This document shows, piece by piece, positions 1 to 64,000 of a DNA stretch of 64,000 nucleotides. The DNA is taken from the NCBI GenBank assembly GCA_964543815.1, contig CAZIZG010000007.1:2781-66780 (forward strand), given 5' to 3'. Made by a program: the position numbers and the translations under genes. The notes beneath the pieces are model-generated. The model worked only from the letters and a program-made list of their open reading frames with translations. It had not been told where the DNA came from and made no database searches. Numbering within the stretch: position 1 is the first letter of the stretch; the number at the start of each line of letters is the position of its first letter. Source of the DNA: an uncultured Bdellovibrionales bacterium. Lineage in GTDB: Bacteria > Patescibacteriota > Minisyncoccia > Moranbacterales > UBA1568.

Positions 1-1364
1 ATGGTACCAGACTGTTCAAATATCCGTTCCATCAATCGTGGTAATTTGAGAAGCTCCCGAGCAATCCGTTGTCCCGTAACGAGAGACATGCCGCGCTTCC
101 GCCCAAGATACAGCGTAAGGAGTGAAAGAATAGCCAGCTGTGAAGTAAAAGCCTTGGTCGAGGCGACCGATACCTCCGGTCCGGCATGATTGTATACTCC
201 GGCATCGGTCTCCCGGGCGATAGTTGAGCCCACCACATTGACGATACCAAGCGTGAGTGCCCCCTTACTCTTAGCCTCTCGAATGGCTGCCAGAGTATCA
301 GCTGTTTCTCCTGATTGCGAAAGAGCAAGAACGGCCGTGCGCTTATCCAGGAGTGGTTTACGATAGCGAAACTCTGAAGCATACTCTACCTCAACGGGAA
401 TCCCAGCATACTCCTCAAGCATATACTCACCCACGAGACCGGCATGATACGACGTACCACAAGAGACAATCACAATGCGCTCTATCCCTTCTAAACGCTT
501 CGCTACCTCACGTAACCCACCAAGTCGAGCTGTGCCCTCATCCGGAAGGAGCCGTCCCCGCAAAGCATCAGCAAAGCTCTCCGGCTGATCAAAAATTTCT
601 TTGAGCATAAAATGAGGGTAGCCGCCACGCTTGGCTTCCTTTTCTGACCACTCTACCGCCGTTTCATCCTTTTTCTGAATGGCCTGACCAGACTTCACCA
701 CGTACCCCTCACGGGTAACAACCGCTCGTTCATCATCCTCAAGATAGACTACCTTTTTGGTATGAGCCAGGATGGCCGAGACATCGGACGCGACGAAGTA
801 CTCCTCCTTCCCTACCCCGATAAGAAGCGGGCTGCCCATCCGGGCCACGTAGAGCCGATCCGGTTCGACCACAGCCACCATGGCGATGCCATACGTACCT
901 CGTAATTCTTTGATAGCAGAAGCAAAGGCCTCCTCCATGTCTCGACTCTTCTTGGTATGCTCCTCAATGAGATGTGCCACTACTTCCGTATCGGTCTCTG
1001 ATGCAAAACGATGGCCCTTTTTGATTAGCTCATCTTTTAGTTCAGTGTAGTTTTCGATAATCCCATTATGAACGAGCGAAATCGCTCCAGCACAGTCAAC
1101 ATGCGGATGAGCATTCTTCTCCGATGGTTTGCCGTGCGTAGCCCAGCGAGTATGAGCAATACCAGTGGTCGCCGTATACATCACACCATCGGTCTTTTTC
1201 TCAAGTTCAGCCACTTTCCCCAAAGCTCGTACTCGTTTCAATTTTTTCCCTTCGACCAGTGCCACACCAGCACTATCGTAGCCACGATATTCGAGCCGTC
1301 TCAGCCCCTCGATAAGCAAGTCCTTCGCTTCACGCTTCCCAACATAGCCAACGATGCCACACAT
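1..1364 (-). CDS. glmS: Glutamine--fructose-6-phosphate aminotransferase, N-terminal 454 aa; runs off the left edge of the window
   Basis: Manual reverse-complement translation from the ATG at 1364-1362 gives MCGIVGYVGKR..., the Cys2 N-terminal nucleophile signature of GlmS. A glutaminase domain and the start of the SIS domain follow. The ORF is absent from the track because no stop codon lies in the window. Confidence 0.8.
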   Translation of the reverse strand, partial: MCGIVGYVGKREAKDLLIEGLRRLEYRGYDSAGVALVEGKKLKRVRALGKVAELEKKTDGVMYTATTGIAHTRWATHGKPSEKNAHPHVDCAGAISLVHNGIIENYTELKDELIKKGHRFASETDTEVVAHLIEEHTKKSRDMEEAFASAIKELRGTYGIAMVAVVEPDRLYVARMGSPLLIGVGKEEYFVASDVSAILAHTKKVVYLEDDERAVVTREGYVVKSGQAIQKKDETAVEWSEKEAKRGGYPHFMLKEIFDQPESFADALRGRLLPDEGTARLGGLREVAKRLEGIERIVIVSCGTSYHAGLVGEYMLEEYAGIPVEVEYASEFRYRKPLLDKRTAVLALSQSGETADTLAAIREAKSKGALTLGIVNVVGSTIARETDAGVYNHAGPEVSVASTKAFTSQLAILSLLTLYLGRKRGMSLVTGQRIARELLKLPRLMERIFEQSGT

Positions 1365-1392
1365 AGAGTTGAGCGTTACGAATTATTCGAAA

Positions 1393-3843
1393 CTACCCCG
1401 CCACGATACTGACAATTTTTCCAGGGACGTAGATGACTTTACGAACCGTCTTATCAGCGAGATGGAGTTTGACGTTGACATCGGCAAGCGCCCGAGTCTT
1501 CACCTCGTCTTCACCTGTACCATTCTCGATAGCAATGACCGCCCGGACTTTACCATTCAACTGCACCGCGACATTGACCGTCTCAGCGACAATTTTTTTC
1601 TTGTCATACTTCGGCCAGGGAGCAAGAAAAATAGACTTCTTCTCCCCGGTTTGAGACCAGAGTTCTGCGGTGATATGCGGCGCGAAGGGAGAGAGGAGCA
1701 CGAGTAACGTTTTGAATGTAGAAACCTGAACACCCGTCTCTTTTTCCATTTCATTCACCAGAATCATGAGACTACTAATGGCCGTGTTGAACTTGAGTTC
1801 TTCCACATCCTCCGTCACCTTTTTGATAGTTCGGTGCAGTGCCCCGAGTATATCCGTATTTACTTTCTTCTCGGTAACTTTTTCCTGTAACTTCCATACT
1901 TTTTCGAGAAATCGCCGCACACCAATGATACTTCCGGTATTCCAGGCTTTCTTATCTTCTAGTGGCCCCATGAACATTTCATACAATCGGAGACTATCCG
2001 CCCCAAATTCGGCTACCATCTGATCGGGATTGACCACATTACCAAGTGACTTCGACATCTTACGTCCGTCAGCTGCCAATATCGTCCCCTGGTGTCGGAG
2101 CTTCATGAACGGCTCATCGAAACCAACATGCCCATACTTCATGAGCGCTTTGGTAAAGAAACGGGCATAGAGGAGATGGAGCACCGTGTGTTCTGCTCCA
2201 CCCATATAGAAATCAACCGGGAGATACTTCTCAAGCGCTTTTTTGGAGGCAAACTGTTTTGTATTCTTAGGATCAGCAAAACGCATGTAGTACCAACTGG
2301 AACATACAAACGTATCCATGGTATCACTCTCGCGCCTCGCTTTCCCGCCACACTTGGGACACTTCACCTTATGAAAACTCTTGGAGCTGACAAGGGGTGA
2401 CTCGCCCGTCGGTCGAAAATCCACATCCGTCGGAAGTTTCACTGGTAAATCCTTTTCTGGTACCGGCACAGTGCCGCAGTCAGCACAATAGATAATAGGG
2501 ATGGGCGCGCCCCAATACCGCTGACGAGAAATGAGCCAATCACGGAGACGATAATTCACCACTTTCTTCCCTAGTTTTTCTTTCCGAAGCCACGCCGTCA
2601 TTTTTTCCCTCGCCTCAACTGAAGTAAGTTCAGTAAATTCTTTAGAATTAACGAGCACACCATCATCCGTATAAGGATCCTCACTCATCACGTCCTCTTT
2701 CCCCTTAATAACAGTGATAATTTCCAGTTGGTACTTCTTGGCAAAAGTAAAATCACGCTCATCATGAGCAGGCACCCCCATCACGGCCCCGGTGCCATAG
2801 GTTCCGAGCACATAGTCGGCAACATAGACTGGCAGAAGCTCTCCCGTAAAAGGGTGTACTACGGTCACTCCCTCAAGGCACACTCCCGTTTTGTCTTTAT
2901 TGAGCTCTGTCCGCTCGAGATCAGTCTTCTTCTTGGTTGTCTCCAAATATTTCTTCACTTCTTCCCAATTCTTGATGCCTGATGCTTGATGCTTGATAAG
3001 CTCATGTTCTGGTGCTATGACGACATACGTACAGCCGTAGATGGTATCGAGACGGGTGGTAAACACTCGTACCTCTTCCTCAGTATGAGCAACATAGAAA
3101 ACAACCTCTGCCCCTTCCGAGCGACCAATCCAGTGCCGCTGAGCTGACTTAGTCGACTCCGGCCAATCAATCTTGTCGAGACCAGAAAGCAAACCGGAAA
3201 CTTTTTTGCCAGTGACACTCTTCGTTGACTCCACGAAATCCGTGATCTTAAAAAACCATTGTTCTAGATCCTTTTGCACCACCGTACTGCCACAGCGGTC
3301 GCACTTGCCATCAATCACCTGCTCATTGGCAAGTACGGTCGCGTCTTTGTCGCACCAATTAACCTTGGCTTTCTTTTTGTAGGCCAAACCGTTTTTATAG
3401 AGAAAGAGAAACATCCACTGCGTCCATCGATAGTACTCGGGGCTCGAAGCGTTGACTTCACGCGACCAATCATAGGAAAGTCCCACTGACTGCATCTGAC
3501 GCTTAAAATTCTTGATTGATTCCAAGGTTTTCTTACTCGGATGGATACCGGTTTTGATAGCAAAATTTTCTGCTGGAAGTCCAAACGCATCCCAGCCCAT
3601 CGGCCGGAGGACGTCATAACCCTGATACTGCTTGAAACGAGCATAAATATCAGTCGCAGTGAAGTTCTCGACGTGCCCGACATGGAGTCCATCCCCCGAA
3701 GGATACGGGAACATATCGAGAATGTAGAATTTCCCTTTGTTGCCAGTTTTTTTCAAGGCTCCATTTTTGGCCCATACTTTCTGCCATTTTCCCTCAATTT
3801 TCTTCGGTTCGTAAGCTTTCCGCATAGCGCTCTTCAAGTTCAT
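1393..3843 (-). CDS. leuS: Leucyl-tRNA synthetase
   Basis: 816-aa ORF with the HIGH-region motif PYPSGDGLHVGH, KMSKS and typical LeuRS editing-domain blocks. Confidence 0.95.
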   Translation of the reverse strand: MNLKSAMRKAYEPKKIEGKWQKVWAKNGALKKTGNKGKFYILDMFPYPSGDGLHVGHVENFTATDIYARFKQYQGYDVLRPMGWDAFGLPAENFAIKTGIHPSKKTLESIKNFKRQMQSVGLSYDWSREVNASSPEYYRWTQWMFLFLYKNGLAYKKKAKVNWCDKDATVLANEQVIDGKCDRCGSTVVQKDLEQWFFKITDFVESTKSVTGKKVSGLLSGLDKIDWPESTKSAQRHWIGRSEGAEVVFYVAHTEEEVRVFTTRLDTIYGCTYVVIAPEHELIKHQASGIKNWEEVKKYLETTKKKTDLERTELNKDKTGVCLEGVTVVHPFTGELLPVYVADYVLGTYGTGAVMGVPAHDERDFTFAKKYQLEIITVIKGKEDVMSEDPYTDDGVLVNSKEFTELTSVEAREKMTAWLRKEKLGKKVVNYRLRDWLISRQRYWGAPIPIIYCADCGTVPVPEKDLPVKLPTDVDFRPTGESPLVSSKSFHKVKCPKCGGKARRESDTMDTFVCSSWYYMRFADPKNTKQFASKKALEKYLPVDFYMGGAEHTVLHLLYARFFTKALMKYGHVGFDEPFMKLRHQGTILAADGRKMSKSLGNVVNPDQMVAEFGADSLRLYEMFMGPLEDKKAWNTGSIIGVRRFLEKVWKLQEKVTEKKVNTDILGALHRTIKKVTEDVEELKFNTAISSLMILVNEMEKETGVQVSTFKTLLVLLSPFAPHITAELWSQTGEKKSIFLAPWPKYDKKKIVAETVNVAVQLNGKVRAVIAIENGTGEDEVKTRALADVNVKLHLADKTVRKVIYVPGKIVSIVAG

Positions 3844-3904
3844 TACCTCACCACTGTACTTTAAACAAGCGATTTTTTCAAGTTTTTTAGATTAACAAGA
3901 TACA

Positions 3905-3937
3905 GAAAAACAACGCCCTTGCGGACGTTGTTTTGAA
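3905..3937 (-). terminator. Intrinsic terminator after the DUF4349-like gene
   Basis: On the minus strand: AACAACGUCC-GCAA-GGGCGUUGUU hairpin with a GNRA tetraloop, followed by UUUUUCU. Confidence 0.5.
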
Positions 3938-3947
3938 TGAACTCACG

Positions 3948-4985
3948 TTATTTTTTCCTCAATACCCGGCGCTTCTCCTCAAGGAGACCCGGCCAGAATT
4001 TTGCCAAAGCCCGTCGCACCACGATATAGATGGCCCAAAGTATGACACCGTCTATGATAAGGGCCGGTAATCCGACAATGAGGAACTGAATACCCCCCTC
4101 AACAACATCGCCAAAAAATTGGAGCAGTGAAAGGAGTGATGCTTTGAGCGTCTGGAGTGGTCGAAATCCCTGATTGACTTTTACTTGAACATCCTCAGTC
4201 AAAAAGACCGTGATTGTGGCAAGACTCGTTTGACTATCAAGGTAACGCTTCTGACCTTCGAGCGATTCAATTTCGCTTCGCACTGCTGCTAAGCGATCAG
4301 TGACCTCCATCACATCGCTTATCTTCACTGCTCGATCAAAAAGAGTTTGAAGTGTCGCTTCGGCAGCTTTTTTGTTATTGATACGCGCTTCGAGGTCGAT
4401 AACCTGAGCTGTCACATCCATTCCAGACACATCTTCTGAAAGCGTGACATTGGCCAGGGCTTTCAAACGCGTCATTGCCTCATCAAATTTTTCTGTCGCT
4501 ACTCTGATGGTAACTGTCCCGCTCTTGCTTCCACCAATCACCTGATCGAGGTGAGTATCACTCACCGTACCGCCGAGCTCTCCCGCTACCGTCCTCATAC
4601 CCGCGAGCGCTTCATCGGCATTTTTTACCTGAACACTGAGACTTCCGATCCGTACTACTTTTTGTTCAGCAACTTCAGAAACTGATGGAGCAGCCATCAT
4701 CGGCATACTTGATTTTTCCATCATGCCCGACTTGTCACTTGATCCATTCATCATGAAACTATCGGCCTCCACTCTCATCCCCATAGGACTGAGCCCAATT
4801 TCGTTTACTGAAGTCATCTTGGTTGCTCTCTGCATCATGGGTGACCCATACATACCCGACCGAGAAACCTCTCGACGATCACCAGCAAAAAACACGGTCA
4901 CAAAAAAAACCAGGGCAAGCAAACCAAGGAGACCCACGAGAGCCAGACCAAGTGTTCGCACAAATTTTTGCGAGACTGTCCGCAT
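3948..4985 (-). CDS. Membrane-anchored DUF4349-like protein
   Basis: 345 aa with an N-terminal TM, a central soluble domain with a coiled segment, and a C-terminal TM followed by RRVLRKK. Architecture matches DUF4349. Confidence 0.5.
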   Translation of the reverse strand: MRTVSQKFVRTLGLALVGLLGLLALVFFVTVFFAGDRREVSRSGMYGSPMMQRATKMTSVNEIGLSPMGMRVEADSFMMNGSSDKSGMMEKSSMPMMAAPSVSEVAEQKVVRIGSLSVQVKNADEALAGMRTVAGELGGTVSDTHLDQVIGGSKSGTVTIRVATEKFDEAMTRLKALANVTLSEDVSGMDVTAQVIDLEARINNKKAAEATLQTLFDRAVKISDVMEVTDRLAAVRSEIESLEGQKRYLDSQTSLATITVFLTEDVQVKVNQGFRPLQTLKASLLSLLQFFGDVVEGGIQFLIVGLPALIIDGVILWAIYIVVRRALAKFWPGLLEEKRRVLRKK

Positions 4986-4999
4986 ATTTTTATATTATG

Positions 5000-5033
5000 A
5001 ATAAGAGCGAGAATAAATATTCTCGCTCTTATT
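5000..5033. terminator. Perfect 16-bp palindromic hairpin; likely terminator of the atp operon, possibly bidirectional
   Basis: aataagagcgagaata-aa-tattctcgctcttatt, located between the atpC stop and the start of the DUF4349 gene. Confidence 0.45.
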
Positions 5034-5060
5034 CTACACCTCTTGTTTCAGATTTCCAAT

Positions 5061-5501
5061 TTATTCACTCGTTGGCAAAATGCCACGCCGGGCCTGATGC
5101 CGTCTCGCTACTTTTACCCGGGCCAATTCTTTTTCGATCATAGCGGCAGTCCGGGCATACTCCTCATCATCCATCGTGACGCGCTCTTTTTTGAGTGCTT
5201 CCGCTCGAGCACGTGCCTCCTCTGCTCGCGTAACATCAATATCTTCTGCTCGCTCCGCCGTATCAGCAAGAATCGAGAGGATATCATCATGAAACTCCAC
5301 GAAACCACCCGAGGTTGCGAGACTGGTCTCGGGTCCATTTGGCTCAGATCGGAGCATAATCTCCCCAGCCGACAAAGCACCGATATAGGGCACATGATGG
5401 GGCAGGAGCGTCACCTCGCCACCTACTACTGGCAGAGTGGCTTGGTAAATCTCCTGTTCAATCACTTTTTTTTCAGGCGTCACCACCTTAAGCTTTATCA
5501 T
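5061..5501 (-). CDS. atpC: F1 ATP synthase epsilon subunit
   Basis: 146 aa. The N-terminal beta-sandwich (LKVVTPEK...GEVTLLP) plus C-terminal helices is typical of the epsilon subunit. Last gene of the atp operon. Confidence 0.9.
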   Translation of the reverse strand: MIKLKVVTPEKKVIEQEIYQATLPVVGGEVTLLPHHVPYIGALSAGEIMLRSEPNGPETSLATSGGFVEFHDDILSILADTAERAEDIDVTRAEEARARAEALKKERVTMDDEEYARTAAMIEKELARVKVARRHQARRGILPTSE

Positions 5502-5503
5502 AC

Positions 5504-6925
<1,422 letters not shown>

Positions 6926-6937
6926 TTAGTATCTCAA

Positions 6938-7834
6938 TTATTTTTGCACTGCTGCCATACCCGCTGACAATTCGGCAATCTCCTGAGTAATCTTACCCTG
7001 ACGGAGTTGATTGTAGGCAAGGGTCAAATCGGAAACCATATCCTTGGCCGCATCAGTCGCATTGCGCATCGCCATCATCCGAGCAGATTCCTGGGAAGCA
7101 TTACTTTCAAGCACCGCGTGGTACAACTCCATCTCAATCAGTCGCGGAATCATCTGCTCGAGCACTCCACTCGGTGAAGGTTCGATGATATACTCCGATG
7201 TTTCAGCTCTGTCCCCATCATTACCCTGTCCCATCTCATGGATAGCCTTTTTGGTATCATTGATAGCTACCGGGAGCAATGCCCGTACCTTGACCTCCTG
7301 AGAAAGCATCGAAACAAAGTCCGTATAAATCACCGCCACTCGATCAACTCGCAGAGAAGCAAACTCATCCATAATAACCCGCGCCACTCCGCGCATTCCC
7401 TCCGCTGTCGGCGCCGTCAATACATCCGGAAATGAGGCGACAATCTCGCCCCCCATACGACGCACGGCATTCTCGCCTTTCTTACCAAGCGTGATAAACA
7501 CTCGCCCTCTCCCCTCATCTTCCTTGAGTACCTGGCGCAGTCGCTTCACAATTTGGGCGTTAAAAGCCCCACAGAGTCCACGGTTACTAGTGATAACGAC
7601 GTAGAGCTCCCTCTGAACCAGCCGTTCAGTCACCAGCGGATGTCGCTCCTCACCCACGGCCCGGTCAAGCTGGCGCAAGAGCTCAATGGCTGTCGTGGCA
7701 TAAGGACGGATGGCAAGAACACTCGCTACGGCTTTGCGCATTTTGACAGCCGAAATCATCTCCATAGCCCGAGTGATCTTCCCCGTGCCCTTTACACCCT
7801 TGATACGTCTCCTGATATCTCGCGCTGATGCCAT
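6938..7834 (-). CDS. atpG: F1 ATP synthase gamma subunit
   Basis: 298 aa; the N-terminal MASARDIRRRIKGVK and C-terminal LTLAYNQLRQGKITQEIAE are gamma signatures. Confidence 0.93.
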   Translation of the reverse strand: MASARDIRRRIKGVKGTGKITRAMEMISAVKMRKAVASVLAIRPYATTAIELLRQLDRAVGEERHPLVTERLVQRELYVVITSNRGLCGAFNAQIVKRLRQVLKEDEGRGRVFITLGKKGENAVRRMGGEIVASFPDVLTAPTAEGMRGVARVIMDEFASLRVDRVAVIYTDFVSMLSQEVKVRALLPVAINDTKKAIHEMGQGNDGDRAETSEYIIEPSPSGVLEQMIPRLIEMELYHAVLESNASQESARMMAMRNATDAAKDMVSDLTLAYNQLRQGKITQEIAELSAGMAAVQK

Positions 7835-7837
7835 ACT

Positions 7838-9337
7838 TTAGGCTGCAAACGTTTTCTTAAATGATTCGATATGCTGCTTCAATAATTCTTCCACTTCGGG
7901 AGTCAAGGCCTTTTCTCTGAGAATAGCCTCGCCCACTCCCTTGCCTTCATTATCAAGATACACGTGGAACTCTCGTTCGAAACGATTGATTTCCGCTACC
8001 GGTACATCATCGACATGACCACGGGTCAGCGCATAGAGCACTGCGACCTCTTTCTCTACTGGGAGCGGTGCGTACTGGGGCTGCTTCAATATCTCCACGG
8101 CACGACGACCACGCTCGATAAGAGTCCGGGTCTTTTCATCCAGGTCAGAACCGAACTGAGCAAAAGCTTCCAGTTCTCGGAATTGAGCCAAATCAAGACG
8201 AAGCGTCCCCGATACCTGCTTCATCGCCTTGATCTGAGCCGATGAGCCTACCCGAGAAACTGAGAGGCCGACGTTTAGGGCAGGGCGGATACCCTTGTAG
8301 AACAAGTCAGACTCAAGATAAATCTGACCATCTGTAATAGAAATGACGTTCGTCGGAATATAGGCAGAAACATCACCGGCCTGAGTTTCAATAATAGGAA
8401 GAGCCGTAAGCGAACCGCCACCGTTTTCCGCATTGAGCTTGGCACTGCGTTCCAGGAGTCGTGAGTGGACATAAAACACATCTCCTGGGTAAGCCTCGCG
8501 TCCTGGTGGCCGACGGAGAATGAGCGAGATCTGACGGTATGCCACCGCGTGTTTTGATAGATCGTCATAAATAACAAGCACGTCCTTCCCCTGATCCATG
8601 AAGTACTCACCGAGCGCACACCCGGCGTACGGAGCAATGAACGACAGAGCTGAGGGATCAGACGCGCCAGCTACCACGACCGTCGTGTACTCGAGCGCTC
8701 CGCTCTTTTTGAGTTCAGCCACGATACGAGCCACCTTGGACTCTTTCTGACCAATAGCGACATAGATACAAATAACCCCCTGGCCCTTCTGATTGATAAT
8801 GGTATCGATAGCAATAGCCGTCTTGCCCGTCTGACGATCTCCGATGATAAGTTCGCGCTGACCCCGACCAATAGGGATAAGGGCATCAATCGCTTTGATA
8901 CCCGTCTGAAGCGGCTGATTCACCGACTGACGAGTGATAACACCAGGAGCAATTTTCTCCACCGGATAGTAGGCCGCCGCCTTCACTTCTCCTTTGCCAT
9001 CAATCGGCAACCCCAAAGGTGAAAGCACGCGACCAATCACCGCCTCACCCACCGGTACTGACAAAATTTTACCGGTACTTTTGGCCTGCGCCCCCTCACC
9101 GAGAGCACCAGTTTCATCGAGAAGCATGACACCAGCCTCGCCCTCTTCGAGATTCAGAGCTACCCCGATGGCACCATTTTCAAACTCCACCATTTCACCC
9201 GCCATTACTTCGGACAATCCAGCCACCCGAGCCACCCCATCACCAATCTCAAGCACGGTACCGATAGCCTCAGTTTTCGGTTCATGATGAAAATCAACAA
9301 TGTGTTTCTTCAGCTCTTCAATAAGTGGGTTACTCAT
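7838..9337 (-). CDS. atpA: F1 ATP synthase alpha subunit
   Basis: 499 aa with P-loop GDRQTGKT and alpha-type conserved blocks. Confidence 0.97.
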
Positions 9338-9409
9338 AGTTGTGAAAAGGTGTGGAATTTAGAATCCGAAATATTGCGGCAACAAAATTCAAGATGCCAA
9401 ACCCCAAGC

Positions 9410-9808
9410 TTAATGACTGATTAATTTTTTCATGATGCCCAGTTCACCACGGACCGTAGCATCATAGGACTGCTCCACTGTTTCAAAACGTGCGCCACCC
9501 ATCACGGATGAGTCCACCACGAACTCCGCTTCAATTTTCTTCCCAGGAAACAAAATCTCAGCTTTCTTGAGGAGCCGCGTCCGTGACGTCTCGTCTACCT
9601 CGTGTGCTGTTATAATCTTCACCGTGAGTAGTCCAAGAGCTCGCTTGGCTCGAACTTCAAGCTCTCGCACCACGAGGGGCAATTTCTTCATTTCTCCGTG
9701 ACGCTTCAGATACTCTGAAAAATATTGCACGAGTGCCACTGGACGCACCGAAGTATCGGAAGCGAGTTCCTCGAGCGCCTGCGCGTATTGTGTCACCGTC
9801 GGACGCAT
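9410..9808 (-). CDS. atpH: F1 ATP synthase delta (OSCP) subunit, short form
   Basis: 132 aa, positioned between atpF and atpA with an OSCP-like helical N-terminus. Confidence 0.75.
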   Translation of the reverse strand: MRPTVTQYAQALEELASDTSVRPVALVQYFSEYLKRHGEMKKLPLVVRELEVRAKRALGLLTVKIITAHEVDETSRTRLLKKAEILFPGKKIEAEFVVDSSVMGGARFETVEQSYDATVRGELGIMKKLISH

Positions 9809-9820
9809 ACCTCTAGATAT

Positions 9821-10306
9821 TTAGGAGAGTTTCTTTTCAATGAGAGCAGCGTCAGTTTTCGCATCCAATTTTTCCCGAAGGATTTTTTCTACTGACAGCA
9901 TCACAAGCGCACCAATTTCGTCTTTGGCCGCGTTCATCATGCTGTCCTTTTCCTCCCGGATTTTCTCTTCCGCCTCCGCGAGCATACGCTTGACTTTGGC
10001 TTCCGTTTGCAACGCCTGCTCAGCGTCACGTTTCTTAGCGCCGGTCTCCGCTGCTACGAGTATCGCCTTGGCCTCTTTGCGTGCCTCAGTGAGCACGGCC
10101 TCTTCTTTAGCTGCTACCTCCGAGAGTTTCGCCGTCGCTGCTTCAGCATCCTTCAGTCCGCGCTCAATCCGCGCTGCCCGTTGCTCGAGAAAATCAAGCA
10201 TCGGTCGATAGGCATACCGGCGTAATACCCAAAATAAGATGGCAAAATTCACTGCCTGTGCCAGGAGAAGCTTCCAATCAACACCCAGTTTAGCGAGTAC
10301 GTCCAT
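9821..10306 (-). CDS. atpF: Fo ATP synthase b subunit
   Basis: An N-terminal TM followed by a long charged coiled coil; 161 aa. Confidence 0.85.
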   Translation of the reverse strand: MDVLAKLGVDWKLLLAQAVNFAILFWVLRRYAYRPMLDFLEQRAARIERGLKDAEAATAKLSEVAAKEEAVLTEARKEAKAILVAAETGAKKRDAEQALQTEAKVKRMLAEAEEKIREEKDSMMNAAKDEIGALVMLSVEKILREKLDAKTDAALIEKKLS

Positions 10307-10316
10307 GGTCGAAAAA

Positions 10317-10565
<249 letters not shown>

Positions 10566-10625
10566 TTATTTCACTCAATGAAACTGCTCTATTCTACAGC
10601 GAAATGACACTTTTGTCCACTTCCT

Positions 10626-11393
10626 CTAGTGTTCTGGTTCCAGCGTCGCCATTTTGAGAAAGACCAGTGTCAACATGGCAAACACCACCGCCTGAATAAA
10701 CCCAACAAACACCTCGAGAAACATGAACGGCAGTGGCAAAAAATAGGGTACCAGGTGAAGCATTACCGTGAGAAGCACCTCACCAGCAAAGACATTTCCA
10801 AACAAACGAAAGGTGAAGGAGATAATTTTCCCCAGTTCCGACACGAGCTCGAGAATTCCCACTACCGTCCCAATACCATACGGCTTATGGAAGGGACTAA
10901 TGAGGAATTTCTTGCCATATTTGAACAGTCCGAGCGCGGCGATACCCGTGAACTGGACTGTGATAACGGTGATAAGCGACAGAGCAAGAGTAAAGTTGAG
11001 ATCAGCCGAGGTACTCCGAAGAAACGGGATGATAGTGGCATGACCCTCGGTGGTGGTATGGGCTACCCCTACCGTCCCTAGTCCTGGCAGCAGTCCTGCC
11101 CAGTTGGAAATGAGCACAAAGAGAAAAATGGTGGCAATAAATGGGAAGAAAGCTCGCGCTTGTTTTTTATCTTGAGTAACACTCTCAATGAGGTCAAACA
11201 ATGCCTCAAATATAATTTCCAAAATATTCTGCAGTCCTCTCGGCACCTGAGTCGGCCGTTTGGTCACCCGGGTGATGAACACCATGAGGAGGACACTCAC
11301 GATGACACCAATAAACAGAGCATTGGTGACTGGGAGCCATCCGAGACTAAACAATTTTTCTGCAGCAATTGAAATTTCCATTTTTTTCAACAA
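10626..11393 (-). CDS. atpB: Fo ATP synthase a subunit
   Basis: 255-aa polytopic protein with the conserved Arg-containing helix 4 region (LISNWAGLLPG...). Confidence 0.9.
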   Translation of the reverse strand: MLKKMEISIAAEKLFSLGWLPVTNALFIGVIVSVLLMVFITRVTKRPTQVPRGLQNILEIIFEALFDLIESVTQDKKQARAFFPFIATIFLFVLISNWAGLLPGLGTVGVAHTTTEGHATIIPFLRSTSADLNFTLALSLITVITVQFTGIAALGLFKYGKKFLISPFHKPYGIGTVVGILELVSELGKIISFTFRLFGNVFAGEVLLTVMLHLVPYFLPLPFMFLEVFVGFIQAVVFAMLTLVFLKMATLEPEH

Positions 11394-11463
11394 AAAAGGC
11401 GCTTTGAAGCGCCTCTAGTGTAGCAGTGAAATACCGAAAGGTCAAACCAATCAAATATTCACC

Positions 11464-11976
11464 TCAGTCTCCCTCTACCACATCGTAAGGGATATGATAT
11501 TTTTCAAAAAATCCTAGCTTGAATTTTGCTAAGCGATTAGAAATAGTCGATAGGTTCTGCTCATTACTCATTCGGCTTTCCTGGAGCTGAGCCAGTCGTC
11601 CAAGTAATTCTTCGGTCACGCCACCCCGTATCTCTACTAGAAGCTTTGCTTCCTGCTCAGCAAGTTCTGCCTGTAAAGCCATTTCGGAACGCACCTGACT
11701 CTCGAGCGGCTTAATCATATTGATAATCGCGGCGGCCTCTCGACGGATTTTCGCAATCTGTTCCGGTGTGTATTCCATGAATTCAGCCGCCGCTGGTTCT
11801 GCCATCGCCTCATCTTCTGCGAGTTTGTTTTGTGCTGCCTCAAAAGCCTCAAAGTCCACTTCACCGGCTTCCGCGCCATCAATTAAGTCCTGGGAGGAAT
11901 CATGAAAGCCCTTTTCCGTTGCGGGAGTTGGTCTCGCACCCCTCTTATCAAGATTCTGTGGAGCTGATTCAAACAT
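11464..11976 (-). CDS. Hypothetical acidic coiled-coil protein
   Basis: 170 aa, no TM, rich in E/A/Q/L heptads. Confidence 0.5.
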   Translation of the reverse strand: MFESAPQNLDKRGARPTPATEKGFHDSSQDLIDGAEAGEVDFEAFEAAQNKLAEDEAMAEPAAAEFMEYTPEQIAKIRREAAAIINMIKPLESQVRSEMALQAELAEQEAKLLVEIRGGVTEELLGRLAQLQESRMSNEQNLSTISNRLAKFKLGFFEKYHIPYDVVEGD

Positions 11977-11981
11977 GACCC

Positions 11982-12917
11982 TTAATTTACGGTTTTGTTC
12001 TTAACTGAACGAGCGATATCTTCACCAAGATTCCTCACTTTATCTTTAAGGGATTTCATCTCAGTATTGAGTGCCGCCCAAGCTGTAGGCTCCTCCTCAG
12101 TATCAAGTGATGTCTGTACTTCATCCATTCGGGCGCGCAGTTGAATATACTGTTCACGCTTCTGTGCCAAAGTAAACTCTGGTTGGGTATGCTCTAACGA
12201 TGGAAACGAAATTGAGTCCCCTCCCTGAACCGAACCAGTCACTGGTCGTTCCCCAGCCGGTACTGTAAAAGTTCGGCCCGCTACCCCCGTTTCGCCCATT
12301 TTCTCCCCTTGTGCTGCCAATGCTCGTCGAGCGGCCTCAATTTGCTTCTCAAGAGGCGCCAAAGTAAACATCAGCTGAGCTTGCTCGGTTGCTTTTTCGG
12401 AAAGAAGCTTTTTCTGAGCAGCCGCAATAGCAGGATCTTGGCCTGGTCTCCCTGCTTCCTGCTGGAGCCGCGCGATATCTCTGGTCAGACTCTGAAGAGT
12501 CGCCTCCTTGGCTGCGAGCGCACTCTCAAGCCGACTAAGTGACTGCTTTTCTAAAGTCAAAACAGGATTAACCGAAATATCTTTGCCCGGTCCGAACTCC
12601 GCTCCCTTTGGCACAAGCACTTGGTCAAGTTTGGACGCGTGAATCTTCATATCCTCAAGGCCAGAACCCTGTGTCGTAGACAGTCCCTGACGCAAACGCT
12701 CAAACTCGGCATCAGGAGTCTCTAGTCCCTTCTCGAGCAAATCAAATCCGGCCTGAAGCTTACCGTAGGTCGGTTCAATATTCGTATAGCCAGTCTTTCT
12801 CCGAGCCAGCGCCTCCGGAGCATCCCTTGAAAGGACAGGCCGATCAGAATCAAAATATGAAAGGTCTTTTTTTTCCGATACTGCCGATGGGTCAACCTGG
12901 GGTTTTTCGGGAGACAT
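11982..12917 (-). CDS. Hypothetical coiled-coil protein
   Basis: 311 aa with long heptad-like segments and no TM. Confidence 0.5.
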   Translation of the reverse strand: MSPEKPQVDPSAVSEKKDLSYFDSDRPVLSRDAPEALARRKTGYTNIEPTYGKLQAGFDLLEKGLETPDAEFERLRQGLSTTQGSGLEDMKIHASKLDQVLVPKGAEFGPGKDISVNPVLTLEKQSLSRLESALAAKEATLQSLTRDIARLQQEAGRPGQDPAIAAAQKKLLSEKATEQAQLMFTLAPLEKQIEAARRALAAQGEKMGETGVAGRTFTVPAGERPVTGSVQGGDSISFPSLEHTQPEFTLAQKREQYIQLRARMDEVQTSLDTEEEPTAWAALNTEMKSLKDKVRNLGEDIARSVKNKTVN

Positions 12918-12952
12918 ACGCTCTACAATTTGAAAATGAAATTAAGACTCCG

Positions 12953-13456
12953 TTATTGCCTCGTTTCTTGTACCGCTTCGTGAAACATCTTTTCATTATT
13001 CAAGTCATCCAAGACAACTTTTCCTGCCTCAAATTCCTGTCTGAGTCTCGTGCGCTCAGCAATGATAGCTGCCTGTTTGGTCTCGTGCTCAGCTAAAACA
13101 CTTGAATCAACATTCTTCCCTAATTCCTGAAGTTTAGCCTTCATACCAGCCATACTCTTGGCATTAGCCTCATGTTCCGCTTTCAGAATATCGGATTGTA
13201 CCTTGAGCGCCAGAAGTTCCTTTTTCTTCGCATCAATTTCACCTGGCAATTCAGCCAAGCGGGCTTCAGCCACTTTTTCCAATTCACGAGAAGCGCCTGA
13301 CTCTGCATCCTCTTCTTCAGTCTTTCCCGCTTCTATCTGATGACCAAGAAGCAAATCATTTGCCAAAGATCCCTCATCAAAATTCGCCTTCATAGCAGCT
13401 CTCGCTCGCTGTGCTTCCTTACTACCTCGCATGATTTCAGCTTCGTTCATAACCAA
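12953..13456 (-). CDS. Hypothetical acidic coiled-coil protein
   Basis: 167 aa, E/K/A-rich heptads, no TM. Confidence 0.5.
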   Translation of the reverse strand: MVMNEAEIMRGSKEAQRARAAMKANFDEGSLANDLLLGHQIEAGKTEEEDAESGASRELEKVAEARLAELPGEIDAKKKELLALKVQSDILKAEHEANAKSMAGMKAKLQELGKNVDSSVLAEHETKQAAIIAERTRLRQEFEAGKVVLDDLNNEKMFHEAVQETRQ

Positions 13457-13587
13457 AGAGAAAAGGGTTAAAAATCGTTAGTACACTTTTAATATTATAC
13501 ACCTTTTTTATCAAAAAGTCAATGACTGAAATTCGATGACATTTTTACGCCACCAGTATACCATATCCCCTTGAATAAGCCTTAGTT

Positions 13588-14460
13588 CTACTCCTTGACC
13601 AACTGAGGGAAGATGCGTTCAAAATTTGCTTCCGTGGCTTTTTCTACCTCGACTACCGTGACGTCATGAAGCTGCGCTATCCGGTGAGCAACCCCAAGTA
13701 CAAGGGCTGGTTCATTGCGTTCCCCTCGATGTGTCTGTGGCGCAAGAAACGGACAGTCCGTCTCGGTAAAAATGCGCTCAAGCGGAATCATTGTGACTGT
13801 TTCCGAGAGGTCATCTTTGGTGCCGACGATCGCCTTTTTCACTGGGTAGGTGATATTACCCGTGAAGGAAAAAAAGACATTCGGTAACGTCAAAAATTTT
13901 TTGGTCACTTCCGTGTCGCCCATATAACAGTGAAGGATAGCTGCCTTCAAGAGAGGACTCTGCTCTTGTAATATTTCAAACATATCACGGTAAGCATCAT
14001 CACTTCCGGGACTCGCCCGACAATGTAGAATCAGCGGAAGCTCAAGTTCTATGGCAAGATGTATCTGGGCCAAAAACCCTCTCTTCTGTCTCTCCTTTTG
14101 TTCGTCAGTAATGAGTTGCTTGGGATCATGGCTATAGTATTCTAATCCGCATTCTCCAATCGCTACGACCTTCTCATGCTTCGCCAATTCCCTCAGTTCT
14201 TTTATCTGATTTTCCAGATTCAAAATTCCGGATTCTAGATTTAAATCCTGGGGATGAATCCCGACGCTCGCAGAGATATCCGGGTATTCCTTCGCGAGCG
14301 CAACACACGCTTTACTTTCCTCCACCGTACAGCCAACCACAAAGAGCTTCTTCACACCAGCCTCTTTCGCACGCAAAATTACTGCGTCACGATCCGTGTC
14401 GTAACTGTGCCAATAAAGGTGAGTATGGATATCATACATAGTTGTCAGTTTTCGTATCAC
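13588..14460 (-). CDS. tatD: TatD-family metal-dependent hydrolase (DNase)
   Basis: Contains the TatD motif DIHTHL near the N-terminus and conserved His/Asp/Glu blocks. The true start may be the internal Met at 14439. Confidence 0.85.
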   Translation of the reverse strand: MIRKLTTMYDIHTHLYWHSYDTDRDAVILRAKEAGVKKLFVVGCTVEESKACVALAKEYPDISASVGIHPQDLNLESGILNLENQIKELRELAKHEKVVAIGECGLEYYSHDPKQLITDEQKERQKRGFLAQIHLAIELELPLILHCRASPGSDDAYRDMFEILQEQSPLLKAAILHCYMGDTEVTKKFLTLPNVFFSFTGNITYPVKKAIVGTKDDLSETVTMIPLERIFTETDCPFLAPQTHRGERNEPALVLGVAHRIAQLHDVTVVEVEKATEANFERIFPQLVKE

Positions 14461-14465
14461 TTGCT

Positions 14466-14630
14466 ATGGTAGGGGCAACGCCACTCCCCCTAGGAGACAC
14501 CGTGCGCCTTCGTCACCGCGAAATGCTCCAGGCCATCCTCATCTGCGCCATGCTCATGGCAGTCGGTCTCTTGGCCAGCCACTTCGGCACCATCGACCTT
14601 GACGGACTCTTCGCCCTGGCCCGCACCTGA
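14466..14630 (+). other. GC-rich islet with a possible small plus-strand ORF (35-54 aa, one TM) or a structured sRNA
   Basis: Local GC and GC3 are far above the flanks. A TTGTCA-17-TATGGT promoter-like element lies at 14442-14470 and a plus-strand terminator at 14650-14681. No convincing SD was found, so coding status is uncertain. Confidence 0.25.
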
Positions 14631-14649
14631 GCAACGCTCGACCCCATAC

Positions 14650-14681
14650 GACCGAAACATCGGTCGTTTTTCATTTATTTT
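14650..14681 (+). terminator. Intrinsic terminator on the plus strand
   Basis: gaccga-aaca-tcggtc hairpin followed by GUUUUUCAUUUAUUUUAUU. The U-tract is only on the plus strand. Confidence 0.45.
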
Positions 14682-16120
14682 ATTCGTTGAAAAAGCGGTT
14701 CCACTTTTCCAGACATGAGAGCGGTAGCAATCTTGTCAGACGTACCTGGGAGAAACGGTCGAATCTCCGACCCAATGAGCGCCAATTGGTGCCTGGCATA
14801 TTTCATTACCTCAACAAACTTCTCTGATCGGGCTTCTAGTTTCCATGGCTCTTCTTTGCCGAGGTATTCATTGAGCATTTGGACGTTCGTCCAGATATGA
14901 ACGAGGGCACTCGAGAGGTCAAACTTAGCAAAGAAGGGTTCGAGTGCTCCAGACACCCCTTCCTCTGTCACTTCAATCTGCTTCGCCTCTTCGGTTGAAA
15001 GTTTTTCACTCAATTTGATGATGCGTGACACTAAATTGCCAAGGCCATTAGCCAAATCCGCATTGTATTTCTCGATCATTTTTTCCCACGATAAATCACC
15101 ATCTCGCGTGTACGGGAGTGCCGTGATGAGGAGATAGCGTGTCCCATCGATACCGAACTTTTCCACCAATTCATTCGGGTAGATGACATTGCCGAGAGAC
15201 TTCGACATTTTCTGACCATTGATGGTCAGATACTCATGTGCATAGATAGTGGTCGGAAGCGGGATGTCAGCTGAGAGGAGCATGGCTGGCCAGTAGATAG
15301 CATGGAAGCGAAGGATACCCTTGCCAATGACGTGCACCCGCTCGGAATCGCTCGCCCAGAATTGCTGATACAAATCCCCATCAGTGGCATAATCGAGCGC
15401 CGTGATGTAGTTCGAAAGCGCATCTACCCATACGTACATAATCTGTGTCTCATCCCCTGGTACTGGTACACCCCAGTTGCGGGCTCGAGCCACCGAACGA
15501 GAGATAGAGAAATCCTCGAGGCCCATCTTGAGAAACGACACTACTTCGTTCTTGCGATAGTCAGGATATATAGCAAGCTCACCACTCTCAATGAGTACAA
15601 GAAGTCTCTCCTGATAGTTGGAAAGTTTGAAAAACCAGTTTTCTTCTTCCACAACTTCTGGCTCCTTCAGATGATCCGGACACTCGCCGTTCACCAGGTC
15701 TTTCTCATTTTTAAACTCTTCACAGCCGACACAGTAGAGCCCTCTATACTTCTTCTTGTACAAATCTTCCGGTTTGAATGCAGCCCACATCTTTTGCGCC
15801 CCCACGAAGTGGCGCTCTTCGGTCGTCCGAATGAACTGATTAAAAGACAAATCAAGAGACTGGGCAAGCGCTTTGAAAGCCTCGGCATTTTCCGCTACAA
15901 ATTCTTTTGTTTCTCGACCAGCTTTCTCCGCCGCTTGGACATTCTTGAGACTGTTTTCATCCGAACCAGTGAGGAAGTAGGTTGGGCGGGACTGCTTGGC
16001 ATAGCGAGCCACGACGTCGGTCAACACCTTCTCAACCGCATGGCCAACATGAGGCGCTGCGTTGACATAGTCAATAGCCGTCGTGATAAAAAATGGCTTA
16101 TTTTCAGTATTATTTCCCAT
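14675..16120 (-). CDS. metG: Methionyl-tRNA synthetase
   Basis: 481 aa with the HIGH-type motif APHVGHA, KMSKS and a Cys-rich knuckle (CVGCEEF...CPDH). Confidence 0.95.
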   Translation of the reverse strand: MGNNTENKPFFITTAIDYVNAAPHVGHAVEKVLTDVVARYAKQSRPTYFLTGSDENSLKNVQAAEKAGRETKEFVAENAEAFKALAQSLDLSFNQFIRTTEERHFVGAQKMWAAFKPEDLYKKKYRGLYCVGCEEFKNEKDLVNGECPDHLKEPEVVEEENWFFKLSNYQERLLVLIESGELAIYPDYRKNEVVSFLKMGLEDFSISRSVARARNWGVPVPGDETQIMYVWVDALSNYITALDYATDGDLYQQFWASDSERVHVIGKGILRFHAIYWPAMLLSADIPLPTTIYAHEYLTINGQKMSKSLGNVIYPNELVEKFGIDGTRYLLITALPYTRDGDLSWEKMIEKYNADLANGLGNLVSRIIKLSEKLSTEEAKQIEVTEEGVSGALEPFFAKFDLSSALVHIWTNVQMLNEYLGKEEPWKLEARSEKFVEVMKYARHQLALIGSEIRPFLPGTSDKIATALMSGKVEPLFQRIK

Positions 16121-16126
16121 AATATC

Positions 16127-16155
16127 TTGACACTTCGTTATTTATGATGTATAAT
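16127..16155 (+). promoter_or_regulatory. Consensus sigma70-type promoter
   Basis: TTGACA (16127-16132), 17-nt spacer, TATAAT (16150-16155). Confidence 0.5.
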
Positions 16156-16209
16156 GCATAGAACAGTACCATCGGTGCTGTCAGTTCCCCAACAACCTGG
16201 AGGTCCAAC

Positions 16210-16485
16210 ATGGACACCGAAGAGAAATTGACTGGGATCGAGGCCTTCTTGTTCGATACGGCCATGGGCGTCGCCATTGTGCTGGGTTGGCTCCTCGCAG
16301 CGGGGAGCTATCTGCTCCAACCGGAACGCAAGCAAACCCTCCAGCATGACTGGAACAGCCGGAAGGACTTCCGGCAAAGCGGCCTCCAACCGCAAAGTCG
16401 CGATGTGAGCGGCATGGTCATCGCCGGCATCACGCTGGTGTTGATCGCAGTGACCCTGATTGCCCTCTACCCCCGCCCTCTCTGA
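16210..16485 (+). CDS. Small GC-rich two-TM membrane protein (91 aa)
   Basis: SD TGGAGGT lies 6 nt upstream of the ATG. Two hydrophobic helices. GC3 is high relative to neighbours and the gene is followed by a terminator. Confidence 0.55.
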   Translation: MDTEEKLTGIEAFLFDTAMGVAIVLGWLLAAGSYLLQPERKQTLQHDWNSRKDFRQSGLQPQSRDVSGMVIAGITLVLIAVTLIALYPRPL

Positions 16486-16490
16486 CCCCC

Positions 16491-16530
16491 GAGCCCGATG
16501 CGTACTGCGCGTCGGGCTCGAACACTTTTT
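16491..16530 (+). terminator. Intrinsic terminator
   Basis: gagcccga...tcgggctc 8-bp stem followed by GAACACUUUUU. Confidence 0.6.
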
Positions 16531-16688
16531 AAGAACCCTTTTTCATACTATAAGTCATTTTCTTTCAGAAAAGCAATGGGAGAGAGCGTAGAATTCACCC
16601 GAAGAAATTCTTAGGTTCACCATTGTGTGCTCCCACAAAGCGGACCGGCTATGCCGGATTACACAGGATTCACCCCGTGAAATATCCG

Positions 16689-17408
16689 CTAAGCGGATAC
16701 CTTGTCTGACAAGGATTTCACAGGGTAAACAATAATCGTAAACTCTCCCTTCATTTTCCCAACCTTGGCCATCAAATATTCTTTTATCTCGGTCACACTT
16801 CCCCGTACCACTTCTTCAAAAACCTTGGTCAGCTCTCGTCCGAGAACGAGTTTTTTGTGAGGTGCCAGTTCAGTGAGAAACTCGAGATTTTTTATGACTC
16901 GATGAGGCGATTCGTAGTAGATAACTGGCAAAGCACTTGCAGCCACTTGTTTGAAAAAAGTCTCTCTCCCCTTCTTGTGAGGTGGAAATCCCAAGAAAGT
17001 GAATTCGCGCATATCAATCCCGGCCACTGAGATAATCGCTCCAAGAGCTGATGCACCAGGGATTGGTACTACCTGTATCCCTGCGGTAGCGGCGAGGGAC
17101 ACCAAGACATTGCCCGGGTCAGATATTCCCGGTGTGCCAGCATCAGTGACGAGCGCCATATTTTCACCCGCAAGCATCCGGTCGATGAGTTTCTGTGCTT
17201 TGTCCGCTTCGGTATGCTCATGAAAAGAAATGAGCGGTTTCTTCATTTCAAAATGACGAAGGAGATGGCCGGTGACCCGCGTATCTTCGGACAACACCAC
17301 ATCAACACTTTTCAGAGTCTCAAGCGCCCGAAGAGTGATATCACCGAGATTCCCAATAGGCGTAGCCACGATGTAGAGGATACCTGAAATCATACAAGAA
17401 ATTTTCAA
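16689..17408 (-). CDS. rsmI: 16S rRNA (cytidine1402-2'-O)-methyltransferase
   Basis: N-terminal LYIVATPIGNLGDITLRALETL and the tetrapyrrole-methylase fold motifs. Confidence 0.9.
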   Translation of the reverse strand: MKISCMISGILYIVATPIGNLGDITLRALETLKSVDVVLSEDTRVTGHLLRHFEMKKPLISFHEHTEADKAQKLIDRMLAGENMALVTDAGTPGISDPGNVLVSLAATAGIQVVPIPGASALGAIISVAGIDMREFTFLGFPPHKKGRETFFKQVAASALPVIYYESPHRVIKNLEFLTELAPHKKLVLGRELTKVFEEVVRGSVTEIKEYLMAKVGKMKGEFTIIVYPVKSLSDKVSA

Positions 17409-17495
17409 TTTTCAAACAATGTTTTAATTTCTTAATTTTGAAATTTGTTCATTTTGAATTGTTTAAAAATTGAAACTTAGAAATTAGAAATTTAC

Positions 17496-18527
17496 TTATC
17501 CTTGCTTTTCTTTCTTGAGCAGCAGGTCTTCCACAAACACCGAGAGAATCATCGTAATCGGAACAGAAAGAATGATACCAAGTGCGCCACCAAGCTCCAA
17601 TCCGACCAGAATAGCGATAATGAGAGCAACCGGATTGAGACCAGCCGAATGTTTCATCACCTGTGGCGCCACGATGTGTGCCTCCACCTGATGGGCCACG
17701 ATATAAAAGGCGAGGGCTGAAACACCGAGAAGTGGCGAAGAAAGAAGACCGACCAAGATAGCTGGCACGGCAGCAAGTACCGGTCCGACATAGGGAAGAA
17801 TCTCCATGAACCCACCAAAGAACGCTATGGCCAGCGCATACGGAACATCAAGGAGCGAAAGTCCGACAAAATAGATACCAAAAGCGATGACCATGAGCAG
17901 CATTTGGCCAAAAAGCCACTGACTCACCTTGCCCTGCATCCGGGTGGCAAGTGAGCGAGCCTGAGCATGGTATTCCTTGGGTGTCATGAGGAGAAAGAAT
18001 TTTTCAATACCTTGTTCCTCAAGCGACAGGTAGAGAGCGAGGAAAAAATATCCAATGAAATGGATAAAACCCTGAAACAGATTGATGGTGGTCGAAAAAA
18101 TTTGTGAGAACCAATGAGAGATATTACCCTCAATATTTTGCGAAAACTCATCTTTGCTGAACTCTATCCCGATACTCTCTGCGTATAACTGGATACCATT
18201 CATGAAAGAATCAAGCCGCTTGGTATACTGTGGCCAGTTGTCGAGAAACTGCTTGATTTCCGAGAAGAAGAGTGGCAGAAATACCGCGAGTAATATCACT
18301 CCTATGGCAAACAAAATCGCGTAGGCAATAATAACTGCCGCCGTCCGTGACAAACCAAACTTTTGGAGCCGGGTGATAGCTGGTACCAAAGCTGCCGCTG
18401 TCAATACCGAGAGAAGAACAAGAATAACCACATCCCGAATGAGATACACGACATAGGCCGCTGCCAAAAGGAGCGCTGCTCGCACAAGCACTTTGGTTCC
18501 CACTTCAACGTGGTCACTCACCGTCAT
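17496..18527 (-). CDS. AI-2E family transporter (PerM/UPF0118)
   Basis: 343-aa polytopic protein with a conserved C-terminal block (FFGGFMEILPYVGPVLAAVP). Confidence 0.85.
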   Translation of the reverse strand: MTVSDHVEVGTKVLVRAALLLAAAYVVYLIRDVVILVLLSVLTAAALVPAITRLQKFGLSRTAAVIIAYAILFAIGVILLAVFLPLFFSEIKQFLDNWPQYTKRLDSFMNGIQLYAESIGIEFSKDEFSQNIEGNISHWFSQIFSTTINLFQGFIHFIGYFFLALYLSLEEQGIEKFFLLMTPKEYHAQARSLATRMQGKVSQWLFGQMLLMVIAFGIYFVGLSLLDVPYALAIAFFGGFMEILPYVGPVLAAVPAILVGLLSSPLLGVSALAFYIVAHQVEAHIVAPQVMKHSAGLNPVALIIAILVGLELGGALGIILSVPITMILSVFVEDLLLKKEKQG

Positions 18528-18537
18528 AGTATTTCCA

Positions 18538-19806
18538 TTAAAATTTCACCAGTTTTTTTAACTTGGCAACAGACGCCTTGGGTCCGATGACCGCGAGGTT
18601 AAGTTTTTTATTGACGAAAATATCACCTGCCACCCGGAGCACATCATCAGCGGTCACTTGATCAATCCTTTTGGCTACTTCTTTGGGAAGCGTAATCTCA
18701 CCTCGAATAGTTTCCTGACTCACCAGATACTCTACTACATCATCTGAGCCCTCGAGTCCCATAGCGAGTTTACCCTTGATATATTCCTTGGCCTTTTTCA
18801 ATTCTGACGCCTCTACTTTTTCTGTAGCAACCTTTCGGTACTCGTCAAGAATAACAGCGATAGTCTTTTCCAAATTTTCATGCTCCACTCCAGCCTGAGT
18901 AGCAAGATAACCAGCATCATGGAAGGCCTCAGTCATAGTATGGACACTGTAGGCCAACCCCCGTCGCTCCCGCACCGCCATGAAGAGTCGACTCGACATC
19001 CCGCCGCCCAAGAGGGTTGAGAGGACCGAGAGAACATAGCGATCGGGATGAAACATATCATAGGTTCGTACTCCAAGAATGAACTGAGTCTGATCTGTCT
19101 TTTTCGATTGTACGAAAACCTCCGGAACACTCTGCTTCTTGGTATTTTTCTTGAAAACTGGCCTCTTACCCGTCCTGATACCAGCAAAATGTTTTTCAAT
19201 CTCTTTCTTTACTCTCTTAGGATCAATATTGCCCGCCACCCCAATCACCACGTTTTCAGCCACGTAGCCCCGCTTCAAGTACTTGATGAAGTCAGCTCGC
19301 ATGAAGCGCCTCAGGTTTTCTTTGGGACCAATAATCTCCCAACCGAGTGGCGTATCACCATAGAGATGAAGCTCCCACAGGTCGCCGATATGACGCATGG
19401 GCATATCTTCATACATATTGAGTTCCTGAAGCACCGGGCCACGCTCGCGATCAATCTCCTCCTGTTCGATTTTGGCGTTGAGAAAGAGATCGGAGACTAC
19501 GTCCAGTGCTGTCTCCCAATGATGCGCCTCCACTTTAGCATAGTAGGCGGTACGATCCTTGCCGGTATAAGCGTTGTATTCCGCCCCAATAGCATCGAGT
19601 TCCTTGGAAATATCCATCGCGGTCGGTCGACGCTCTGTCCCTTTGAAAAACATGTGTTCAAGAAAGTGCGCCAAGCCATTTTCTGCTCGCGTCTCATAGC
19701 GTGACCCGACTCCGGTCATCACAATGACCGTGGCTGTCTGCGTCTCCTTCATCGGTGCGAGTAATACTCTCAGTCCGTTCTTTAGGGTGTATTTCTGGTA
19801 TTTCAT
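18538..19806 (-). CDS. M16-family zinc peptidase (insulinase-like)
   Basis: Inverted zinc-binding motif HFLEHMFFKGT...E; 422 aa. Confidence 0.85.
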   Translation of the reverse strand: MKYQKYTLKNGLRVLLAPMKETQTATVIVMTGVGSRYETRAENGLAHFLEHMFFKGTERRPTAMDISKELDAIGAEYNAYTGKDRTAYYAKVEAHHWETALDVVSDLFLNAKIEQEEIDRERGPVLQELNMYEDMPMRHIGDLWELHLYGDTPLGWEIIGPKENLRRFMRADFIKYLKRGYVAENVVIGVAGNIDPKRVKKEIEKHFAGIRTGKRPVFKKNTKKQSVPEVFVQSKKTDQTQFILGVRTYDMFHPDRYVLSVLSTLLGGGMSSRLFMAVRERRGLAYSVHTMTEAFHDAGYLATQAGVEHENLEKTIAVILDEYRKVATEKVEASELKKAKEYIKGKLAMGLEGSDDVVEYLVSQETIRGEITLPKEVAKRIDQVTADDVLRVAGDIFVNKKLNLAVIGPKASVAKLKKLVKF

Positions 19807-19817
19807 GAGAAATAATC

Positions 19818-21203
19818 TTAATGTTGTTTCAAATAATCGGTAAGTTCCGTAATCTGTACTCGTTCCTGCTGCATCGTGTCGCGGTCACGGACAGTAACAG
19901 CACCGTCGGTCAGAGTATCGAAGTCCACTGTTACACAGTGCGGGGTACCAATCTCATCCTGACGGCGGTAGCGCTTGCCGACATTACCGTTATCATCGAA
20001 CTCACAGCGGAAATCTTTTTTAAGCGAGTTGAAAATTTCTCTGGCTTTCTCTACCAATTCCGGTTTGTTCTTCATGAGTGGAAACACGGCTACCTGTACC
20101 GGAGCGAGTTTCTTCGGAAACCTAAGGACAATCCGAGTATCGCCTTCACCCACCTCTTCTTCCGTATACGCGTCAGTGAGCACGGCCAAAAAGGTACGTT
20201 CCACACCAACAGAAGTCTCGACAATCCACGGCACAAATTTTTCATTGGTCTGTGGATCGCGATAGGAAAGATCGACACCTGAGGACTTAGCATGCTGGGT
20301 CAGATCATAGTCACTGCGGTTATGTATGCCTTCAAGCTCCTTAAAACCAAAGGGGAAATTATACTCAATATCCCACGCTGCCTTGGCATAGAACACCAGG
20401 TTCTCATGCTGGTGGAAGCGGAGATTTTCTGGTTTGATACCAAGGTCGATATAGTATTGGAACCGCTTGGCCCGCCACTCCTCATAGACAGCGGCTGCCT
20501 CGCTGGGATGTACGAAATACTGCATTTCCATCTGTTCGAATTCACGCTTACGAAAAATAAATTGGCGAGCGGTAATTTCATTGCGGAACGCCTTACCAAT
20601 CTGGGCGATACCAAACGGCACTTTCACCCGAGAAGAATCAAGGACGTTTTTGAAATTGACGTAGATACCCTGACAAGTCTCACCACGGAGGTAGGTCGGC
20701 TCCTTGGTCCAATCGCCTGTGAAATTGCCGAGGTTTGACTGAACCAAAAGATTGAAGCTCTTCGCTTCACTGAAGTTCTGCTTGCCACACTTCGGACACT
20801 TTACCTTGGTTTTGTTATCAGTAAACAACTGGTTGATTTCTGCTTCCGTCATCTTTTCATCAGCAAACACCCCTACTTCCTCCAGAAGATGATCGACACG
20901 TACACGCGAGTGACACTCTTTGCACTCGGCGAGCGGATCCGAAAATCCTCCCACATGACCCGATGCCTCCCAGACCCGTGGGTGCATAAATATCGCACTA
21001 TCAAGCCCGACGATGTTCTCATGATCACGCACCATCGCCTGCCACCAAGCCTCGCGGATATTCTTGGCGAGCTCCACCCCGTATGGACCGAAATCATACA
21101 CGGCCGCAAATCCCCCGTAGATTTCTGAAGAGGGAAAGATGAATCCGCGCCGCTTGCACAGTGACACTATTTTTTCCATCACATCGTTCTTGGTCTCGGC
21201 CAT
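19818..21203 (-). CDS. glyQS: Glycyl-tRNA synthetase (alpha2 dimeric type)
   Basis: Class II motifs with a GlyRS-type N-terminus (MAETKNDVMEKIVSLCKRRGFIFPSSEIYGG). The track's first codon is TTG at 21215; ATG at 21203 is more likely. Confidence 0.93.
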   Translation of the reverse strand: MAETKNDVMEKIVSLCKRRGFIFPSSEIYGGFAAVYDFGPYGVELAKNIREAWWQAMVRDHENIVGLDSAIFMHPRVWEASGHVGGFSDPLAECKECHSRVRVDHLLEEVGVFADEKMTEAEINQLFTDNKTKVKCPKCGKQNFSEAKSFNLLVQSNLGNFTGDWTKEPTYLRGETCQGIYVNFKNVLDSSRVKVPFGIAQIGKAFRNEITARQFIFRKREFEQMEMQYFVHPSEAAAVYEEWRAKRFQYYIDLGIKPENLRFHQHENLVFYAKAAWDIEYNFPFGFKELEGIHNRSDYDLTQHAKSSGVDLSYRDPQTNEKFVPWIVETSVGVERTFLAVLTDAYTEEEVGEGDTRIVLRFPKKLAPVQVAVFPLMKNKPELVEKAREIFNSLKKDFRCEFDDNGNVGKRYRRQDEIGTPHCVTVDFDTLTDGAVTVRDRDTMQQERVQITELTDYLKQH

Positions 21204-21208
21204 AGTAG

Positions 21209-21237
21209 TTGACAAAATATGAATTCTCCTGTATAGT
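21209..21237 (+). promoter_or_regulatory. Near-consensus sigma70-type promoter
   Basis: TTGACA (21209-21214), 17-nt spacer, TATAGT (21232-21237). Confidence 0.5.
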
Positions 21238-21321
21238 ATACAAGTTGTTTTACAAGTTCATAGTACAGGCAAATCCCTGTTGTTTCAACCCAAAAGGCTC
21301 TCGCCGCTCGTTGGAGGATAC

Positions 21322-21609
21322 ATGCACTCGACTTCATATGCCGCACAAATGTGGGAGGTAGTCTCACATCTGGGATACATTCAGCTGGCCGGCGGCATCT
21401 TCTGCATAGGTGTCATTGCCTGCGTCGGAGCGATGCTCTGCTGGATCAAAGGCCGGTGGAAGAAGCCACCTTGTCCCAGAGCAACCTGCCAGTCCACCGA
21501 CGTGGAGCGCTTCACGCTCCCAAATGACCCAATCCGTCTCGTCCACTATCGCTGCCGCATGTGTGATCACGAGTGGCAAAGTGGTCCCACCCTCGTAGGA
21601 AACCATTGA
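21322..21609 (+). CDS. Small membrane-anchored zinc-ribbon protein (95 aa), GC-rich
   Basis: SD GGAGGA lies 5 nt upstream of the ATG. One TM followed by CPRATC...(x20)...CRMC. Paralogue of the next ORF. Confidence 0.55.
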   Translation: MHSTSYAAQMWEVVSHLGYIQLAGGIFCIGVIACVGAMLCWIKGRWKKPPCPRATCQSTDVERFTLPNDPIRLVHYRCRMCDHEWQSGPTLVGNH

Positions 21610-21619
21610 AGGAGCATCC

Positions 21620-21868
21620 ATGGAAAAGCTGAATCCCTATCTGCTCTTCGCCATCATCATTGGCGGCTTCGGCTTCCTGTGGCTTTGCTGGCGCCTGTGG
21701 CGACAAGAGACCCCCAAGTGCCGCTGCGGCTCCGCAGGCCGGCTGGTGATGACCCACGAGTCCGGTCAGCGAACCATCCACACCTACCACTGCCGTGCGA
21801 ACTGCGGCAACGTCTGGGAGGTCACGGACCGGAGCTTCGAAGAGCGGCGAGTGAACAGCTGCAACTGA
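21620..21868 (+). CDS. Small membrane-anchored zinc-ribbon protein (82 aa), GC-rich
   Basis: SD GAAGGAG lies 6 nt upstream. One TM followed by CRCG...(x19)...CRANC. Same architecture as the upstream ORF. Confidence 0.6.
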   Translation: MEKLNPYLLFAIIIGGFGFLWLCWRLWRQETPKCRCGSAGRLVMTHESGQRTIHTYHCRANCGNVWEVTDRSFEERRVNSCN

Positions 21869-21876
21869 AAACAACC

Positions 21877-21909
21877 AAGCGCGAACGGTAACACCGGCCG
21901 CGCTTTTTT
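21877..21909 (+). terminator. Intrinsic terminator
   Basis: aagcgcg...cgcgctt stem with an inner cggt/accg helix, then UUUUUU. Confidence 0.55.
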
Positions 21910-21920
21910 CATACCGAAAA

Positions 21921-23039
21921 TTACGCTTCGGAGCGGAGCTGCTCCATAAGGCGCATATAGAAACGAAGATTGTGTTCGGAAGCGAGTCGGAGAGCGAGCG
22001 GTTCACTCACTTTCAAAAGGTGTTTGAGATAGGCCCGCGTATAGCGAGTACACAGCGTACAGTCACAGGTCAGGTCAACGGGGGTGAAATCACGCTCGAA
22101 CTGCTCATTTTTAATATTAATCGTTTCGTAAAAATCTTCAGAGAGATCAGCCACTTTGTTTTTCCAAATGAAAAGGCGTCCGTGTCTTCCTTCCCGAGTC
22201 GGAATGACACAGTCAAACATATCCCAACCCAACCGATGGAAACGAACGATATCTTCAGGTGTTCCCACACCAAGTGCAAAGCGGATACTGTCCTCTGGAA
22301 GATAGGTCGGAATAGCAGCCACAACGTCTTCGAGAAAGGTACCGTCGGTATCAATATGCCGACCACCAAGACCATAGCCATCAAATCTGATAGCAACCAG
22401 GCCTTCGGCGCACCGTTTGCGTTCCGAGAGCATCTTGCCACCCTGAACTACCCCAAAGATGAGTGGTCGTGTTTCGTCGGTCAATCCTCGCTCTGTTACT
22501 TGTCGGTCATATTCATCACGACAACGCCGAGCCCAACGGAGCGTCCGATCGACCGCCGCCATAATATCAGCCTCTGACGCATCGTTCGGCCGCGGATCGT
22601 CGAGACACACCATCATGTCTACCCCGAGATCAAATTGCACCTGAATGGATTGCTCCGGAGTAAGAAGATGCTTGGAACCATCGAGCACTGAACGGAATTC
22701 TGCTCCCTCTTCAGTAATACGCCCGAGCTCTGGATTCTTATGAATGAGCGAATAAACTTGATAACCACCAGAGTCGGAAAGAACTGGATGCGGCCAGTCC
22801 ATAAAAGCATGGATACCGCCAGCGGCTCGGATAAGCGCTTCGCCCGGCTGAAGAAAGAGGTGATACGTGTTCACTACTAAGGCTTCGATACCAACCTGCT
22901 TCAAATCCGCCGGAGTCAAACCACGTACTGTGGCACGTGTCGCGTCCGGCATAAAAAAGGGAGTAACGAGACTCCCTTTTCTGGTTTGTATCTCACCCCT
23001 CCGACAAAGTCCCGTAACCTGAAGTGAGTTCCATGGCAT
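21921..23039 (-). CDS. tgt: Queuine tRNA-ribosyltransferase
   Basis: TIM-barrel Tgt blocks (LVTPFFMPDATRATV, DGYGLGG) and the zinc site CDCTLC...H. The likely start is the internal Met, not the track start at 23084. Confidence 0.93.
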   Translation of the reverse strand: MPWNSLQVTGLCRRGEIQTRKGSLVTPFFMPDATRATVRGLTPADLKQVGIEALVVNTYHLFLQPGEALIRAAGGIHAFMDWPHPVLSDSGGYQVYSLIHKNPELGRITEEGAEFRSVLDGSKHLLTPEQSIQVQFDLGVDMMVCLDDPRPNDASEADIMAAVDRTLRWARRCRDEYDRQVTERGLTDETRPLIFGVVQGGKMLSERKRCAEGLVAIRFDGYGLGGRHIDTDGTFLEDVVAAIPTYLPEDSIRFALGVGTPEDIVRFHRLGWDMFDCVIPTREGRHGRLFIWKNKVADLSEDFYETINIKNEQFERDFTPVDLTCDCTLCTRYTRAYLKHLLKVSEPLALRLASEHNLRFYMRLMEQLRSEA

Positions 23040-23049
23040 ATGGTAGAAA

Positions 23050-25014
23050 TTATGGATTGGCAGCTCGTACTCGGTAATTACCACTCCCTATCGAGCTGTC
23101 CTCAGTCAGAGTACTCGTTTTACGACTTTTTTCAAGTCGGACATTGGCACCGGTAAAACTATCTTGTCCGGTAAAAATAGCCGAACTTACGAGCGTCACC
23201 TCCGTATCGAAAGCATTTTCCTCAGGCGTCACTCCCATCTGGAAAACTATTTCTCTTCGCTCTCCGGCCGCAAATGTTCCCATATCCCATATCAATTCAT
23301 TGGCCCGCTCGTTCAGGAGAATTTTTTCACTATCTGGTTTTTTCTGACCAGTAAACCGGTTACCCGTAGGAAGAAGGATGCTGACTCGGGCGTTCCGAAC
23401 ATCATTGGTCGTATTAGCCAGTGACAGATGAAACGTATACGTAGTCTCCTGACCAATGACTGGAGGGATGGGACCAGTATTGGGTATCGCCGTATCTTGA
23501 TAGTAGCCAAGCAATTCACCGGTTACTCGGGAATTGATTTTTACATCGAGTGTATTACTTGCCACTACCTTAGTGAAGCCAACGATAGCCGGGATATCAG
23601 GACTATCAATCTTGGCTACTGAACGGATGAGCGGTGTCCGAACAACCGAACCTCGCTTATCCAAGTCAGCATACGTTTTGATGGTAAAAGATACCTTGCC
23701 TGATTGTCCGGGCTCAACCCGAGAAAGTGCCGGGAGATCAGAGGCTTTCCATAGAATAGCCTTGCGTGACTGCAAATAGGCACCCTTGGTTGTCTCGCTA
23801 TTAAACACGAGTGTACTGAAATCGAGGTAGGAAGAATCGATATCCATCGAAATAATAGCGTCTCGAATACCCACATTACCATCATTCCGGTATTCAATGA
23901 CATACTGCAGGGCATCGCCTGGATTGGCATACACATCGTTTGACCTGGTATTGACGGTTTGATGAATTGAAAACGGCGAAGCGACGATGCGTGTCTTACG
24001 ACTGTTTTCTCCATATGGAACGAATACTCCGTCACCCTGAAAAACCCCGATGCCACCATGAACTGATTTCTGTTCGTCACGAGCGCCAGAAATCCTCCCG
24101 CGAATCGTGAGTGTGCCACTCTGATGCGCCGCCAAATCCCCTACTGACCAAACAGTATTGCCATCGGATGGCTTTGGATCGGCATCAGTAAAAATAAAAT
24201 CCGTTGGAAAATCCATTTTAATCTTGAGATTTGAAAACGAAATATCTCCAGGATTGACATAGCGAATATCATACTGGACCTCCTGATCCGAAGCACGCTC
24301 AAGCGGAGCATCAATTTCAAAATTAAGCGGCGAAGAAACAATTGTCATCATCCGCTCCGTGCGTTTCTCGAACGTAGTAGTGATAGTACTCGGAGTATAG
24401 CGAAGCGTTGCAGCAATTTTCATCTGCTGTCCCTTGGACCCATAAAATTTACCCGTGAGCGACACCTTACCATGCCCCTGTGAAGCAATTTCTCCCAGGG
24501 GAAGTTCCGCTCGAGAAGTTTTGATACTTAACTTGGCAGCTGGTTCCGGATGAAAGGCTTCAGGGTACTCAAAAATAACCACTGTATCGCGAAGACTCAT
24601 CCAATTAGCATTGGCATACTCAAAATCATACGTCACCAATTCAGCGCTTCCCACCTCACCCGATCCAGCCAAGTTAACCGTAATGTTTTCTTCTGAAAAC
24701 AATCCTGACCGCAACTTCATCACGATGCCACCAATAAGGAGCATACAGGCTACGCTCCCCAAGGCCCATGCCAAAAGCGTACGACGTCTTTTGGTGTGAT
24801 CATCCGGCAACAGTACCGCTTTCACTGGCGCTGGTAAAGTTACTTCCACCTTTGGGGGCAACGATCCCTCATTCCAACGTTCGGTCTTTTGAAACTGAGA
24901 GACCTGGTCAGGATTGACCGATGTCCCTCCTGGTTGGTACGTATCTGTGGAACGTGTCCGGTCGGCGTGAAAATCACGGCCGTGCAATTGATCGTTCAAT
25001 TCGTCAAGTGGCAT
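23050..25014 (-). CDS. Single-pass surface protein with DUF11-like beta-sandwich repeats
   Basis: 654 aa: a cytoplasmic ~90-aa N-terminus, one TM (LLAWALGSVACMLLIGGIV), then a large extracytoplasmic region with repeats resembling DUF11 (e.g. YVIEYRNDGNVGIRDAII). Confidence 0.6.
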   Translation of the reverse strand: MPLDELNDQLHGRDFHADRTRSTDTYQPGGTSVNPDQVSQFQKTERWNEGSLPPKVEVTLPAPVKAVLLPDDHTKRRRTLLAWALGSVACMLLIGGIVMKLRSGLFSEENITVNLAGSGEVGSAELVTYDFEYANANWMSLRDTVVIFEYPEAFHPEPAAKLSIKTSRAELPLGEIASQGHGKVSLTGKFYGSKGQQMKIAATLRYTPSTITTTFEKRTERMMTIVSSPLNFEIDAPLERASDQEVQYDIRYVNPGDISFSNLKIKMDFPTDFIFTDADPKPSDGNTVWSVGDLAAHQSGTLTIRGRISGARDEQKSVHGGIGVFQGDGVFVPYGENSRKTRIVASPFSIHQTVNTRSNDVYANPGDALQYVIEYRNDGNVGIRDAIISMDIDSSYLDFSTLVFNSETTKGAYLQSRKAILWKASDLPALSRVEPGQSGKVSFTIKTYADLDKRGSVVRTPLIRSVAKIDSPDIPAIVGFTKVVASNTLDVKINSRVTGELLGYYQDTAIPNTGPIPPVIGQETTYTFHLSLANTTNDVRNARVSILLPTGNRFTGQKKPDSEKILLNERANELIWDMGTFAAGERREIVFQMGVTPEENAFDTEVTLVSSAIFTGQDSFTGANVRLEKSRKTSTLTEDSSIGSGNYRVRAANP

Positions 25015-25174
25015 AGGTTTATTTTTTCACCCTGTGGTCATTCAAGGCTGCTAACCTTAAGTAAACATGGACTAAGTTTCGTTTTTATTTTATCACTTTT
25101 TATCCGGCTAAGAAACCAACTTGTACGTTCTATTTCTATTGCACAGGGTAAATAACAAAAACCACCTCCCCTCG

Positions 25175-25909
25175 CTAAGCCTCAATCCAGTGATAGAATC
25201 GAGTTGCTAGCTGCCGCGCCTCACGCACATCCCGTTCCGATACAGCAACCTTCGGTAAAGCCTCTAGTTTATTCCCCAAAAAAATTCTGATTAGCTTTAT
25301 TACACTTTCACTGACTGGAAGCGATCCATGGGTCGTATCAGCATGAACGCCACGGAGCATCCCCCCAGCACTCGGGCTAAAAAAATGCCGCTCACCTGCC
25401 GCTAATTTTTCTCCAGAAATCACACATACACTCGTCTCGATCTCATAACCCAGATGGGCGAACAATTGAAATAAAAATCCTTCCGAAAGTAGTAGCACCT
25501 TGTCTTTTTTCTTTTCAGATGCGAGGACATTGGCAATATCAAGATACTTTGAAAGTAGGGAAAAAAGCGCTCGGTCCTCTTCTTCCCATCCCACTAAGCG
25601 CTCAAAAATCCCTACTGTTTCAAGGACGCGCTTGTAAATATCAAAATCATCTCGAAGAAAGAGGTAGCTTTTCTCTGCCACCGCCCCAGCGATCTTTCCA
25701 GCCCCTCGACCCTTCACGATAATAACAAGTCCCTGTGTAAGAGTCTCAAGCTGACCAGCGAGCTTGGCCTCTGGCTTACGCACACCTTTAGCCACGAGCT
25801 GAAGCTTGCCGACACTTTCCGTATAAAGCGTGTAAAGCCGGTCAGTTTCTCCAACTTCTTTTTTTTTCAGAACAATCGCTACCACTCTGTTTTCACCGTG
25901 TGTCATCAT
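25175..25909 (-). CDS. recO: DNA repair protein RecO
   Basis: N-terminal OB fold (AIVLKKKEVGETDRLYTLYTESVGKL) and RecO-like length. The start was moved to the internal Met to avoid overlap with the upstream gene. Confidence 0.8.
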   Translation of the reverse strand: MMTHGENRVVAIVLKKKEVGETDRLYTLYTESVGKLQLVAKGVRKPEAKLAGQLETLTQGLVIIVKGRGAGKIAGAVAEKSYLFLRDDFDIYKRVLETVGIFERLVGWEEEDRALFSLLSKYLDIANVLASEKKKDKVLLLSEGFLFQLFAHLGYEIETSVCVISGEKLAAGERHFFSPSAGGMLRGVHADTTHGSLPVSESVIKLIRIFLGNKLEALPKVAVSERDVREARQLATRFYHWIEA

Positions 25910-25922
25910 GCTGTCAAAAAAA

Positions 25923-27476
25923 TCATTGTCCGTATACAATCCGCTCCCCTGGCTGCAACCCAGACAAAATCTCTACCTGATTATCACGCTCTACACCAGA
26001 TTCAATCACCCGCTCTTGTCGTCCGCTACTCGTCATCACGGTCACTGTTCGACGACCATCAAGCTCGTGGATGGCTCCTTTGGGAATTCGTACCATGTTA
26101 GCATCGGTATTCGTTTCCACAATAACGTCTCCGGTCATCCCTGTGCGAATTTTTTCGGATGTTTGATTAAGCGAAGTCCGAATGCGAAAATATGTACTCC
26201 CCTCCTTTTCAACCTCCTGCGATTGGATATCCGTCACGGCACCAGTGATATCCTCGTACGGATACGCGTTGAGTCGCATGATAACCTGGTTCCCTATCAT
26301 AATACCAGCAATCTTTTCCTCCGGAATATCTAGTTCAATTTCAAGCTCAGGGCTAGCTGCCAACACCACCGGTGCGCCAGCCTCCACGTGCTCTCCCGGC
26401 TGTGGCAAAATTTTCTTGATAAGAAGATTCTTGAGAGGTGTCACTAGAGTCGTTTGTTTCAGTTTTTCTGAAGCGATATCCATCTCGCTCCGAGCTGCGA
26501 CCGCCGCACTGAGCGCCGCCTCGATATCCTGACGAGCTGTGCCAGCCAATCGAGCATTGAGCTCTCCTTGAGCCACAGAAAGATCGCGATTGGCCACTTT
26601 ATAAGCGGTTTCATGAGAACTGAGCGCTACAGTCGCTTCAGCGACAGCACTGCGAGCATCCGATACCGATGCCTTCCACGTATCAATCGTCTCTTGCGTG
26701 ATGGCCCCCGCTGTTAGGGCATTGACTCCGAGCGCCACCTGATCGAGATACTCACGTACTTTTTTTAACTTGCTACGCGCATCGTCGAGATACTTGGTAA
26801 CATTACCCGTCGTCTTCATTTTTCCAACATCATCCTTCCAATCACCAATGATATCCCTCATCGAAACACGCCCTGATTCAATACGGCTTTCCAGAGAAGC
26901 GTCACTCGGAGTAAAGGAAAGTTGAGGATTGGTCTCTGGATTGGTGAAAATAACATCCGTCTTGTTACGAATAGCATCATCCGACTGAACATAGGCACTA
27001 GTGATAGTGTCGATGGCTTCTTTCTTTGTTCCCTTGAGGCTACTATCCGAACTCTGTTTCTTCTGTTGCATGACAAGCAATTCTTCGAAGCGAGCACCCT
27101 GTTCAAGCTTATTCACAATAGCCTGTTGTGCATTATACTGCGCCTCCGCTTTTTTCCGCTCGAGCTCCCACTGGGTTGAATCAAGCTGCACCAGTGGCTG
27201 GCCGCTTTCCGAAAAACTCTGACCAGCAGAAGCAAGTACAGCTGTCACCCTGCCAGAAAAAGGAAATGAGAGATCGTACTGTTCACGAGAAACAATCTTG
27301 CCATTGCTGACCCGAACAGAAGGGTGCCCCTTTTCATAGTTCACCACAAACGTTCCCGCCGTATCATCAATCTGGAAAGAAAACCAAGATAAGCTTTGCG
27401 GCCACAGATAAAACCAAACGGCTACAATGCCGGCAAAGAGGACCGCGATTCCAAGGGCGATGGTAGAAATCTTCAT
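25923..27476 (-). CDS. HlyD-family periplasmic adaptor (membrane fusion protein)
   Basis: N-terminal TM, long coiled-coil hairpin, C-terminal beta-barrel; 517 aa. Confidence 0.8.
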   Translation of the reverse strand: MKISTIALGIAVLFAGIVAVWFYLWPQSLSWFSFQIDDTAGTFVVNYEKGHPSVRVSNGKIVSREQYDLSFPFSGRVTAVLASAGQSFSESGQPLVQLDSTQWELERKKAEAQYNAQQAIVNKLEQGARFEELLVMQQKKQSSDSSLKGTKKEAIDTITSAYVQSDDAIRNKTDVIFTNPETNPQLSFTPSDASLESRIESGRVSMRDIIGDWKDDVGKMKTTGNVTKYLDDARSKLKKVREYLDQVALGVNALTAGAITQETIDTWKASVSDARSAVAEATVALSSHETAYKVANRDLSVAQGELNARLAGTARQDIEAALSAAVAARSEMDIASEKLKQTTLVTPLKNLLIKKILPQPGEHVEAGAPVVLAASPELEIELDIPEEKIAGIMIGNQVIMRLNAYPYEDITGAVTDIQSQEVEKEGSTYFRIRTSLNQTSEKIRTGMTGDVIVETNTDANMVRIPKGAIHELDGRRTVTVMTSSGRQERVIESGVERDNQVEILSGLQPGERIVYGQ

Positions 27477-27485
27477 ATCTTTCTA

Positions 27486-28250
27486 TTATACCACTGCCTG
27501 ACCTCGGCTTCCGTGTTCTATCCGTATCACCTTGCCATCAGCCATATATATCTGACGAGTCGCCTTGGCGGCCTCGTCCGGTTCGTGCGTCACAAGTACA
27601 ATAGTCTTACCAAAACGCTGATTGACCTGAGTGAGAAGATTCATAACATGCCGAGAGTTCTCCGTATCAAGATGGGCCGTCGGTTCATCAGCCAAAATGA
27701 GCACTGAGTCCTTGGCTACTGCTCGTCCAATAGCGATACGCTGTTGTTCTCCTCCCGAAAGCTGACGCGGCAAAAGATGCGCTCGTTCCTCTAGTCCCAG
27801 AAAGGAAAAAATCTCAGCCGTCTTTTTTCTGGATACCGCCTCACTGTGACCCTGGAGTCTGAGTTGGAGCATGATATTTTCTTCCGCTGTGTAACTTTCA
27901 ATTAAATTAAAAAATTGAAATATAAAACCAAAAGAACGAAGACGAAGTTTGGTACGCTCACGTTCTGTCAGAAGAGAAACATCGCGACCTTGAAACACTA
28001 TCTTCCCTTGCGTCGGTTCATCAAGGAGTCCAATCATATTAAGGAGCGTACTCTTGCCCGACCCAGAGTGTCCGGTAATAGCCACAAACTCGCCCGAAAG
28101 GATATCGATATCTACTCCGTTTAAGGCTGCTACCGGCATCCGATCTCCCACCTGATACTCACGCACCAACCCGCGTATCTGAAGAAGAGCCGACTGCGTA
28201 TCGGTACGGGCATTATTTGTCTGAATGAGCGTCGGTATAATGTTACCCAT
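27486..28250 (-). CDS. ABC transporter ATP-binding protein (MacB/LolD type)
   Basis: Walker A GHSGSGKST, signature LSGGEQQR, Walker B ILADEPT. Start placed at the internal Met downstream of the permease stop. Confidence 0.9.
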   Translation of the reverse strand: MGNIIPTLIQTNNARTDTQSALLQIRGLVREYQVGDRMPVAALNGVDIDILSGEFVAITGHSGSGKSTLLNMIGLLDEPTQGKIVFQGRDVSLLTERERTKLRLRSFGFIFQFFNLIESYTAEENIMLQLRLQGHSEAVSRKKTAEIFSFLGLEERAHLLPRQLSGGEQQRIAIGRAVAKDSVLILADEPTAHLDTENSRHVMNLLTQVNQRFGKTIVLVTHEPDEAAKATRQIYMADGKVIRIEHGSRGQAVV

Positions 28251-28254
28251 AGTA

Positions 28255-29445
28255 TTAGGTTGTTCCTCGCATATCATCGATAATTTTTGCTCGCGCTGCC
28301 ACCCAGGCCGGAGACAATGCCCCAATAAGAGACGCAAGAAAAACCGTCAGAGCTGTTTGGAGAATAATACCCGGTGTCTGATAAAGCCGAAAATCACCAA
28401 TGAGGAGTGGAATAGGATTCGTCCCTGACCACAGCCAAGCAAACAGAAACAGGATGGACCCAAGACAGGTCCCGATAACCGCGTAAAGAAAAGCCTGGGT
28501 GATATAGGCGAGAACAATAAATCCATTCGATGCTCCCATCGATTTCAAGATACCAATTTGGCGACGCTTCTGATTGACATCAATCGAGATAATAATGCTG
28601 ATGACCAAGAAAATAGTCATGACCAACAAATCACGAATAGAGAGGGTAATGAACGTTACCGCCTCCATGATATCTCTCACGTACTGTGACTCTTCCTCCC
28701 AGGTTCGTGCTACGGCCGTCGGGAATTCGTTTTGCAGAGCTTGGCGTACCACCACCGGATCCTCTCCGGGGCGCAGCTTCACTACCATCTGGGCATTGCG
28801 ACCGCTACCATCCATTTTCTCCAAATCACCCTTTTGCATATAGAGAATCCAATTGGGCGAAAAATTTTTGGCATCAAGAATTCCTCTCACCTTCATCGAA
28901 CGATAGGTTCCATCGGGAGCGAGTATACTCACCATCTCCCCGACGTGGATTATCTGACCATCATCCTCAATACCCACTAAATCATCAGCCAATCCTTTCC
29001 CAAGGAGCACTTCGTCAGTACTGTGGTTGTCAGAAAAAAACTGGCCTTCGATGACCTTGCTCTCAAGCCACGTCACACGTCTGTCATCGGCCGTCGCGAT
29101 ACCAATCGTTCGAAAGGGAATTGACTTCTTTTCACCGAAGCGCACAATCGTTTGGCTGTGACTGCGGGTGGCAAAGGCCTCGACTGCCGTCATTGAGAGG
29201 AGCTTCTTTTCAATTTCATCGCTCAGGCGGATGCTCGCATCGCCACCGCGGGGCGAAATGACCACATCTCCGATCCAGCCCCGCTCCCCCTCCACCAGCA
29301 TGGTTCGAAACCCCTCGAGCACGCCGAGGGTAAGAAGGATAGCTGCTGAAGCGGCAGCAAGCACGGTCAAGATAAGGACGAGAAGCGTTTTGCTCCGTAC
29401 CGTATCGCGGAAAACATACGAGAGAAAGGGCGAAAGTAAGCCCAT
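28255..29445 (-). CDS. ABC transporter permease, FtsX/MacB type
   Basis: 396 aa: N-terminal TM, large periplasmic domain, C-terminal 3-TM FtsX-like bundle. Confidence 0.85.
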   Translation of the reverse strand: MGLLSPFLSYVFRDTVRSKTLLVLILTVLAAASAAILLTLGVLEGFRTMLVEGERGWIGDVVISPRGGDASIRLSDEIEKKLLSMTAVEAFATRSHSQTIVRFGEKKSIPFRTIGIATADDRRVTWLESKVIEGQFFSDNHSTDEVLLGKGLADDLVGIEDDGQIIHVGEMVSILAPDGTYRSMKVRGILDAKNFSPNWILYMQKGDLEKMDGSGRNAQMVVKLRPGEDPVVVRQALQNEFPTAVARTWEEESQYVRDIMEAVTFITLSIRDLLVMTIFLVISIIISIDVNQKRRQIGILKSMGASNGFIVLAYITQAFLYAVIGTCLGSILFLFAWLWSGTNPIPLLIGDFRLYQTPGIILQTALTVFLASLIGALSPAWVAARAKIIDDMRGTT

Positions 29446-29513
29446 AGAGAGAATAGAGAGTCAGTCTCTCTATTATATCGGTTCCCGACGAGAATCGGAA
29501 ATAATTATCATCA

Positions 29514-32501
29514 TTATGACCGCTTGAGACTCAAGGTAAATACTTCACCATCGAGCGTGACAGTTTCTTGATACTCAGCATCAGCTAAAATACCTTTTTC
29601 TATTGTTGTCGCCAGCACTTCGCGAGCGATATCAGCTTCAAACTGAGCAAATACTTCTTCTTTGCCTACATAGCTTAAAACGATACGGTCCTCGACATTG
29701 AACTGGGCCTTCTTGCGTCCCTCTTGAATAGCCCGTACCACCTCACGCATCTCACCTTCGAGTTTGAGTTCGGGAGTGATAGTTAAATCAAGAATGGTCA
29801 TTGAGCCCTTGTATTCATCCTTGTAACCTTCACTATCATAAATCTTCACATTTAATTCTTCCTTTACTATTTCTTGAAGTTCCAGGCCTAGCGGTCTAGC
29901 ACTCACTGAAGATAACGGTTGTCGCACCTTAATTCCATGTTTTACTCTATCATTCAGCCCTTCCGTTACAATGAAGCGAGCAAGTTTCATATCTTCATTC
30001 AACTTCTCATCAACTAAAGCCGAATCTACCACTGGATAATCAACAAGATGCACTGACTCTTCTCCCGTGAGACCACGATAGATTTCCTCAGCGATAAACG
30101 GTGTGAATGGCGCCATCAGTTTCGAGAGCGTGACTAAAACTTCATAGAGCGTCTGGTAAGCCTGCTCTTTATCGGTATCATCTTCTGATTTCCAGAAACG
30201 TTTGCGGCCCCGACGGATATACCAGTTGGAGAGGTTATCAACAAACGGCGTAAAGGCCCGAGTGGCACGGTTCAGTTCGTAGGTTTCCATGGCGCCGTTC
30301 ACCTCCTTGATGAGAAGTTGAAGCTCGGAGAGGATCCAGCGGTCCATCAGATTCTCCGATGACTTCGCGTTTTCTTTGGGGGTCCAGTTATCGATACTCG
30401 CATACGTGGTAAAAAACGAGTACGAATTCCAAAGCATGCGGAAGACGTTCCTGACGATATCAGACAGGTCCCGCTCCGAAAAATTCAAATTCTCGGCGGC
30501 CACCACCGGTGACGAAAGGAGATAGAACCGCAAAGCATCTGACCCATACTTATTGAGGATCTCCATCGGGTCAGGATAGTTTTTGAGCTTCTTCGACATT
30601 TTCTTCCCATCCTCAGCCAAGACGATACCGTTCACGATAACATTCTGAAACGCGTTACTTTCTTTGATACCAGTGGCGATAACGTGCTGGTAGTAGAACC
30701 AGGCTCTGGTCTGATCAACTCCCTCCGCAATAAACTGGGCCGGAAATGCGGCATCAAACTGTTCCTTGTTTTCAAACGGATAGTGCCGCTCACCATAGGG
30801 CATGGAGCCCGAATCAAACCAGGTATCAAGGACATCTGGGGTGCGTTCCATAGTGCCACCACACTTGGGACAAGGTACTGTCACCCGATCAACCACATGC
30901 TTGTGAAGATCATCCACTTTAACTCCGCTTGCTTTTTCAAGTTCTGCCACCAAACCAAACACTTGCTTCTCACCGCAAGCACACAGCCACAGCGGCATAA
31001 CAGAAGCCCAAAATCGCTGCCGACTGATAGACCAATCCCGGGCACCCTCAAGCCACTTCCCCCAGCGTCCCTCCTTAATATGCGTAGGTGACCAGTGAAT
31101 ACCCTTGGCAAGCTCGAGCATCTTCGGCTTGATTTTCGTTACTGCCACAAACCACGAACTCGTCGCATAGTTGAGAAGCGGGGTATCACAGCGCCAGCAG
31201 TGCGGATATGAGTGCTCATATTTTTCTTTGGCAAAGAGTGTCCCGTGCTTAGCGAGATACTTGATAATCTCGACATCCATCGCTGATGGATCTTCTTTGG
31301 ATTTCACTGGCTGGCCGGCAAAATCTGATACTTCAGGTTTCATCGTCCCATCCATGGCAACATGCTGTACCCACGGCAGATTATTCGCTTGGCCAAGTTG
31401 CATATCATCTTCACCAAAGGCCGGCGCCTCATGAGCAATACCTGTCCCCATATCGGTCGTGACGAAGTCAGCATGATAAATCTTCCAGCCATTTTCACGA
31501 TGCTCAAGTTTTTCGTCCTTGGCGTAATAATCAAAAAGTGGTTTGTAAGCTTTACCAACAAGTTCAGAACCATTAAACGAAGATACTTGCTCAAAAGAGT
31601 AATTTAAATTCATCTTCTGACACCAATCACTATCATTCAATTTTTCTTCAAAAAAATTTTTGGCCACAATCAGAAAACTCTCGCTAGTACTTGGTCGAGT
31701 ATAGTTTTCTGGTTTCGAAAGATCATTAACGATCATTTCGGCATATTGACGCACCTTTACATACTCAATATCCTTATTCACTGCCAAGGCGACATTGCCC
31801 GGCAAGGTCCACGGTGTCGTGGTCCAAGCCAAGACAAAAGTTCCCGGTTCGTCTACCAATTCAAACTTGGCTGTCACTGCCAAATCTTTCACGTCCTTGT
31901 AGCCTTCGGCGACTTCTGATTGAGAAAGGGTCGTCTCACAACGCGGACAGATATGCATGGTCCGATACGATTCATAGATGAGTCCCTTGTCCCACAGTTC
32001 CTTAAATACCCACCAAACACTCTCCATGAAATCCCGATCCATAGTGCGGTAGGCATTCTCCATGTCCGCCCAGCGACCGAAGCGACGCATCACTTTTTTC
32101 CACTCCCCTACATATTCAAGCACTTTAGAGCGACAAATCTCATTAAACTTCTCAATCCCGAGCGCCACGATTTCTTTCTTGTGAGTCATCCCGAGTTCCT
32201 TCTCTGCAATGTTCTCGATGGGTAGACCATGGCAGTCCCACCCCCACTTACGTTCTACTTGATACCCCCGCATAGTAAAGTAACGCGGCACGGTATCTTT
32301 GATAGCGCTCGCCACGATATGACCATAGTGTGGTGTCCCGGTAGCAAATGGCGGCCCATCATAAAACGTATAGCGTTCTTTCCCCTCGCGATTGATAACA
32401 GACTTCTCAAATATCTTGCGATCTTCCCAATACTGGACGATTGATTCTTCCAACTTCGGAAAACTCACTTGTGACGCCACCTTCTTAAATTTCATAGCCA
32501 T
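29514..32501 (-). CDS. ileS: Isoleucyl-tRNA synthetase
   Basis: HYGH and KMSKK motifs with a CP1 editing domain. The start is placed at AUGGCUAUGAAAUUUAAG (MAMKFKK) because the track's first Met lies inside the T-box terminator stem. Confidence 0.95.
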   Translation of the reverse strand: MAMKFKKVASQVSFPKLEESIVQYWEDRKIFEKSVINREGKERYTFYDGPPFATGTPHYGHIVASAIKDTVPRYFTMRGYQVERKWGWDCHGLPIENIAEKELGMTHKKEIVALGIEKFNEICRSKVLEYVGEWKKVMRRFGRWADMENAYRTMDRDFMESVWWVFKELWDKGLIYESYRTMHICPRCETTLSQSEVAEGYKDVKDLAVTAKFELVDEPGTFVLAWTTTPWTLPGNVALAVNKDIEYVKVRQYAEMIVNDLSKPENYTRPSTSESFLIVAKNFFEEKLNDSDWCQKMNLNYSFEQVSSFNGSELVGKAYKPLFDYYAKDEKLEHRENGWKIYHADFVTTDMGTGIAHEAPAFGEDDMQLGQANNLPWVQHVAMDGTMKPEVSDFAGQPVKSKEDPSAMDVEIIKYLAKHGTLFAKEKYEHSYPHCWRCDTPLLNYATSSWFVAVTKIKPKMLELAKGIHWSPTHIKEGRWGKWLEGARDWSISRQRFWASVMPLWLCACGEKQVFGLVAELEKASGVKVDDLHKHVVDRVTVPCPKCGGTMERTPDVLDTWFDSGSMPYGERHYPFENKEQFDAAFPAQFIAEGVDQTRAWFYYQHVIATGIKESNAFQNVIVNGIVLAEDGKKMSKKLKNYPDPMEILNKYGSDALRFYLLSSPVVAAENLNFSERDLSDIVRNVFRMLWNSYSFFTTYASIDNWTPKENAKSSENLMDRWILSELQLLIKEVNGAMETYELNRATRAFTPFVDNLSNWYIRRGRKRFWKSEDDTDKEQAYQTLYEVLVTLSKLMAPFTPFIAEEIYRGLTGEESVHLVDYPVVDSALVDEKLNEDMKLARFIVTEGLNDRVKHGIKVRQPLSSVSARPLGLELQEIVKEELNVKIYDSEGYKDEYKGSMTILDLTITPELKLEGEMREVVRAIQEGRKKAQFNVEDRIVLSYVGKEEVFAQFEADIAREVLATTIEKGILADAEYQETVTLDGEVFTLSLKRS

Positions 32502-32755
32502 AAAATATAAAATCCTTAGCATAAAAACATGCTAAGGACGCTTGGAAATCAAACGTGGTACCACCTTGCTTCTCCGTCTGAGACGGACTCATTACAGCTT
32601 TCACGGGCTTACCCGCCAAGGTCTACTCGTCGCTCCGAAGCTTCTCGGCACATGACGACGTTCTTCTTGGAGCTCTGGAGTGATGCCGACCATTTCGGCC
32701 GGGTCTCCTTCGACGCTGCTGGCCTCATGGTAGCAACAGCTCATCAAAAAATCAA
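32502..32755 (-). promoter_or_regulatory. T-box leader (tRNA-sensing riboswitch) with intrinsic terminator, upstream of ileS
   Basis: The minus-strand RNA contains the T-box consensus ...AAGGUGGUACCACG... (UGGU bulge, implying an A73 discriminator). A candidate specifier AUC-A sits in an internal loop. A terminator hairpin CCUUAGCAU-GUUUUU-AUGCUAAGG plus U-tract lies immediately 5' of the ileS start. Confidence 0.6.
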
Positions 32756-33163
32756 CTACTTGAGACCGTGAGCCACGAAACAATCGTGGTACTGGCGATC
32801 CATGCCCATGATGTGCTCCACCAGCCAATCTTCGAGAAAATCGAGTACCTCATAAGGATTATCGAGTTGTTGAGACTCCCAGTCTCCTTTCAATGTAAGC
32901 AGCCTCTCTGTCAAACGCTGGTGAGCTGCCTTGTGTTCGGTTGCATGATCATAGTGAAACTCGTCAAAGTAACGCTCCTCTGATTCAAAATGAAAGTCAG
33001 TATATTTGATAAGCTGTTCGAATATATCCCCGAGCACCTCCTGATCTTTTCTCTCAATAATAGAAGCATACAAATCATTGATGATGCCAAAAAATATTTT
33101 GTGCTGTTCGTCAAACATTTCTACTCCCACACTGTATTTATCGCTCCATTCTATCTTGGTCAT
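32756..33163 (-). CDS. Hemerythrin-like metal-binding protein
   Basis: 135 aa with the H...HF..EE...H...H ligand pattern (EWSDKYSVGVEMFDEQHK...). Confidence 0.85.
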   Translation of the reverse strand: MTKIEWSDKYSVGVEMFDEQHKIFFGIINDLYASIIERKDQEVLGDIFEQLIKYTDFHFESEERYFDEFHYDHATEHKAAHQRLTERLLTLKGDWESQQLDNPYEVLDFLEDWLVEHIMGMDRQYHDCFVAHGLK

Positions 33164-33206
33164 ATTCGTGACATAAATTGATTACATCTCTAAAGTGGAT
33201 ACCAGT

Positions 33207-33911
33207 CTAGTCTCGAATCGTGACCCGACCAATCCGCGGAGTGAGCGTCCGGCACCATTCTTCCATTTCTGTCCGAGAAAAAGGATGGTATGAGGCAAAG
33301 AGCGGATTGAGGGTATGATCTGGCCGAAAGGTTTGCAGAAAATAACGTTCAGCTCCAGACAGAAGATTGGCCATACTCGAGAGCACCTCCTCCGAATGTA
33401 CTTCTTTGATAAGGGTGGTACGAAATTCATATGGAATACCCGAGTGTTTCAACAGGTTGATGCTCTGCTCGATGTTTCCGGCCTGAGCACTTCCACCCAC
33501 GAGCGTCTCATACGTCTCAAGCGAGGTCTTCACATCCAGAGCCACATAATCAACGAGCCGCTCATGAAGTAACGACCGCAGCATCTCCGGATGATTTCCA
33601 TTAGTATCAAGCTTGGTAAGGAATCCTATTTCCTTGATGCTCCGAAAAAAATCTGGGAGATCCTGCCACAGAGTCGGTTCACCGCCTGATACCACGACAC
33701 CTTCGAGAAGTCCCACTCGCTTCCTGAGAAAATTAAAGAACGTCTCCTCGGCAATAAAGCCGCCCGAGAGTTTCTGAATCTGTTCCGGCAGCACAAACTC
33801 CGGATTATGACAGAAACCACAACGCATATTACAGCCGGGAGTAAAAGCAATACAGGCTACCCTATCGGGATAATCGAGCATGGTGAATTTCTGAATAGCG
33901 GACAGCTTCAT
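33207..33911 (-). CDS. nrdG: Anaerobic ribonucleoside-triphosphate reductase activating protein (radical SAM)
   Basis: CNMRCGFCHN radical-SAM cluster motif; 234 aa. Confidence 0.9.
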   Translation of the reverse strand: MKLSAIQKFTMLDYPDRVACIAFTPGCNMRCGFCHNPEFVLPEQIQKLSGGFIAEETFFNFLRKRVGLLEGVVVSGGEPTLWQDLPDFFRSIKEIGFLTKLDTNGNHPEMLRSLLHERLVDYVALDVKTSLETYETLVGGSAQAGNIEQSINLLKHSGIPYEFRTTLIKEVHSEEVLSSMANLLSGAERYFLQTFRPDHTLNPLFASYHPFSRTEMEEWCRTLTPRIGRVTIRD

Positions 33912-33920
33912 ACGAAGAGA

Positions 33921-34124
33921 CTAGGCTGATTTACCTCCGTACCGCGCCTCAAATGAAACATTGTCTGCCACGCATTCCTCAAAGTGCTTGCGAGAATAAT
34001 GTTCCGCCTTTTTGCCGACATTGAAATGGGAGACAGGGCGATGATAGCCCATGACCCGAGTCCATACCTCACACCGAGTTCGCTTTTCATTTTGTTCTAC
34101 CTGAGACATAGATTTGTGGTTCAT
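33921..34124 (-). CDS. Stand-alone NrdD C-terminal glycyl-radical domain ORF (67 aa)
   Basis: Contains TRVMGYHRPVSHFNVGKKAE, matching the class III RNR glycyl-radical loop (RVCGY...FNAGKQEE). It starts 7 nt past the nrdD tandem stop, in a different frame. Confidence 0.65.
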   Translation of the reverse strand: MNHKSMSQVEQNEKRTRCEVWTRVMGYHRPVSHFNVGKKAEHYSRKHFEECVADNVSFEARYGGKSA

Positions 34125-34132
34125 ATGTGTTA

Positions 34133-36298
34133 TTATTTTTCAGCCTTGGCACTGGCATACGTCTTCCGATAGGCTTCATCATAGCGTTCTCCTCCGACAC
34201 CGAGCTCAGTATCACACTTGGGACAAAAATCATATTCCCCCGAAAGATATCCGTGTTTGGGACAAATGGAAAATGTCGGAGTAATAGTGATGTACGGCAA
34301 CCGATAGTGAGTGAGAATTTTTTTGACCAAGTTGCGACAGGCCTGCGGTGTTGAAATCCGTTCGGTCATATAACAGTGAAGTACCGTCCCACCCGTATAC
34401 TTTGTCTGGAGATGATCCTGAAGATCAAGCACTTCAAACACGTCATCAGTATACCCAACCGGCACCTGAGATGAGTTGGTATAGTAGGGAGCGTCCTTGG
34501 TCCCGGCCTGGAGAATATCCGGGAAGCGTTTCCTGTCTTCTTTGGCGAATCGGTAGGTTGTTCCTTCGGCTGGTGTCGCCTCCAGGTTATAGAAGTTATG
34601 CGTCTCTTCCTGAAAGGATTTAATCTTCTCCTGCATGTGTACGAGCACTTCCTCGGCAAAGGCATTCCCCCACGCGGTCGTAATATTTTCTTTGTCGTCA
34701 GTAAAGTTGCGGATAGCCTCGTTTAATCCATTTACCCCGATAGTGGAAAAATGATTCTTGAGATATCCGAGATACCGTTTGGTATAAGGAAATAGCCCTC
34801 GATCAATCCATTCTTGGATGACCTTACGTTTCAATTCGAGTGATGTCTTCCCGAGTTCCATCAAGCGGTCAATCTGAGCAAAAAACTTTTCCTTATCACC
34901 TTTGGTGAGGTAGCCAATACGGGCAGCGTTGAGCGTCACAACGCCGATTGAACCGGTCATTTCCGCTGAACCGAATAATCCTCCACCGCGTTTCCGTAGT
35001 TCCCGCAAATCAAGCTGGAGCCGACAGCACATGGAGCGGACATCACCGGGATTCAAGGTTGAATTGACGAAGTTCTGAAAGTACGGCGTCCCATACTTGG
35101 CGGTCATCTCAAACAACGGCAAATTCTTCTCACTCTCCCAATCAAAATCCTTGCCGATGTTGTAAGTGGGGATAGGAAAAGTAAACGTGCGTCCCCTGGC
35201 ATCACCCTGACTCATCACTGCGATAAAGGCCCGGTTCACGATATCCATCTCTTTCCCCAACTCTCCGAAAGTATAGGAAAATGGCTTCCCTCCAAGGATG
35301 AGCCGCTTATCCCTGAGGTCTGCCGGACAATCCCAATCAAGGGTGATGTTGGTAAACGGTGTCTGTGTTCCCCAGCGCGACGGGATATTCAAATTAAAAA
35401 TAAATGACTGGAGATTCTGATAGACATGCGCATAGACTTTATCCGCGATATACGCTTCTCGCACTTTCCGTGACGGAAATTTCATCTGATATTCCTTGAG
35501 ACTCTCCCGCAACTCGAGTTCATACTTCTTCACAAAGGGAGCCATATAGGTATCAAAGCTCGAAAATGCCTGTGCGCCCGCCCATTCGTTCTGAAGCGTC
35601 CCTAGAAAATTCACCATCTGTGAAACAGCGGAGGACAGATGTTTGGGTGGCCCCGACTCAACCTTATTGTCGACACCATTGAAACCCTCTTCGAGAAGCA
35701 CCCGGAGACTCCAGCCAGCACAATAGCCTGAGAACATATCAAGATCGTGGATATGATAATCACCATTACGATGGGCTTCACCGACACTCTTCGGATAAAT
35801 ATGGGAGAGCCAGTAATTGGCGATAACACTCCCGGCAGTATTCAGGATAAGTCCCCCGAGTGAATACCCTTGATTAGAATTAGCATTAACCCGCCAGTCC
35901 GCCCGATTGAGGTAATCCCCCACGGTTTTTTCTACCTCGACCACTACGTTCTTGTCTGCCCGAGCCTCTCGTCGTTTTTCCCGATACAAAATATAGGCCT
36001 TAGCCATCTCGGCATAGTCGAAGCGAATAAGTACGTCCTCTACTACATCCTGAATCTGTTCAACGGTGGGAATCTGCTCGCCGTACTGTTCTTCGAGAGT
36101 CACCTCTACTTCTTTGACAAGCGTCTCGACAATAACGAGGTCGCGCGCGCCGGTGGCTTCGGCCGCTTTTCGGATAGCCTCCTTGATTTTTCCCAGCTCA
36201 AAATCAACAATCGAACCATTTCGCTTCTGGACTTTGTAGAGTGGCATAAGCACCGAAATTAAAAAATGAATTTTGTCTCGCATAGTATTAAACACCAA
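34133..36298 (-). CDS. nrdD: Anaerobic ribonucleoside-triphosphate reductase large protein; ends before the glycyl-radical loop
   Basis: ATP-cone N-terminus (KRNGSIVDFELGKIKEAI), a class III RNR core, and a C-terminal CPKH...CPKC zinc site. It ends ...AKAEK with TAATAA. The true start may be the Met at 36247. Confidence 0.92.
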   Translation of the reverse strand: MVFNTMRDKIHFLISVLMPLYKVQKRNGSIVDFELGKIKEAIRKAAEATGARDLVIVETLVKEVEVTLEEQYGEQIPTVEQIQDVVEDVLIRFDYAEMAKAYILYREKRREARADKNVVVEVEKTVGDYLNRADWRVNANSNQGYSLGGLILNTAGSVIANYWLSHIYPKSVGEAHRNGDYHIHDLDMFSGYCAGWSLRVLLEEGFNGVDNKVESGPPKHLSSAVSQMVNFLGTLQNEWAGAQAFSSFDTYMAPFVKKYELELRESLKEYQMKFPSRKVREAYIADKVYAHVYQNLQSFIFNLNIPSRWGTQTPFTNITLDWDCPADLRDKRLILGGKPFSYTFGELGKEMDIVNRAFIAVMSQGDARGRTFTFPIPTYNIGKDFDWESEKNLPLFEMTAKYGTPYFQNFVNSTLNPGDVRSMCCRLQLDLRELRKRGGGLFGSAEMTGSIGVVTLNAARIGYLTKGDKEKFFAQIDRLMELGKTSLELKRKVIQEWIDRGLFPYTKRYLGYLKNHFSTIGVNGLNEAIRNFTDDKENITTAWGNAFAEEVLVHMQEKIKSFQEETHNFYNLEATPAEGTTYRFAKEDRKRFPDILQAGTKDAPYYTNSSQVPVGYTDDVFEVLDLQDHLQTKYTGGTVLHCYMTERISTPQACRNLVKKILTHYRLPYITITPTFSICPKHGYLSGEYDFCPKCDTELGVGGERYDEAYRKTYASAKAEK

Positions 36299-36353
36299 AA
36301 AAACAAAAAGGTGTCATATGACACCCTTTATCGTTTCAACGGTATTTTTTGCT

Positions 36354-37430
36354 TTATCCAAGGTTCTTTTTCAATTTTTTCCGGGTCCGACTCAAAATGA
36401 GCTTTACCGCATTTTCAGTTTTTCCAAGTTCTGTAGCGATAGCTCGCACCTTGAGTCCATCACGATACTTGGCGAGCATCACCTGACGTTCCAGGGGCGT
36501 AAGCCCCTGAAGCAACGCTTCCAACCCAATGGTTGTTCTTGATACCTCTACCGCCGCCGATTCCTCCTGTCCGGAAAGCGCCACAAACTGGGTATGATTT
36601 TGACGATAATAATTCACGAGCACGTTGTGGGCAACCCGGATGAGATAGGTCGCATACGAAGCATTGGTTACCCGGAAAGTAGGAAGCGCCCGGAAAGCCC
36701 GAATAAACACTTCCTGAGTAAGGTCCTCAGCTAAGAGCGTATTTCCAAAAAGTCGACGGGAAAAATATTCCCGTATCGTTCCGACATACTTGGAGTACAC
36801 TTCCCCAAAGAATTCTCCCTGTTCCTGTGCCAAGGCAACAAAGAAGGCATCTTCGGTACGATCTGAAAAAAGATGCTCTGTTGGCTCAATCAGCGCCTCC
36901 TTGAAAAAACTAGCACCGTCAGTAAATCCTTCCCAAGAAAACGATGACTGAAAGAAGACGGGATTCCCGGTACTTCTTTGGCCAAGTCGCCTCAACATCC
37001 AAGAAAAAAATTGCTCGTCTTGTTTTTGTGCTTTGGTATGAGCCAAAAATTCTTGCCCAAACTGAATTTCACTCTCACGTCCCAAGAGCTCAGGATGCAC
37101 TTCGGCAAAATAACGAGTTATCCCTTCTTGGTCATGAATAGGGACAATAAAAATATGCTCATCATGTTGTACGCCATTTTTCCGAGTATTATGAACTTCG
37201 CCCACAAAAGATTGACCCTCTGCCTCAATTGTTTTCCATAATGAGGCATAAAACTTCTTACGCATTTTTCCACCCCACAATTCACCTGGTTTTTTTCCTA
37301 CAATTTCTGCTACGGAAAATCCGGTCCGCCGTTCAAGAGCAGCACTGGCATAGAGAACACGCGAATCCAAATCAGTGACCAAGAGGCCACCCGGGAGTCG
37401 ATCCAGAGTTTCTTTGAGAGGAGTCATCAT
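36354..37430 (-). CDS. PAS-domain fused to an ECF-type sigma-70 factor
   Basis: The N-terminal ~150 aa are PAS-like. The C-terminus has sigma70 region 2 (DLTQEVFIRAFRAL...YLIRVAHNVLVNYYRQ) and region 4 (LTPLERQVMLAKYRDGLKVRAIATELGKTENAVKLILSRTRKKL). Confidence 0.75.
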   Translation of the reverse strand: MMTPLKETLDRLPGGLLVTDLDSRVLYASAALERRTGFSVAEIVGKKPGELWGGKMRKKFYASLWKTIEAEGQSFVGEVHNTRKNGVQHDEHIFIVPIHDQEGITRYFAEVHPELLGRESEIQFGQEFLAHTKAQKQDEQFFSWMLRRLGQRSTGNPVFFQSSFSWEGFTDGASFFKEALIEPTEHLFSDRTEDAFFVALAQEQGEFFGEVYSKYVGTIREYFSRRLFGNTLLAEDLTQEVFIRAFRALPTFRVTNASYATYLIRVAHNVLVNYYRQNHTQFVALSGQEESAAVEVSRTTIGLEALLQGLTPLERQVMLAKYRDGLKVRAIATELGKTENAVKLILSRTRKKLKKNLG

Positions 37431-37499
37431 GGCCGCTTCATTACTGTCTTCATCATACCATGGTCACTTTACCCAAGAAAAAAGACCCTCTTTCGGGTC

Positions 37500-38075
37500 T
37501 TACAGTATCTGCCACACCACCTCAGTACAGGATCCTTTTTCGGGGTACCAGCCTTCAGCTGCCCGACCCGGCCCTTCATGCACGAGGATACCATGGAGTT
37601 GCTCCAATGGGTCGCCATGGGAGACCAGAATCACTTTCTTGCCAATATACTGCCCTTTGAGCTCATCCAAAAATTCATCAAGTCGGCTACGGACATGAAG
37701 CATACTCTCCATATCATCAGCCACATCAGGAGAAAGCCGCATCTGTGGCTCTGGATATTTTTTCAAAAGCTCTTTCTGGCTCTGCTCATTGAACCTCCCC
37801 ATCCCCACTTCCCAGAGACGGTCATCAAATTTAATCGGGAGTCCCGTCGTTTCAGAAATGATACCGGCTGTTTCTTTGGCTCTGAGGATAGGTGAACTAT
37901 AGAGAACATCAGCACCAACTGTTGCGAGAAAGACACCTACTTTTTTCGCCTGTTTACGTCCTCGCTCGGTCAAAGGATATTCTTTCTTAGCACCAGCCGA
38001 ATTGAGAATAAAGCGAACATTGTTCTCCGCCTCACCGTGACGCACCAAAAAAAATGTAATCGCAGCCATATTCAC
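37500..38075 (-). CDS. Histidine phosphatase family protein (phosphoglycerate mutase-like)
   Basis: The RHG motif (LVRHGEAENN) and a downstream His. Confidence 0.8.
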   Translation of the reverse strand: MNMAAITFFLVRHGEAENNVRFILNSAGAKKEYPLTERGRKQAKKVGVFLATVGADVLYSSPILRAKETAGIISETTGLPIKFDDRLWEVGMGRFNEQSQKELLKKYPEPQMRLSPDVADDMESMLHVRSRLDEFLDELKGQYIGKKVILVSHGDPLEQLHGILVHEGPGRAAEGWYPEKGSCTEVVWQIL

Positions 38076-38249
38076 TTAGTGCATGAGATGATAAATATCA
38101 ACACCAGCTGCCACCAAAAAGATAAGAGCTGTTGAGCCAACAACTTTCATCACAAAAAAAACAAGCTCTTCATCCCAGCCAAGCTGCCGTTTGTATTTTT
38201 TCCGATAGTGTTTCGGGAGACGGTTAATCATGACTGTTTTTCTTTTGTT

Positions 38250-39863
38250 TTACATTTTTTCCGGCGCACTGATACCCATAAGGGTCAGGGTCTCGGCCAA
38301 TACAATTTTCGTAGCCTGAACCAACTGCAAACGGGCAATGGTAAGTTCTTTTGCTTCCGTATCAATGACACGACAGGCATCGTAGAACGAGTGGAATTTG
38401 TCAGCCAATTTCATCGCGTACTGAGGCAATTTATGGACAGAAAAATCCTGGGCCACCCCTTCGAGAAGTTCTGGAAAAAACATCAGCTCCCGAATAAGCT
38501 CACGTTCCTTCTCGTGAGTGAGAAGCATCAAGTCACCGCCTTCAAAAGAAACACCCTCTTCTTCGGCCTTCCGCAAGATACTCGAAAGCCTGGCATGCGC
38601 ATACTGCACATAGTAAACAGGATTCTTCTGCGAACGCTCTTCGGCCAGCCCGAGGTCAAAATTCATGTGCGTCTCCGGCGCGTACATGAGAAAGAAGAAC
38701 CGTGCCACATCATGCCCAACTTTTTCAAGAAGCTCATCAATCGTCACGACGTTCCCAGCTCGCTTACTCATCCTTACTTCGACACCGTCTTTAACAACTT
38801 TAACCAATTGCACAATCAAAAAACGAATATCCCCCGTAAAACCAAGAGCCTGTGCCACCGCTTTGAAACGAGCAATATATCCGTGATGATCAGCCCCCCA
38901 AGTCTCAATGAAAACAGTAAACCCTCGCTCCATTTTGTTCAAAATGTAGCCAGCGTCCGAAGCAAAATACGTTTTTGAACCATCACTTTTTACAAGCACC
39001 CGGTCCTTATCATCACCAAGCGCTGTCGTCCGAAGCCAGAGCGCCCCCTCTTGCTCAAAGGTCAGGTTTTTTTCTGTTAAGAGTGTAATGGCCCGATTGA
39101 CGTAGCCATCTTCAATAATTTTCTTTTCTGAAGTCCAAACATCAAAGCGTATCTGCATTAGATCTCTTATAGCTGGCTGAATATATTCTGCTAAAACAGC
39201 GGCTGACAACGGTGTGTAAGTATTTTCAATGGGCTTATCGAGAAGCTCCTTATGTTTTTTTCTTAGCTCATCGATATAACTTCCCTGATAGACAGCATCC
39301 TTATCTTTAAAGAAGCTATGAGCAAGTTTGTGAGTTTGTTCTCCAGCATCATTCACGTAATACTCGTTCGTTACTTCGTAACCTGTCTTACGTAGGACAT
39401 TGGAAAGTACATCACTATAAAATCCCCCGCGCGCATTTCCCAGATGAAGCGGCCCCGTCGGATTGGCAGAAATAAATTCGTTGTTCACTTTCACGTCCTG
39501 ACCAACAGTACTTGAACCATAGCCCGCACCATCATGCACAATTTTTTCCACCGCCCCGGCAAGCTCATTCTGCGAAAGGTAAAAATTGATATGCCCTGGC
39601 CCGGCAATTTCAATTTTTTGAAAACTTTCTCCTTCGCTCTGAGCCACTTCGGAGAGTTGATTTTTTAATAATCCAGCAATTTCAAGTGGGGATTTCTGAG
39701 CCAGCTTTGAAAGCGCTAAAGCCACATTCGTTGTATATTCCCCGAACTGCTCATCCTTGGGTCTTTCTACGCTAATCTTAGGCAACACAAAATCGGGCAA
39801 AGCTCCTTTTTCTTGGAGCGCCTGAAGTGCCATAACAATTTTCTTCTCGAGTATTTGCTTCAT
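38250..39863 (-). CDS. argS: Arginyl-tRNA synthetase
   Basis: HIGH-type motif (PTGPLHLGNARG), MSKRAGN and the Arg anticodon-binding C-terminus. Start placed at MKQILEKKIVMALQ, which has an AGGA SD; the track start would overlap the upstream gene. Confidence 0.93.
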   Translation of the reverse strand: MKQILEKKIVMALQALQEKGALPDFVLPKISVERPKDEQFGEYTTNVALALSKLAQKSPLEIAGLLKNQLSEVAQSEGESFQKIEIAGPGHINFYLSQNELAGAVEKIVHDGAGYGSSTVGQDVKVNNEFISANPTGPLHLGNARGGFYSDVLSNVLRKTGYEVTNEYYVNDAGEQTHKLAHSFFKDKDAVYQGSYIDELRKKHKELLDKPIENTYTPLSAAVLAEYIQPAIRDLMQIRFDVWTSEKKIIEDGYVNRAITLLTEKNLTFEQEGALWLRTTALGDDKDRVLVKSDGSKTYFASDAGYILNKMERGFTVFIETWGADHHGYIARFKAVAQALGFTGDIRFLIVQLVKVVKDGVEVRMSKRAGNVVTIDELLEKVGHDVARFFFLMYAPETHMNFDLGLAEERSQKNPVYYVQYAHARLSSILRKAEEEGVSFEGGDLMLLTHEKERELIRELMFFPELLEGVAQDFSVHKLPQYAMKLADKFHSFYDACRVIDTEAKELTIARLQLVQATKIVLAETLTLMGISAPEKM

Positions 39864-39909
39864 GTTCTTTATCCTAGCTGAAATAAGCCAAAAAGTGAAG
39901 CCTACCTTC

Positions 39910-40800
39910 CTACTTTGAAAGCAACAACGTGAAATGACTCGTAGTAGAATCACTCCGACTCCGTATCGCATCAGCCGAGTTCCCATGTCGGAGAACTTGT
40001 ACATTTGTTGCGTCATTCTTCTGGCCGATTTGGAGCAAAGTCATTATGGCCGCTGGAGAATCCAAATGATCACTCCCAAATGAAGCAATGCGACTCACAT
40101 CATATTTTCGTATCGCTTCAAGAGTCTCGGTATCCTTACGACTAGACTCTTGTTTCGGCAGATAGTGGGAAAAATCAACTGAACTAATGATGAATACCCT
40201 GTCATCCTGTACGACCTCTTGTATATTCTCCACCAGCCGGTCAATCTCGAGCGCAGTTGTATCATGTTTGAATAGAATCGGCACGACTTTGGTACCCGGT
40301 AGAAAATGGGCGATATACGGGATAATGTTGTAAATCCCGTGTTCTTGCTGAAACGTATCTTCACGAATGACTGCGCCACCTCGCCGCACCTTTTCCAATA
40401 CAGCAGCGTCCGTCTCTACTTCCCCCTGAGCCGCCTCCCATAAGAAATGAGCGGTCTGGACATGTTCCTCACCAACTTCAAAATGATTTGGTGCCAATAG
40501 CACAATAGTCTGAGGTACCGATTGACGTTTTCCTAACTGCTCAAAAAACTCTGACAAAAATTCGTGCGCAATGAGATGATGTGGGACTACCCCGCCAATG
40601 GCATTTTCAAATGACGGGAGCCGCTCTGGATAATTGGGCACGTCAAATGGCGTATCCTCCTCTGCGAGTGGCACCTGAAAAATCACCGGGAAATCAGTGG
40701 TTTCCTCTGATACAACGCTTTGGCCATCTTCTACCATTACCAGGGTAACAAGAACAAAACCAACCATTAAAATAATACCTATCATTATTCGTACCATCAC
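39910..40800 (-). CDS. MEMO1/AmmeMemoRadiSam-system protein B-like (extradiol dioxygenase class III fold), membrane-anchored
   Basis: N-terminal TM, then GGVVPHH and the downstream His/Asp blocks typical of the Memo/LigB fold. Confidence 0.6.
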   Translation of the reverse strand: MMVRIMIGIILMVGFVLVTLVMVEDGQSVVSEETTDFPVIFQVPLAEEDTPFDVPNYPERLPSFENAIGGVVPHHLIAHEFLSEFFEQLGKRQSVPQTIVLLAPNHFEVGEEHVQTAHFLWEAAQGEVETDAAVLEKVRRGGAVIREDTFQQEHGIYNIIPYIAHFLPGTKVVPILFKHDTTALEIDRLVENIQEVVQDDRVFIISSVDFSHYLPKQESSRKDTETLEAIRKYDVSRIASFGSDHLDSPAAIMTLLQIGQKNDATNVQVLRHGNSADAIRSRSDSTTSHFTLLLSK

Positions 40801-40816
40801 CGTGCGATTTCAGTCA

Positions 40817-43800
40817 TTACGGTCGCCTCATCAGAAACACAGCTGAAGCACCAGAAAAAAGTGCCAGCCCTGCAAGCAGTCGGATGAGTAACCAAATCTT
40901 CTCCTCATTAGCGGCACTCACGTCAATGAAGTTAGAATGTGCGCCGCTTTCCTTCTTCGGTGCGTCACTATAGACTGGAATGTGCATCCGAGTCGCTTCC
41001 GTATACGCATGCACCTCTGGTGTATACATGAGTTCTGCGTACGCTGGTGGCACAAAAAATTCACCGGCATTCACCACCCGGGCCAAATAGCTCGCCTCAT
41101 ATCGACGACTCTGTTCCCCATACGTGTAAAACGTTATGATAGCGCCATTCTCCGTATATTCGTCGACATATCCTCCATACCAGTATTGACTCTCAGAGAT
41201 GTTCCCTTGCTCATTCTTGAAATTCTGATTTACCGGCACCATACCAGCCGGGAGGATGTCCTCTGCCACCAATCGATCATGTTCATTCTTAACTCCAGTG
41301 ACAATGAGATGCACCCGGACCACATCACCAAGCGCTGGATCCGCTCCCGGGTCAGTTTTATTTTCGTACGTTCTTTGTATCGTAAGTCCATGACTCTCAC
41401 CGGGAAAGGTATCGGTTACCCGAGCAACATTCTGTCTGACGGATGAATACAAATCGCCCTCTCCATCATAAGAAACTTGAATTATCGAGCCCTCCTTCTT
41501 GATTGCGCTCCCGGGTACTGTATAGCTTTTATTTTCCAAAATTGAAGTCATTCTGCCGCTCTCCAGTGTTTCCCCATCTAATCGGAGACTGTATTCATAA
41601 TTGGGATTCTCCACGACATTTCGCTTTGAGAAATCAATGAGCGCCCGGATAACCTGGGCAGTCGCAAAGGTATTGGACCAGTACCCTGCTTTCCGACTAG
41701 CAGCCAATGATCGTACCATGGGCACAAGCACCTTCTGATCATACTGCGCCATCACGAGCGCCCGGATAGCAAGTGCCGTCGACGCATCTTGTGAAGCATA
41801 GTAATTGATATCCCCTCTTTCCCAATACTGGAGACCACTGTCATCAACTATTAATTTTCCCATGAGAGCATCGACGCCATTTTTAGAATTATCGTTCACC
41901 CCAATTCGGATATTCGTCATCACTGCCAAAGACAGTAACTCCGGAGTGAGTTGAGTAAAACTTGGGATGAGCTTCCCTTCTTGTACCTCATCTTTACTCA
42001 CAAGCATGCCCAGAAGAGACTTGGCGTAAGCGAGCGAAACCAGTGGTATGAAGTCGTTCTCTCCAGTATTAACGCTGTATGGCAAGGCGGCTGTTTTTTG
42101 ACGACCCTTCACCGCCTCGCTAGAAGCATTCTCGACATACGTTCTCGCTTTGGCAAGCATGATGGCAATATCATCTGGAAGTATTCCAAGCGAGCGAGCC
42201 TCAATCAGATACTCGATGACATAGCTGGTAATATAGGGATTACTTTCGCCGCCGTTCCAAAACCCCCAGGCTCCCTGATCATTCTGAAGTTCCTTCAAAT
42301 GACGGATACCGACCTCGAGCATTTTCGTCGTCTCTTTCCCTTCAAGGGCCTTGGCAAAAATTCCTCTCTCTCGACTCGCAATCACTAACGGAACAAAACG
42401 ACTCGTCGTCTGCTCAACACAGCCGTAAGGATAATCAATGAGACCTCGCATAGCAGTTGGAATTGTTCCGAGAAGCGATGGTGACACGTCAACCGTAATA
42501 TCCGTCCGTGACCGATCGGCATCGTCAGGAAGAAGAATGTGATACTCCGCATTACCATCCAAAGCTTGCGATGACTTTTGCATAAAGCCTGGTGCCCGAA
42601 TAGGAAGCGTCCGTACAATGGCATCAGCATACTTTTCATCCCGTCCGGGAACAGTTGCTCGAACCTGGAAAGTAGCTCGTTCATTGATTGTTTCTGGTAG
42701 AAACGAGAAGACTACTTCCTCTGAGTCCATCGATGATACCGATACTGAACGTTCCGGTCCATCAGATATCACTCCGTCGGAAAAAGTACCTTTGACCAAA
42801 AAATCCAGTGACTCCTCGGTATTATTGCGAACCGTTACTTTTACCTCCACTCGATCACCAACCCGCATCAGTGTCGGAAGAGCCTCACTCACCAAAACAT
42901 TTTTAGACACCGAGATTTCTTGACGAGCCTGACCAAACTGGGTAGCTCCCGCGGTGGCAATACCAGAAATCACCCAGGTCGTGGTGTTATCAGGCAAGCG
43001 GAAGGTCACTCGTGCCCGTCCATCTTCACCAAGATGTACTCGAGGATTCCAGTAAGCAGTATCTTTGAAGACTGACCTGGTCCCATCTTTATCATTATGT
43101 ACCCAAACACCAGAAGCAAAATACGTGTGGTACCCCTCAATCGTAAGATTGTAAACTGTTGTTTTTTCCCGAACAAACGAAATATCCTTAACCGGTATAT
43201 CACGGCCCTCTCGATTACGTAGTACATCACCTATTTGAACGTCTCCTGCTGCCCCCCAAGTACCATTCACAAACAATTTGTGTTCTGGTGTGACACGAAT
43301 ATTGCCGTTCAGTATCAGGTAGCCATCAACATCAAGAGCATGTACCGCCCCAACACGAGCCTCCACTAGGGAACCATCCGCTTCGCTTTCTCGAGTCAGT
43401 ACGACATCGCCGACACGAACATCAGAAATCACCTTCATTCCACCTGGCATCAAAACAGGGGTATCACCAACAAAACATCCACCCATCTCAGCCAAATTCA
43501 ACGTAAACAGCACCCCCTCAAGGGAATGAGCAGAAACCGTACTGTGAAAGCGCTTATTCCAAAACGTTTTGAATATATCGGCAGGTGCCTGATTCAATAA
43601 CTCAAACAATGCCTTGTCGATAGCCCAGACGGCCACCTCACCCGCTACTGGTTTCCCCGATTCGTCTTTTCCAATGACTTCGAGCGATACTGTTTCTCCT
43701 GGTTCGTACTGTTTCTTATCGGAACGCAACTCAACCGCGATACGCTTGGATTCAGCACTGACTGCTATCTCTGTCGTTTCAGTCACCAACGTTGTCGGTG

Positions 43801-45943
43801 AAAACATTGTACCCGAAACAAAGATATTCGGCATATCACCCTCTTCCAGAGGAACATCGAGCGAGACCGTGTTTCCACGAAGCGCCACTACCTGTGAACG
43901 GTGTACTCCGGCTCGTTCAAATGACAACCACACATCACGATTGGTAAGTGGAGAGGTAATCAATACTTTAGCTTTCTCCTGAGGGAGATAGCTTTCTTTA
44001 TCTGTTTTGAGAGTAATGAGTGTCCCGCCGTTTTCGTCCGCTTGGTAAAACCAGCCATTTTGATCACTGGCCCAGACATACACCACACGAGAGATAGTAT
44101 TCCCTCTATCGTCCTTTCCAAAAAGAGTAAGGCTATAACTCCCCTCTTCGTCTGGTACAAAGTGCAGTGTAGCTTGCCCTTTTTCATCTGTAACTACCTC
44201 CATCTCAGTTAAATCCTTTTCAACGACCCGGTAATATGGATATTTTTCCGACGGTGAATCGTTCACCCAACGCCGATGGTGGACCTTGACCGAAAGCGTA
44301 CGTCCAGCCAAGGTAATCCCCTCCCGGTTAGCAACCAACTGAAGTACATTCTCACTCGCTTCTCCTACCCGAGTACCGTATGAGTACCCGCGTTGATATA
44401 TTGAGAAGTCTCCAGGCAAAACCAACACATTACGACTCTCATATACTGGATTTTCCTCACTATCCTTGCTGGTGATTTCAACATGGTACACTTGAGGAGA
44501 GAAATTCTGATGTGGATGAGTCGGTAAAGCTAGGTGATACTTTCCAGCAGCATCCAAAGTAATCTCGCCCTTGGTAACACTTGGCCCGTACCATCCGCCA
44601 TACCGATACTCATCATCAACAAATTCGCGATCTGGCAAATACGCGTAATCATAGTATGTCCCGGTCGTCACATTATATTCTACGGTTTTTCCAACGGTTG
44701 GTTCACCAGAAAAAAATGATCCCGAAAAATCAAGCTCGAGAGTATCACCCACAATCAGCCGATCATGTGGCGTACTAATATCCAGCCCAAACTCCGGCTT
44801 TCGGTATTGGTCGACACTGAATGTAGCGTCAGCCATACTGTAAAAATATTGGTTTCCCTTACTCAAGTTTCCATACGAAATGGAGTAGAAATACTCTCCT
44901 AGCTTGGCATCTTTCGGTACCACAAAACTACCATCTACGGCACCCGTCTCCGTGATAGTCTGGGTTTTTTCAAAAATAACTTTCTCACTCTCACCCCAGC
45001 CAGTCCAGACCTTTACTTTCGCAAGTCCCTGTGGCAACACGTATCGGGCATCATCATCCTGGCGGACGATACTCTTGTAATACACCGTATCCCCAGGTTG
45101 ATACAGCATGCGATCAGTGAAAGAGTATGACTTAGCAAGCGGAGCGTACGGCGCAAATTTTCCACCCCACCAGCCATACGACGATGTCGGCTGCGGAACA
45201 TGCGATGCGTAATTGAGCGGCACAAACGCGAGTTCCCCCTGGGAACGAACCAGAACAATATCACCCTCATCAGACTGCGGGACTCTGGCCAATCCCTGAC
45301 TATCTATACTGGAACGCCCCAACTCCTTCTTCTTTTTGTAGAACTGATATTCTGCGACATCACCACTCGTCACGTGTTTACCCGTACGGCTATCTACGGT
45401 CCAGATAACAAGATTTTTTCCTTCTTCTTTCGCTTGAGCCGCAATATTACTAGCTACGAGCAACATCTCTCCTTTTCGTCCTCCCAGGCTTCCCTCCAAA
45501 TAATAAGTCCCGGCCGTTTTGATAGGAAGAGAGACTCTTGTTCGCTCACTGCTAACAGTAACTTCAACTGACAAATCTGCTGTTTCCTTTAATGATTCCT
45601 TCTTTATTGGAAAGGGTCGCAACTTGACCGAGGAATAATTGTTGGCGTCTCTCTTTTCTGAATAAACCAGCGCATCCAAAAATTGCGTCTCAGAAATGGC
45701 ATAGAGTTTCAGATGTGCCACTCCGGCTTCGGGAGCGCCCAGCCACACGACTTGTTCTTCACTCATCGTCCGAGCCATCACACCTCCAAATTCATACCCC
45801 TTTTCATCAGCAAAAAATGCTAAAAAATCTTTTTCTGACATCTCCTGGGCTTCCACAGTCACTGATGAACCATTCAGCACCAACACACAACAAAAAATCC
45901 CAACGCCAAGCAGGGACCGAAAAATATTTTTATTCCAAAACAT
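40817..45943 (-). CDS. Secreted alpha-2-macroglobulin-like thioester protein with inserted Hint (intein-like) domain
   Basis: 1708 aa with a signal peptide and many MG-like beta-sandwich regions. The thioester motif GCVEQ is at 42410-42424. The Hint domain C-F-V-G-D...V-H-N lies at 43094-43477. The C-terminus has a hydrophobic helix plus RRP. Confidence 0.85.
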   Translation of the reverse strand: MFWNKNIFRSLLGVGIFCCVLVLNGSSVTVEAQEMSEKDFLAFFADEKGYEFGGVMARTMSEEQVVWLGAPEAGVAHLKLYAISETQFLDALVYSEKRDANNYSSVKLRPFPIKKESLKETADLSVEVTVSSERTRVSLPIKTAGTYYLEGSLGGRKGEMLLVASNIAAQAKEEGKNLVIWTVDSRTGKHVTSGDVAEYQFYKKKKELGRSSIDSQGLARVPQSDEGDIVLVRSQGELAFVPLNYASHVPQPTSSYGWWGGKFAPYAPLAKSYSFTDRMLYQPGDTVYYKSIVRQDDDARYVLPQGLAKVKVWTGWGESEKVIFEKTQTITETGAVDGSFVVPKDAKLGEYFYSISYGNLSKGNQYFYSMADATFSVDQYRKPEFGLDISTPHDRLIVGDTLELDFSGSFFSGEPTVGKTVEYNVTTGTYYDYAYLPDREFVDDEYRYGGWYGPSVTKGEITLDAAGKYHLALPTHPHQNFSPQVYHVEITSKDSEENPVYESRNVLVLPGDFSIYQRGYSYGTRVGEASENVLQLVANREGITLAGRTLSVKVHHRRWVNDSPSEKYPYYRVVEKDLTEMEVVTDEKGQATLHFVPDEEGSYSLTLFGKDDRGNTISRVVYVWASDQNGWFYQADENGGTLITLKTDKESYLPQEKAKVLITSPLTNRDVWLSFERAGVHRSQVVALRGNTVSLDVPLEEGDMPNIFVSGTMFSPTTLVTETTEIAVSAESKRIAVELRSDKKQYEPGETVSLEVIGKDESGKPVAGEVAVWAIDKALFELLNQAPADIFKTFWNKRFHSTVSAHSLEGVLFTLNLAEMGGCFVGDTPVLMPGGMKVISDVRVGDVVLTRESEADGSLVEARVGAVHALDVDGYLILNGNIRVTPEHKLFVNGTWGAAGDVQIGDVLRNREGRDIPVKDISFVREKTTVYNLTIEGYHTYFASGVWVHNDKDGTRSVFKDTAYWNPRVHLGEDGRARVTFRLPDNTTTWVISGIATAGATQFGQARQEISVSKNVLVSEALPTLMRVGDRVEVKVTVRNNTEESLDFLVKGTFSDGVISDGPERSVSVSSMDSEEVVFSFLPETINERATFQVRATVPGRDEKYADAIVRTLPIRAPGFMQKSSQALDGNAEYHILLPDDADRSRTDITVDVSPSLLGTIPTAMRGLIDYPYGCVEQTTSRFVPLVIASRERGIFAKALEGKETTKMLEVGIRHLKELQNDQGAWGFWNGGESNPYITSYVIEYLIEARSLGILPDDIAIMLAKARTYVENASSEAVKGRQKTAALPYSVNTGENDFIPLVSLAYAKSLLGMLVSKDEVQEGKLIPSFTQLTPELLSLAVMTNIRIGVNDNSKNGVDALMGKLIVDDSGLQYWERGDINYYASQDASTALAIRALVMAQYDQKVLVPMVRSLAASRKAGYWSNTFATAQVIRALIDFSKRNVVENPNYEYSLRLDGETLESGRMTSILENKSYTVPGSAIKKEGSIIQVSYDGEGDLYSSVRQNVARVTDTFPGESHGLTIQRTYENKTDPGADPALGDVVRVHLIVTGVKNEHDRLVAEDILPAGMVPVNQNFKNEQGNISESQYWYGGYVDEYTENGAIITFYTYGEQSRRYEASYLARVVNAGEFFVPPAYAELMYTPEVHAYTEATRMHIPVYSDAPKKESGAHSNFIDVSAANEEKIWLLIRLLAGLALFSGASAVFLMRRP
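43094..43477 (-). other. Hint / bacterial intein-like (BIL) domain embedded in the A2M-like protein (residues ~823-950)
   Basis: Starts CFVGDTPVLMPGG, contains a TPEHKLF block, and ends GVWVHN followed by D (not Cys, Ser or Thr). Confidence 0.7.
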
Positions 45944-46000
45944 ATGGATAATGAAAGAAATACGTCCTCATTATATCAAAGAAAGTGTCTCGGGAAAACT

Positions 46001-47047
46001 CTACTGGACCACAGCAATCCTTTGCTTAAAGACATCCGGATTCTTAGAGAGAACCCTACCCTTACGACGCTTGATCTGTTCCACTTCTGGGAGCGCTGCA
46101 ATAGCCTGACACTCGACACTGCAACAGCCGGAAAGTTTTTCGTGACATAAAGCACACTGAATAAAGAGGAGGTTGCATTCGACATTGGCACAATTGGTAT
46201 AGTCATCACACATCACGCCACACTGATGACACTGCGATAATATGTCGTCGGTAATCCGCTCACCGAGTCGTTCGTCAAACACAAAGTTTTTTCCCTTAAA
46301 TTTCGACGGTAACCCTTCACGTTCTATCTGATGTTTGTAGTCGATGATACCACCATGGAGTTGGTACACATTTTTGAACCCGTGGTGCTTGAGATACGAA
46401 CTCGCTTTTTCGCAACGAATCCCGCCCGTACAATAGAGCAGTACCTTCTGATTCTCTTTGCCCTTGAGCAGTTCCTTGGCCATGGGTAGCTCCTCGCGAA
46501 ACGTATATGCCTGTGGCATAATGGCCTTTTCGAATCGCCCGATAGCCGACTCATAATTATTGCGCATATCCACTACCACTGTCTCCGGCTCATCAAGCAA
46601 CTCATTAAACTCACGCGCCGACAGGTGAGTCCCGACATTGGTAACGTCATAATCTGCCGGTTTCAGTCCATCAGCCACAATCTGTTTCTTTACTTTGATG
46701 GTCAATTTCCAGAAAGCATCGTTCTTTTGCTCCACTCCCACCTTGAAAGGTACTCCGGTAAATTCCGGTCGGGCATAAAGTTCTCTTTTAAACTGTTCAA
46801 AATACGGTTCTGGCACGCTCATCTGAGCATTTATCCCCTCTTTGGCCAGATAAATTCGGCCAAGACACCCGAAGGACCGCCACTCGGCATAAAGCTCATT
46901 GCGAAGTTTAAGCGGGTCAGCAATAACCACATAACGATAAAAGGAAATGACCCGGCGCGAAAACGACTCTTGGGCTAATTTCTTAAGAGCTTCTTCTCTG
47001 GAAAGATGATTGCGTAATGCGTGCGGGATTTCATTCATACCAACCAT
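46001..47047 (-). CDS. trhO: Rhodanese-domain tRNA uridine(34) hydroxylase (UPF0176/YceA family)
   Basis: N-terminal RVISFYRY...GRIYLAKEGINAQ, a rhodanese domain with its Cys loop, and a Cys-rich C-terminal tail. Confidence 0.8.
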   Translation of the reverse strand: MVGMNEIPHALRNHLSREEALKKLAQESFSRRVISFYRYVVIADPLKLRNELYAEWRSFGCLGRIYLAKEGINAQMSVPEPYFEQFKRELYARPEFTGVPFKVGVEQKNDAFWKLTIKVKKQIVADGLKPADYDVTNVGTHLSAREFNELLDEPETVVVDMRNNYESAIGRFEKAIMPQAYTFREELPMAKELLKGKENQKVLLYCTGGIRCEKASSYLKHHGFKNVYQLHGGIIDYKHQIEREGLPSKFKGKNFVFDERLGERITDDILSQCHQCGVMCDDYTNCANVECNLLFIQCALCHEKLSGCCSVECQAIAALPEVEQIKRRKGRVLSKNPDVFKQRIAVVQ

Positions 47048-47138
47048 CGTAACCCACCGTGTAGAAAATGAAAAGCCATTTTTATTTTCAGTGGCAAAAA
47101 CTTGCTTATTTGAGCCAAATGTGGGACAGTATGAACAT

Positions 47139-47588
47139 ATGACTACGATTGCTCAAAATAAGCGCGCCGGGTTTGATTATGCCCTCGAAGAACGTTTCGA
47201 GGCTGGATTAGTATTGACCGGATCTGAGGTAAAATCGGTTAAAACAGGCCATGCCAGCCTCAAAGGAGCCTATGTCACCGTGAAAGGCAATGAACTCTAC
47301 CTCACCAACGCCTTGATCCCCCGTTACAAACAAGCCCACAAGGAAACTAAACACGATGATACTAGGCCACGAAAGCTATTATTGCGCAAGAGAGAAATCG
47401 GCTCTCTCATAGGAAAATACCGTACCGAAGGCTTGACTTTAGTCCCAATTCGGTTGTATACTAAGAAGCAACTTGTGAAGCTTGAGTTCGCGGTTGGTAA
47501 AGGAAAGAAGGAATACGATCGCCGCGCAGACATCGGGCAGCAAGAAGCGAAGCGGCGCATCGCACGTGCCATGCGTAGTAAACACTAG
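47139..47588 (+). CDS. smpB: SsrA-binding protein
   Basis: KRAGFDYALEERFEAGLVLTGSEVKS...; start at ATG 47139, 150 aa. Confidence 0.92.
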   Translation: MTTIAQNKRAGFDYALEERFEAGLVLTGSEVKSVKTGHASLKGAYVTVKGNELYLTNALIPRYKQAHKETKHDDTRPRKLLLRKREIGSLIGKYRTEGLTLVPIRLYTKKQLVKLEFAVGKGKKEYDRRADIGQQEAKRRIARAMRSKH

Positions 47589-47593
47589 TACGT

Positions 47594-47800
47594 ATGGAAA
47601 TTGAGTCGATAGCAGGAGTTGTTGCGCTCATTTTTACCGCTATTTTCGTGTATTCGTTCTTTGATAGCTTTGACATTATCAGCATTATTCTCGATTACAC
47701 CATTCCAAAGCATGTTATTCAAAAAACACGTATTGTATTGGGAGTTCTCGCTGGTATCACGACTCTGATCTATCTCGTACTGGTAATCATGTCAAAGTAA
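47594..47800 (+). CDS. Possible small two-TM membrane protein between smpB and ssrA
   Basis: 68-aa hydrophobic ORF with no SD; coding status is doubtful. Confidence 0.25.
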   Translation: MEIESIAGVVALIFTAIFVYSFFDSFDIISIILDYTIPKHVIQKTRIVLGVLAGITTLIYLVLVIMSK

Positions 47801-47847
47801 CTAGACAATCACTCATCGTTACAACACCTCCGTGTTGCAGAGAGAAT

Positions 47848-48250
47848 GGGGTTGTTTAGACTCGACAGGTTGTACTTTCAAAATACGCAAGCCGACCTTG
47901 AGAACACGGTCGTAAATATCGTTCTCACGATGATAAATGCAAACTTCATCACAAAGACCAAGAACGCACTCGCGCAAGCGTTTGCTCCTTCTTTCAGTCT
48001 TGCGCTCGCCTAATTACTGGTGACGCCATGAGCATCCTGATTTTCGATAGGGAATCGTTCGTGTCATAACATCGAAACGTGCCGAGAGGATTTCTTTTTC
48101 TTTTCCTTTCTAATCGTATTGCAAAAGAATGACTCTTGAGAGGGTTTTGTTTCCTTTCGACCTCCCAACCGTACCTAAAGGCAACTACGCTTGTAGACTA
48201 TTTTGGAAAAACTTCTCTGGACATGGGTGCGATTCCCATCAACTCCACCA
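47848..48250 (+). ncRNA. ssrA: tmRNA (transfer-messenger RNA)
   Basis: The 5' GGGGUUGUUUAGACUCGACAGG pairs with the 3' CAACUCC-ACCA, including a G3:U alanine identity pair. The T-arm is AUGGG-UGCGAUU-CCCAU. An internal tag ORF GCA AAC ... GCG CUC GCC UAA encodes ...SLALA*. A weak TTACAA-17-GAGAAT promoter lies just upstream. Confidence 0.8.
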
Positions 48251-48268
48251 ATTTTTAAAACTGAAACA

Positions 48269-48817
48269 GTGAGACGACGACGCCACAATCGACCGAAGCC
48301 AAAGGTGCAGGTCAAAGAACACGCCCGAATCAACGAGAAAATCCTCGTTCCTCAAGTAATGGTCATCAACCAAAACGGCGAGAACCTCGGAGTGATGGAT
48401 ACTGCTGCTGCCATTGTGCTTGCTCAGGAACAGGAGGCCGACCTCGTTGAGGTCTCCCCTCTTGCCAAACCGCCAGTCTGCAAGATTACCGATTACGGTA
48501 AACTCCAGTACAAGGCTGCCAAGCAAGAGCAGCAACAGAAGGCCAAGCAAAAAAAGGTGGAGACCAAAGGTATCCGCATCGGTTTCCGGACAGACAAACA
48601 CGATCTTCTTTTCAAAAAGACTCAGGCTGAAAAATTTCTCACCAAGGGCAACAAAGTCCGTCTCGAAATTGTCCTTCGCGGACGAGAAAAGGCCATGCAG
48701 GACAAGGCCAAGGAAAACTTAAACGCCTTTCTCCAAAGCATCACTGTCCCTCATCGCTTTGAAGAAGAAATAAAGCGTGGTCCTATGGGATTCAATGCCC
48801 TCATCGTTCCAGAATAA
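48269..48817 (+). CDS. infC: Translation initiation factor IF-3
   Basis: ARINEKILVPQVMVINQNGENLGVM...AKPPVCKITDYGK aligns with the IF3 N and C domains. The start is uncertain: GTG 48269 or ATT 48251, both non-AUG, as is typical for infC. Confidence 0.85.
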   Translation: MRRRRHNRPKPKVQVKEHARINEKILVPQVMVINQNGENLGVMDTAAAIVLAQEQEADLVEVSPLAKPPVCKITDYGKLQYKAAKQEQQQKAKQKKVETKGIRIGFRTDKHDLLFKKTQAEKFLTKGNKVRLEIVLRGREKAMQDKAKENLNAFLQSITVPHRFEEEIKRGPMGFNALIVPE

Positions 48818-48844
48818 TATCCATCATCATCTAAGAGACATCTT

Positions 48845-49045
48845 ATGCCAAAACTTAAAACCAGGAAGTCAGTCGTTAAAAAAGTAAAGATTACTGGGAG
48901 CGGAAAGCTCAAAACTCGCGCCTCTGGTCAGAATCACTACAATTCACGTAATACCGGTGATGAGACTCGTGCTAAACGCAAAGACAGCGATGTCTACCCA
49001 GCGGTTGCCAAAAACATCAAAGCCTCCCTGCCTTACTCGTTCTAA
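48845..49045 (+). CDS. rpmI: 50S ribosomal protein L35
   Basis: MPKLKTRKSVVKKVKITGSGKLK... Confidence 0.93.
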   Translation: MPKLKTRKSVVKKVKITGSGKLKTRASGQNHYNSRNTGDETRAKRKDSDVYPAVAKNIKASLPYSF

Positions 49046-49114
49046 CGAATAGATTGTAGCAAAGCAGTCAGTATATTACTCAATCACAGTTAACTCACCC
49101 TCAGTTTCACCTCT

Positions 49115-49459
49115 ATGACGAGAATCAAGCGTGGTGTCATGACCAAGAAGCGCCACAAAAATATCCTCAAAGCAGCCAAAGGCTTTCGTTGGGGACGCAA
49201 GAATTTGTTTACCAAGGCTAAAGAAGCCGTTATTAAAGCCGGCAAGTATGCCCATCGTGACCGACGCGCCAAGAAACGCACGTTCCGGAGTCTCTGGATT
49301 ACCCGACTGAATACCGCTCTCAGGCTAAATGGTCTTGTTTACCGTGACTTTATTGCCCTCGAAGGCAAGAAGAACATCACCCTTGATCGCAAGGTACTCT
49401 CACAGTTGGCCGCGGAAAACCCCACCGTCTTTGCCAAATTTATTGAATCTGTAAAATAG
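49115..49459 (+). CDS. rplT: 50S ribosomal protein L20
   Basis: MTRIKRGVMTKKRHKNILKAAKGFRWGRKN... Confidence 0.95.
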   Translation: MTRIKRGVMTKKRHKNILKAAKGFRWGRKNLFTKAKEAVIKAGKYAHRDRRAKKRTFRSLWITRLNTALRLNGLVYRDFIALEGKKNITLDRKVLSQLAAENPTVFAKFIESVK

Positions 49460-49485
49460 AGGAAGTACTGATTCTCGTCAAAAAT

Positions 49486-49515
49486 CGCCTCCTACTTTTT
49501 AGGAAGGCGGTTTTT
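49486..49515 (+). terminator. Possible terminator after rplT; overlaps the 3' end of the convergent vanZ gene
   Basis: Imperfect hairpin CGCCUCCUA-CUUUU-UAGGAAGGCG followed by GUUUUUCUUUU. Confidence 0.3.
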
Positions 49516-49941
49516 CTTTTGAGAAAAAAGAAATAATAGCCCAACGCCGACTACTATCCCAATGCCATCAATAAGGACATCAACTATTGCCGCCCCTCGT
49601 AAAGGAACAAAAAACTGATGAAGTTCATCTGTTGCTGCATACATGAGAGAAAAGGCCGACGAGAGAACAAGAATCCGTGTCCGTGCCTCGTCTCGGAAAG
49701 ATATTCGAAAATAATGAAAGGTCAAGAGAAGCAGGACAGCATATTCAAAAATATGCGCACTCTTCCGCTCCAAAAAATACCAAAGCGGTGGCGGTCCTTC
49801 AGTCATATGGCCATTCATGGTAGAAAAAGAAAAGATTACCCCTAACCAGAGTAACCACAGGAAGAACGCTATCGGTCGAGAGGCGAAAAAATGCACCAGC
49901 AATCCCTTTGGCATAGAAGTACTATTTCTTGCGTTGCCCAA
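49492..49941 (-). CDS. VanZ-family membrane protein
   Basis: Four TM helices with conserved FEYAVL and DELHQ blocks. Confidence 0.75.
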   Translation of the reverse strand: MGNARNSTSMPKGLLVHFFASRPIAFFLWLLWLGVIFSFSTMNGHMTEGPPPLWYFLERKSAHIFEYAVLLLLTFHYFRISFRDEARTRILVLSSAFSLMYAATDELHQFFVPLRGAAIVDVLIDGIGIVVGVGLLFLFSQKKNRLPKK

Positions 49942-50036
49942 ACTCCTCTATCAGGTGAAAAAGGGCGTAGAAGGGCAACCAAAGCCACACCGTCTTCTTG
50001 AGAAAGTTATCAATAGAACTGTTGATATTCATAGAC

Positions 50037-50765
50037 CTATTTCGCTAACGGATTGACACAGTGATCACTGATTTCATAGACCACATCTTTCTTTTCGACA
50101 ACGATTTTCCAACCGTGTTCCTCGGCGGCCGCCTTCAAATTCTGATTGGGATTAAAGGCAATAGGATGTTCCACCAGTTTGAGGAAGCCAGCATCTGACT
50201 CTGTATCGCCAATGCCATAGGAGTCCTCTAGAGTGAGCTTATGCTCAAAAAGATACTGCTCCACCAGACTTCCTTTATCACGAGAAGGTTCGAAACTCGC
50301 CTCGCCAGTATACAAACCATTTTCATCTACGGCATAGACGCTCCCGAATGAACCATCAAATTTGAGATACTGCCTATTATATTCCTCCACTACTTCAATC
50401 GGCGAACCAGAAATGACCAAGAGATGATAATTTTCTGCCCGTAGTTTTTTAATCAGGTGTTCGGCATAAATATAGGTACGCTTAGCATGAAAAGGCACAA
50501 GCATTCTACTTGCCTTGAGGACTGCCTCGCGCGAACAACCTCGGATATGCTCCGAATAAAGCTTCACTAAAGCCTTGCGGTAATCTTCGTAGGTTCCCTC
50601 GTGCGTCAACCACCCAGAGTAAATATTAGAAAGTTCGTCACGGGCTTCCCGAGGAAATACTTTCATCCAAGTCAATTCATTGATGAGTTCAAAATGGAGA
50701 TTCTTACGAAAAATCGTCCCATCAATATCAAAAATAGCAATTTTCGTTTTCTTTTTGTTCGGCAT
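50037..50765 (-). CDS. HAD-superfamily hydrolase (subfamily IB-like)
   Basis: Motif I (IAIFDIDGTI), motif II (ISGSP) and motif IV (GIGDTESD). Confidence 0.8.
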   Translation of the reverse strand: MPNKKKTKIAIFDIDGTIFRKNLHFELINELTWMKVFPREARDELSNIYSGWLTHEGTYEDYRKALVKLYSEHIRGCSREAVLKASRMLVPFHAKRTYIYAEHLIKKLRAENYHLLVISGSPIEVVEEYNRQYLKFDGSFGSVYAVDENGLYTGEASFEPSRDKGSLVEQYLFEHKLTLEDSYGIGDTESDAGFLKLVEHPIAFNPNQNLKAAAEEHGWKIVVEKKDVVYEISDHCVNPLAK

Positions 50766-50785
50766 ATCATTCTTTCATTTATGAT

Positions 50786-51304
50786 TCATCGCTCTTTCAT
50801 TGTACTCATAATCTGATAGAGAGCAATCCCGGTAGCCACAGAAACATTGAGCGAGTTTTTTTCTCCCCGCATCGGAATCTCAAGGATAACATCACATTGT
50901 TTCAATATTTTCTCTTCTACTCCACCTACCTCATTTCCAACAATGAGTGCTATCTTTTCTGAGGACTGATATGTTCGGTAGTCAATACTCGTTTTGGCTT
51001 GTTCTAAAGCCACAATCACATACCCCTCCTTTCGGAGGCGAGTCATGAGGCGAGTAATAGAAGCAACCTTTCGCCACGGCATCATCCGTTCAGCCCCAAG
51101 CGCTGTTTTTCGGAGCGCCTTGTCGGCATCAGTGAGATAGATTGCATCGTCTTTTGGAGGATGAGGAGTATAGCCGGCAAGAATAACTTCGCTCACTCCT
51201 GCCCCATCAGCCGTACGAAACATCGAACCTACATTATGAGCACTCCGAATATTATGCAAGACCAAAACCACTTTTCTAGAATTATCGCGTACCATACTGT
51301 TCAA
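50786..51304 (-). CDS. SpoU/TrmH-family RNA 2'-O-methyltransferase
   Basis: SPOUT knot motifs (LHNIRSAHNVGSMFRTADGAG, LIVGNEVGGV, SLNVSVATGIALY). Confidence 0.85.
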   Translation of the reverse strand: MNSMVRDNSRKVVLVLHNIRSAHNVGSMFRTADGAGVSEVILAGYTPHPPKDDAIYLTDADKALRKTALGAERMMPWRKVASITRLMTRLRKEGYVIVALEQAKTSIDYRTYQSSEKIALIVGNEVGGVEEKILKQCDVILEIPMRGEKNSLNVSVATGIALYQIMSTMKER

Positions 51305-52301
51305 ACAATTGTTTCCCCGTCTCCCAGATTGCTGAATACTCTTTTTTCGTCTTCATCCAATACCACCACTCTCCACCCCAAAGATAAATGTCATGAAACC
51401 CCACCTGTCTCGCATAATCAACATTCTCCTGAAGTTTGGTTTCATTCATCGTTATAAACTGTTCCTCTAGTGGCACATTGGCCACCCAACCACTGGCCCA
51501 CGGCTCAGCCTGTAATTCGATAACGGAGAGATTCCGCTGATGAGCAAACGTCCGAACTATCCACGCTTTAAAACGGAAAAAATTAGGACCAATCGGGTAG
51601 GTGAAATAACCGCCTGCTTTCTGACTGTAGATATCCCTGTAGAGGGTTGTCCCAAAAGCGTCCCCTCGGCTGGCGGCGCCATACCAGAGTGAGAGTTCAC
51701 CGCTATCAGTGAGGAGAACCGGACGTGAAGGATCAAGACTTTTCGTCAACGCTATTTCTTGTTCCAAGAACTGAACATCGAAATCTGGACAGATACCGAA
51801 TGGCAAAAACGGTTCATTTTCAATTTGCCAAGTAGTGATGGCCGGAACATTTTTGTAACGCTCAATTGTCTTCTCAAGAAACCGCAACACACCCTGTCTC
51901 CGTAACTGTTCATCTTCCTTTGCCCAATCCGGAATATGACACTCCGGCCAACGAGGCACCTTCAATCCCATAGTAAGAATCACCGTCGCTCCCCGCTTCC
52001 CAGCTTCCTCTATCTGCCAATCCAAGTCTGCATAATCATATTCCCCCTTTTGTTTTTCTATGAGATCCCAATAGGCTGGTAAACGCCATTCACGAATCTT
52101 CATGTCATCGAGGAGCGCCAGATATGTTTCATGCCAATCAAGTCCCAGCCCCTCTGCGTAGCGTGACGAGAATGTCATCCCGAGTACCACATCTTCACGG
52201 GGCGCTGGTCCCGGCAGATTGAAATACCCAAAAAGTACAGCTACTGACAAGAGCATCACCACTACCACGGTGCCGAGGTATTTAAGGATTTTTTTTACCA
52301 T
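51282..52301 (-). CDS. Membrane-anchored TIM-barrel glycoside hydrolase-like protein (GH5-like NEP motif)
   Basis: N-terminal TM, then WQIENEP (candidate acid/base) and a second Glu context (IELQAEPW). The family assignment is tentative. Confidence 0.55.
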   Translation of the reverse strand: MVKKILKYLGTVVVVMLLSVAVLFGYFNLPGPAPREDVVLGMTFSSRYAEGLGLDWHETYLALLDDMKIREWRLPAYWDLIEKQKGEYDYADLDWQIEEAGKRGATVILTMGLKVPRWPECHIPDWAKEDEQLRRQGVLRFLEKTIERYKNVPAITTWQIENEPFLPFGICPDFDVQFLEQEIALTKSLDPSRPVLLTDSGELSLWYGAASRGDAFGTTLYRDIYSQKAGGYFTYPIGPNFFRFKAWIVRTFAHQRNLSVIELQAEPWASGWVANVPLEEQFITMNETKLQENVDYARQVGFHDIYLWGGEWWYWMKTKKEYSAIWETGKQLFEQYGTR

Positions 52302-52310
52302 AATACTCTA

Positions 52311-53249
52311 CTATACAATACTGAGCGGTACCCCGCTCAAAGTCGCCAACCACAATCCGAGTCCGATAATAATAACCGCTGTTACTTTCTGAAACCAATC
52401 CCAGAAAAAAAGACGCTCACCAAAAACTGCCGGGTAGCGAAGCGAGAGAGGTAGAGTCATGAGAAGAAGAAAGACGTATTGCATTCCAGAAACAGCCTGC
52501 ACAAATGACACTGAACCGAGATAAGTAGCATACGAAATCAGAATGGTAGCCAATCCGGCAGTCGATTTATTGAGAACAAAAAGTATCCCCGTACTCGCCG
52601 CTCGTTTGCTCTGTCTACCAAAACCATGAAACTGAGCAAAAATTTGTTGTCGAAAAAGTGGTACCAAAAGAAGCGATAGTCCCGCCAGTACCATTCCAAT
52701 ACGTGACCATACTAAACCGCTGACAAAATTCGAATGAGCGTAACCATTTTTTAATAATACAAATGAAAATCCGATGCAAATTCCGGCAATCACCACATAA
52801 CGGGATATGTGCTCTCCGCGACGAAGTGGGAGATCAAAAGATATAAGAAGACCACCAAGGATTAAAAGCATGAGGGCTATGATGTACCATGTATCAACAT
52901 TTGATTCACCAGGTGCCCCTGGAAAAAATACCACTAGAAATGCCACCAATGAGGTAATAGTTCCCACCAGCGGCGACACCCGAGAAATTTCATGTTGCTT
53001 CATCGCCGTATAGAATGCCACCAGACCATATACAAAGAGTAGTCCAGAAAATAAAAAAAGTACTGTTGTCTCAAAATCAAGAACACGGAAACCAAAAGGA
53101 GCAAAACCGAGACCAAAAAGACTAAAGAGGGCAACAAAAAACGCATACACGGCTGGAGTTGGTATACGATCAGAGAGGAGGTATTTATCAAAAACTGCCG
53201 AAACAGCATTAAAAAAATATCCCAATAATGCAACAAGCGCCCATGTCAT
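52311..53249 (-). CDS. Polytopic membrane protein (possibly DMT/EamA-like)
   Basis: 312 aa with about 9-10 hydrophobic helices and no soluble domains. Confidence 0.5.
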   Translation of the reverse strand: MTWALVALLGYFFNAVSAVFDKYLLSDRIPTPAVYAFFVALFSLFGLGFAPFGFRVLDFETTVLFLFSGLLFVYGLVAFYTAMKQHEISRVSPLVGTITSLVAFLVVFFPGAPGESNVDTWYIIALMLLILGGLLISFDLPLRRGEHISRYVVIAGICIGFSFVLLKNGYAHSNFVSGLVWSRIGMVLAGLSLLLVPLFRQQIFAQFHGFGRQSKRAASTGILFVLNKSTAGLATILISYATYLGSVSFVQAVSGMQYVFLLLMTLPLSLRYPAVFGERLFFWDWFQKVTAVIIIGLGLWLATLSGVPLSIV

Positions 53250-53301
53250 AGAGAAAACTTTATGTTTGTTTTTTCATTATACCATCAGGGATGATATATC
53301 T

Positions 53302-54120
53302 TTAATTCTCTACCACCTTTTGGTAATAAAGATCAACATCAGCTATCCATTTTCGGACACTTTCTGGACTATGAGTAGCACAGCTGGAACCGCATTTCCA
53401 AATAATCAGATTTTTTGGCTCACTGGTTTTTCTCTGTGCTACCAGCTCTGCAATACGATTTCCAACAGCATGAACCGCCTCTTCTGGAGTCCCGAAACAA
53501 CCATGCCCCATAGCGGTACCCCGACTCCCCGCCCCCTTGAATCCCCAATAGTTGAAGCAGTCAGCCCCGTCAATCGATCGGGGGACACGTTTTCCCCAAT
53601 TACTTTCCTTTTTAGCGATACCCACAATTAAGGCTGCTACGCTCCTGTCATACTCTGCAATAGTAGGAGCCATGATTTCGATAGGATAACCAGCTGCCAA
53701 CTCTGTGATTCGACGTACCAGCGCCTCATCCTGATTCGTTGTTGCCTTCCCGTTATCTGCCACCTTGTCTTTCTTAGTAATTTCAGCACACGGTATCATC
53801 TCGCCATCTTTCTTTTTTTCATTTTGAAGCTCACTAAAGAATGAAAAATCCCTCTGCCAACGGCAGACTTCGTCAGAACTCACCGGTACCGCCTCGGTCA
53901 CTTTTTCAGTCTCCGAAGCCAAATCGGTAGTAAGATTTTTTGGATGAAGTGTTGGTAAATTTGGAAAGACAGTACTGCCACTGAGCACTAGTATTGTCAA
54001 CGAAGAAAAGCCTTTTTTGCTAAAAAAGGAAAGAAGATGCCAGTACCGCTTCAGTTGTGATAGTCCTCCTCTGATACTACCTCGCCTGAAAGAATCACCC
54101 ATAGAGTGACCGTCTATCAT
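53302..54120 (-). CDS. Membrane-anchored GH73-like (glucosaminidase-fold) putative peptidoglycan hydrolase; paralogue A
   Basis: TM, then a C-terminal domain with the KKESNWGKR...CFNYWGFKG blocks resembling the ESGWG...NNLFGIK motifs of the glucosaminidase domain. Four conserved Cys are shared with the paralogue at 54385-55341. Confidence 0.5.
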   Translation of the reverse strand: MIDGHSMGDSFRRGSIRGGLSQLKRYWHLLSFFSKKGFSSLTILVLSGSTVFPNLPTLHPKNLTTDLASETEKVTEAVPVSSDEVCRWQRDFSFFSELQNEKKKDGEMIPCAEITKKDKVADNGKATTNQDEALVRRITELAAGYPIEIMAPTIAEYDRSVAALIVGIAKKESNWGKRVPRSIDGADCFNYWGFKGAGSRGTAMGHGCFGTPEEAVHAVGNRIAELVAQRKTSEPKNLIIWKCGSSCATHSPESVRKWIADVDLYYQKVVEN

Positions 54121-54245
54121 CCGCAGTCTCTTGAGACCTACAGTCCTCCCAGACAGTAAGAAAATTCATTACGAACGTACTGTTGAAGATAGCAAATTTT
54201 GGTGTATTCGTCAATGAAGAAAGAGCCTTATTTAATTAATTTATT

Positions 54246-54266
54246 GGCTTATTTAAAGCAAAATAA
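54246..54266. repeat. 21-nt direct repeat copy 1 (GGCTTATTTAAAGCAAAATAA)
   Basis: Repeated at 54360-54380 within the same AT-rich intergenic spacer. Confidence 0.4.
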
Positions 54267-54359
54267 TTCAAGAATCGCTTCTTACAAGGTTAAAATTTTA
54301 CCTTAGATAAGGGAAAAAACGAACAAAATAAAAAAGGCCACTTCTAGTGTATTGAAATG

Positions 54360-54380
54360 GCTTATTTAAAGCAAAATATT
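54360..54380. repeat. 21-nt direct repeat copy 2 (GGCTTATTTAAAGCAAAATAT)
   Basis: 20 of 21 bases identical to the copy at 54246. It lies immediately 3' of the stop of the upstream paralogue. Confidence 0.4.
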
Positions 54381-54384
54381 ACAT

Positions 54385-55341
54385 CTATTCATCAGACAGC
54401 TGCGAGAAATACATATCTACGTCACTAATCCATTTCTTGACGCTTTCTCGGCTATGCCCCTGACAACTGAAGCCGCATTTCCACACAATCATCTTTTCGG
54501 GCGTATCAAGTTTCTCTGATTGAATCAGTCTTTCCAGGCGATGAGCTACTGTTTCCACGGCATCCTTACGGCTATTGAAACAGGTATGACCACCCGTTCC
54601 CATCATCCGGCGCACCCCGCGATACCCCCAATAATTAAAGCAGTCTTGCCCCTCAAGAACCGGGATACGTTTTCCCCAATTACTTTCTTTTTTTCCGATG
54701 CCAATAAGAAAGGCGGCCGTCAACCGATCTTGCTCGAAAATATATGGGAGCATCGCTTCGATAGGATACCCCTTTACCATTTCACGGATACTTTCCTCGT
54801 ACTTCTCCTTAGTTACCTGACCAAAATATTCAAAAAATACGTCCTGATCAGGATTATATTCTTGAGTAGGGGTCAATGTTCTTTCATTATTGAGGCTTTC
54901 AGTAGGAGTTATATTCACTACTGGCGCAGTCTCTGAACGAGCAAAGACTCCTGGGCCAAAAGCATGCTCAATAAAGGCCATACTGACCATTCCAAAGGCA
55001 ATGCCGCTCATAATAGATGCATAGAGCATTTTATGAGGACTAAAAGCTGGAAGCACTCGAGCTAACAGACGACGTACTCGCCGCCTATACAGTTGACCAC
55101 GTCGCACCAAACGCATACCTATACTACTCCAGGTCTGCTCCTGTAATTCGAGAAGCAGGCTGTGACGTTCGGTACGTATACCATCTAAGCCTTTTTGTGA
55201 GGAGCTTATAGTAGCGGCCGGCAATCTCACTCGAGACGTTGGGGTCACTATCTTCCGGTTCGACACCGGGGCGATATCCATAGCGGGTGCTTTTCTTCGA
55301 ACGTGCTCAGCAAGCGATGATTCCAAAGAATAGGCTTTCAT
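54385..55341 (-). CDS. Membrane-anchored GH73-like putative peptidoglycan hydrolase; paralogue B
   Basis: Shares the C-terminal domain GYPIEAM...IGKKESNWGKRIP...DCFNYWGYRG...WKCGFSC...KWISDVDMY with paralogue A. The N-terminal regions are divergent. Confidence 0.5.
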   Translation of the reverse strand: MKAYSLESSLAEHVRRKAPAMDIAPVSNRKIVTPTSRVRLPAATISSSQKGLDGIRTERHSLLLELQEQTWSSIGMRLVRRGQLYRRRVRRLLARVLPAFSPHKMLYASIMSGIAFGMVSMAFIEHAFGPGVFARSETAPVVNITPTESLNNERTLTPTQEYNPDQDVFFEYFGQVTKEKYEESIREMVKGYPIEAMLPYIFEQDRLTAAFLIGIGKKESNWGKRIPVLEGQDCFNYWGYRGVRRMMGTGGHTCFNSRKDAVETVAHRLERLIQSEKLDTPEKMIVWKCGFSCQGHSRESVKKWISDVDMYFSQLSDE

Positions 55342-55370
55342 GTTTTTTTCTAGAGATTTCCCAAAGGAAA

Positions 55371-56195
55371 TTACCTTTCCAGTTTATCATGATTTTTTTT
55401 ACGGAGCCAGAGAAAAAGTAACCCACCAGAAAATACCATGAGCAACGAAAGAACTTGGCCTCGAGTAAACAAAGAAAAAAGTAACGCTATACCTGGGTCA
55501 GGTTCACGAAAAAATTCTACTAAACAACGTAACACACCGTAGAGAACAAGAAAAAGCGCGCTCAATTGACCGTTTTTTAATCTTTTTTTTGCTAAGAAAA
55601 GCAAGCAAAAAAGTACCATGCCCTCAAGCAAGGCTTCATAAAGTGTCGACGGGTGCCGTAAGATGACGTCGAACGGAAAGTACATACCCCATGGCAATGT
55701 CGTAATCCGTCCCGGCAGTTCTCCATTAAGAAAATTCCCTATCCGACCAAAAAAAAGAGCGAGTGGCGCCGCAAGAGCGATACTATCAGCCAATACCAAA
55801 AAATTCGCCCTTCTCGACCACGAAAAATACCCTAACGCTGCGAGTGCTCCGATAAGCCCACCGTGAAAACTCATTCCCGAAACCCCTACCCAATTTCCAC
55901 TAGCATCAAGTGGTGAAAAAAATAATACTAGTTGTTCCGAAGAGAGAAGCGGTTGGTACAGAAGCAAAAATCCGACATGACCACCAAAGAGTGCCCCGAA
56001 AAATAAAATCAAATAGAGGTCAACAATTTCCGAACGCTCCATTAAATGATTACTTCCCTGAAAAAAAAGAGTATACCAAAGAGCAGAGATAAAACCGGCC
56101 AGCCAACAAAGAGCATACCAGCGAATCGAAAAAAAACCGACCTGAAAAGCAATCGGGTCGATATATTCCGGCAAATGTTGCCACCACGCCATCAT
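55371..56195 (-). CDS. lgt: Prolipoprotein diacylglyceryl transferase
   Basis: Lgt signature GRIGNFLNGELPG and the conserved W/H/Y blocks. Confidence 0.9.
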   Translation of the reverse strand: MMAWWQHLPEYIDPIAFQVGFFSIRWYALCWLAGFISALWYTLFFQGSNHLMERSEIVDLYLILFFGALFGGHVGFLLLYQPLLSSEQLVLFFSPLDASGNWVGVSGMSFHGGLIGALAALGYFSWSRRANFLVLADSIALAAPLALFFGRIGNFLNGELPGRITTLPWGMYFPFDVILRHPSTLYEALLEGMVLFCLLFLAKKRLKNGQLSALFLVLYGVLRCLVEFFREPDPGIALLFSLFTRGQVLSLLMVFSGGLLFLWLRKKNHDKLER

Positions 56196-56197
56196 AC

Positions 56198-57256
56198 TTA
56201 CTCGTTATACTCCTTGAGCTGATCTCGAAATTCGATACTGTATATCTCGGAAAGGGCCATGAAGAGAGAAACGATAATCGGACCAATAATAAAGCCGGGT
56301 AAGCCAAAAAATGCAATACCTCCGAGTGTAGCAAAGAAAATAAGTAGTGGGTGCATCTGCGTATCCTTACCAACCAATTTCGGACGAAGGATATTATCAA
56401 TAACCGAAATGACTCCAATCCCCACTGCCAAAATAAACACGCCCTGCCAAACATCACCAAGAAGGATAAGGACGAGGCCAGCCGGCAACCAGACGATGGT
56501 TGAACCAATCATCGGAATAATAGAGAGAAGAATCATAATAAGACCCCAGATAGCCGGTGATGGCACTCCGGCGACCCAGAAAGCGATACCTCCGAGGAGT
56601 CCCTGAATAGCACCGATGACGAGCGTTCCCTTGAGGGTGGCCCGACTGATTGAGATGAATTTAGCGATGAGGAGTTCGTCATGCTCATTTTTGAGCGGAG
56701 AGAGCTGCATAAACGAACGAAGTGTCTTCTTGCCATCCATGAGGAAGTAGAAGAGGGTAAAGAACATGATGAACACCCAGAAAATAAAGTGAGTGATACC
56801 CTGATACGCTGCCTGAAGAAGCCCTAGGGCGTTTTGGCTAAACTGCTTGATATCATCAATAATCTGTGCCTGATCAAAAGCGGCTGTATCAAAAAGAACT
56901 CCCGCATACGGAGCAGACTGAATAGCGCCGAGAATCTTACTAATCGATGTCTGGAGTACTGACTCCTGTGCGAGCATACGATAGAGATTCCCCGCCTCAC
57001 TGACTGCGAGACTGAGAACGAGGAAAAGCGGCGTAATGATGATAATAATCACCAGAAGACAGGTGAGAAACGAGCTTACTCCACGGCGTCCACGAGTAAG
57101 TCGCTCGAGAAAATGATACGGCCGTTTAAAGAGAGCAGCCAGGATAGCGGCTGCCACGATGGCGGTCAAGAATGGCTGAAAAATAAAAAAGACAAACATC
57201 GCCACCGCGAGAAAAACAAAGAAGAAAAAGAAAACGTTAAGTGATTTGAGTTGCAT
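56198..57256 (-). CDS. AI-2E family transporter (second copy in window)
   Basis: 352-aa polytopic protein with the C-terminal IIPMIGSTIVWLPAGL block. Confidence 0.85.
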   Translation of the reverse strand: MQLKSLNVFFFFFVFLAVAMFVFFIFQPFLTAIVAAAILAALFKRPYHFLERLTRGRRGVSSFLTCLLVIIIIITPLFLVLSLAVSEAGNLYRMLAQESVLQTSISKILGAIQSAPYAGVLFDTAAFDQAQIIDDIKQFSQNALGLLQAAYQGITHFIFWVFIMFFTLFYFLMDGKKTLRSFMQLSPLKNEHDELLIAKFISISRATLKGTLVIGAIQGLLGGIAFWVAGVPSPAIWGLIMILLSIIPMIGSTIVWLPAGLVLILLGDVWQGVFILAVGIGVISVIDNILRPKLVGKDTQMHPLLIFFATLGGIAFFGLPGFIIGPIIVSLFMALSEIYSIEFRDQLKEYNE

Positions 57257-57278
57257 ATGTTTAAAATGCTTCTAAGTC

Positions 57279-58292
57279 CTATTTCCTATTATACCCCGCT
57301 ACGTCCCTTTTCGAAAATATGGTAAATGAGGGTTTGCCAAGGAGAATCTGTGCATTCACAAAAAGAGTTGGCACTCCATCTACCACTCTCTTCTCATGCG
57401 GTGGTCGCACTGAAATTTGTAATCCAAAGTTCTTTTCGAAATAAGCCTTAATACCAGAACGCGTATTATAACTAGCCGGCAACGAAAAGGGCTGGTACTG
57501 TTTCTTTTTGGCTGAGTAATATTTCTGATGGCGTTCATGCAGCGTCACCAACACCCTTGCTTGCTGCCAATTTATTCCTGAATTTTGATGATTCACTTTT
57601 AAGTGGAAATAATCAGGTTTCTTCTCCTCTTTTCCGTTTTCCTGATAGTACTGACACTTCACCCGCAGCACGCAGGCTTCACACTTGGGACGCGCTACAC
57701 AGAGTGCACTCCCGAAGTCCATAAGCGCTCCATTCATTTCGCGTTTGGACATAACAAACTTGTTCTCCCAATACTCCTCATCTGCCACGAGGTGTTTCCC
57801 TCCAAAAAAGAATCTGCCAATGACACGCTTCAAATTCGTGTCCCAAGCAAGGTGATTCTCGCCATAAGCAAAACTCATGATAGCAGACGCCGTATACGGA
57901 CCAACTCCGGGTAGGGTTTCCAGTATTTTTTTATCACGTGGAAACACCCCCTCATATTGCGAAACAATGACCTTGGCTGCTTTGAGCATATTTCGACCAC
58001 GAGCATAGTATCCCAATCCCTGATAGTACGGGAGGAAATCCTCCCACGACGCATCGGCTAAATGTTGCACGGTCGGAAAGCGCTTGAGGAAATTCTGATA
58101 GAACCCAATCACTCGCACCACTTGCGTTTGCTGCAACATGATCTCCGACACCCACACTTCATAGGCAGTGATGTTTTTTTTCCGCCATGGCAACTCTGTG
58201 CGACCAGCCCGATGAAAAAAATCAGCCAGTCGTGCTTCAAAAAATTCTCTCTTTTCTTTTCGGATTGACATAGGATTCACCATATTGTACAC
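57279..58292 (-). CDS. mutY: A/G-specific adenine DNA glycosylase family (HhH-GPD with 4Fe-4S)
   Basis: HhH-GPD blocks (LPGVGPYTASAIMSFAYG) and the Cys cluster CVARPKCEACVLRVKC. Confidence 0.85.
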   Translation of the reverse strand: MYNMVNPMSIRKEKREFFEARLADFFHRAGRTELPWRKKNITAYEVWVSEIMLQQTQVVRVIGFYQNFLKRFPTVQHLADASWEDFLPYYQGLGYYARGRNMLKAAKVIVSQYEGVFPRDKKILETLPGVGPYTASAIMSFAYGENHLAWDTNLKRVIGRFFFGGKHLVADEEYWENKFVMSKREMNGALMDFGSALCVARPKCEACVLRVKCQYYQENGKEEKKPDYFHLKVNHQNSGINWQQARVLVTLHERHQKYYSAKKKQYQPFSLPASYNTRSGIKAYFEKNFGLQISVRPPHEKRVVDGVPTLFVNAQILLGKPSFTIFSKRDVAGYNRK

Positions 58293-58293
58293 T
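58265..58293 (+). promoter_or_regulatory. sigma70-like promoter
   Basis: TTGACA (58265-58270), 17-nt spacer, TACACT (58288-58293). Confidence 0.45.
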
Positions 58294-58335
58294 CCCCTGT
58301 CACGTCAAACAAGGCAGCGACAAGGAGGACCGTTC

Positions 58336-58536
58336 ATGATCAAGATTTTTGTGGCGGAGCATGGCGTTGGACGCCACATTGCCCGTGTCACATCGGAAAG
58401 TGGACAGACCATTCAAACTGGAGAAGAACGACCGACCCGCGAAGCGGCCATCGGGGCACTTGTCCAGTGTGCACCAGGACTCTTTGGGGTTTTCGATATC
58501 ATCCTCCCGGATGAGAAATTGGATACTAGCGAATAA
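58336..58536 (+). CDS. Small GC-rich hypothetical protein (66 aa)
   Basis: A perfect SD AAGGAGG lies 7 nt upstream of the ATG. The product MIKIFVAEHGVGRHIARV... is soluble. The gene overlaps the 3' end of the convergent mnmA by 11 nt. Confidence 0.5.
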   Translation: MIKIFVAEHGVGRHIARVTSESGQTIQTGEERPTREAAIGALVQCAPGLFGVFDIILPDEKLDTSE

Positions 58537-59590
58537 CTCCGCCCCCCAAACAGATATCGCCGTCATAGAATACGGCAAACTGACCCGAGGCTAACCCCGG
58601 GTCTTTTTCTTTGAGCCGTACTTCTATGGCACCATCGCCACAAGGCTCTACCGTAGCCGAGTATAGCTTGGCACCATGACGAATTTTGACCAAAAGCTCC
58701 GTCTGCGACGGATACACACCGCTGATCCAATTGAGTGAACCAACGATAAAGGTATCACGCGCTAACAACTCATGATGCATACCGTGCGAAACGAATACTT
58801 CGTTGGTTGACACATCCTTTTTCACCACATACCACGGACCACCAGGGAGCTTTATCCCTCGTCGTTGCCCGACCGTAAAGTACCAGAAACCATCGTGAGT
58901 TCCGAGCTCACGGCCCGTCTCAAACTCAATAAGCTTTCCCAGTCGCTTCCCCAGGTGATACTCCAAAAACTGATCAAACGGAATTTTTCCTAAAAAGCAG
59001 ATTCCTTGACTATCTTTCCGTTTGGCATTGGGGAGCTCATACGCTGCGGCCAATTTCCGTACCTCACTTTTTTCTAGTCGCCCAATCGGAAATAACGCTC
59101 GCCTCACTTGATCTTGTGATAATTGAGAAAGGAAATATGTCTGATCTTTCACCGGGTCAGGTGATATCATGAGGAACGCTTGACCGTCTCGCTCTTCCGT
59201 CCAGGCATAGTGACCCGTGGCAATCTTATCGAATTGTCCCGTATAATTTTTTTCCAAAAAATCATAAAACGCTCCAAACTTAATTCGAGCATTGCAGAGC
59301 ATATCCGGATTCGGTGTCCGCCCCTCTTTCACTTCATTTACCGTATAGGCTACTACTCGTTCCCAGTATTCTTTCTGAAACGGTACGACCTGAAGCGGTA
59401 CCTCTGTTTGTTCACAGACAGCACGAACATAGGCCAAATCATCCTCCCAGGGACACTCTCCCAAAAAAGATAATTCGTCTTCCAACCAAATTTTCAGGTA
59501 AAAAGCGGTCAGTTCGTGTCCTTCGTCTTTAAGAAGACGAAGTGCCACCGAACTATCCACTCCACCCGAAACCAATACCGCTATTTTCAT
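58526..59590 (-). CDS. mnmA: tRNA-specific 2-thiouridylase
   Basis: PP-loop VSGGVDSS and the C-terminal ...YDGDICLGGGVI. Confidence 0.93.
   Translation of the reverse strand: MKIAVLVSGGVDSSVALRLLKDEGHELTAFYLKIWLEDELSFLGECPWEDDLAYVRAVCEQTEVPLQVVPFQKEYWERVVAYTVNEVKEGRTPNPDMLCNARIKFGAFYDFLEKNYTGQFDKIATGHYAWTEERDGQAFLMISPDPVKDQTYFLSQLSQDQVRRALFPIGRLEKSEVRKLAAAYELPNAKRKDSQGICFLGKIPFDQFLEYHLGKRLGKLIEFETGRELGTHDGFWYFTVGQRRGIKLPGGPWYVVKKDVSTNEVFVSHGMHHELLARDTFIVGSLNWISGVYPSQTELLVKIRHGAKLYSATVEPCGDGAIEVRLKEKDPGLASGQFAVFYDGDICLGGGVIR
58582..58608 (+). terminator. Plus-strand intrinsic terminator embedded in the 3' coding region of mnmA
   Basis: gacccg-(10-nt loop)-cgggtc followed by UUUUU. Confidence 0.4.
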
Positions 59591-59615
59591 AACATGATAC
59601 TTGTTACGTAATGAG

Positions 59616-60638
59616 TTACGTAACTATTTTAGGTACCGGCACCACTACCTGATTAATAATCTCCGTATGCTCTCTGAGAAATTTATCTGTTACCTTTACC
59701 ACTTCACTAGCAGTGTGACAATTCATCAATTCAATCCGCAGTTCCTTGGCCAAGGGAAAATGATTGATATAGGCCTGGTAGTGCTTCTTCATCAGCTCAA
59801 AACTCTTGGTACTCTTCCAGGTTTCCTCAAACAATTTCGTATGTGCCACAGCCGATTCGATTCGTTCCCGAACGGTCACTTGTTTGTCACGGTCAAAGAG
59901 CCAGGGATTGCCAAAGATAGCCCGACCAAACATCACGCCAGCCGCCCCTGTTTGTTTCACTTTTTCTTCTGCATCAAAAATATCTCTTGCGTCGCCATTA
60001 CCAAGTATAATCGTACCAGAACCAGCTGCTATCTCCACCGCGCGCCTCACCCTTTCCCATCGAGCAGGAACTTTTGACATTTCTTTCTTGGTCCGAGCGT
60101 GGACTGTAATTACCGCCGGCTTTGCCTCGAGAAGCTCTGGCAACCATGTCTCCAAAGTATCTTCATTAAATCCCAAACGAGTCTTTACCGAGATGGGGAG
60201 CTCGTTCCCAGCAGCCCTCGTCCCTTCACGCGCTGCCACGATAAGACCCTTGGCTAAGGCTGGATCCTTCATGCAGGCCGCTCCCGCACCCTGCTTCATA
60301 ACATTTTTGTCGGGACAGCCCATATTGATATCAATCCCGTCAAAACCAAGTTCTGCACAAAGTCTCGCTGCTTCACGCATATTGTCAGGATGTGCCGTAA
60401 AAAGTTGGGCTATAATCGGACGTTCCGCCTCGGAAAATTTGAGATCGCGCCTGAGAGCTTCGCGCCCCTTCGGATGACAGAGCCCATCGGCCGCCACAAA
60501 TTCAGTCCAGATGACGGCTGGTTTACTATGCTTCACGATATGAGCCCGAAACACAGCGTCAGTCACATTGGCAAGCGGTGCCAAGACATAAATCGGCTTT
60601 TTCAGTTGTTCCCAGAATCCTAAGTATGGTTGTGGCAT
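59616..60638 (-). CDS. dusB: tRNA-dihydrouridine synthase
   Basis: FMN-binding TIM-barrel blocks (LAPLANVTD, DINMGCP, active-site Cys). The start was moved to the internal MPQPYLGFWEQLKKPIYVLAPL. Confidence 0.85.
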   Translation of the reverse strand: MPQPYLGFWEQLKKPIYVLAPLANVTDAVFRAHIVKHSKPAVIWTEFVAADGLCHPKGREALRRDLKFSEAERPIIAQLFTAHPDNMREAARLCAELGFDGIDINMGCPDKNVMKQGAGAACMKDPALAKGLIVAAREGTRAAGNELPISVKTRLGFNEDTLETWLPELLEAKPAVITVHARTKKEMSKVPARWERVRRAVEIAAGSGTIILGNGDARDIFDAEEKVKQTGAAGVMFGRAIFGNPWLFDRDKQVTVRERIESAVAHTKLFEETWKSTKSFELMKKHYQAYINHFPLAKELRIELMNCHTASEVVKVTDKFLREHTEIINQVVVPVPKIVT

Positions 60639-60723
60639 AATTGCAATAACTGAGCCAGTGTAGTGTATTTTGATAAAAAAAGAAACCCCAGGCACTGTCC
60701 GAGATTCTCGGAACTGCCGGGGG

Positions 60724-61149
60724 TCATGACAAGAGCGGCATCACTATATCACCCTCACGAAGAGGGAGTCGCTTGAGGCGCCTGAGCGCCGAAACGGCGA
60801 GATACATATGTCCGCCAAGCGCCTCATCACGCAAAGAAATGAGGAACTTTCTGCCTTCACCCACGTAGTCAGGCCGAACGGAAACGAGGGCGTACCCGGG
60901 ACACTGGTGGCACCGAAATGACCAATCAGAGAGAAGCCCGAATCGGATAATGGCTGAACGGCCATCATCCAGATGTCGAAACACCATGGCCTCACCTTGC
61001 TGCCAAATCTCATCATCCAGTTTTGCCGTGGGAAGCCACTGCCATTCGCGTATCCGTAAACGATAGAGTCCCACCGTGGGGATACCGAGCTCCTGAAACA
61101 GGAAGCTCGGGCTCTCCATGATCGCCTCTTGAGCTTGCCTGTCATTCAT
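60724..61149 (-). CDS. Hypothetical protein (141 aa), GC-rich, divergent from rrf2
   Basis: A GAGGT SD-like element lies upstream. No recognisable motifs; contains CHQC. Confidence 0.45.
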   Translation of the reverse strand: MNDRQAQEAIMESPSFLFQELGIPTVGLYRLRIREWQWLPTAKLDDEIWQQGEAMVFRHLDDGRSAIIRFGLLSDWSFRCHQCPGYALVSVRPDYVGEGRKFLISLRDEALGGHMYLAVSALRRLKRLPLREGDIVMPLLS

Positions 61150-61318
61150 TACTCTACCTCACATTCAAAGGACTGTTCCTCACTTGTATCAGAACCCTTG
61201 CAGCTTGTCCATGTCTTGACCTCCGTATGCAACCTCGGTAGGCAAGGATTTTGAGGCGTAGCTACCTATCGGCTCGCATAAGAAATAGTCATCATTTTAT
61301 TCATAGAAATGATTCTGG

Positions 61319-61347
61319 GTTGACAGAACATTCCTTCCCTGATATTC
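61319..61347 (+). promoter_or_regulatory. sigma70-like promoter for rrf2-suf
   Basis: TTGACA (61319-61324), 17-nt spacer, TATTCT (61342-61347). A near-palindrome AAATCAGAC-n7-GTCCGATTT (61348-61372) lies just downstream. Confidence 0.45.
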
Positions 61348-61394
61348 TAAATCAGACAAATTTAGTCCGATTTATACCCATCAAACCCACTAGT

Positions 61395-61805
61395 ATGAAA
61401 ATATCACGCAAATCGTACTATGGGATGCGAGCTATTCTCGCCATCGCCCAATCCGATAAACCTCTTTCCATTCATTCTTTGGCGGAAACGGAACATCTAC
61501 CGGAGGACTACTTGGAAAAAATACTCCAGAGCTTACGAAAAGCTGGACTGGTTGAGGCCAAAAAAGGCACCTCGGGTGGCTACTCCCTCGCCAAATCAAG
61601 GGAGTCCATCACGGTTTGGGAAATTCTTCGTACCCTCGATGGTCCCATGAAGCCATTTATGCCCACCCTTTCCGGTACCTTGCCCTGTCTCCAGCCCAGC
61701 CACTGTCAGACCAACGAAGTCTGGCGCCAGCTTGAACAAGAAATAGAAACCTCCCTTACAAACATCACTCTCGATAGCCTCATTCCCAAGCACATCAAAC
61801 GCTAA
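61395..61805 (+). CDS. Rrf2-family transcriptional regulator (IscR-like)
   Basis: MKISRKSYYGMRAILAIA... wHTH domain. Start at ATG 61395. Confidence 0.85.
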   Translation: MKISRKSYYGMRAILAIAQSDKPLSIHSLAETEHLPEDYLEKILQSLRKAGLVEAKKGTSGGYSLAKSRESITVWEILRTLDGPMKPFMPTLSGTLPCLQPSHCQTNEVWRQLEQEIETSLTNITLDSLIPKHIKR

Positions 61806-61809
61806 CCCT

Positions 61810-62523
61810 ATGATCACCCTCAAGCATCTCAGTGCATCCATCGGAGACAAAAAAATTCTCCATGACATATCCTTCAGCTTTCAGCCCGGGAAAGTCTACG
61901 CTCTCATGGGTCCCAATGGTTCGGGGAAGTCCACCCTCGCATCGACTATCATGGGCCATCCTGATATAAAAGCTACACGATTATCAAAGATCTTGTTAGG
62001 GGAGAAAAATATCAAAACCCTGACTCCGGACAAACGATCACGCTTAGGCATTTTCCTCTCTTTTCAGTCCCCACTGGAGATTGCTGGCGTTTCCGTTTTT
62101 GACCTCTTGAGAATTGCCCTAGAAAAAAAGTATGACCCCCTTTCATTGCACCGACAAGTTAAGGCCTATGCGAAGGAACTCCGTATCAAAGATGAGCTCC
62201 TGAAACGATCTCTCAACGTCGGATTTTCTGGCGGTGAAAAAAAGAAACTTGAAGCCCTACAGGCCGTCATGCTCGCCCCAGCCTTCGCCATTTTTGATGA
62301 GATTGATACCGGTGTCGATGTCGACGCGCTCAAATCCATTGCTGCTTTTCTCAAAAAGCACCTCCCTCGGGAGACGACACTCGTCTTTATTACACACTCC
62401 ACTCGTCTTCTTAGGTACATCAACCCAGACGAAGTACTCATCATGAAAAATGGCTCCCTCGTTCATTCCGGAGCAGCCTCCCTGGCTATCACGATTGAAC
62501 AATCAGGTTTTGAAGCATTCTAG
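61810..62523 (+). CDS. sufC: Fe-S cluster assembly ATPase SufC
   Basis: Walker A GPNGSGKST, signature LSGGEKK, Walker B IFDEIDTG. Confidence 0.93.
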   Translation: MITLKHLSASIGDKKILHDISFSFQPGKVYALMGPNGSGKSTLASTIMGHPDIKATRLSKILLGEKNIKTLTPDKRSRLGIFLSFQSPLEIAGVSVFDLLRIALEKKYDPLSLHRQVKAYAKELRIKDELLKRSLNVGFSGGEKKKLEALQAVMLAPAFAIFDEIDTGVDVDALKSIAAFLKKHLPRETTLVFITHSTRLLRYINPDEVLIMKNGSLVHSGAASLAITIEQSGFEAF

Positions 62524-62526
62524 GAT

Positions 62527-63933
62527 ATGAAAAAATCTCCCAAAGACACGCTCGACCTCGATGACTACAAATACGGGTTTGCCATGCCTGATGTTTCGGT
62601 TCATCGTACCAAAACCGGTATCAATCCAGATGTGATTCGGGAAATATCTGAAATAAAAAAAGAGTCCGCATGGATGCGTGATTTTCGACTGCGCAGTTAC
62701 GAACTCTTTAAAGAAAAGCCTCTACCCTCCTGGGGCGCCAACCTCCTGCCCATTGATTTTAACGCCATCACCTACTACCTCAAGGCCACCGATGCCCAGG
62801 CTAATTCCTGGGAAGATTTGCCCCAGGAAATTAAAGATACCTACGACAAGATTGGCGTACCAGAAGCAGAAAAGAAATTCTTGGCCGGTGTCTCCGCTCA
62901 ATATGAATCTGAAGTAGTCTACGAAAGTGTCAATCGAGAACTCAACCGCTTAGGAGTCATCTTTTGTGATATGGACACGGCGGTCAAAAAATACCCTGAA
63001 CTTGTCAGAGAATACTTCGGAACGCTCATCCCACCCCAGGACAACAAATTTGCCGCCCTCAATTCAGCAGTTTGGTCAGGCGGATCATTTGTCTACGTAC
63101 CCAAAGGCGTTCGGGTTGATTTGCCACTTCAGGCCTACTTCCGAATCAATGCTGAAGCCTTTGGGCAGTTTGAACGGACCCTCATCATTGCCGAGGAAGG
63201 AAGTTATGTTCACTACATTGAGGGTTGTACCGCTCCTATTTACACGACCTCGTCTCTTCATTCGGCTGTAGTCGAAATCTTTGTCAAAAAAAATGCCCGG
63301 GTCCGCTATACTACGGTCCAAAACTGGAGTAAAAATATTTATAACCTCGTAACTAAACGCGCCAGAGCCGAAGAAAACGCCATCATGGAATGGATTGACT
63401 GCAACATTGGGAGTGGGGTCACCATGAAATACCCGGCTGTCTACCTCGCTGGTCGAGGTGCTCATGGCGAAGTCCTTTCTATTGCCTACGCCGGAAAAGA
63501 TCAACACCAAGATGCCGGTGCTAAAATGGTTCACCTTGCTTCTGACACTACTTCACGCGTCGTTTCCAAGTCTATTACCAAAGACGGCGGCCGAACCTCC
63601 TATCGGGGACTCGTCCATATCGCCAATGGTGCTAAAAATGCCAAAGCCTCCGTCGTGTGTGACGCCCTTCTCCTTGACGAACACTCTCGCTCAGATACCT
63701 ACCCAACCATGCGTATCAACGAAGAATCCGCCGAACTGACACATGAAGCAACCGTTGAGCGAATCGGGGAAGACAGGTTATTCTACCTCACTTCACGTGG
63801 TATGAGTAAAGGCGATGCCGAAGGCTTGCTCGCAAACGGCTTCATTGATCCGATTGTCAAAGAAATTCCACTTGAATATTCCATCGAACTCAACCGACTC
63901 ATCCATCATGAGATGAAGGGCTCTATTGGTTAA
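62527..63933 (+). CDS. sufB: Fe-S cluster assembly protein SufB
   Basis: 468 aa with conserved SufB/SufD beta-helix blocks (LIIAEEGSYVHYIEGCTAP). Confidence 0.95.
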   Translation: MKKSPKDTLDLDDYKYGFAMPDVSVHRTKTGINPDVIREISEIKKESAWMRDFRLRSYELFKEKPLPSWGANLLPIDFNAITYYLKATDAQANSWEDLPQEIKDTYDKIGVPEAEKKFLAGVSAQYESEVVYESVNRELNRLGVIFCDMDTAVKKYPELVREYFGTLIPPQDNKFAALNSAVWSGGSFVYVPKGVRVDLPLQAYFRINAEAFGQFERTLIIAEEGSYVHYIEGCTAPIYTTSSLHSAVVEIFVKKNARVRYTTVQNWSKNIYNLVTKRARAEENAIMEWIDCNIGSGVTMKYPAVYLAGRGAHGEVLSIAYAGKDQHQDAGAKMVHLASDTTSRVVSKSITKDGGRTSYRGLVHIANGAKNAKASVVCDALLLDEHSRSDTYPTMRINEESAELTHEATVERIGEDRLFYLTSRGMSKGDAEGLLANGFIDPIVKEIPLEYSIELNRLIHHEMKGSIG

Positions 63934-63947
63934 TACTATGTTATTCC

Positions 63948-64000
63948 GAGATATCACCCATGACACGAAAGCAGTCTATACCATCAACACCGATGAACAG
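63948..64000 (+). CDS. sufD: Probable start of sufD, truncated by the window
   Basis: An ATG 15 nt after the sufB stop, in the operon position of sufD. Only 17 codons are visible. Confidence 0.3.

Follow-up and report, generated by a model that had tools for sequence, protein, structure and literature searches.

Small membrane proteins of bacteria include MgrB, AcrZ, KdpF and CydX, and the toxins of type I toxin-antitoxin systems are of the Hok, TisB, Fst and Ibs/Ldr type. Convergent, overlapping promoters with transcriptional interference occur in coliphage 186 (pR/pL) and IS10 (pIN/pOUT). Surface or membrane protein loci in which hypervariable sequence accompanies a conserved expression region include the variable lipoproteins of Mycoplasma and the polymorphic peptide loci agrD and comC.

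The DNA analyzed here (the window, 64,000 nucleotides) comes from a clade whose MnmA homologues carry the names Moranbacteria or Moraniibacteriota; the relatives of its GlyRS are CPR MAGs. Four islets, at 14442-14681, 16127-16530, 21209-21909 and 58265-58608, lie among the genes of TatD, MetRS, GlyRS, TGT, a MutY-like HhH-GPD glycosylase and MnmA. GC skew is negative across the whole window, which makes the plus-strand islets lagging-strand. All four lie head-on to replication against an otherwise uniform leading-strand gene array, and each is divergent from its downstream minus-strand gene, as a sequence-only reading had described. Anatomy, coding status, synteny, divergence rates and composition were determined directly, and the islets are probably clade-specific, rapidly evolving small-protein transcription units of Moranbacteria, kept vertically as "expression slots".

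Anatomy of the islets

The promoter of islet 1 (14442-14470, plus strand) consists of TTGTCA (14442-14447), a 17-nt spacer and TATGGT (14465-14470), with a TG at 14462-14463 that forms an extended -10; hexamers, TG and spacing are all kept in relatives L098 and L094. It precedes p42 (14502-14630, plus strand; GTG start, SD AGGAG at 14492-14496), a 42-aa peptide, MRLRHREMLQAILICAMLMAVGLLASHFGTIDLDGLFALART, with a single hydrophobic (TM-like) stretch as judged by reading the sequence. The syntenic homologues in L098 (40 aa) and in L094 and L091-L093 (44 aa) share the motif F/Y-x-PWQE-I/L-GE, and the GTG lines up with the ATG of L098. ORFs antisense to p42 were not conserved in relatives. An intrinsic terminator (14648-14672, plus strand; 8-bp stem and T-run) abuts the metG stop codon and is kept in L098, L094 and L091.

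Islet 2 has a promoter with 12/12 consensus matches (16127-16155, plus strand; TTGACA-17-TATAAT), separated by 7 nt from the start codon of metG on the opposite strand and kept in 8 relatives. The predicted mRNA begins with a stem-loop (16163-16181, plus strand; ACAGUACC/GGUGCUGU), whose stem is preserved in 6 sequences with one compensatory pair, and the leader is conserved as far as the SD GGAGG (16199-16203). The product, p91 (16210-16485, plus strand; 91 aa), shows two hydrophobic (TM-like) stretches with a basic loop between them, again from reading the sequence. A search among 5.8e9 protein clusters returned nothing beyond p91 itself. Syntenic homologues occur in L098 (121 aa; 32% identity over 91 aa by BLAST, 39% over 83 aa by MAFFT) and L091 (106 aa); the counterparts in other relatives have in common the second hydrophobic stretch and a C-x5-C-x-[FW]A..W tail. 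The intrinsic terminator (16490-16530, plus strand; 14-bp stem and T-run) carries compensatory changes at 8 of 13 pairs across 6 relatives.

Islet 3 encodes two proteins. Its promoter (21209-21237, plus strand; TTGACA-17-TATAGT, 11/12 matches) overlaps the 5' end of glyS and is kept in L091, L098, L096, L001 and L092. The first product, zr95 (21322-21609, plus strand; 95 aa, SD GGAGG at 21313-21317), carries a TM helix at its N terminus and a C4 zinc ribbon (C51, C56, C78, C81) at its C terminus; its AF2 model (pLDDT 73) consists of a helix at 5-45 and three strands, a 3-stranded ribbon. Only four homologues, all small, were found among 1.84e9 representatives: P0123 (66% identical), P0124, P0129 and P0130. 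The second, zr82 (21620-21868, plus strand; 82 aa, SD AGGAG at 21610-21614), likewise combines a TM helix with a C4 zinc ribbon. It retrieved nothing beyond itself among 5.8e9 clusters and has syntenic homologues in L092 (37% by BLAST), L096 and L098. That the two are paralogues, as had been claimed, was borne out by hhalign profile-profile comparison of zr82 with the zr95 group (96% probability, E 2.9e-9 over the zinc ribbon). The C4 cysteines are kept across 12 family members, and the profile weakly matches TFIIS/RPB9 ribbons. In both proteins the TM helix would be N-out and the ribbon cytoplasmic and presumably zinc-binding. The intrinsic terminator (21877-21909, plus strand), possibly bidirectional, ends the islet 12 nt from the tgt stop codon; DNA identity to relatives picks up again at 21894.

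Islet 4 starts with a promoter (58265-58293, plus strand; TTGACA-17-TACACT) that overlaps the 5' end of mutY, is near-identical in L117 and has homologous counterparts in L114 and L116. It precedes p66 (58336-58536, plus strand; 66 aa, SD AAGGAGG at 58322-58328), a soluble protein of predicted beta-beta-beta-alpha fold (AF2 pLDDT 55), with an 11-nt overlap between its 3' end and the mnmA stop codon. At the syntenic position, L117 encodes a 63-aa and L116 a 71-aa homologue, 36-37% identical. The terminator-like hairpin and T-run at 58582-58608 (plus strand) lies inside the mnmA coding region, where it encodes ...KEKDPGLASGQF..., and is also kept in L115, which has no cassette; its conservation is thus explained by MnmA coding. 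Of the intrinsic terminators proposed from sequence, those of islets 1-3 hold and that of islet 4 does not.

The pattern TTGACA-N16-18-TAnnnT occurs four times in the 64 kb against 1.4 expected. Three of these are the promoters of islets 2, 3 and 4, which agrees with the three near-consensus promoters reported earlier; islet 1 has its extended -10 instead. The fourth, at 61320, lies 5' of an Rrf2-type regulator and is conserved too. SD duplex energies of the islet ORFs range from -7.3 to -11.2 kcal/mol, whereas other genes have a median of -2.2; when the best start among the first 40 codons is taken, the latter median becomes -5.6 and -8.7 or lower is reached in only 1 of 56. The islet SDs, previously described as stronger than those of most housekeeping genes, are the strongest in the window. 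With such unusually strong signals and atypical composition, the view of the islets as autonomous small-gene units with complete expression signals stands, and judging from consensus matches only, the units are likely to be strongly expressed.

Base composition

In 150-nt windows (mean 0.475, sd 0.053 over the 64 kb), the three top GC peaks are at 14448-14676 (0.647), 16226-16543 (0.667) and 21602-21893 (0.68). In-frame GC3 is 0.83 in p42, 0.78 in p91, 0.65 in zr95 and 0.84 in zr82, compared with 0.48 ± 0.05 in about 50 larger genes. The values of p42, p91 and zr82 were reached by 0 of 14,000-17,000 equal-length in-frame windows in other genes, and that of zr95 falls in the top 0.9%. Islet 4 departs from this pattern: its GC never reaches 0.60 in 150-nt windows, and the 233-nt gap within it at 58293-58525 has a GC of 0.54. 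p66 is likewise head-on, and it is soluble, yet its GC3 is an ordinary 0.50, equaled or exceeded by 48% of windows. Four GC- and GC3-rich islets had been proposed; the description holds for islets 1-3.

The GC3 excess is chiefly C at third positions (0.46 vs 0.21). C3 of ribosomal-protein and other plus-strand genes is just 0.27-0.36, which suggests that translational selection of the ordinary kind is weak here. The excess is also present in the islet ORFs of relatives (own GC 0.42 to 0.52); it is therefore a maintained property of the membrane-protein ORFs and not a foreign signature. It could arise from lagging-strand C skew combined with synonymous-site selection (on translation or mRNA stability) or with GC-biased gene conversion at a recombination-prone locus.

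Coding status

If the islets were structured non-coding RNAs, as the sequence-only reading had offered as an alternative, their ORFs would be artefacts of GC-rich sequence. The predicted transcripts do fold somewhat better than shuffled sequences (z -1.6, -3.75 and -3.2), and the strand assigned to p42 and zr95 differs between automatic gene callers. However, the GC excess sits at the third codon positions of one frame, an SD at proper spacing and a start codon are present in every case, and among relatives amino-acid motifs are kept where the DNA of the ORF bodies is not. The islet 2 ORFs of L096 and L106 differ with a dN/dS of 0.19 and an in-frame 4-codon indel; most other pairs give 0.3-0.6, with dS saturated in most comparisons, and one p42 comparison exceeds 1. 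An Rfam search gave no match at E ≤ 1 for any islet. A structured-RNA identity was rejected on this result together with codon periodicity, dN/dS below 1, the in-frame indel and the conserved C4 motif, and we regard it as extremely improbable. The islet products had zero matches in Pfam, NCBIfam, PHROG and PADLOC.

Conservation and origin

Cassettes homologous to islets 1-3 occupy the same junction in the same orientation in every covering syntenic relative (L091-L099, L106, L113 and L001), the sole exception being L096, which lacks the p42-type unit. Identity of these relatives to the window is 69-90% for MetRS or 86% for GlyRS, and promoter, leader and terminator of islets 1-3 are kept. Synteny and the positions of promoter, leader, ORF and terminator hold across ten or more related contigs. 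The small ORFs are 27-45% identical in divergent pairs, in which MetRS and GlyRS are 69-94% identical. Between L091 and L092, the islet 2 ORF is wholly different, with flanks 86-96% identical. In the more distant Patescibacteria (L103), rsmI-metG-tatD is without gaps; the cassettes therefore go back to insertion into an ancestral array of genes.

Islet 4 is the only one with presence/absence polymorphism. Among equally distant relatives it may be present, missing (L115 and L118-L120) or replaced by different cargo behind the homologous promoter (L114 and L116). Insertion into an older array is supported here too, since L115, L119 and L120 have mnmA overlapping or directly adjoining mutY.

Since relatives keep homologous units at the same sites with the same signals and GC3, islets 1-3 are old and specific to the clade, hypervariable but passed on vertically, and are not recent horizontal acquisitions. 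The ORF replacement between L091 and L092 and the variable presence and cargo of islet 4 show that lateral exchange, at least among relatives, contributes.

The sequence-only reading took the cassettes for recent horizontal or selfish elements, possibly type I toxin-like, in which case the GC would be a relic of a GC-richer donor. The atypical composition of islets 1-3 fits this proposal, but the ORFs are homologous, the regulatory DNA kept and GC3 equally raised in all covering relatives (L096 minus the p42-type unit) down to 69% MetRS identity, a distance over which a foreign signature would have ameliorated. The gaps missing from L103, the variation of islet 4 and the replaced islet 2 ORF also speak for it, yet islet 4, the only polymorphic one, has host-like composition. 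zr82 and p91 are orphans, and the expression signals beat those of any neighboring gene; against this, no flanking inverted or direct repeats, TIRs or sequence common to the islets were found, nor homologues in phages, IMG/VR, PHROGs or defence systems (PADLOC). In size and hydrophobicity p42 is like a type I toxin, but neither a promoter nor a terminator of a dedicated antisense sRNA was seen, the strong SDs are not deeply sequestered, and the 82-95-aa zinc-ribbon proteins and p66 are unlike such toxins; a toxin-like reading would apply to p42 at most. We consider recent acquisition improbable. Insertion as such and the exchange of cargo speak partly for the earlier proposal; a recent gain of islets 1-3 is not supported.

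Selected function

A candidate glyS promoter (21260-21288, minus strand; TTGAAA-17-TACTAT) stands face-to-face with the islet 3 promoter, 22 bp from the cassette -10. The predicted start sites, ~21253 on the minus and ~21244 on the plus strand, overlap by ~10 nt. In an alignment of six genomes, the glyS hexamers (TTGAAA/TTGAGC; TACACT/TACTAT/TACAGT) and the 17-nt spacing are kept and the spacer letters vary. This face-to-face arrangement suggests that cassette transcription probably also interferes with that of the neighboring housekeeping gene.

Better conservation of the regulatory shell than of the ORFs also fits transcription, rather than the peptide, as the selected function.

Were transcription itself selected, the head-on promoters would be transcriptional-interference or antisense insulator modules that separate or tune tatD, metG, glyS and mutY expression; the peptide would be secondary, and the ORFs would be translated mainly against premature RNA termination, hence their quick drift. 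Promoter, leader hairpin and terminator are indeed far better kept than the ORF bodies, and in 4 of 4 cases the cassette promoter lies at or over a housekeeping start codon. The conserved glyS candidate, whose predicted start site converges and overlaps with that of the cassette, fits this view too, but no clear metG or mutY promoter was identifiable in the leaders. Unrelated cargo is driven by the same promoter in islet 4, and the cassettes separate genes that adjoin or overlap each other in other lineages. Yet the ORFs are under purifying selection, conserve the C4, PWQE-GE and C-x5-C motifs, and have the strongest SDs and the strongest synonymous-site bias in the window, all of which implies that the translated product matters. 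We hold selection on transcription to be unlikely, if slightly less so than recent acquisition.

On the preferred reading, that of vertically kept small-protein units, an ancestor of the Moranbacteria (Patescibacteria/CPR) clade would have gained four independently transcribed units, of which one is bicistronic and the others monocistronic, between once-contiguous housekeeping genes. Each would run from a near-consensus promoter of sigma-70 type through a short leader and the region's top SD sites to an intrinsic terminator, and would since have been passed on vertically as a fixed slot. Purifying selection would act on promoter, leader and terminator; the ORF would diverge several-fold faster than its neighbors, with changes in length and copy number and occasional swaps between relatives. 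The products, namely p42 with a single TM segment, p91 as a two-TM hairpin, the zinc-ribbon paralogues zr95 and zr82 and the soluble p66, may act as small membrane proteins with an accessory, regulatory or cell-surface role, and selection on them may be diversifying or relaxed.

Comparison with known systems

Like MgrB and other small membrane proteins, the islet products are 40-95 aa long, have a short functional tail besides one or two TM-like stretches, and come from short transcription units of their own; gene callers often miss such genes or place them on the wrong strand. They show no sequence or family relationship to these proteins, however, and two of them have a predicted cytoplasmic C4 zinc ribbon after the N-terminal TM helix; the islets are also hypervariable, GC3-anomalous and head-on. 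p42 resembles type I toxins in its 42 aa, one TM-like helix, intergenic spacer and structured mRNA, and its gene is antisense to possible read-through transcripts of its neighbors. It differs in having no dedicated antisense sRNA gene, a strong and largely accessible SD, a promoter near consensus and one syntenic site rather than multiple copies, and each of the other four islet proteins is either soluble or too long.

The islet 3 promoter and the glyS candidate match 186 pR/pL and IS10 pIN/pOUT in facing each other with overlapping predicted start sites, one near consensus and the other weak. Here one partner is a housekeeping aaRS gene and the other a small orphan gene, and interference is suggested by sequence only. 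With the Mycoplasma lipoprotein, agrD and comC loci the islets share a coding segment that varies strongly between close relatives and is enclosed by a promoter/5' region and a 3' end that are both conserved. The islets have no repeats, phase-variation tracts, lipobox or signal-peptide motif, and no linked processing or sensor genes.

The cassettes have raised GC3, as do recombining bacterial genes subject to GC-biased gene conversion (PMC4450053), although head-on p66 is ordinary in this respect. Lagging-strand (head-on) genes are said to evolve faster (PMC5585990), which is disputed (PMC8510543); in line with the former, the cassettes lie on the lagging strand within a leading-strand array and diverge several-fold faster than their neighbors.

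Genomic setting

The window has a GC content of 47.5% and comes from a patescibacterial (CPR) genome: MnmA homologues at 70–83% identity are labelled Candidatus Moranbacteria or Moraniibacteriota by their sources, and the nearest relatives of its GlyRS are CPR MAGs. The minus strand carries nearly all genes. GC skew was negative in each 4-kb block and leading strands are usually G-rich, so the plus strand is the lagging strand across the window.

Four plus-strand small-gene units, islets 1–4 (14442–14681, 16127–16530, 21209–21909 and 58265–58608), lie among the minus-strand housekeeping genes and encode p42, p91, the paralogues zr95 and zr82, and p66, respectively. The neighbours named in a sequence-only reading of the window were borne out: precomputed Pfam matches of an identical public contig gave TatD, MetRS, class II GlyRS and TGT, and islet 4 is flanked by a HhH-GPD glycosylase (MutY-like) and MnmA. 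Public data sets in which contigs of this genome turn up are ERZ27283041, ERZ17988280 and SRR6837564-77. The remaining intergenic gaps were AT-rich or held ordinary small genes. A 1-kb gap at 383–1392 (GC 0.51, local peak 0.61 at about 746–914) contained no long ORF, and its best Rfam match (E 0.1) was not significant.

Base composition

Scanning the 64 kb in 150-nt windows (mean GC 0.475, SD 0.053) placed islets 1–3 at exactly the top three GC peaks (0.647, 0.667 and 0.68), while islet 4 stayed below 0.60 everywhere. GC3 was 0.83 in p42 (14502–14630), 0.78 in p91 (16210–16485), 0.65 in zr95 (21322–21609), 0.84 in zr82 (21620–21868) and 0.50 in p66 (58336–58536), all on the plus strand, compared with 0.48 ± 0.05 in about 50 larger genes of the window. 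No in-frame window of equal length in other genes matched p42, p91 or zr82, and zr95 fell in the top 0.9% of such windows. The raised GC and GC3 ascribed to all four islets are thus a property of islets 1–3 and not of islet 4.

The GC3 excess is chiefly third-position C (0.46 versus 0.21 overall). Strand skew contributes part of it, because other plus-strand genes have a C3 of 0.27–0.36; total GC3 is also raised. Ordinary translational codon selection was considered as the cause, and same-strand ribosomal-protein genes showed no C3 excess. In relatives whose own GC is 0.42–0.52, the orthologous membrane-protein ORFs exceed local genes in GC3 by 0.07–0.34, again mostly through C3; the p42-type ORF of L094, at the local level, is the sole exception (L-numbers denote contigs of related organisms or of the same organism).

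Islets 1–3 therefore do have a host-atypical composition, as proposed for horizontally acquired cassettes, but it cannot date an acquisition, since relatives with other genomic GC share the excess. Moreover, any signature left by a foreign donor would have been lost through amelioration at such divergence, so the bias is maintained. A strong local GC3 anomaly does not necessarily indicate recent horizontal transfer; here it persists in the orthologous genes of relatives. Candidate causes are selection at synonymous sites acting together with lagging-strand skew, and gene conversion biased towards GC where the locus recombines (PMC4450053). Head-on orientation is a further candidate contributor; it has been linked with faster evolution (PMC5585990), a link that is disputed (PMC8510543).

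Conservation and turnover in relatives

Relatives were collected by a metagenome scan with MetRS (69–90% identity) and a GTDB scan with GlyRS; the latter gave one close relative, L001 (86%), the remainder being too distant for spacer comparison. Where contigs reach, the gene order is tgt-(gap)-glyS-M16 peptidase-permease-rsmI-(gap)-metG-(gap)-tatD. At the same position and in the same orientation, the gaps hold a TTGAC(A/T)-17-TATAAT/TATAGT/TATACT promoter, a conserved leader, a Shine-Dalgarno (SD) site, a small hydrophobic ORF and a terminator. Islets 1–3 are present in the relatives covering each junction (L091–L099, L106, L113 and L001), except that the metG-tatD gap of L096 lacks a p42-type ORF. 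This retention at syntenic sites leaves the proposal of recently acquired or selfish cassettes unsupported for islets 1–3.

What changes between relatives is the coding content. DNA identity runs from the housekeeping gene through promoter and leader, is lost at the ORF and returns at the terminator. In the divergent pairs compared, the small proteins are 27–45% identical (dN 0.4–0.9), and MetRS/GlyRS there are 69–94% identical. L091 and L092 share 96% identity over metG and the leader and 86% over rsmI and the terminator, yet their islet 2 ORFs are unalignable and encode distinct proteins of 106 and 68 aa.

At islet 4, a homologous promoter drives, by our count, four different arrangements, among them a p66-type protein (window and L117), an extra 141-aa ORF together with a p66-type protein (L116) and an unrelated 142-aa ORF (L114). 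Islet 4 does show the absence in relatives expected of an inserted cassette: in L115, L118, L119 and L120 mnmA and mutY abut or overlap. The distant relative L103 likewise has rsmI-metG-tatD without gaps. These gapless junctions argue that the cassettes were inserted into once-contiguous arrays in the clade ancestor, and they appear since to have been kept as slots with fast-evolving content.

A common mobile element as the source of the islets was ruled out, because the four have no sequence in common and are not flanked by direct or inverted repeats; none has a second copy within the window. Phage records, IMG/VR, PHROGs and PADLOC yielded no homologues of the cassette proteins, and so no donor.

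The same regions vary in other ways. Between glyS and the M16 peptidase gene, separated by 11 nt in the window, relatives carry AT-rich inserts of 0.5–1.7 kb without clear ORFs (L091 5684–6398; L098 5663–6150; L096 4919–6656; L106 2282–4013), and in L113 an insert of 3 kb (2261–5259) lies between rsmI and metG. GlyRS of L092 (902–2248) is 54% identical to that of the window and GlyRS of L091 (4325–5683) 94%, with the metG genes of the two contigs 96% alike, which suggests displacement of glyS within a mosaic, recombining region. In L091 (11441–12275), as in L092 and L093, the metG-tatD gap has a further gene, for 181 aa and oriented like the housekeeping genes, adjoining the p42-type cassette; judged by sequence, its product looks like a Nudix-type hydrolase. 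The rsmI-permease spacer of the window (17409–17495, GC 0.16) is 84% identical to a non-syntenic site of L098 (reverse-complement coordinates 3851–3946); the match may reflect a small repetitive element or a promoter region common to both sites.

Promoters, ribosome-binding sites and terminators

The expression signals described for the cassettes largely withstood closer analysis. Exact matches to TTGACA-N16–18-TAnnnT number four in the window (1.4 expected), and three of the four are cassette promoters, in agreement with the three near-consensus promoters reported. The islet 1 promoter is TTGTCA-17-TATGGT with an extended −10 TG. The fourth match (61320–61348, plus strand) precedes an Rrf2-type regulator followed by two more plus-strand ORFs. 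It is conserved in relatives (L114 60–32; L119 1894–1866), and ORF 61251–61805 therefore probably starts downstream of it.

SD duplex energies of the five cassette genes ranged from −7.3 to −11.2 kcal/mol. As claimed, these sites are stronger than nearly all others, even when the most favourable start is chosen for each of the other genes. In the islet 2 leader, whose 5' stem is kept in relatives, a weak 4-bp UUCC/GGAG pairing is the sole conserved pairing that would sequester the SD.

Intrinsic terminators follow islets 1–3, and in that of islet 2, 8 of 13 pairs have changed in a compensatory way among relatives. The terminator assigned to islet 4 did not hold: the hairpin after p66 lies inside the mnmA coding sequence and is kept in a cassette-less relative, so that MnmA explains its conservation. 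The stretch from the islet 2 terminator to the rsmI stop codon (16540–16688) contains two direct repeats of 19 nt, AGAATTCACCCGAAGAAAT and AGGATTCACCCCGTGAAAT, which stand 75 nt apart and are each followed by a small hairpin; L091 and L092 show partial conservation of this stretch.

Candidate facing promoters at glyS

The promoter of islet 3 (21209–21237) faces a minus-strand TTGAAA-17-TACTAT (21288..21260). Six genomes retain its two hexamers and the distance between them despite changes in the spacer. Most simply, this site is a candidate glyS promoter. The predicted start sites of glyS and the cassette would then converge with an overlap of about 10 nt, a geometry known to cause transcriptional interference, and the cassette units may also act on neighbouring promoters. 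In the other cassette leaders, the search for metG and mutY promoters gave weak, non-conserved candidates only. The convergent pair at glyS offers a testable case in which transcription of an orphan gene and of an essential gene would interfere. More broadly, the loci supply clear promoters, ribosome-binding sites and terminators for a phylum with poorly known expression signals.

Coding capacity

The alternative that the islets are structured RNAs mistaken for ORFs was rejected. With Rfam 15 covariance models no islet matched at E ≤ 1, and the only match in the window at gathering threshold was a tmRNA gene (47848–48250, plus strand, 103 bits). Predicted cassette mRNAs do have moderately more structure than shuffled controls, which comes largely from a 5' stem-loop and the terminators. 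In the closest pair of homologues, dN/dS is 0.19 and an in-frame 4-codon indel is present, most other pairs giving 0.3–0.6; antisense ORFs are not conserved in relatives. These patterns support the cassette ORFs as coding.

In L081 (public contigs of the same organism), antisense ORFs of 56 aa (2871–3041) and 80 aa (9745–9987) were called in place of p42 and zr95, so automatic annotation picks the wrong strand for two of these loci. The same gene calls split recO into pieces of 61 and 202 aa, where the window has one 254-aa ORF.

The tmRNA gene lies downstream of a 165-aa plus-strand ORF (47091–47588), which we take from its position to be smpB. An unannotated 68-aa ORF between them (47594–47800) has two hydrophobic stretches and an ordinary GC3 of 0.42. 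A T-box leader-like match on the minus strand (32531–32722; 46 bits against a gathering score of 93; E 2.6e-9) sits upstream of a 1002-aa ORF (29514–32522), presumably an aminoacyl-tRNA synthetase. No T-box was found upstream of metG or glyS.

Small-protein families

The cassettes encode four undescribed small-protein families that are well delimited, one combining a TM helix with a zinc ribbon. The five proteins gave nothing significant in Pfam, PHROGs, NCBIfam or PADLOC, and seven proteins of relatives had no significant Pfam match. Homologues of p42 are peptides of 40–48 aa with the common motif F/Y-x-PWQE-I/L-GE. p91 has homologues of 121 aa in L098 (32% identity over 91 aa by BLAST, 39% over 83 aa by MAFFT) and 106 aa in L091; versions in further relatives have in common a second hydrophobic stretch and a C-x5-C-x-[FW]A..W tail.

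zr82 and zr95 form one family, defined in the alignment by a TM helix and the pattern P-x-C-P-x2-3-C...Y-x-C-x2-C-G-H-x-W. Comparison of their profiles shows the two groups to be homologous (E 2.9e-9), which upholds the proposed paralogy of two TM and C4 zinc-ribbon proteins. Genomes carry one or two copies, L001 having only a 26-aa stub. C51, C78 and C81 are nearly invariant among 12 sequences, and C51, C56, C78 and C81 are invariant in zr95 group alignments, so that two conserved Cys pairs (knuckles) stand about 20–25 residues apart, as in C4 zinc ribbons. The profile weakly matches TFIIS/RPB9 ribbons (1qyp TFIIS ribbon, E 1.3e-3). The AF2 model of zr95 (pLDDT 73) shows a long helix and, after it, a ribbon of three strands; all of its best-ranked Foldseek matches are zinc ribbons, although with E ≥ 0.2. 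Among 1.84e9 representative proteins zr95 has only four small relatives; the word-seeded search with zr82 and p91 returned the query alone.

Neither p66 nor its homologues matched Pfam. Its single-sequence AF2 model is of low confidence (pLDDT 55), and its fold matches to RNase H and Atu0232 are not significant. The latter (2k7i; Foldseek rank 2, E 0.07, TM 0.43–0.45), which we take to belong to UPF0339, makes a DUF1508/YegP-like (UPF0339) beta-beta-beta-alpha domain a lead only.

Read with the positive-inside rule, p42 would be N-in with a 17-aa external acidic tail, and p91 a hairpin with a cytoplasmic basic loop. The zinc ribbons, preceded by a basic stretch, should be cytoplasmic.

Interpretation and comparison with known systems

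The initial observation is real for three islets; in the fourth the signals are real and the compositional claim is not. The cassettes are probably best described as small-protein genes, most of them for membrane proteins, that are specific to the clade, inherited vertically and hypervariable, and that sit in strongly signalled head-on units. CPR/Patescibacteria have small genomes with many unannotated membrane proteins, thought to mediate their symbiotic lifestyle (PMC6744442).

A bolder joint reading seems to us improbable as a whole. It would make the loci fixed slots for high-level, head-on expression, inserted into ancestral housekeeping operons of the Moranbacteria clade. The shell of promoter, leader and terminator would be conserved, while the membrane-protein cargo would be renewed by rapid divergence, duplication and recombinational swapping. 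That cargo would comprise host-interface, kin-discrimination or toxin/immunity-type peptides of an episymbiont, convergent promoters would couple its expression reciprocally with aaRS and repair genes, and biased gene conversion at recombination hot spots would have left the lasting GC3 excess as its trace.

Of the five proteins, only p42, at 42 aa with one hydrophobic stretch, has the size and hydrophobicity of the toxin of a type I toxin-antitoxin module (less than about 60 aa, one TM helix). In contrast, p91, zr95 and zr82 have 82–95 aa and extra domains, and p66 is soluble. A promoter and terminator scan found no dedicated antisense sRNA unit in islets 1–3; the sole minus-strand promoter site in cassette leaders is the glyS candidate, and antisense RNA could come from read-through of housekeeping genes. 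Type I toxin genes have a weak or sequestered ribosome-binding site, whereas the SD duplex energies of the cassettes are the strongest in the window. The cassettes represent new, unannotated protein families of a generally known type.

Follow-up and report, generated by a model that had tools for sequence, protein, structure and literature searches.

The window analyzed here, a stretch of DNA of 64,000 nucleotides, encodes a bacterial alpha-2-macroglobulin (A2M) in which the disordered bait linker is followed by a Hint domain and then by the next MG domain. This design is widespread in CPR and is not a one-off. The closest relatives of the Hint, by sequence and by fold, are type-A BIL/PT-HINT domains, and the Hint diverges jointly with its host protein. 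We tentatively interpret it as a domesticated Hint of the type-A BIL/PT-HINT class that became fixed within the bait loop in a CPR (Patescibacteria) clade of surface-anchored A2M proteins and whose autoprocessing would cut the bait site without an outside protease; we favor this reading while giving it slightly less than an even chance. To our knowledge, activation of every A2M, complement or TEP protein characterized so far depends on a second enzyme that cuts the bait or the anaphylatoxin region. That a Hint retaining its cleavage residues is fixed at this switch across a very large bacterial radiation suggests that the switch can be thrown from within. The sequence-only reading of this DNA was aware of no description of the architecture, and no paper describing a Hint-bearing A2M was found among the openly accessible literature searched for macroglobulin or A2M in combination with Hint, intein, BIL or Patescibacteria.

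Domain organization of the Hint-bearing A2M protein

Besides the MG domains and thioester motif of a bacterial A2M, the protein has a signal peptide at its N-terminus and a membrane helix at its C-terminus. According to the ORF list and the translation, its gene starts with ATG and encodes 1708 aa; this confirmed the ORF reported earlier, to which we add that it lies on the minus strand; on the plus strand, the same coordinates translate into sequence full of stops. Since the identical 1708-aa protein is present on 11 contigs from independent assemblies, an assembly artifact is excluded. The features considered below are as follows.

40817..45943, minus strand: whole gene, stop codon included, for the 1708-aa A2M-family thioester protein with embedded Hint (ORF list, translation)
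45845..45943, minus strand: N-terminal signal peptide/hydrophobic leader, approximately residues 1-33, MFWNKNIFRSLLGVGIFCCVLVLNGSSVTVEA before QE (sequence inspection; presumed cleavage site)
43598..44017, minus strand: A2M bait-region domain, Pfam A2M_BRD, residues 643-782 (E 4.7e-17)
43478..43537, minus strand: disordered bait-like linker, residues 803-822, VSAHSLEGVLFTLNLAEMGG, ending in Gly-Gly before Cys1
43094..43477, minus strand: Hint/type-A BIL-like autoprocessing domain, C823-N950, 128 aa
43475..43477, minus strand: Cys823, Cys1 of the Hint and putative nucleophile in the N-S acyl shift at the G822-C823 junction
43280..43291, minus strand: block B, T885-P-E-H888 (TxxH)
43094..43099, minus strand: terminal H949-N950 (block G), predicted site of Asn cyclization for C-terminal cleavage
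43088..43093, minus strand: +1 Asp951 (non-nucleophile) and +2 Lys952 (nearly invariant)
42800..43060, minus strand: post-bait MG domain, Pfam A2M, residues 962-1048 (E 6.4e-19)
42410..42424, minus strand: thioester motif G1174-C1175-V-E-Q1178 in the TED, recognized from the sequence inside the Pfam TED_complement match (1160-1252)
41015..41389, minus strand: C-terminal MG domain, bMG10, residues 1519-1643 (Pfam E 9.7e-20)
40829..40897, minus strand: C-terminal transmembrane anchor, residues 1683-1705, then RRP (hydrophobic helix and basic residues)
39910..40800, minus strand: downstream partner gene for a membrane-anchored Memo-like protein of 296 aa (Pfam Memo E 1.5e-21; N-terminal hydrophobic helix)

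Pfam matches in the protein comprised MG2, A2M_BRD, PT-HINT, A2M, TED_complement and bMG10; MG2, A2M_BRD, A2M and bMG10 each scored above the Pfam cut-off, and the domain order is BRD, linker, Hint, MG. An AF2 model spanning residues 560-1660 (pLDDT 85) gave Salmonella A2M (4U48, E 2e-43) and E. coli ECAM (5A42, 3e-43) as its best Foldseek matches, so that both profiles and structure uphold the original assignment to the A2M thioester family. Outside the leader there are only two Cys residues, Cys823 and the thioester Cys1175, and both of these ectodomain residues are at predicted thioester sites.

The GCVEQ signature noted near residue 1175 was located at G1174-Q1178, 224 residues C-terminal to the Hint, and is predicted from its sequence to form the thioester bond. 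CxEQ is kept in 124 of the 141 full-length Hint-bearing relatives. Subclades that lost the thioester keep the Hint, which is intact in each of the 17 thioester-less proteins among these 141. The role of the Hint is therefore not tied to the thioester itself, and the earlier suggestion that self-cleavage arms the thioester fails as an account of its whole function. The sequence ELMY at 1637, in bMG10, matches the ExMY motif, the role of which in ECAM has been described (PMC4498604).

At the N-terminus, a hydrophobic segment was found in 115/141 full-length relatives, and the leader has no canonical lipobox. The C-terminus reads ...EEKIWLLIRLLAGLALFSGASAVFLMRRP, and a hydrophobic score within the last 45 residues was obtained for 82/141 full-length relatives. 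In the main clade, the helix is mostly followed by a basic stop-transfer and then by a cytoplasmic tail of variable length. No NCBIfam sorting-domain model (LPXTG, PEP-CTERM or similar) matched the C-terminus. On these grounds we rejected a sorting signal of the sortase/exosortase or a similar type. The hydrophobic helix and basic tail, which the sequence-only reading had taken for a sorting signal, are simply a transmembrane anchor and its basic stop-transfer.

The insert is a Hint domain lacking a +1 nucleophile

The insert starts with CFVGDTPVLM, contains T885-P-E-H888-KLF, ends in VWVHN950 and is followed by D951-K952, as had been read from the letters. Its best-scoring Pfam model is PT-HINT (PF07591), with 48.1 bits against a gathering cut-off of 27.7. 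Intein_splicing matched weakly, through the C-terminal part of the model (30.9 bits, cut-off 35.8), as did TIGR01443, and the Pfam Hint (Hedgehog) model stayed below its cut-off (14.6 bits against 29.7). The closest sequence match is 2LWY, and in structure the domain is at least as similar to 2LWY and to ordinary inteins as it is to BIL2. Profile searches and structure comparison thereby bear out the claim of a genuine Hint fold with BIL domains as nearest relatives.

Conservation was assessed among 168 relatives, each a cluster representative at 50% identity. Gly at −1, Cys1, the block B His and the terminal His-Asn are present in 168/168, and the block B Thr in 167/168. The +1 residue is Gln in 58 representatives, Asp in 53, Glu in 19, Asn in 15, Gly in 13, Ser in 5, Lys in 3, and Leu and Ala in 1 each. 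A +1 nucleophile is thus missing from 163/168 and Cys or Thr from all, indicating that its absence, first noticed in this one protein, is a property of the family and no accident of a single sequence. The terminal HN aligned to that of 2LWY and to TIGR01443, which fixes the boundary, and the nearest Thr/Ser stands 5-7 residues downstream. The +2 residue is Lys in 165/168, and in the alignment no Hint-less relative has Lys at the equivalent position.

Type-A BILs are defined by a terminal His-Asn, as in inteins, and by the lack of a +1 nucleophile, and their main activity is cleavage (PMC4031507). The domain described here combines the Hint fold with an N-terminal Cys, TxxH, a C-terminal His-Asn and a non-nucleophilic +1 residue, and is accordingly of this type, with activity predicted from its residues.

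The Hint is inserted at the bait position

In the AF2 model, residues 803-821 are the sole long stretch with a pLDDT <50. The linker is unusually short for a bait, constrained in length (median 19, range 17-28 among 153 relatives) and partly conserved, with S807 in 99%, G821 in 95% and G822 in 100%. Homologs with and without the insertion were both found; Hint-less members nested in the clade are few (P0025 and L079). Alignment to P0025 gave clean insertion boundaries, AEMGG-Hint-xKGG against AEMGGGGGGAD, and showed that the insertion site is a variable Gly-rich loop.

Query residues from 953 onward align to C5 residues 763-865, directly after C5a. An invariant R956..F..D-x-A-Y-W-N-P motif stands before the Pfam A2M MG domain; in P0025, the same motif aligns to human A2M from residue 731, and the Hint site corresponds to the C-terminal end of the human A2M bait. 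Alignments to Hint-less relatives, human A2M and complement C5 therefore support the placement of the Hint at the bait position, as originally proposed.

Distribution and co-divergence with the host protein

An exhaustive profile search found the architecture in no fewer than 168 cluster representatives, and over 70 genomes at species level have it. A word-indexed search with the 167-aa Hint plus flanks, a query too short for that type of index, gave no match. Every source name that could be checked among the carriers is CPR. Genome-record labels among them include Gammaproteobacteria, Pseudomonadales, Bdellovibrionales and Micavibrio. The one such genome tested, L033 ("Micavibrio"), has a neighboring topoisomerase I that is 81-92% identical to Parcubacteria/Moraniibacteriota proteins, and all of its named matches are Patescibacteria; from this case we treat the non-CPR labels as mislabels and reject an occurrence outside CPR.

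Hint identity follows flank identity (Mantel r 0.43, a value reached by 0/999 permutations) with no outlier pairs, and the Hint tree recovers the clades of the host tree. This co-divergence, with its shared clades, argues for long purifying selection on catalysis and not for recent mobility. Recent horizontal insertion was rejected, as the GC content of the Hint (0.461) is like that of the rest of the gene (0.475) and no pair has a Hint identity far above its flank identity; Hint GC3, at 0.344, lies only mildly below the mean (0.442, sd 0.047).

A model of self-cleavage at the bait

In the self-cleavage model, the protein would be exported by Sec and fold outside the cell. With T885 and H888 assisting, Cys823 would replace the peptide bond between G822 and C823 by a thioester, and N950 would cyclize with the help of H949, cutting the N950-D951 bond; a branched intermediate would be impossible, because Cys, Ser or Thr is absent from +1. 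In characterized type-A BILs, cleavage products dominate, with some ligation through an amine (PMC4031507). The single-chain precursor would become a two-chain molecule with no need of an outside protease. Its N-terminal chain would consist of the MG domains up to the bait, and its C-terminal chain, comprising MG, CUB, TED and the C-terminal MG, would stay anchored in the membrane, leaving the disordered bait linker of approximately 20 residues untethered. What sets off the conformational switch of E. coli ECAM is loss of the tether on its disordered bait, upon which the C-terminal MG lets go of the TED (PMC4498604). Because untethering is the trigger in ECAM, the Hint would be a built-in substitute for bait proteolysis, or for the convertase/furin step of C3/C4/C5, and would prime or fire the A2M switch. 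We infer cleavage, its products and the activation or priming that would follow. The nested Hint-less relatives mark the site as a dispensable Gly-rich loop, so that retention of the Hint would not be forced as it is for inteins in active sites.

Several points tell against self-cleavage. An exposed thioester does not last long, so that activating it constitutively would seem a waste if no cue gated the process. The 17 thioester-less relatives that keep the Hint also count against the model. P0025 and L079 show that A2M works without a Hint, which a harmless splicing passenger fits equally well. The near-invariant +2 Lys is not explained by simple cleavage.

Should the self-cleavage model be correct, it would represent a new activation logic for the thioester-protein superfamily, and would provide BIL domains, whose biology is poorly understood, with a clear and abundant host function. 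The protein would then be a conserved surface protein possibly relevant to how CPR episymbionts handle hosts or proteases. For protein engineering, it might serve as a source of a scaffold that activates itself and captures targets covalently.

Alternatively, the Hint may be an old, hard-to-lose element with no regulatory role, which excises and allows its flanks to religate. As in type-A BILs, Asn cyclization would free the alpha-amine of D951, which would attack the Gly822 thioester, and the product would be an ordinary single-chain A2M with a bait of approximately 25 residues that needs an outside protease. The predicted product, AEMGG-DKDGTRSVF, is closely like the Hint-less P0025 loop AEMGGGGGGADIRSVF, and the nested Hint-less relatives show that the two states are interchangeable. 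Type-A BILs are able to splice without a +1 nucleophile (PMC4031507), and 2LWY has been studied for ligation without nucleophilic side chains, as far as the reference list of PMC4031507 indicates. However, cleavage outweighs splicing in the type-A BILs characterized to date (PMC4031507). In a dispensable loop, and with no homing endonuclease, nothing obvious would prevent loss of a passenger, yet all of the 168 or more divergent clusters keep the catalytic residues unchanged. Selection also keeps +1 free of Cys/Thr, although one mutation would make splicing efficient, and conservation of the linker and of the +2 Lys goes beyond a passenger's needs. We consider this alternative somewhat unlikely.

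Another alternative is that the Hint is a conjugation device in which an amine resolves the thioester at the Gly-Gly-Cys junction to an isopeptide. One candidate for the amine is the near-invariant Lys952 of the same chain, with a branched "isopeptide splice" as the product; another is an amine, of Lys or otherwise, that belongs to a target or to the envelope. The bait site would then be a second covalent warhead beside the TED thioester. However, this Hint resembles BIL2 no more than it does 2LWY or ordinary inteins, an upstream ubiquitin-like domain is absent, and Gly at −1 is common among Hint domains, Hedgehog included. Lys952 and Gly953 may just as well have a structural role or, after release, touch the C-terminal MG, and nothing in the sequence identifies an acceptor. 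Conjugation is therefore, in our judgment, an unlikely explanation.

Combining elements of self-cleavage and conjugation gives a bolder proposal, which we regard as distinctly doubtful. The protein would be a self-firing, complement-like, protease-independent molecule, in which autoprocessing of the bait, possibly cue-gated, releases the TED thioester, perhaps with a second, Gly-Gly thioester passed to Lys as in BUBL BIL2. CPR episymbionts would use it to attach covalently to, or to tag, host or other surfaces rather than to trap proteases. If true, bacteria would have an autocatalytic equivalent of C3 activation, and intein chemistry would have gained a further, new use in nature.

A catalytically dead insert, serving as a globular spacer or as a folded bait cut by outside proteases, has a precedent by position, since folded domains occur at the same point in relatives, e.g., the anaphylatoxin domain of C3/C4/C5. 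A dead domain would not retain catalytic residues, whereas those for N-terminal thioester formation and Asn cyclization are invariant here, apart from the block B Thr (167/168), while their neighbors vary; we consider this very improbable. A conventional mobile mini-intein splicing through a +1 nucleophile, to which the weak Intein_splicing and TIGR01443 matches and the five +1 Ser residues could be taken to point, is scarcely credible and was rejected, as +1 is Asp here and never Cys/Thr in the family, the HN boundary is fixed with the nearest Thr/Ser well beyond it, the 128-aa domain lacks an endonuclease, the insertion site is not a conserved one, and the Hint co-diverges with its host.

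Comparison with known systems

Compared with type-A BILs such as that of Clostridium thermocellum (2LWY), the Hint described here resides in an A2M thioester protein, at the activation (bait) loop, and is conserved vertically across a phylum-level radiation instead of occurring sporadically, with a nearly invariant +2 Lys. PT-HINT domains precede a C-terminal toxin module and are thought to release the toxin. In this protein, in contrast, the downstream part is MG-CUB-TED-MG with a membrane anchor, and it contains no toxin domain. BIL2 of Tetrahymena thermophila BUBL1 (6TMM) differs in its upstream ubiquitin-like domain; the present Hint is bacterial and extracellular, and conjugation by it is only hypothesized. 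Unlike Hedgehog/Hog (1AT0), it ends in His-Asn, the chemistry of C-terminal cleavage, has no sterol-recognition region and is directly followed by an MG domain.

With ECAM/YfhM and Salmonella SaA2M (5A42, 4U48), the protein shares the overall fold, the CxEQ thioester, a disordered bait and an ExMY-type motif, at only 15-16% identity. The bait of ECAM and SaA2M differs in that the bait here is short, length-constrained and partly conserved, and is followed by the Hint. ECAM/YfhM has an N-terminal lipid anchor and a pbpC partner, whereas this protein has a signal peptide, a C-terminal TM helix and a Memo-like partner gene; the lipid anchor and pbpC partner are traits of an enterobacterial subgroup and not of the superfamily.

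Complement C3/C4/C5 likewise carry a folded domain inserted at the equivalent point of the chain, and the cleavage that removes this anaphylatoxin domain is their activating event. In the CPR proteins a Hint stands in place of the anaphylatoxin fold, and cleavage would be autocatalytic, not performed by a convertase or furin.

Neighboring genes

Of 60 related loci with a downstream gene, 37 have a member of the Memo-like cluster at +1 on the same strand, and approximately 41 have one at +1 or +2, counts that also take in PGA_cap-type proteins through one fusion. A PBP-like glycosyltransferase gene is located upstream in four related loci only.

Domain architecture and closest relatives

The sequence features quoted in the sequence-only reading were all present in the translation of the A2M-Hint open reading frame, which lies on the minus strand of the window. 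An identical protein was found on 11 contigs of independent assemblies and is therefore not an assembly chimera.

Features of the A2M-Hint gene and protein (residue positions exact; domains from Pfam unless stated)
40817-45943, minus strand: A2M-Hint ORF, 1708 codons (window ORF and translation)
Residues 272-356: MG2
Residues 643-782: A2M_BRD
G821-G822 / C823-FVGDTPVLM: Hint N-terminal junction
Residues 834-951: PT-HINT (E 1.8e-12; 48 bits, cut-off 27.7)
T885-PEH888-KLF: Hint block B
Residues 930-950: intein_Cterm (NCBIfam)
VWVH949-N950 / D951-K952-DG: Hint C-terminal junction
Residues 962-1048: A2M
Residues 1160-1252: TED_complement
G1174-C1175-VEQ: thioester motif
Residues 1519-1643: bMG10
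C-terminus: IWLLIRLLAGLALFSGASAVFLM-RRP

Outside the leader the only cysteines are C823 and the thioester C1175, and ELMY is retained at residue 1637. Residues 560-1660, modelled with AlphaFold (pLDDT 85), were closest in Foldseek to Salmonella A2M 4U48 (E 2e-43) and native E. coli ECAM 5A42 (E 3e-43), followed by eukaryotic A2M, TEP1, CD109 and C3/C5; together with the Pfam domains, this bears out the A2M assignment. The insert also matched Intein_splicing, Vint, Hint and Hint_2, more weakly than PT-HINT. Its best PDB match by sequence was 2LWY, a bacterial intein-like (BIL) domain of Clostridium thermocellum, aligned end to end (E 2e-7). It is therefore, as had been proposed, a genuine Hint domain whose nearest characterised relatives are BIL domains; its top structural match was BIL2 of Tetrahymena thermophila BUBL1 (6TMM).

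Distribution of the architecture

About 25 clusters sharing this architecture were recovered by a word-indexed search, at identities down to 27%. An exhaustive search of 1.84 billion representatives with a BRD-Hint-MG profile (residues 700-1050) gave at least 150 matches, the weakest among those listed still at E 3e-91. Nearly all of the best 150 spanned the whole profile in a single stretch of ~350 residues, which means that the Hint is contained. Scanning a single genome for each species yielded at least 576 relatives, and the Hint was present in about 75 of the best 79 loci. The architecture is thus not a one-off. Source names span the CPR/Patescibacteria: Moraniibacteriota, Magasanikiibacteriota, Doudnabacteria, WWE3/Katanobacteria, Peribacteria and many Microgenomates (Davies-, Ames-, Woese-, Shapiro-, Levyi-, Blackburn- and Pacebacteria). 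Many other family-bearing records from the scan (L013-L015, L019, L021, L026, L031, L033 and others) bear the labels Gammaproteobacteria, Pseudomonadales, Bdellovibrionales, Nevskiaceae, Limnocylindrales or Micavibrio. In the one record tested, L033 ("Micavibrio"), the named relatives of topoisomerase I were all Patescibacteria (81-92% identity); by this marker L033 clearly belongs there, and NCBI labelling of these TPA MAGs seems unreliable.

Such proteins are already in public databases, some auto-named "Intein C-terminal splicing domain-containing protein" by UniProt. A literature search turned up no account of an A2M that carries a Hint, nor of the function of such a protein, in line with the earlier impression that it was undescribed. 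Both modules are of known kinds, unlike their combination at the bait site and the logic that this implies.

Position of the insertion

In the family alignment the Hint cleanly interrupts a Gly-rich loop, which has a similar counterpart in Chloroflexi A2Ms. The query reads ...AEMGG / C...HN / DKDG-TRSVFKDTAYWNP, and the same loop runs uninterrupted in a Hint-less relative, P0025 (...AEMGG-GGGGADIRSVFKDAAYWNP). The IRSVF motif of P0025 aligns with human A2M residue 731, the human bait being residues 690-728; from residue 953 the query aligns with C5 from residue 763, and C5a ends at 751. These alignments place the Hint at the C-terminal end of the bait region, the anaphylatoxin-domain slot of complement proteins, and so uphold the proposed bait position. 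The 19 residues before Cys823 (803-821) form the sole long low-confidence stretch of the model, as expected of a bait-like linker. Among relatives this linker has a median length of 19 (range 17-28) and is partly conserved (S807 99%, A818/E819 70-74%), which is unusual because classical baits are hypervariable.

Conservation and candidate activity of the Hint domain

Residue conservation was counted over 168 Hint-bearing cluster representatives.

Conservation of Hint and junction residues (168 representatives)
Position -2: Gly 160/168
Position -1: Gly 168/168
Cys1: 168/168
Phe2: 166/168
Block B Thr: 167/168
Block B His: 168/168
Asn of the VYNL motif: 167/168
Penultimate His: 168/168
Terminal Asn: 168/168
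Position +1: Q58, D53, E19, N15, G13, S5, K3, L1, A1
Position +2: Lys 165/168

The lack of a +1 nucleophile, first noted for D951 of the query, extends to the family, with no Cys or Thr at +1 in any representative and Ser in five. Lys at +2 was absent from the aligned Hint-less relatives. A type-A BIL domain has, by definition, a terminal His-Asn and no nucleophile at +1; it makes a thioester at its N-terminal end and is cut at its C-terminal end via Asn cyclisation (PMC4031507). The residues required for this chemistry are all invariant in the A2M Hint family. The most economical reading, which we favour tentatively, is that the Hint would cut the bait from within, so that the A2M switch is primed or fired with no outside protease. 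Cleavage predominates among type-A products, and attack of the freed amine on the thioester gives some ligation (PMC4031507); clean splicing of this kind, restoring an ordinary A2M, is a live but less likely alternative here. Another live but less likely alternative is that the Gly-Gly thioester is passed on to Lys952 or an external amine, for which there is a precedent in the top structural match, BUBL BIL2, which produces a Lys isopeptide (PMC8616854). In view of the invariant catalytic residues and the +1 composition, it is very unlikely that the domain is either a dead insert or a canonical intein.

Arming of the thioester, as had been proposed, would not account for the whole function of the Hint. 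CxEQ was missing at the aligned position in 17 of the 141 full-length Hint-bearing representatives (P0253, P0260, P0261, P0270, P0275, P0276, P0295, P0301, P0306-P0308, P0311-P0316), but the Hint was intact in all of them, so that its role does not strictly need a thioester. C5 is a thioester-less family member that still undergoes a conformational switch, and retention of the Hint would be compatible with a role as trigger of such a switch. The 17 proteins form two subclades, both retaining every Hint catalytic residue; in the second, the C-terminal TM helix is missing too, and the proteins terminate with a conserved ...YYQPKTSIVFPxLGII..EK motif. Separately, P0281, P0302 and P0304 (also P0285 and P0300) carry three to eight closely related Hint domains head-to-tail, spaced only by K-G, K-G-G or K-G-G-G (...VHN-KGG-CF...), and the P0281 array additionally bears a Tim44-like domain.

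Evolution of the Hint domain

Mean pairwise identity was 0.44 for the Hint and 0.43 for its flanks, and the two co-varied (Mantel r 0.43, reached in 0/999 permutations), with no anomalously similar Hint pairs in this comparison. Neighbour-joining trees of the Hint alone and of the host protein minus its Hint agreed in their clades, among them the distant WWE3-type and TM-less subfamilies. Base composition gave no sign of foreign origin except a mildly low GC3; overall GC of the Hint-coding segment was normal for the gene. Third-position GC in this segment (43094-43477, minus strand) was the lowest of the gene, at 0.344 against a mean of 0.442 (sd 0.047; 384-nt windows). From the co-variation, matching trees and composition we infer that the Hint is ancient and vertically inherited, with its catalysis under purifying selection. 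The two Hint-less CPR proteins, P0025 and L079, clustered together, nested inside the main clade with the Hint, a placement suggestive of secondary loss; the loop apparently tolerates loss of the Hint. An old, vertically inherited and selected Hint in a loss-tolerant loop points to a domesticated domain more than to a selfish intein.

Gene neighbourhood

The A2M-Hint gene is flanked by housekeeping genes (rhodanese-like, ArgRS, IF3, SmpB, NrdD, IleRS) and followed by a Memo-like gene, its one conserved partner.

Neighbouring features
39910-40800, minus strand: membrane-anchored Memo-like gene (Pfam Memo E 1.5e-21), same strand, 16-bp gap after A2M
36354-37430, minus strand: 358-aa protein, N-terminal PAS domain fused to sigma-70 regions 2 and 4
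33207-36298, minus strand: anaerobic ribonucleotide reductase NrdD (721 aa, ATP-cone), adjoining a radical-SAM activase-like gene

Of the related loci, 60 have a downstream gene; at 37 of these the next gene on the same strand (+1) encodes a protein of the Memo-like cluster, a count that rises to about 41 when position +2 is included. PGA_cap (CapA-like) genes occupied -1 or +2 at about 10 loci. At locus L052 the two seem to be fused in one protein of 545 aa; Pfam confirmed the PGA_cap half, and the Memo-like half was assigned from clustering. The Hint-less L079 has the same Memo-like and PGA_cap neighbours, which therefore track the CPR A2M clade and not the Hint itself. A2M and these neighbours may constitute a conserved CPR surface module. 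At L058 and three other loci, the -1 gene encodes a penicillin-binding-protein-like glycosyltransferase of about 820 aa, identified by sequence motif only; its place upstream of a Hint-bearing A2M resembles the classical enterobacterial yfhM-pbpC pairing. In the window, the PAS/sigma-70 protein may be a sensor-sigma factor fusion, and the pairing of NrdD with an activase-like gene is consistent with an anaerobic CPR lifestyle.
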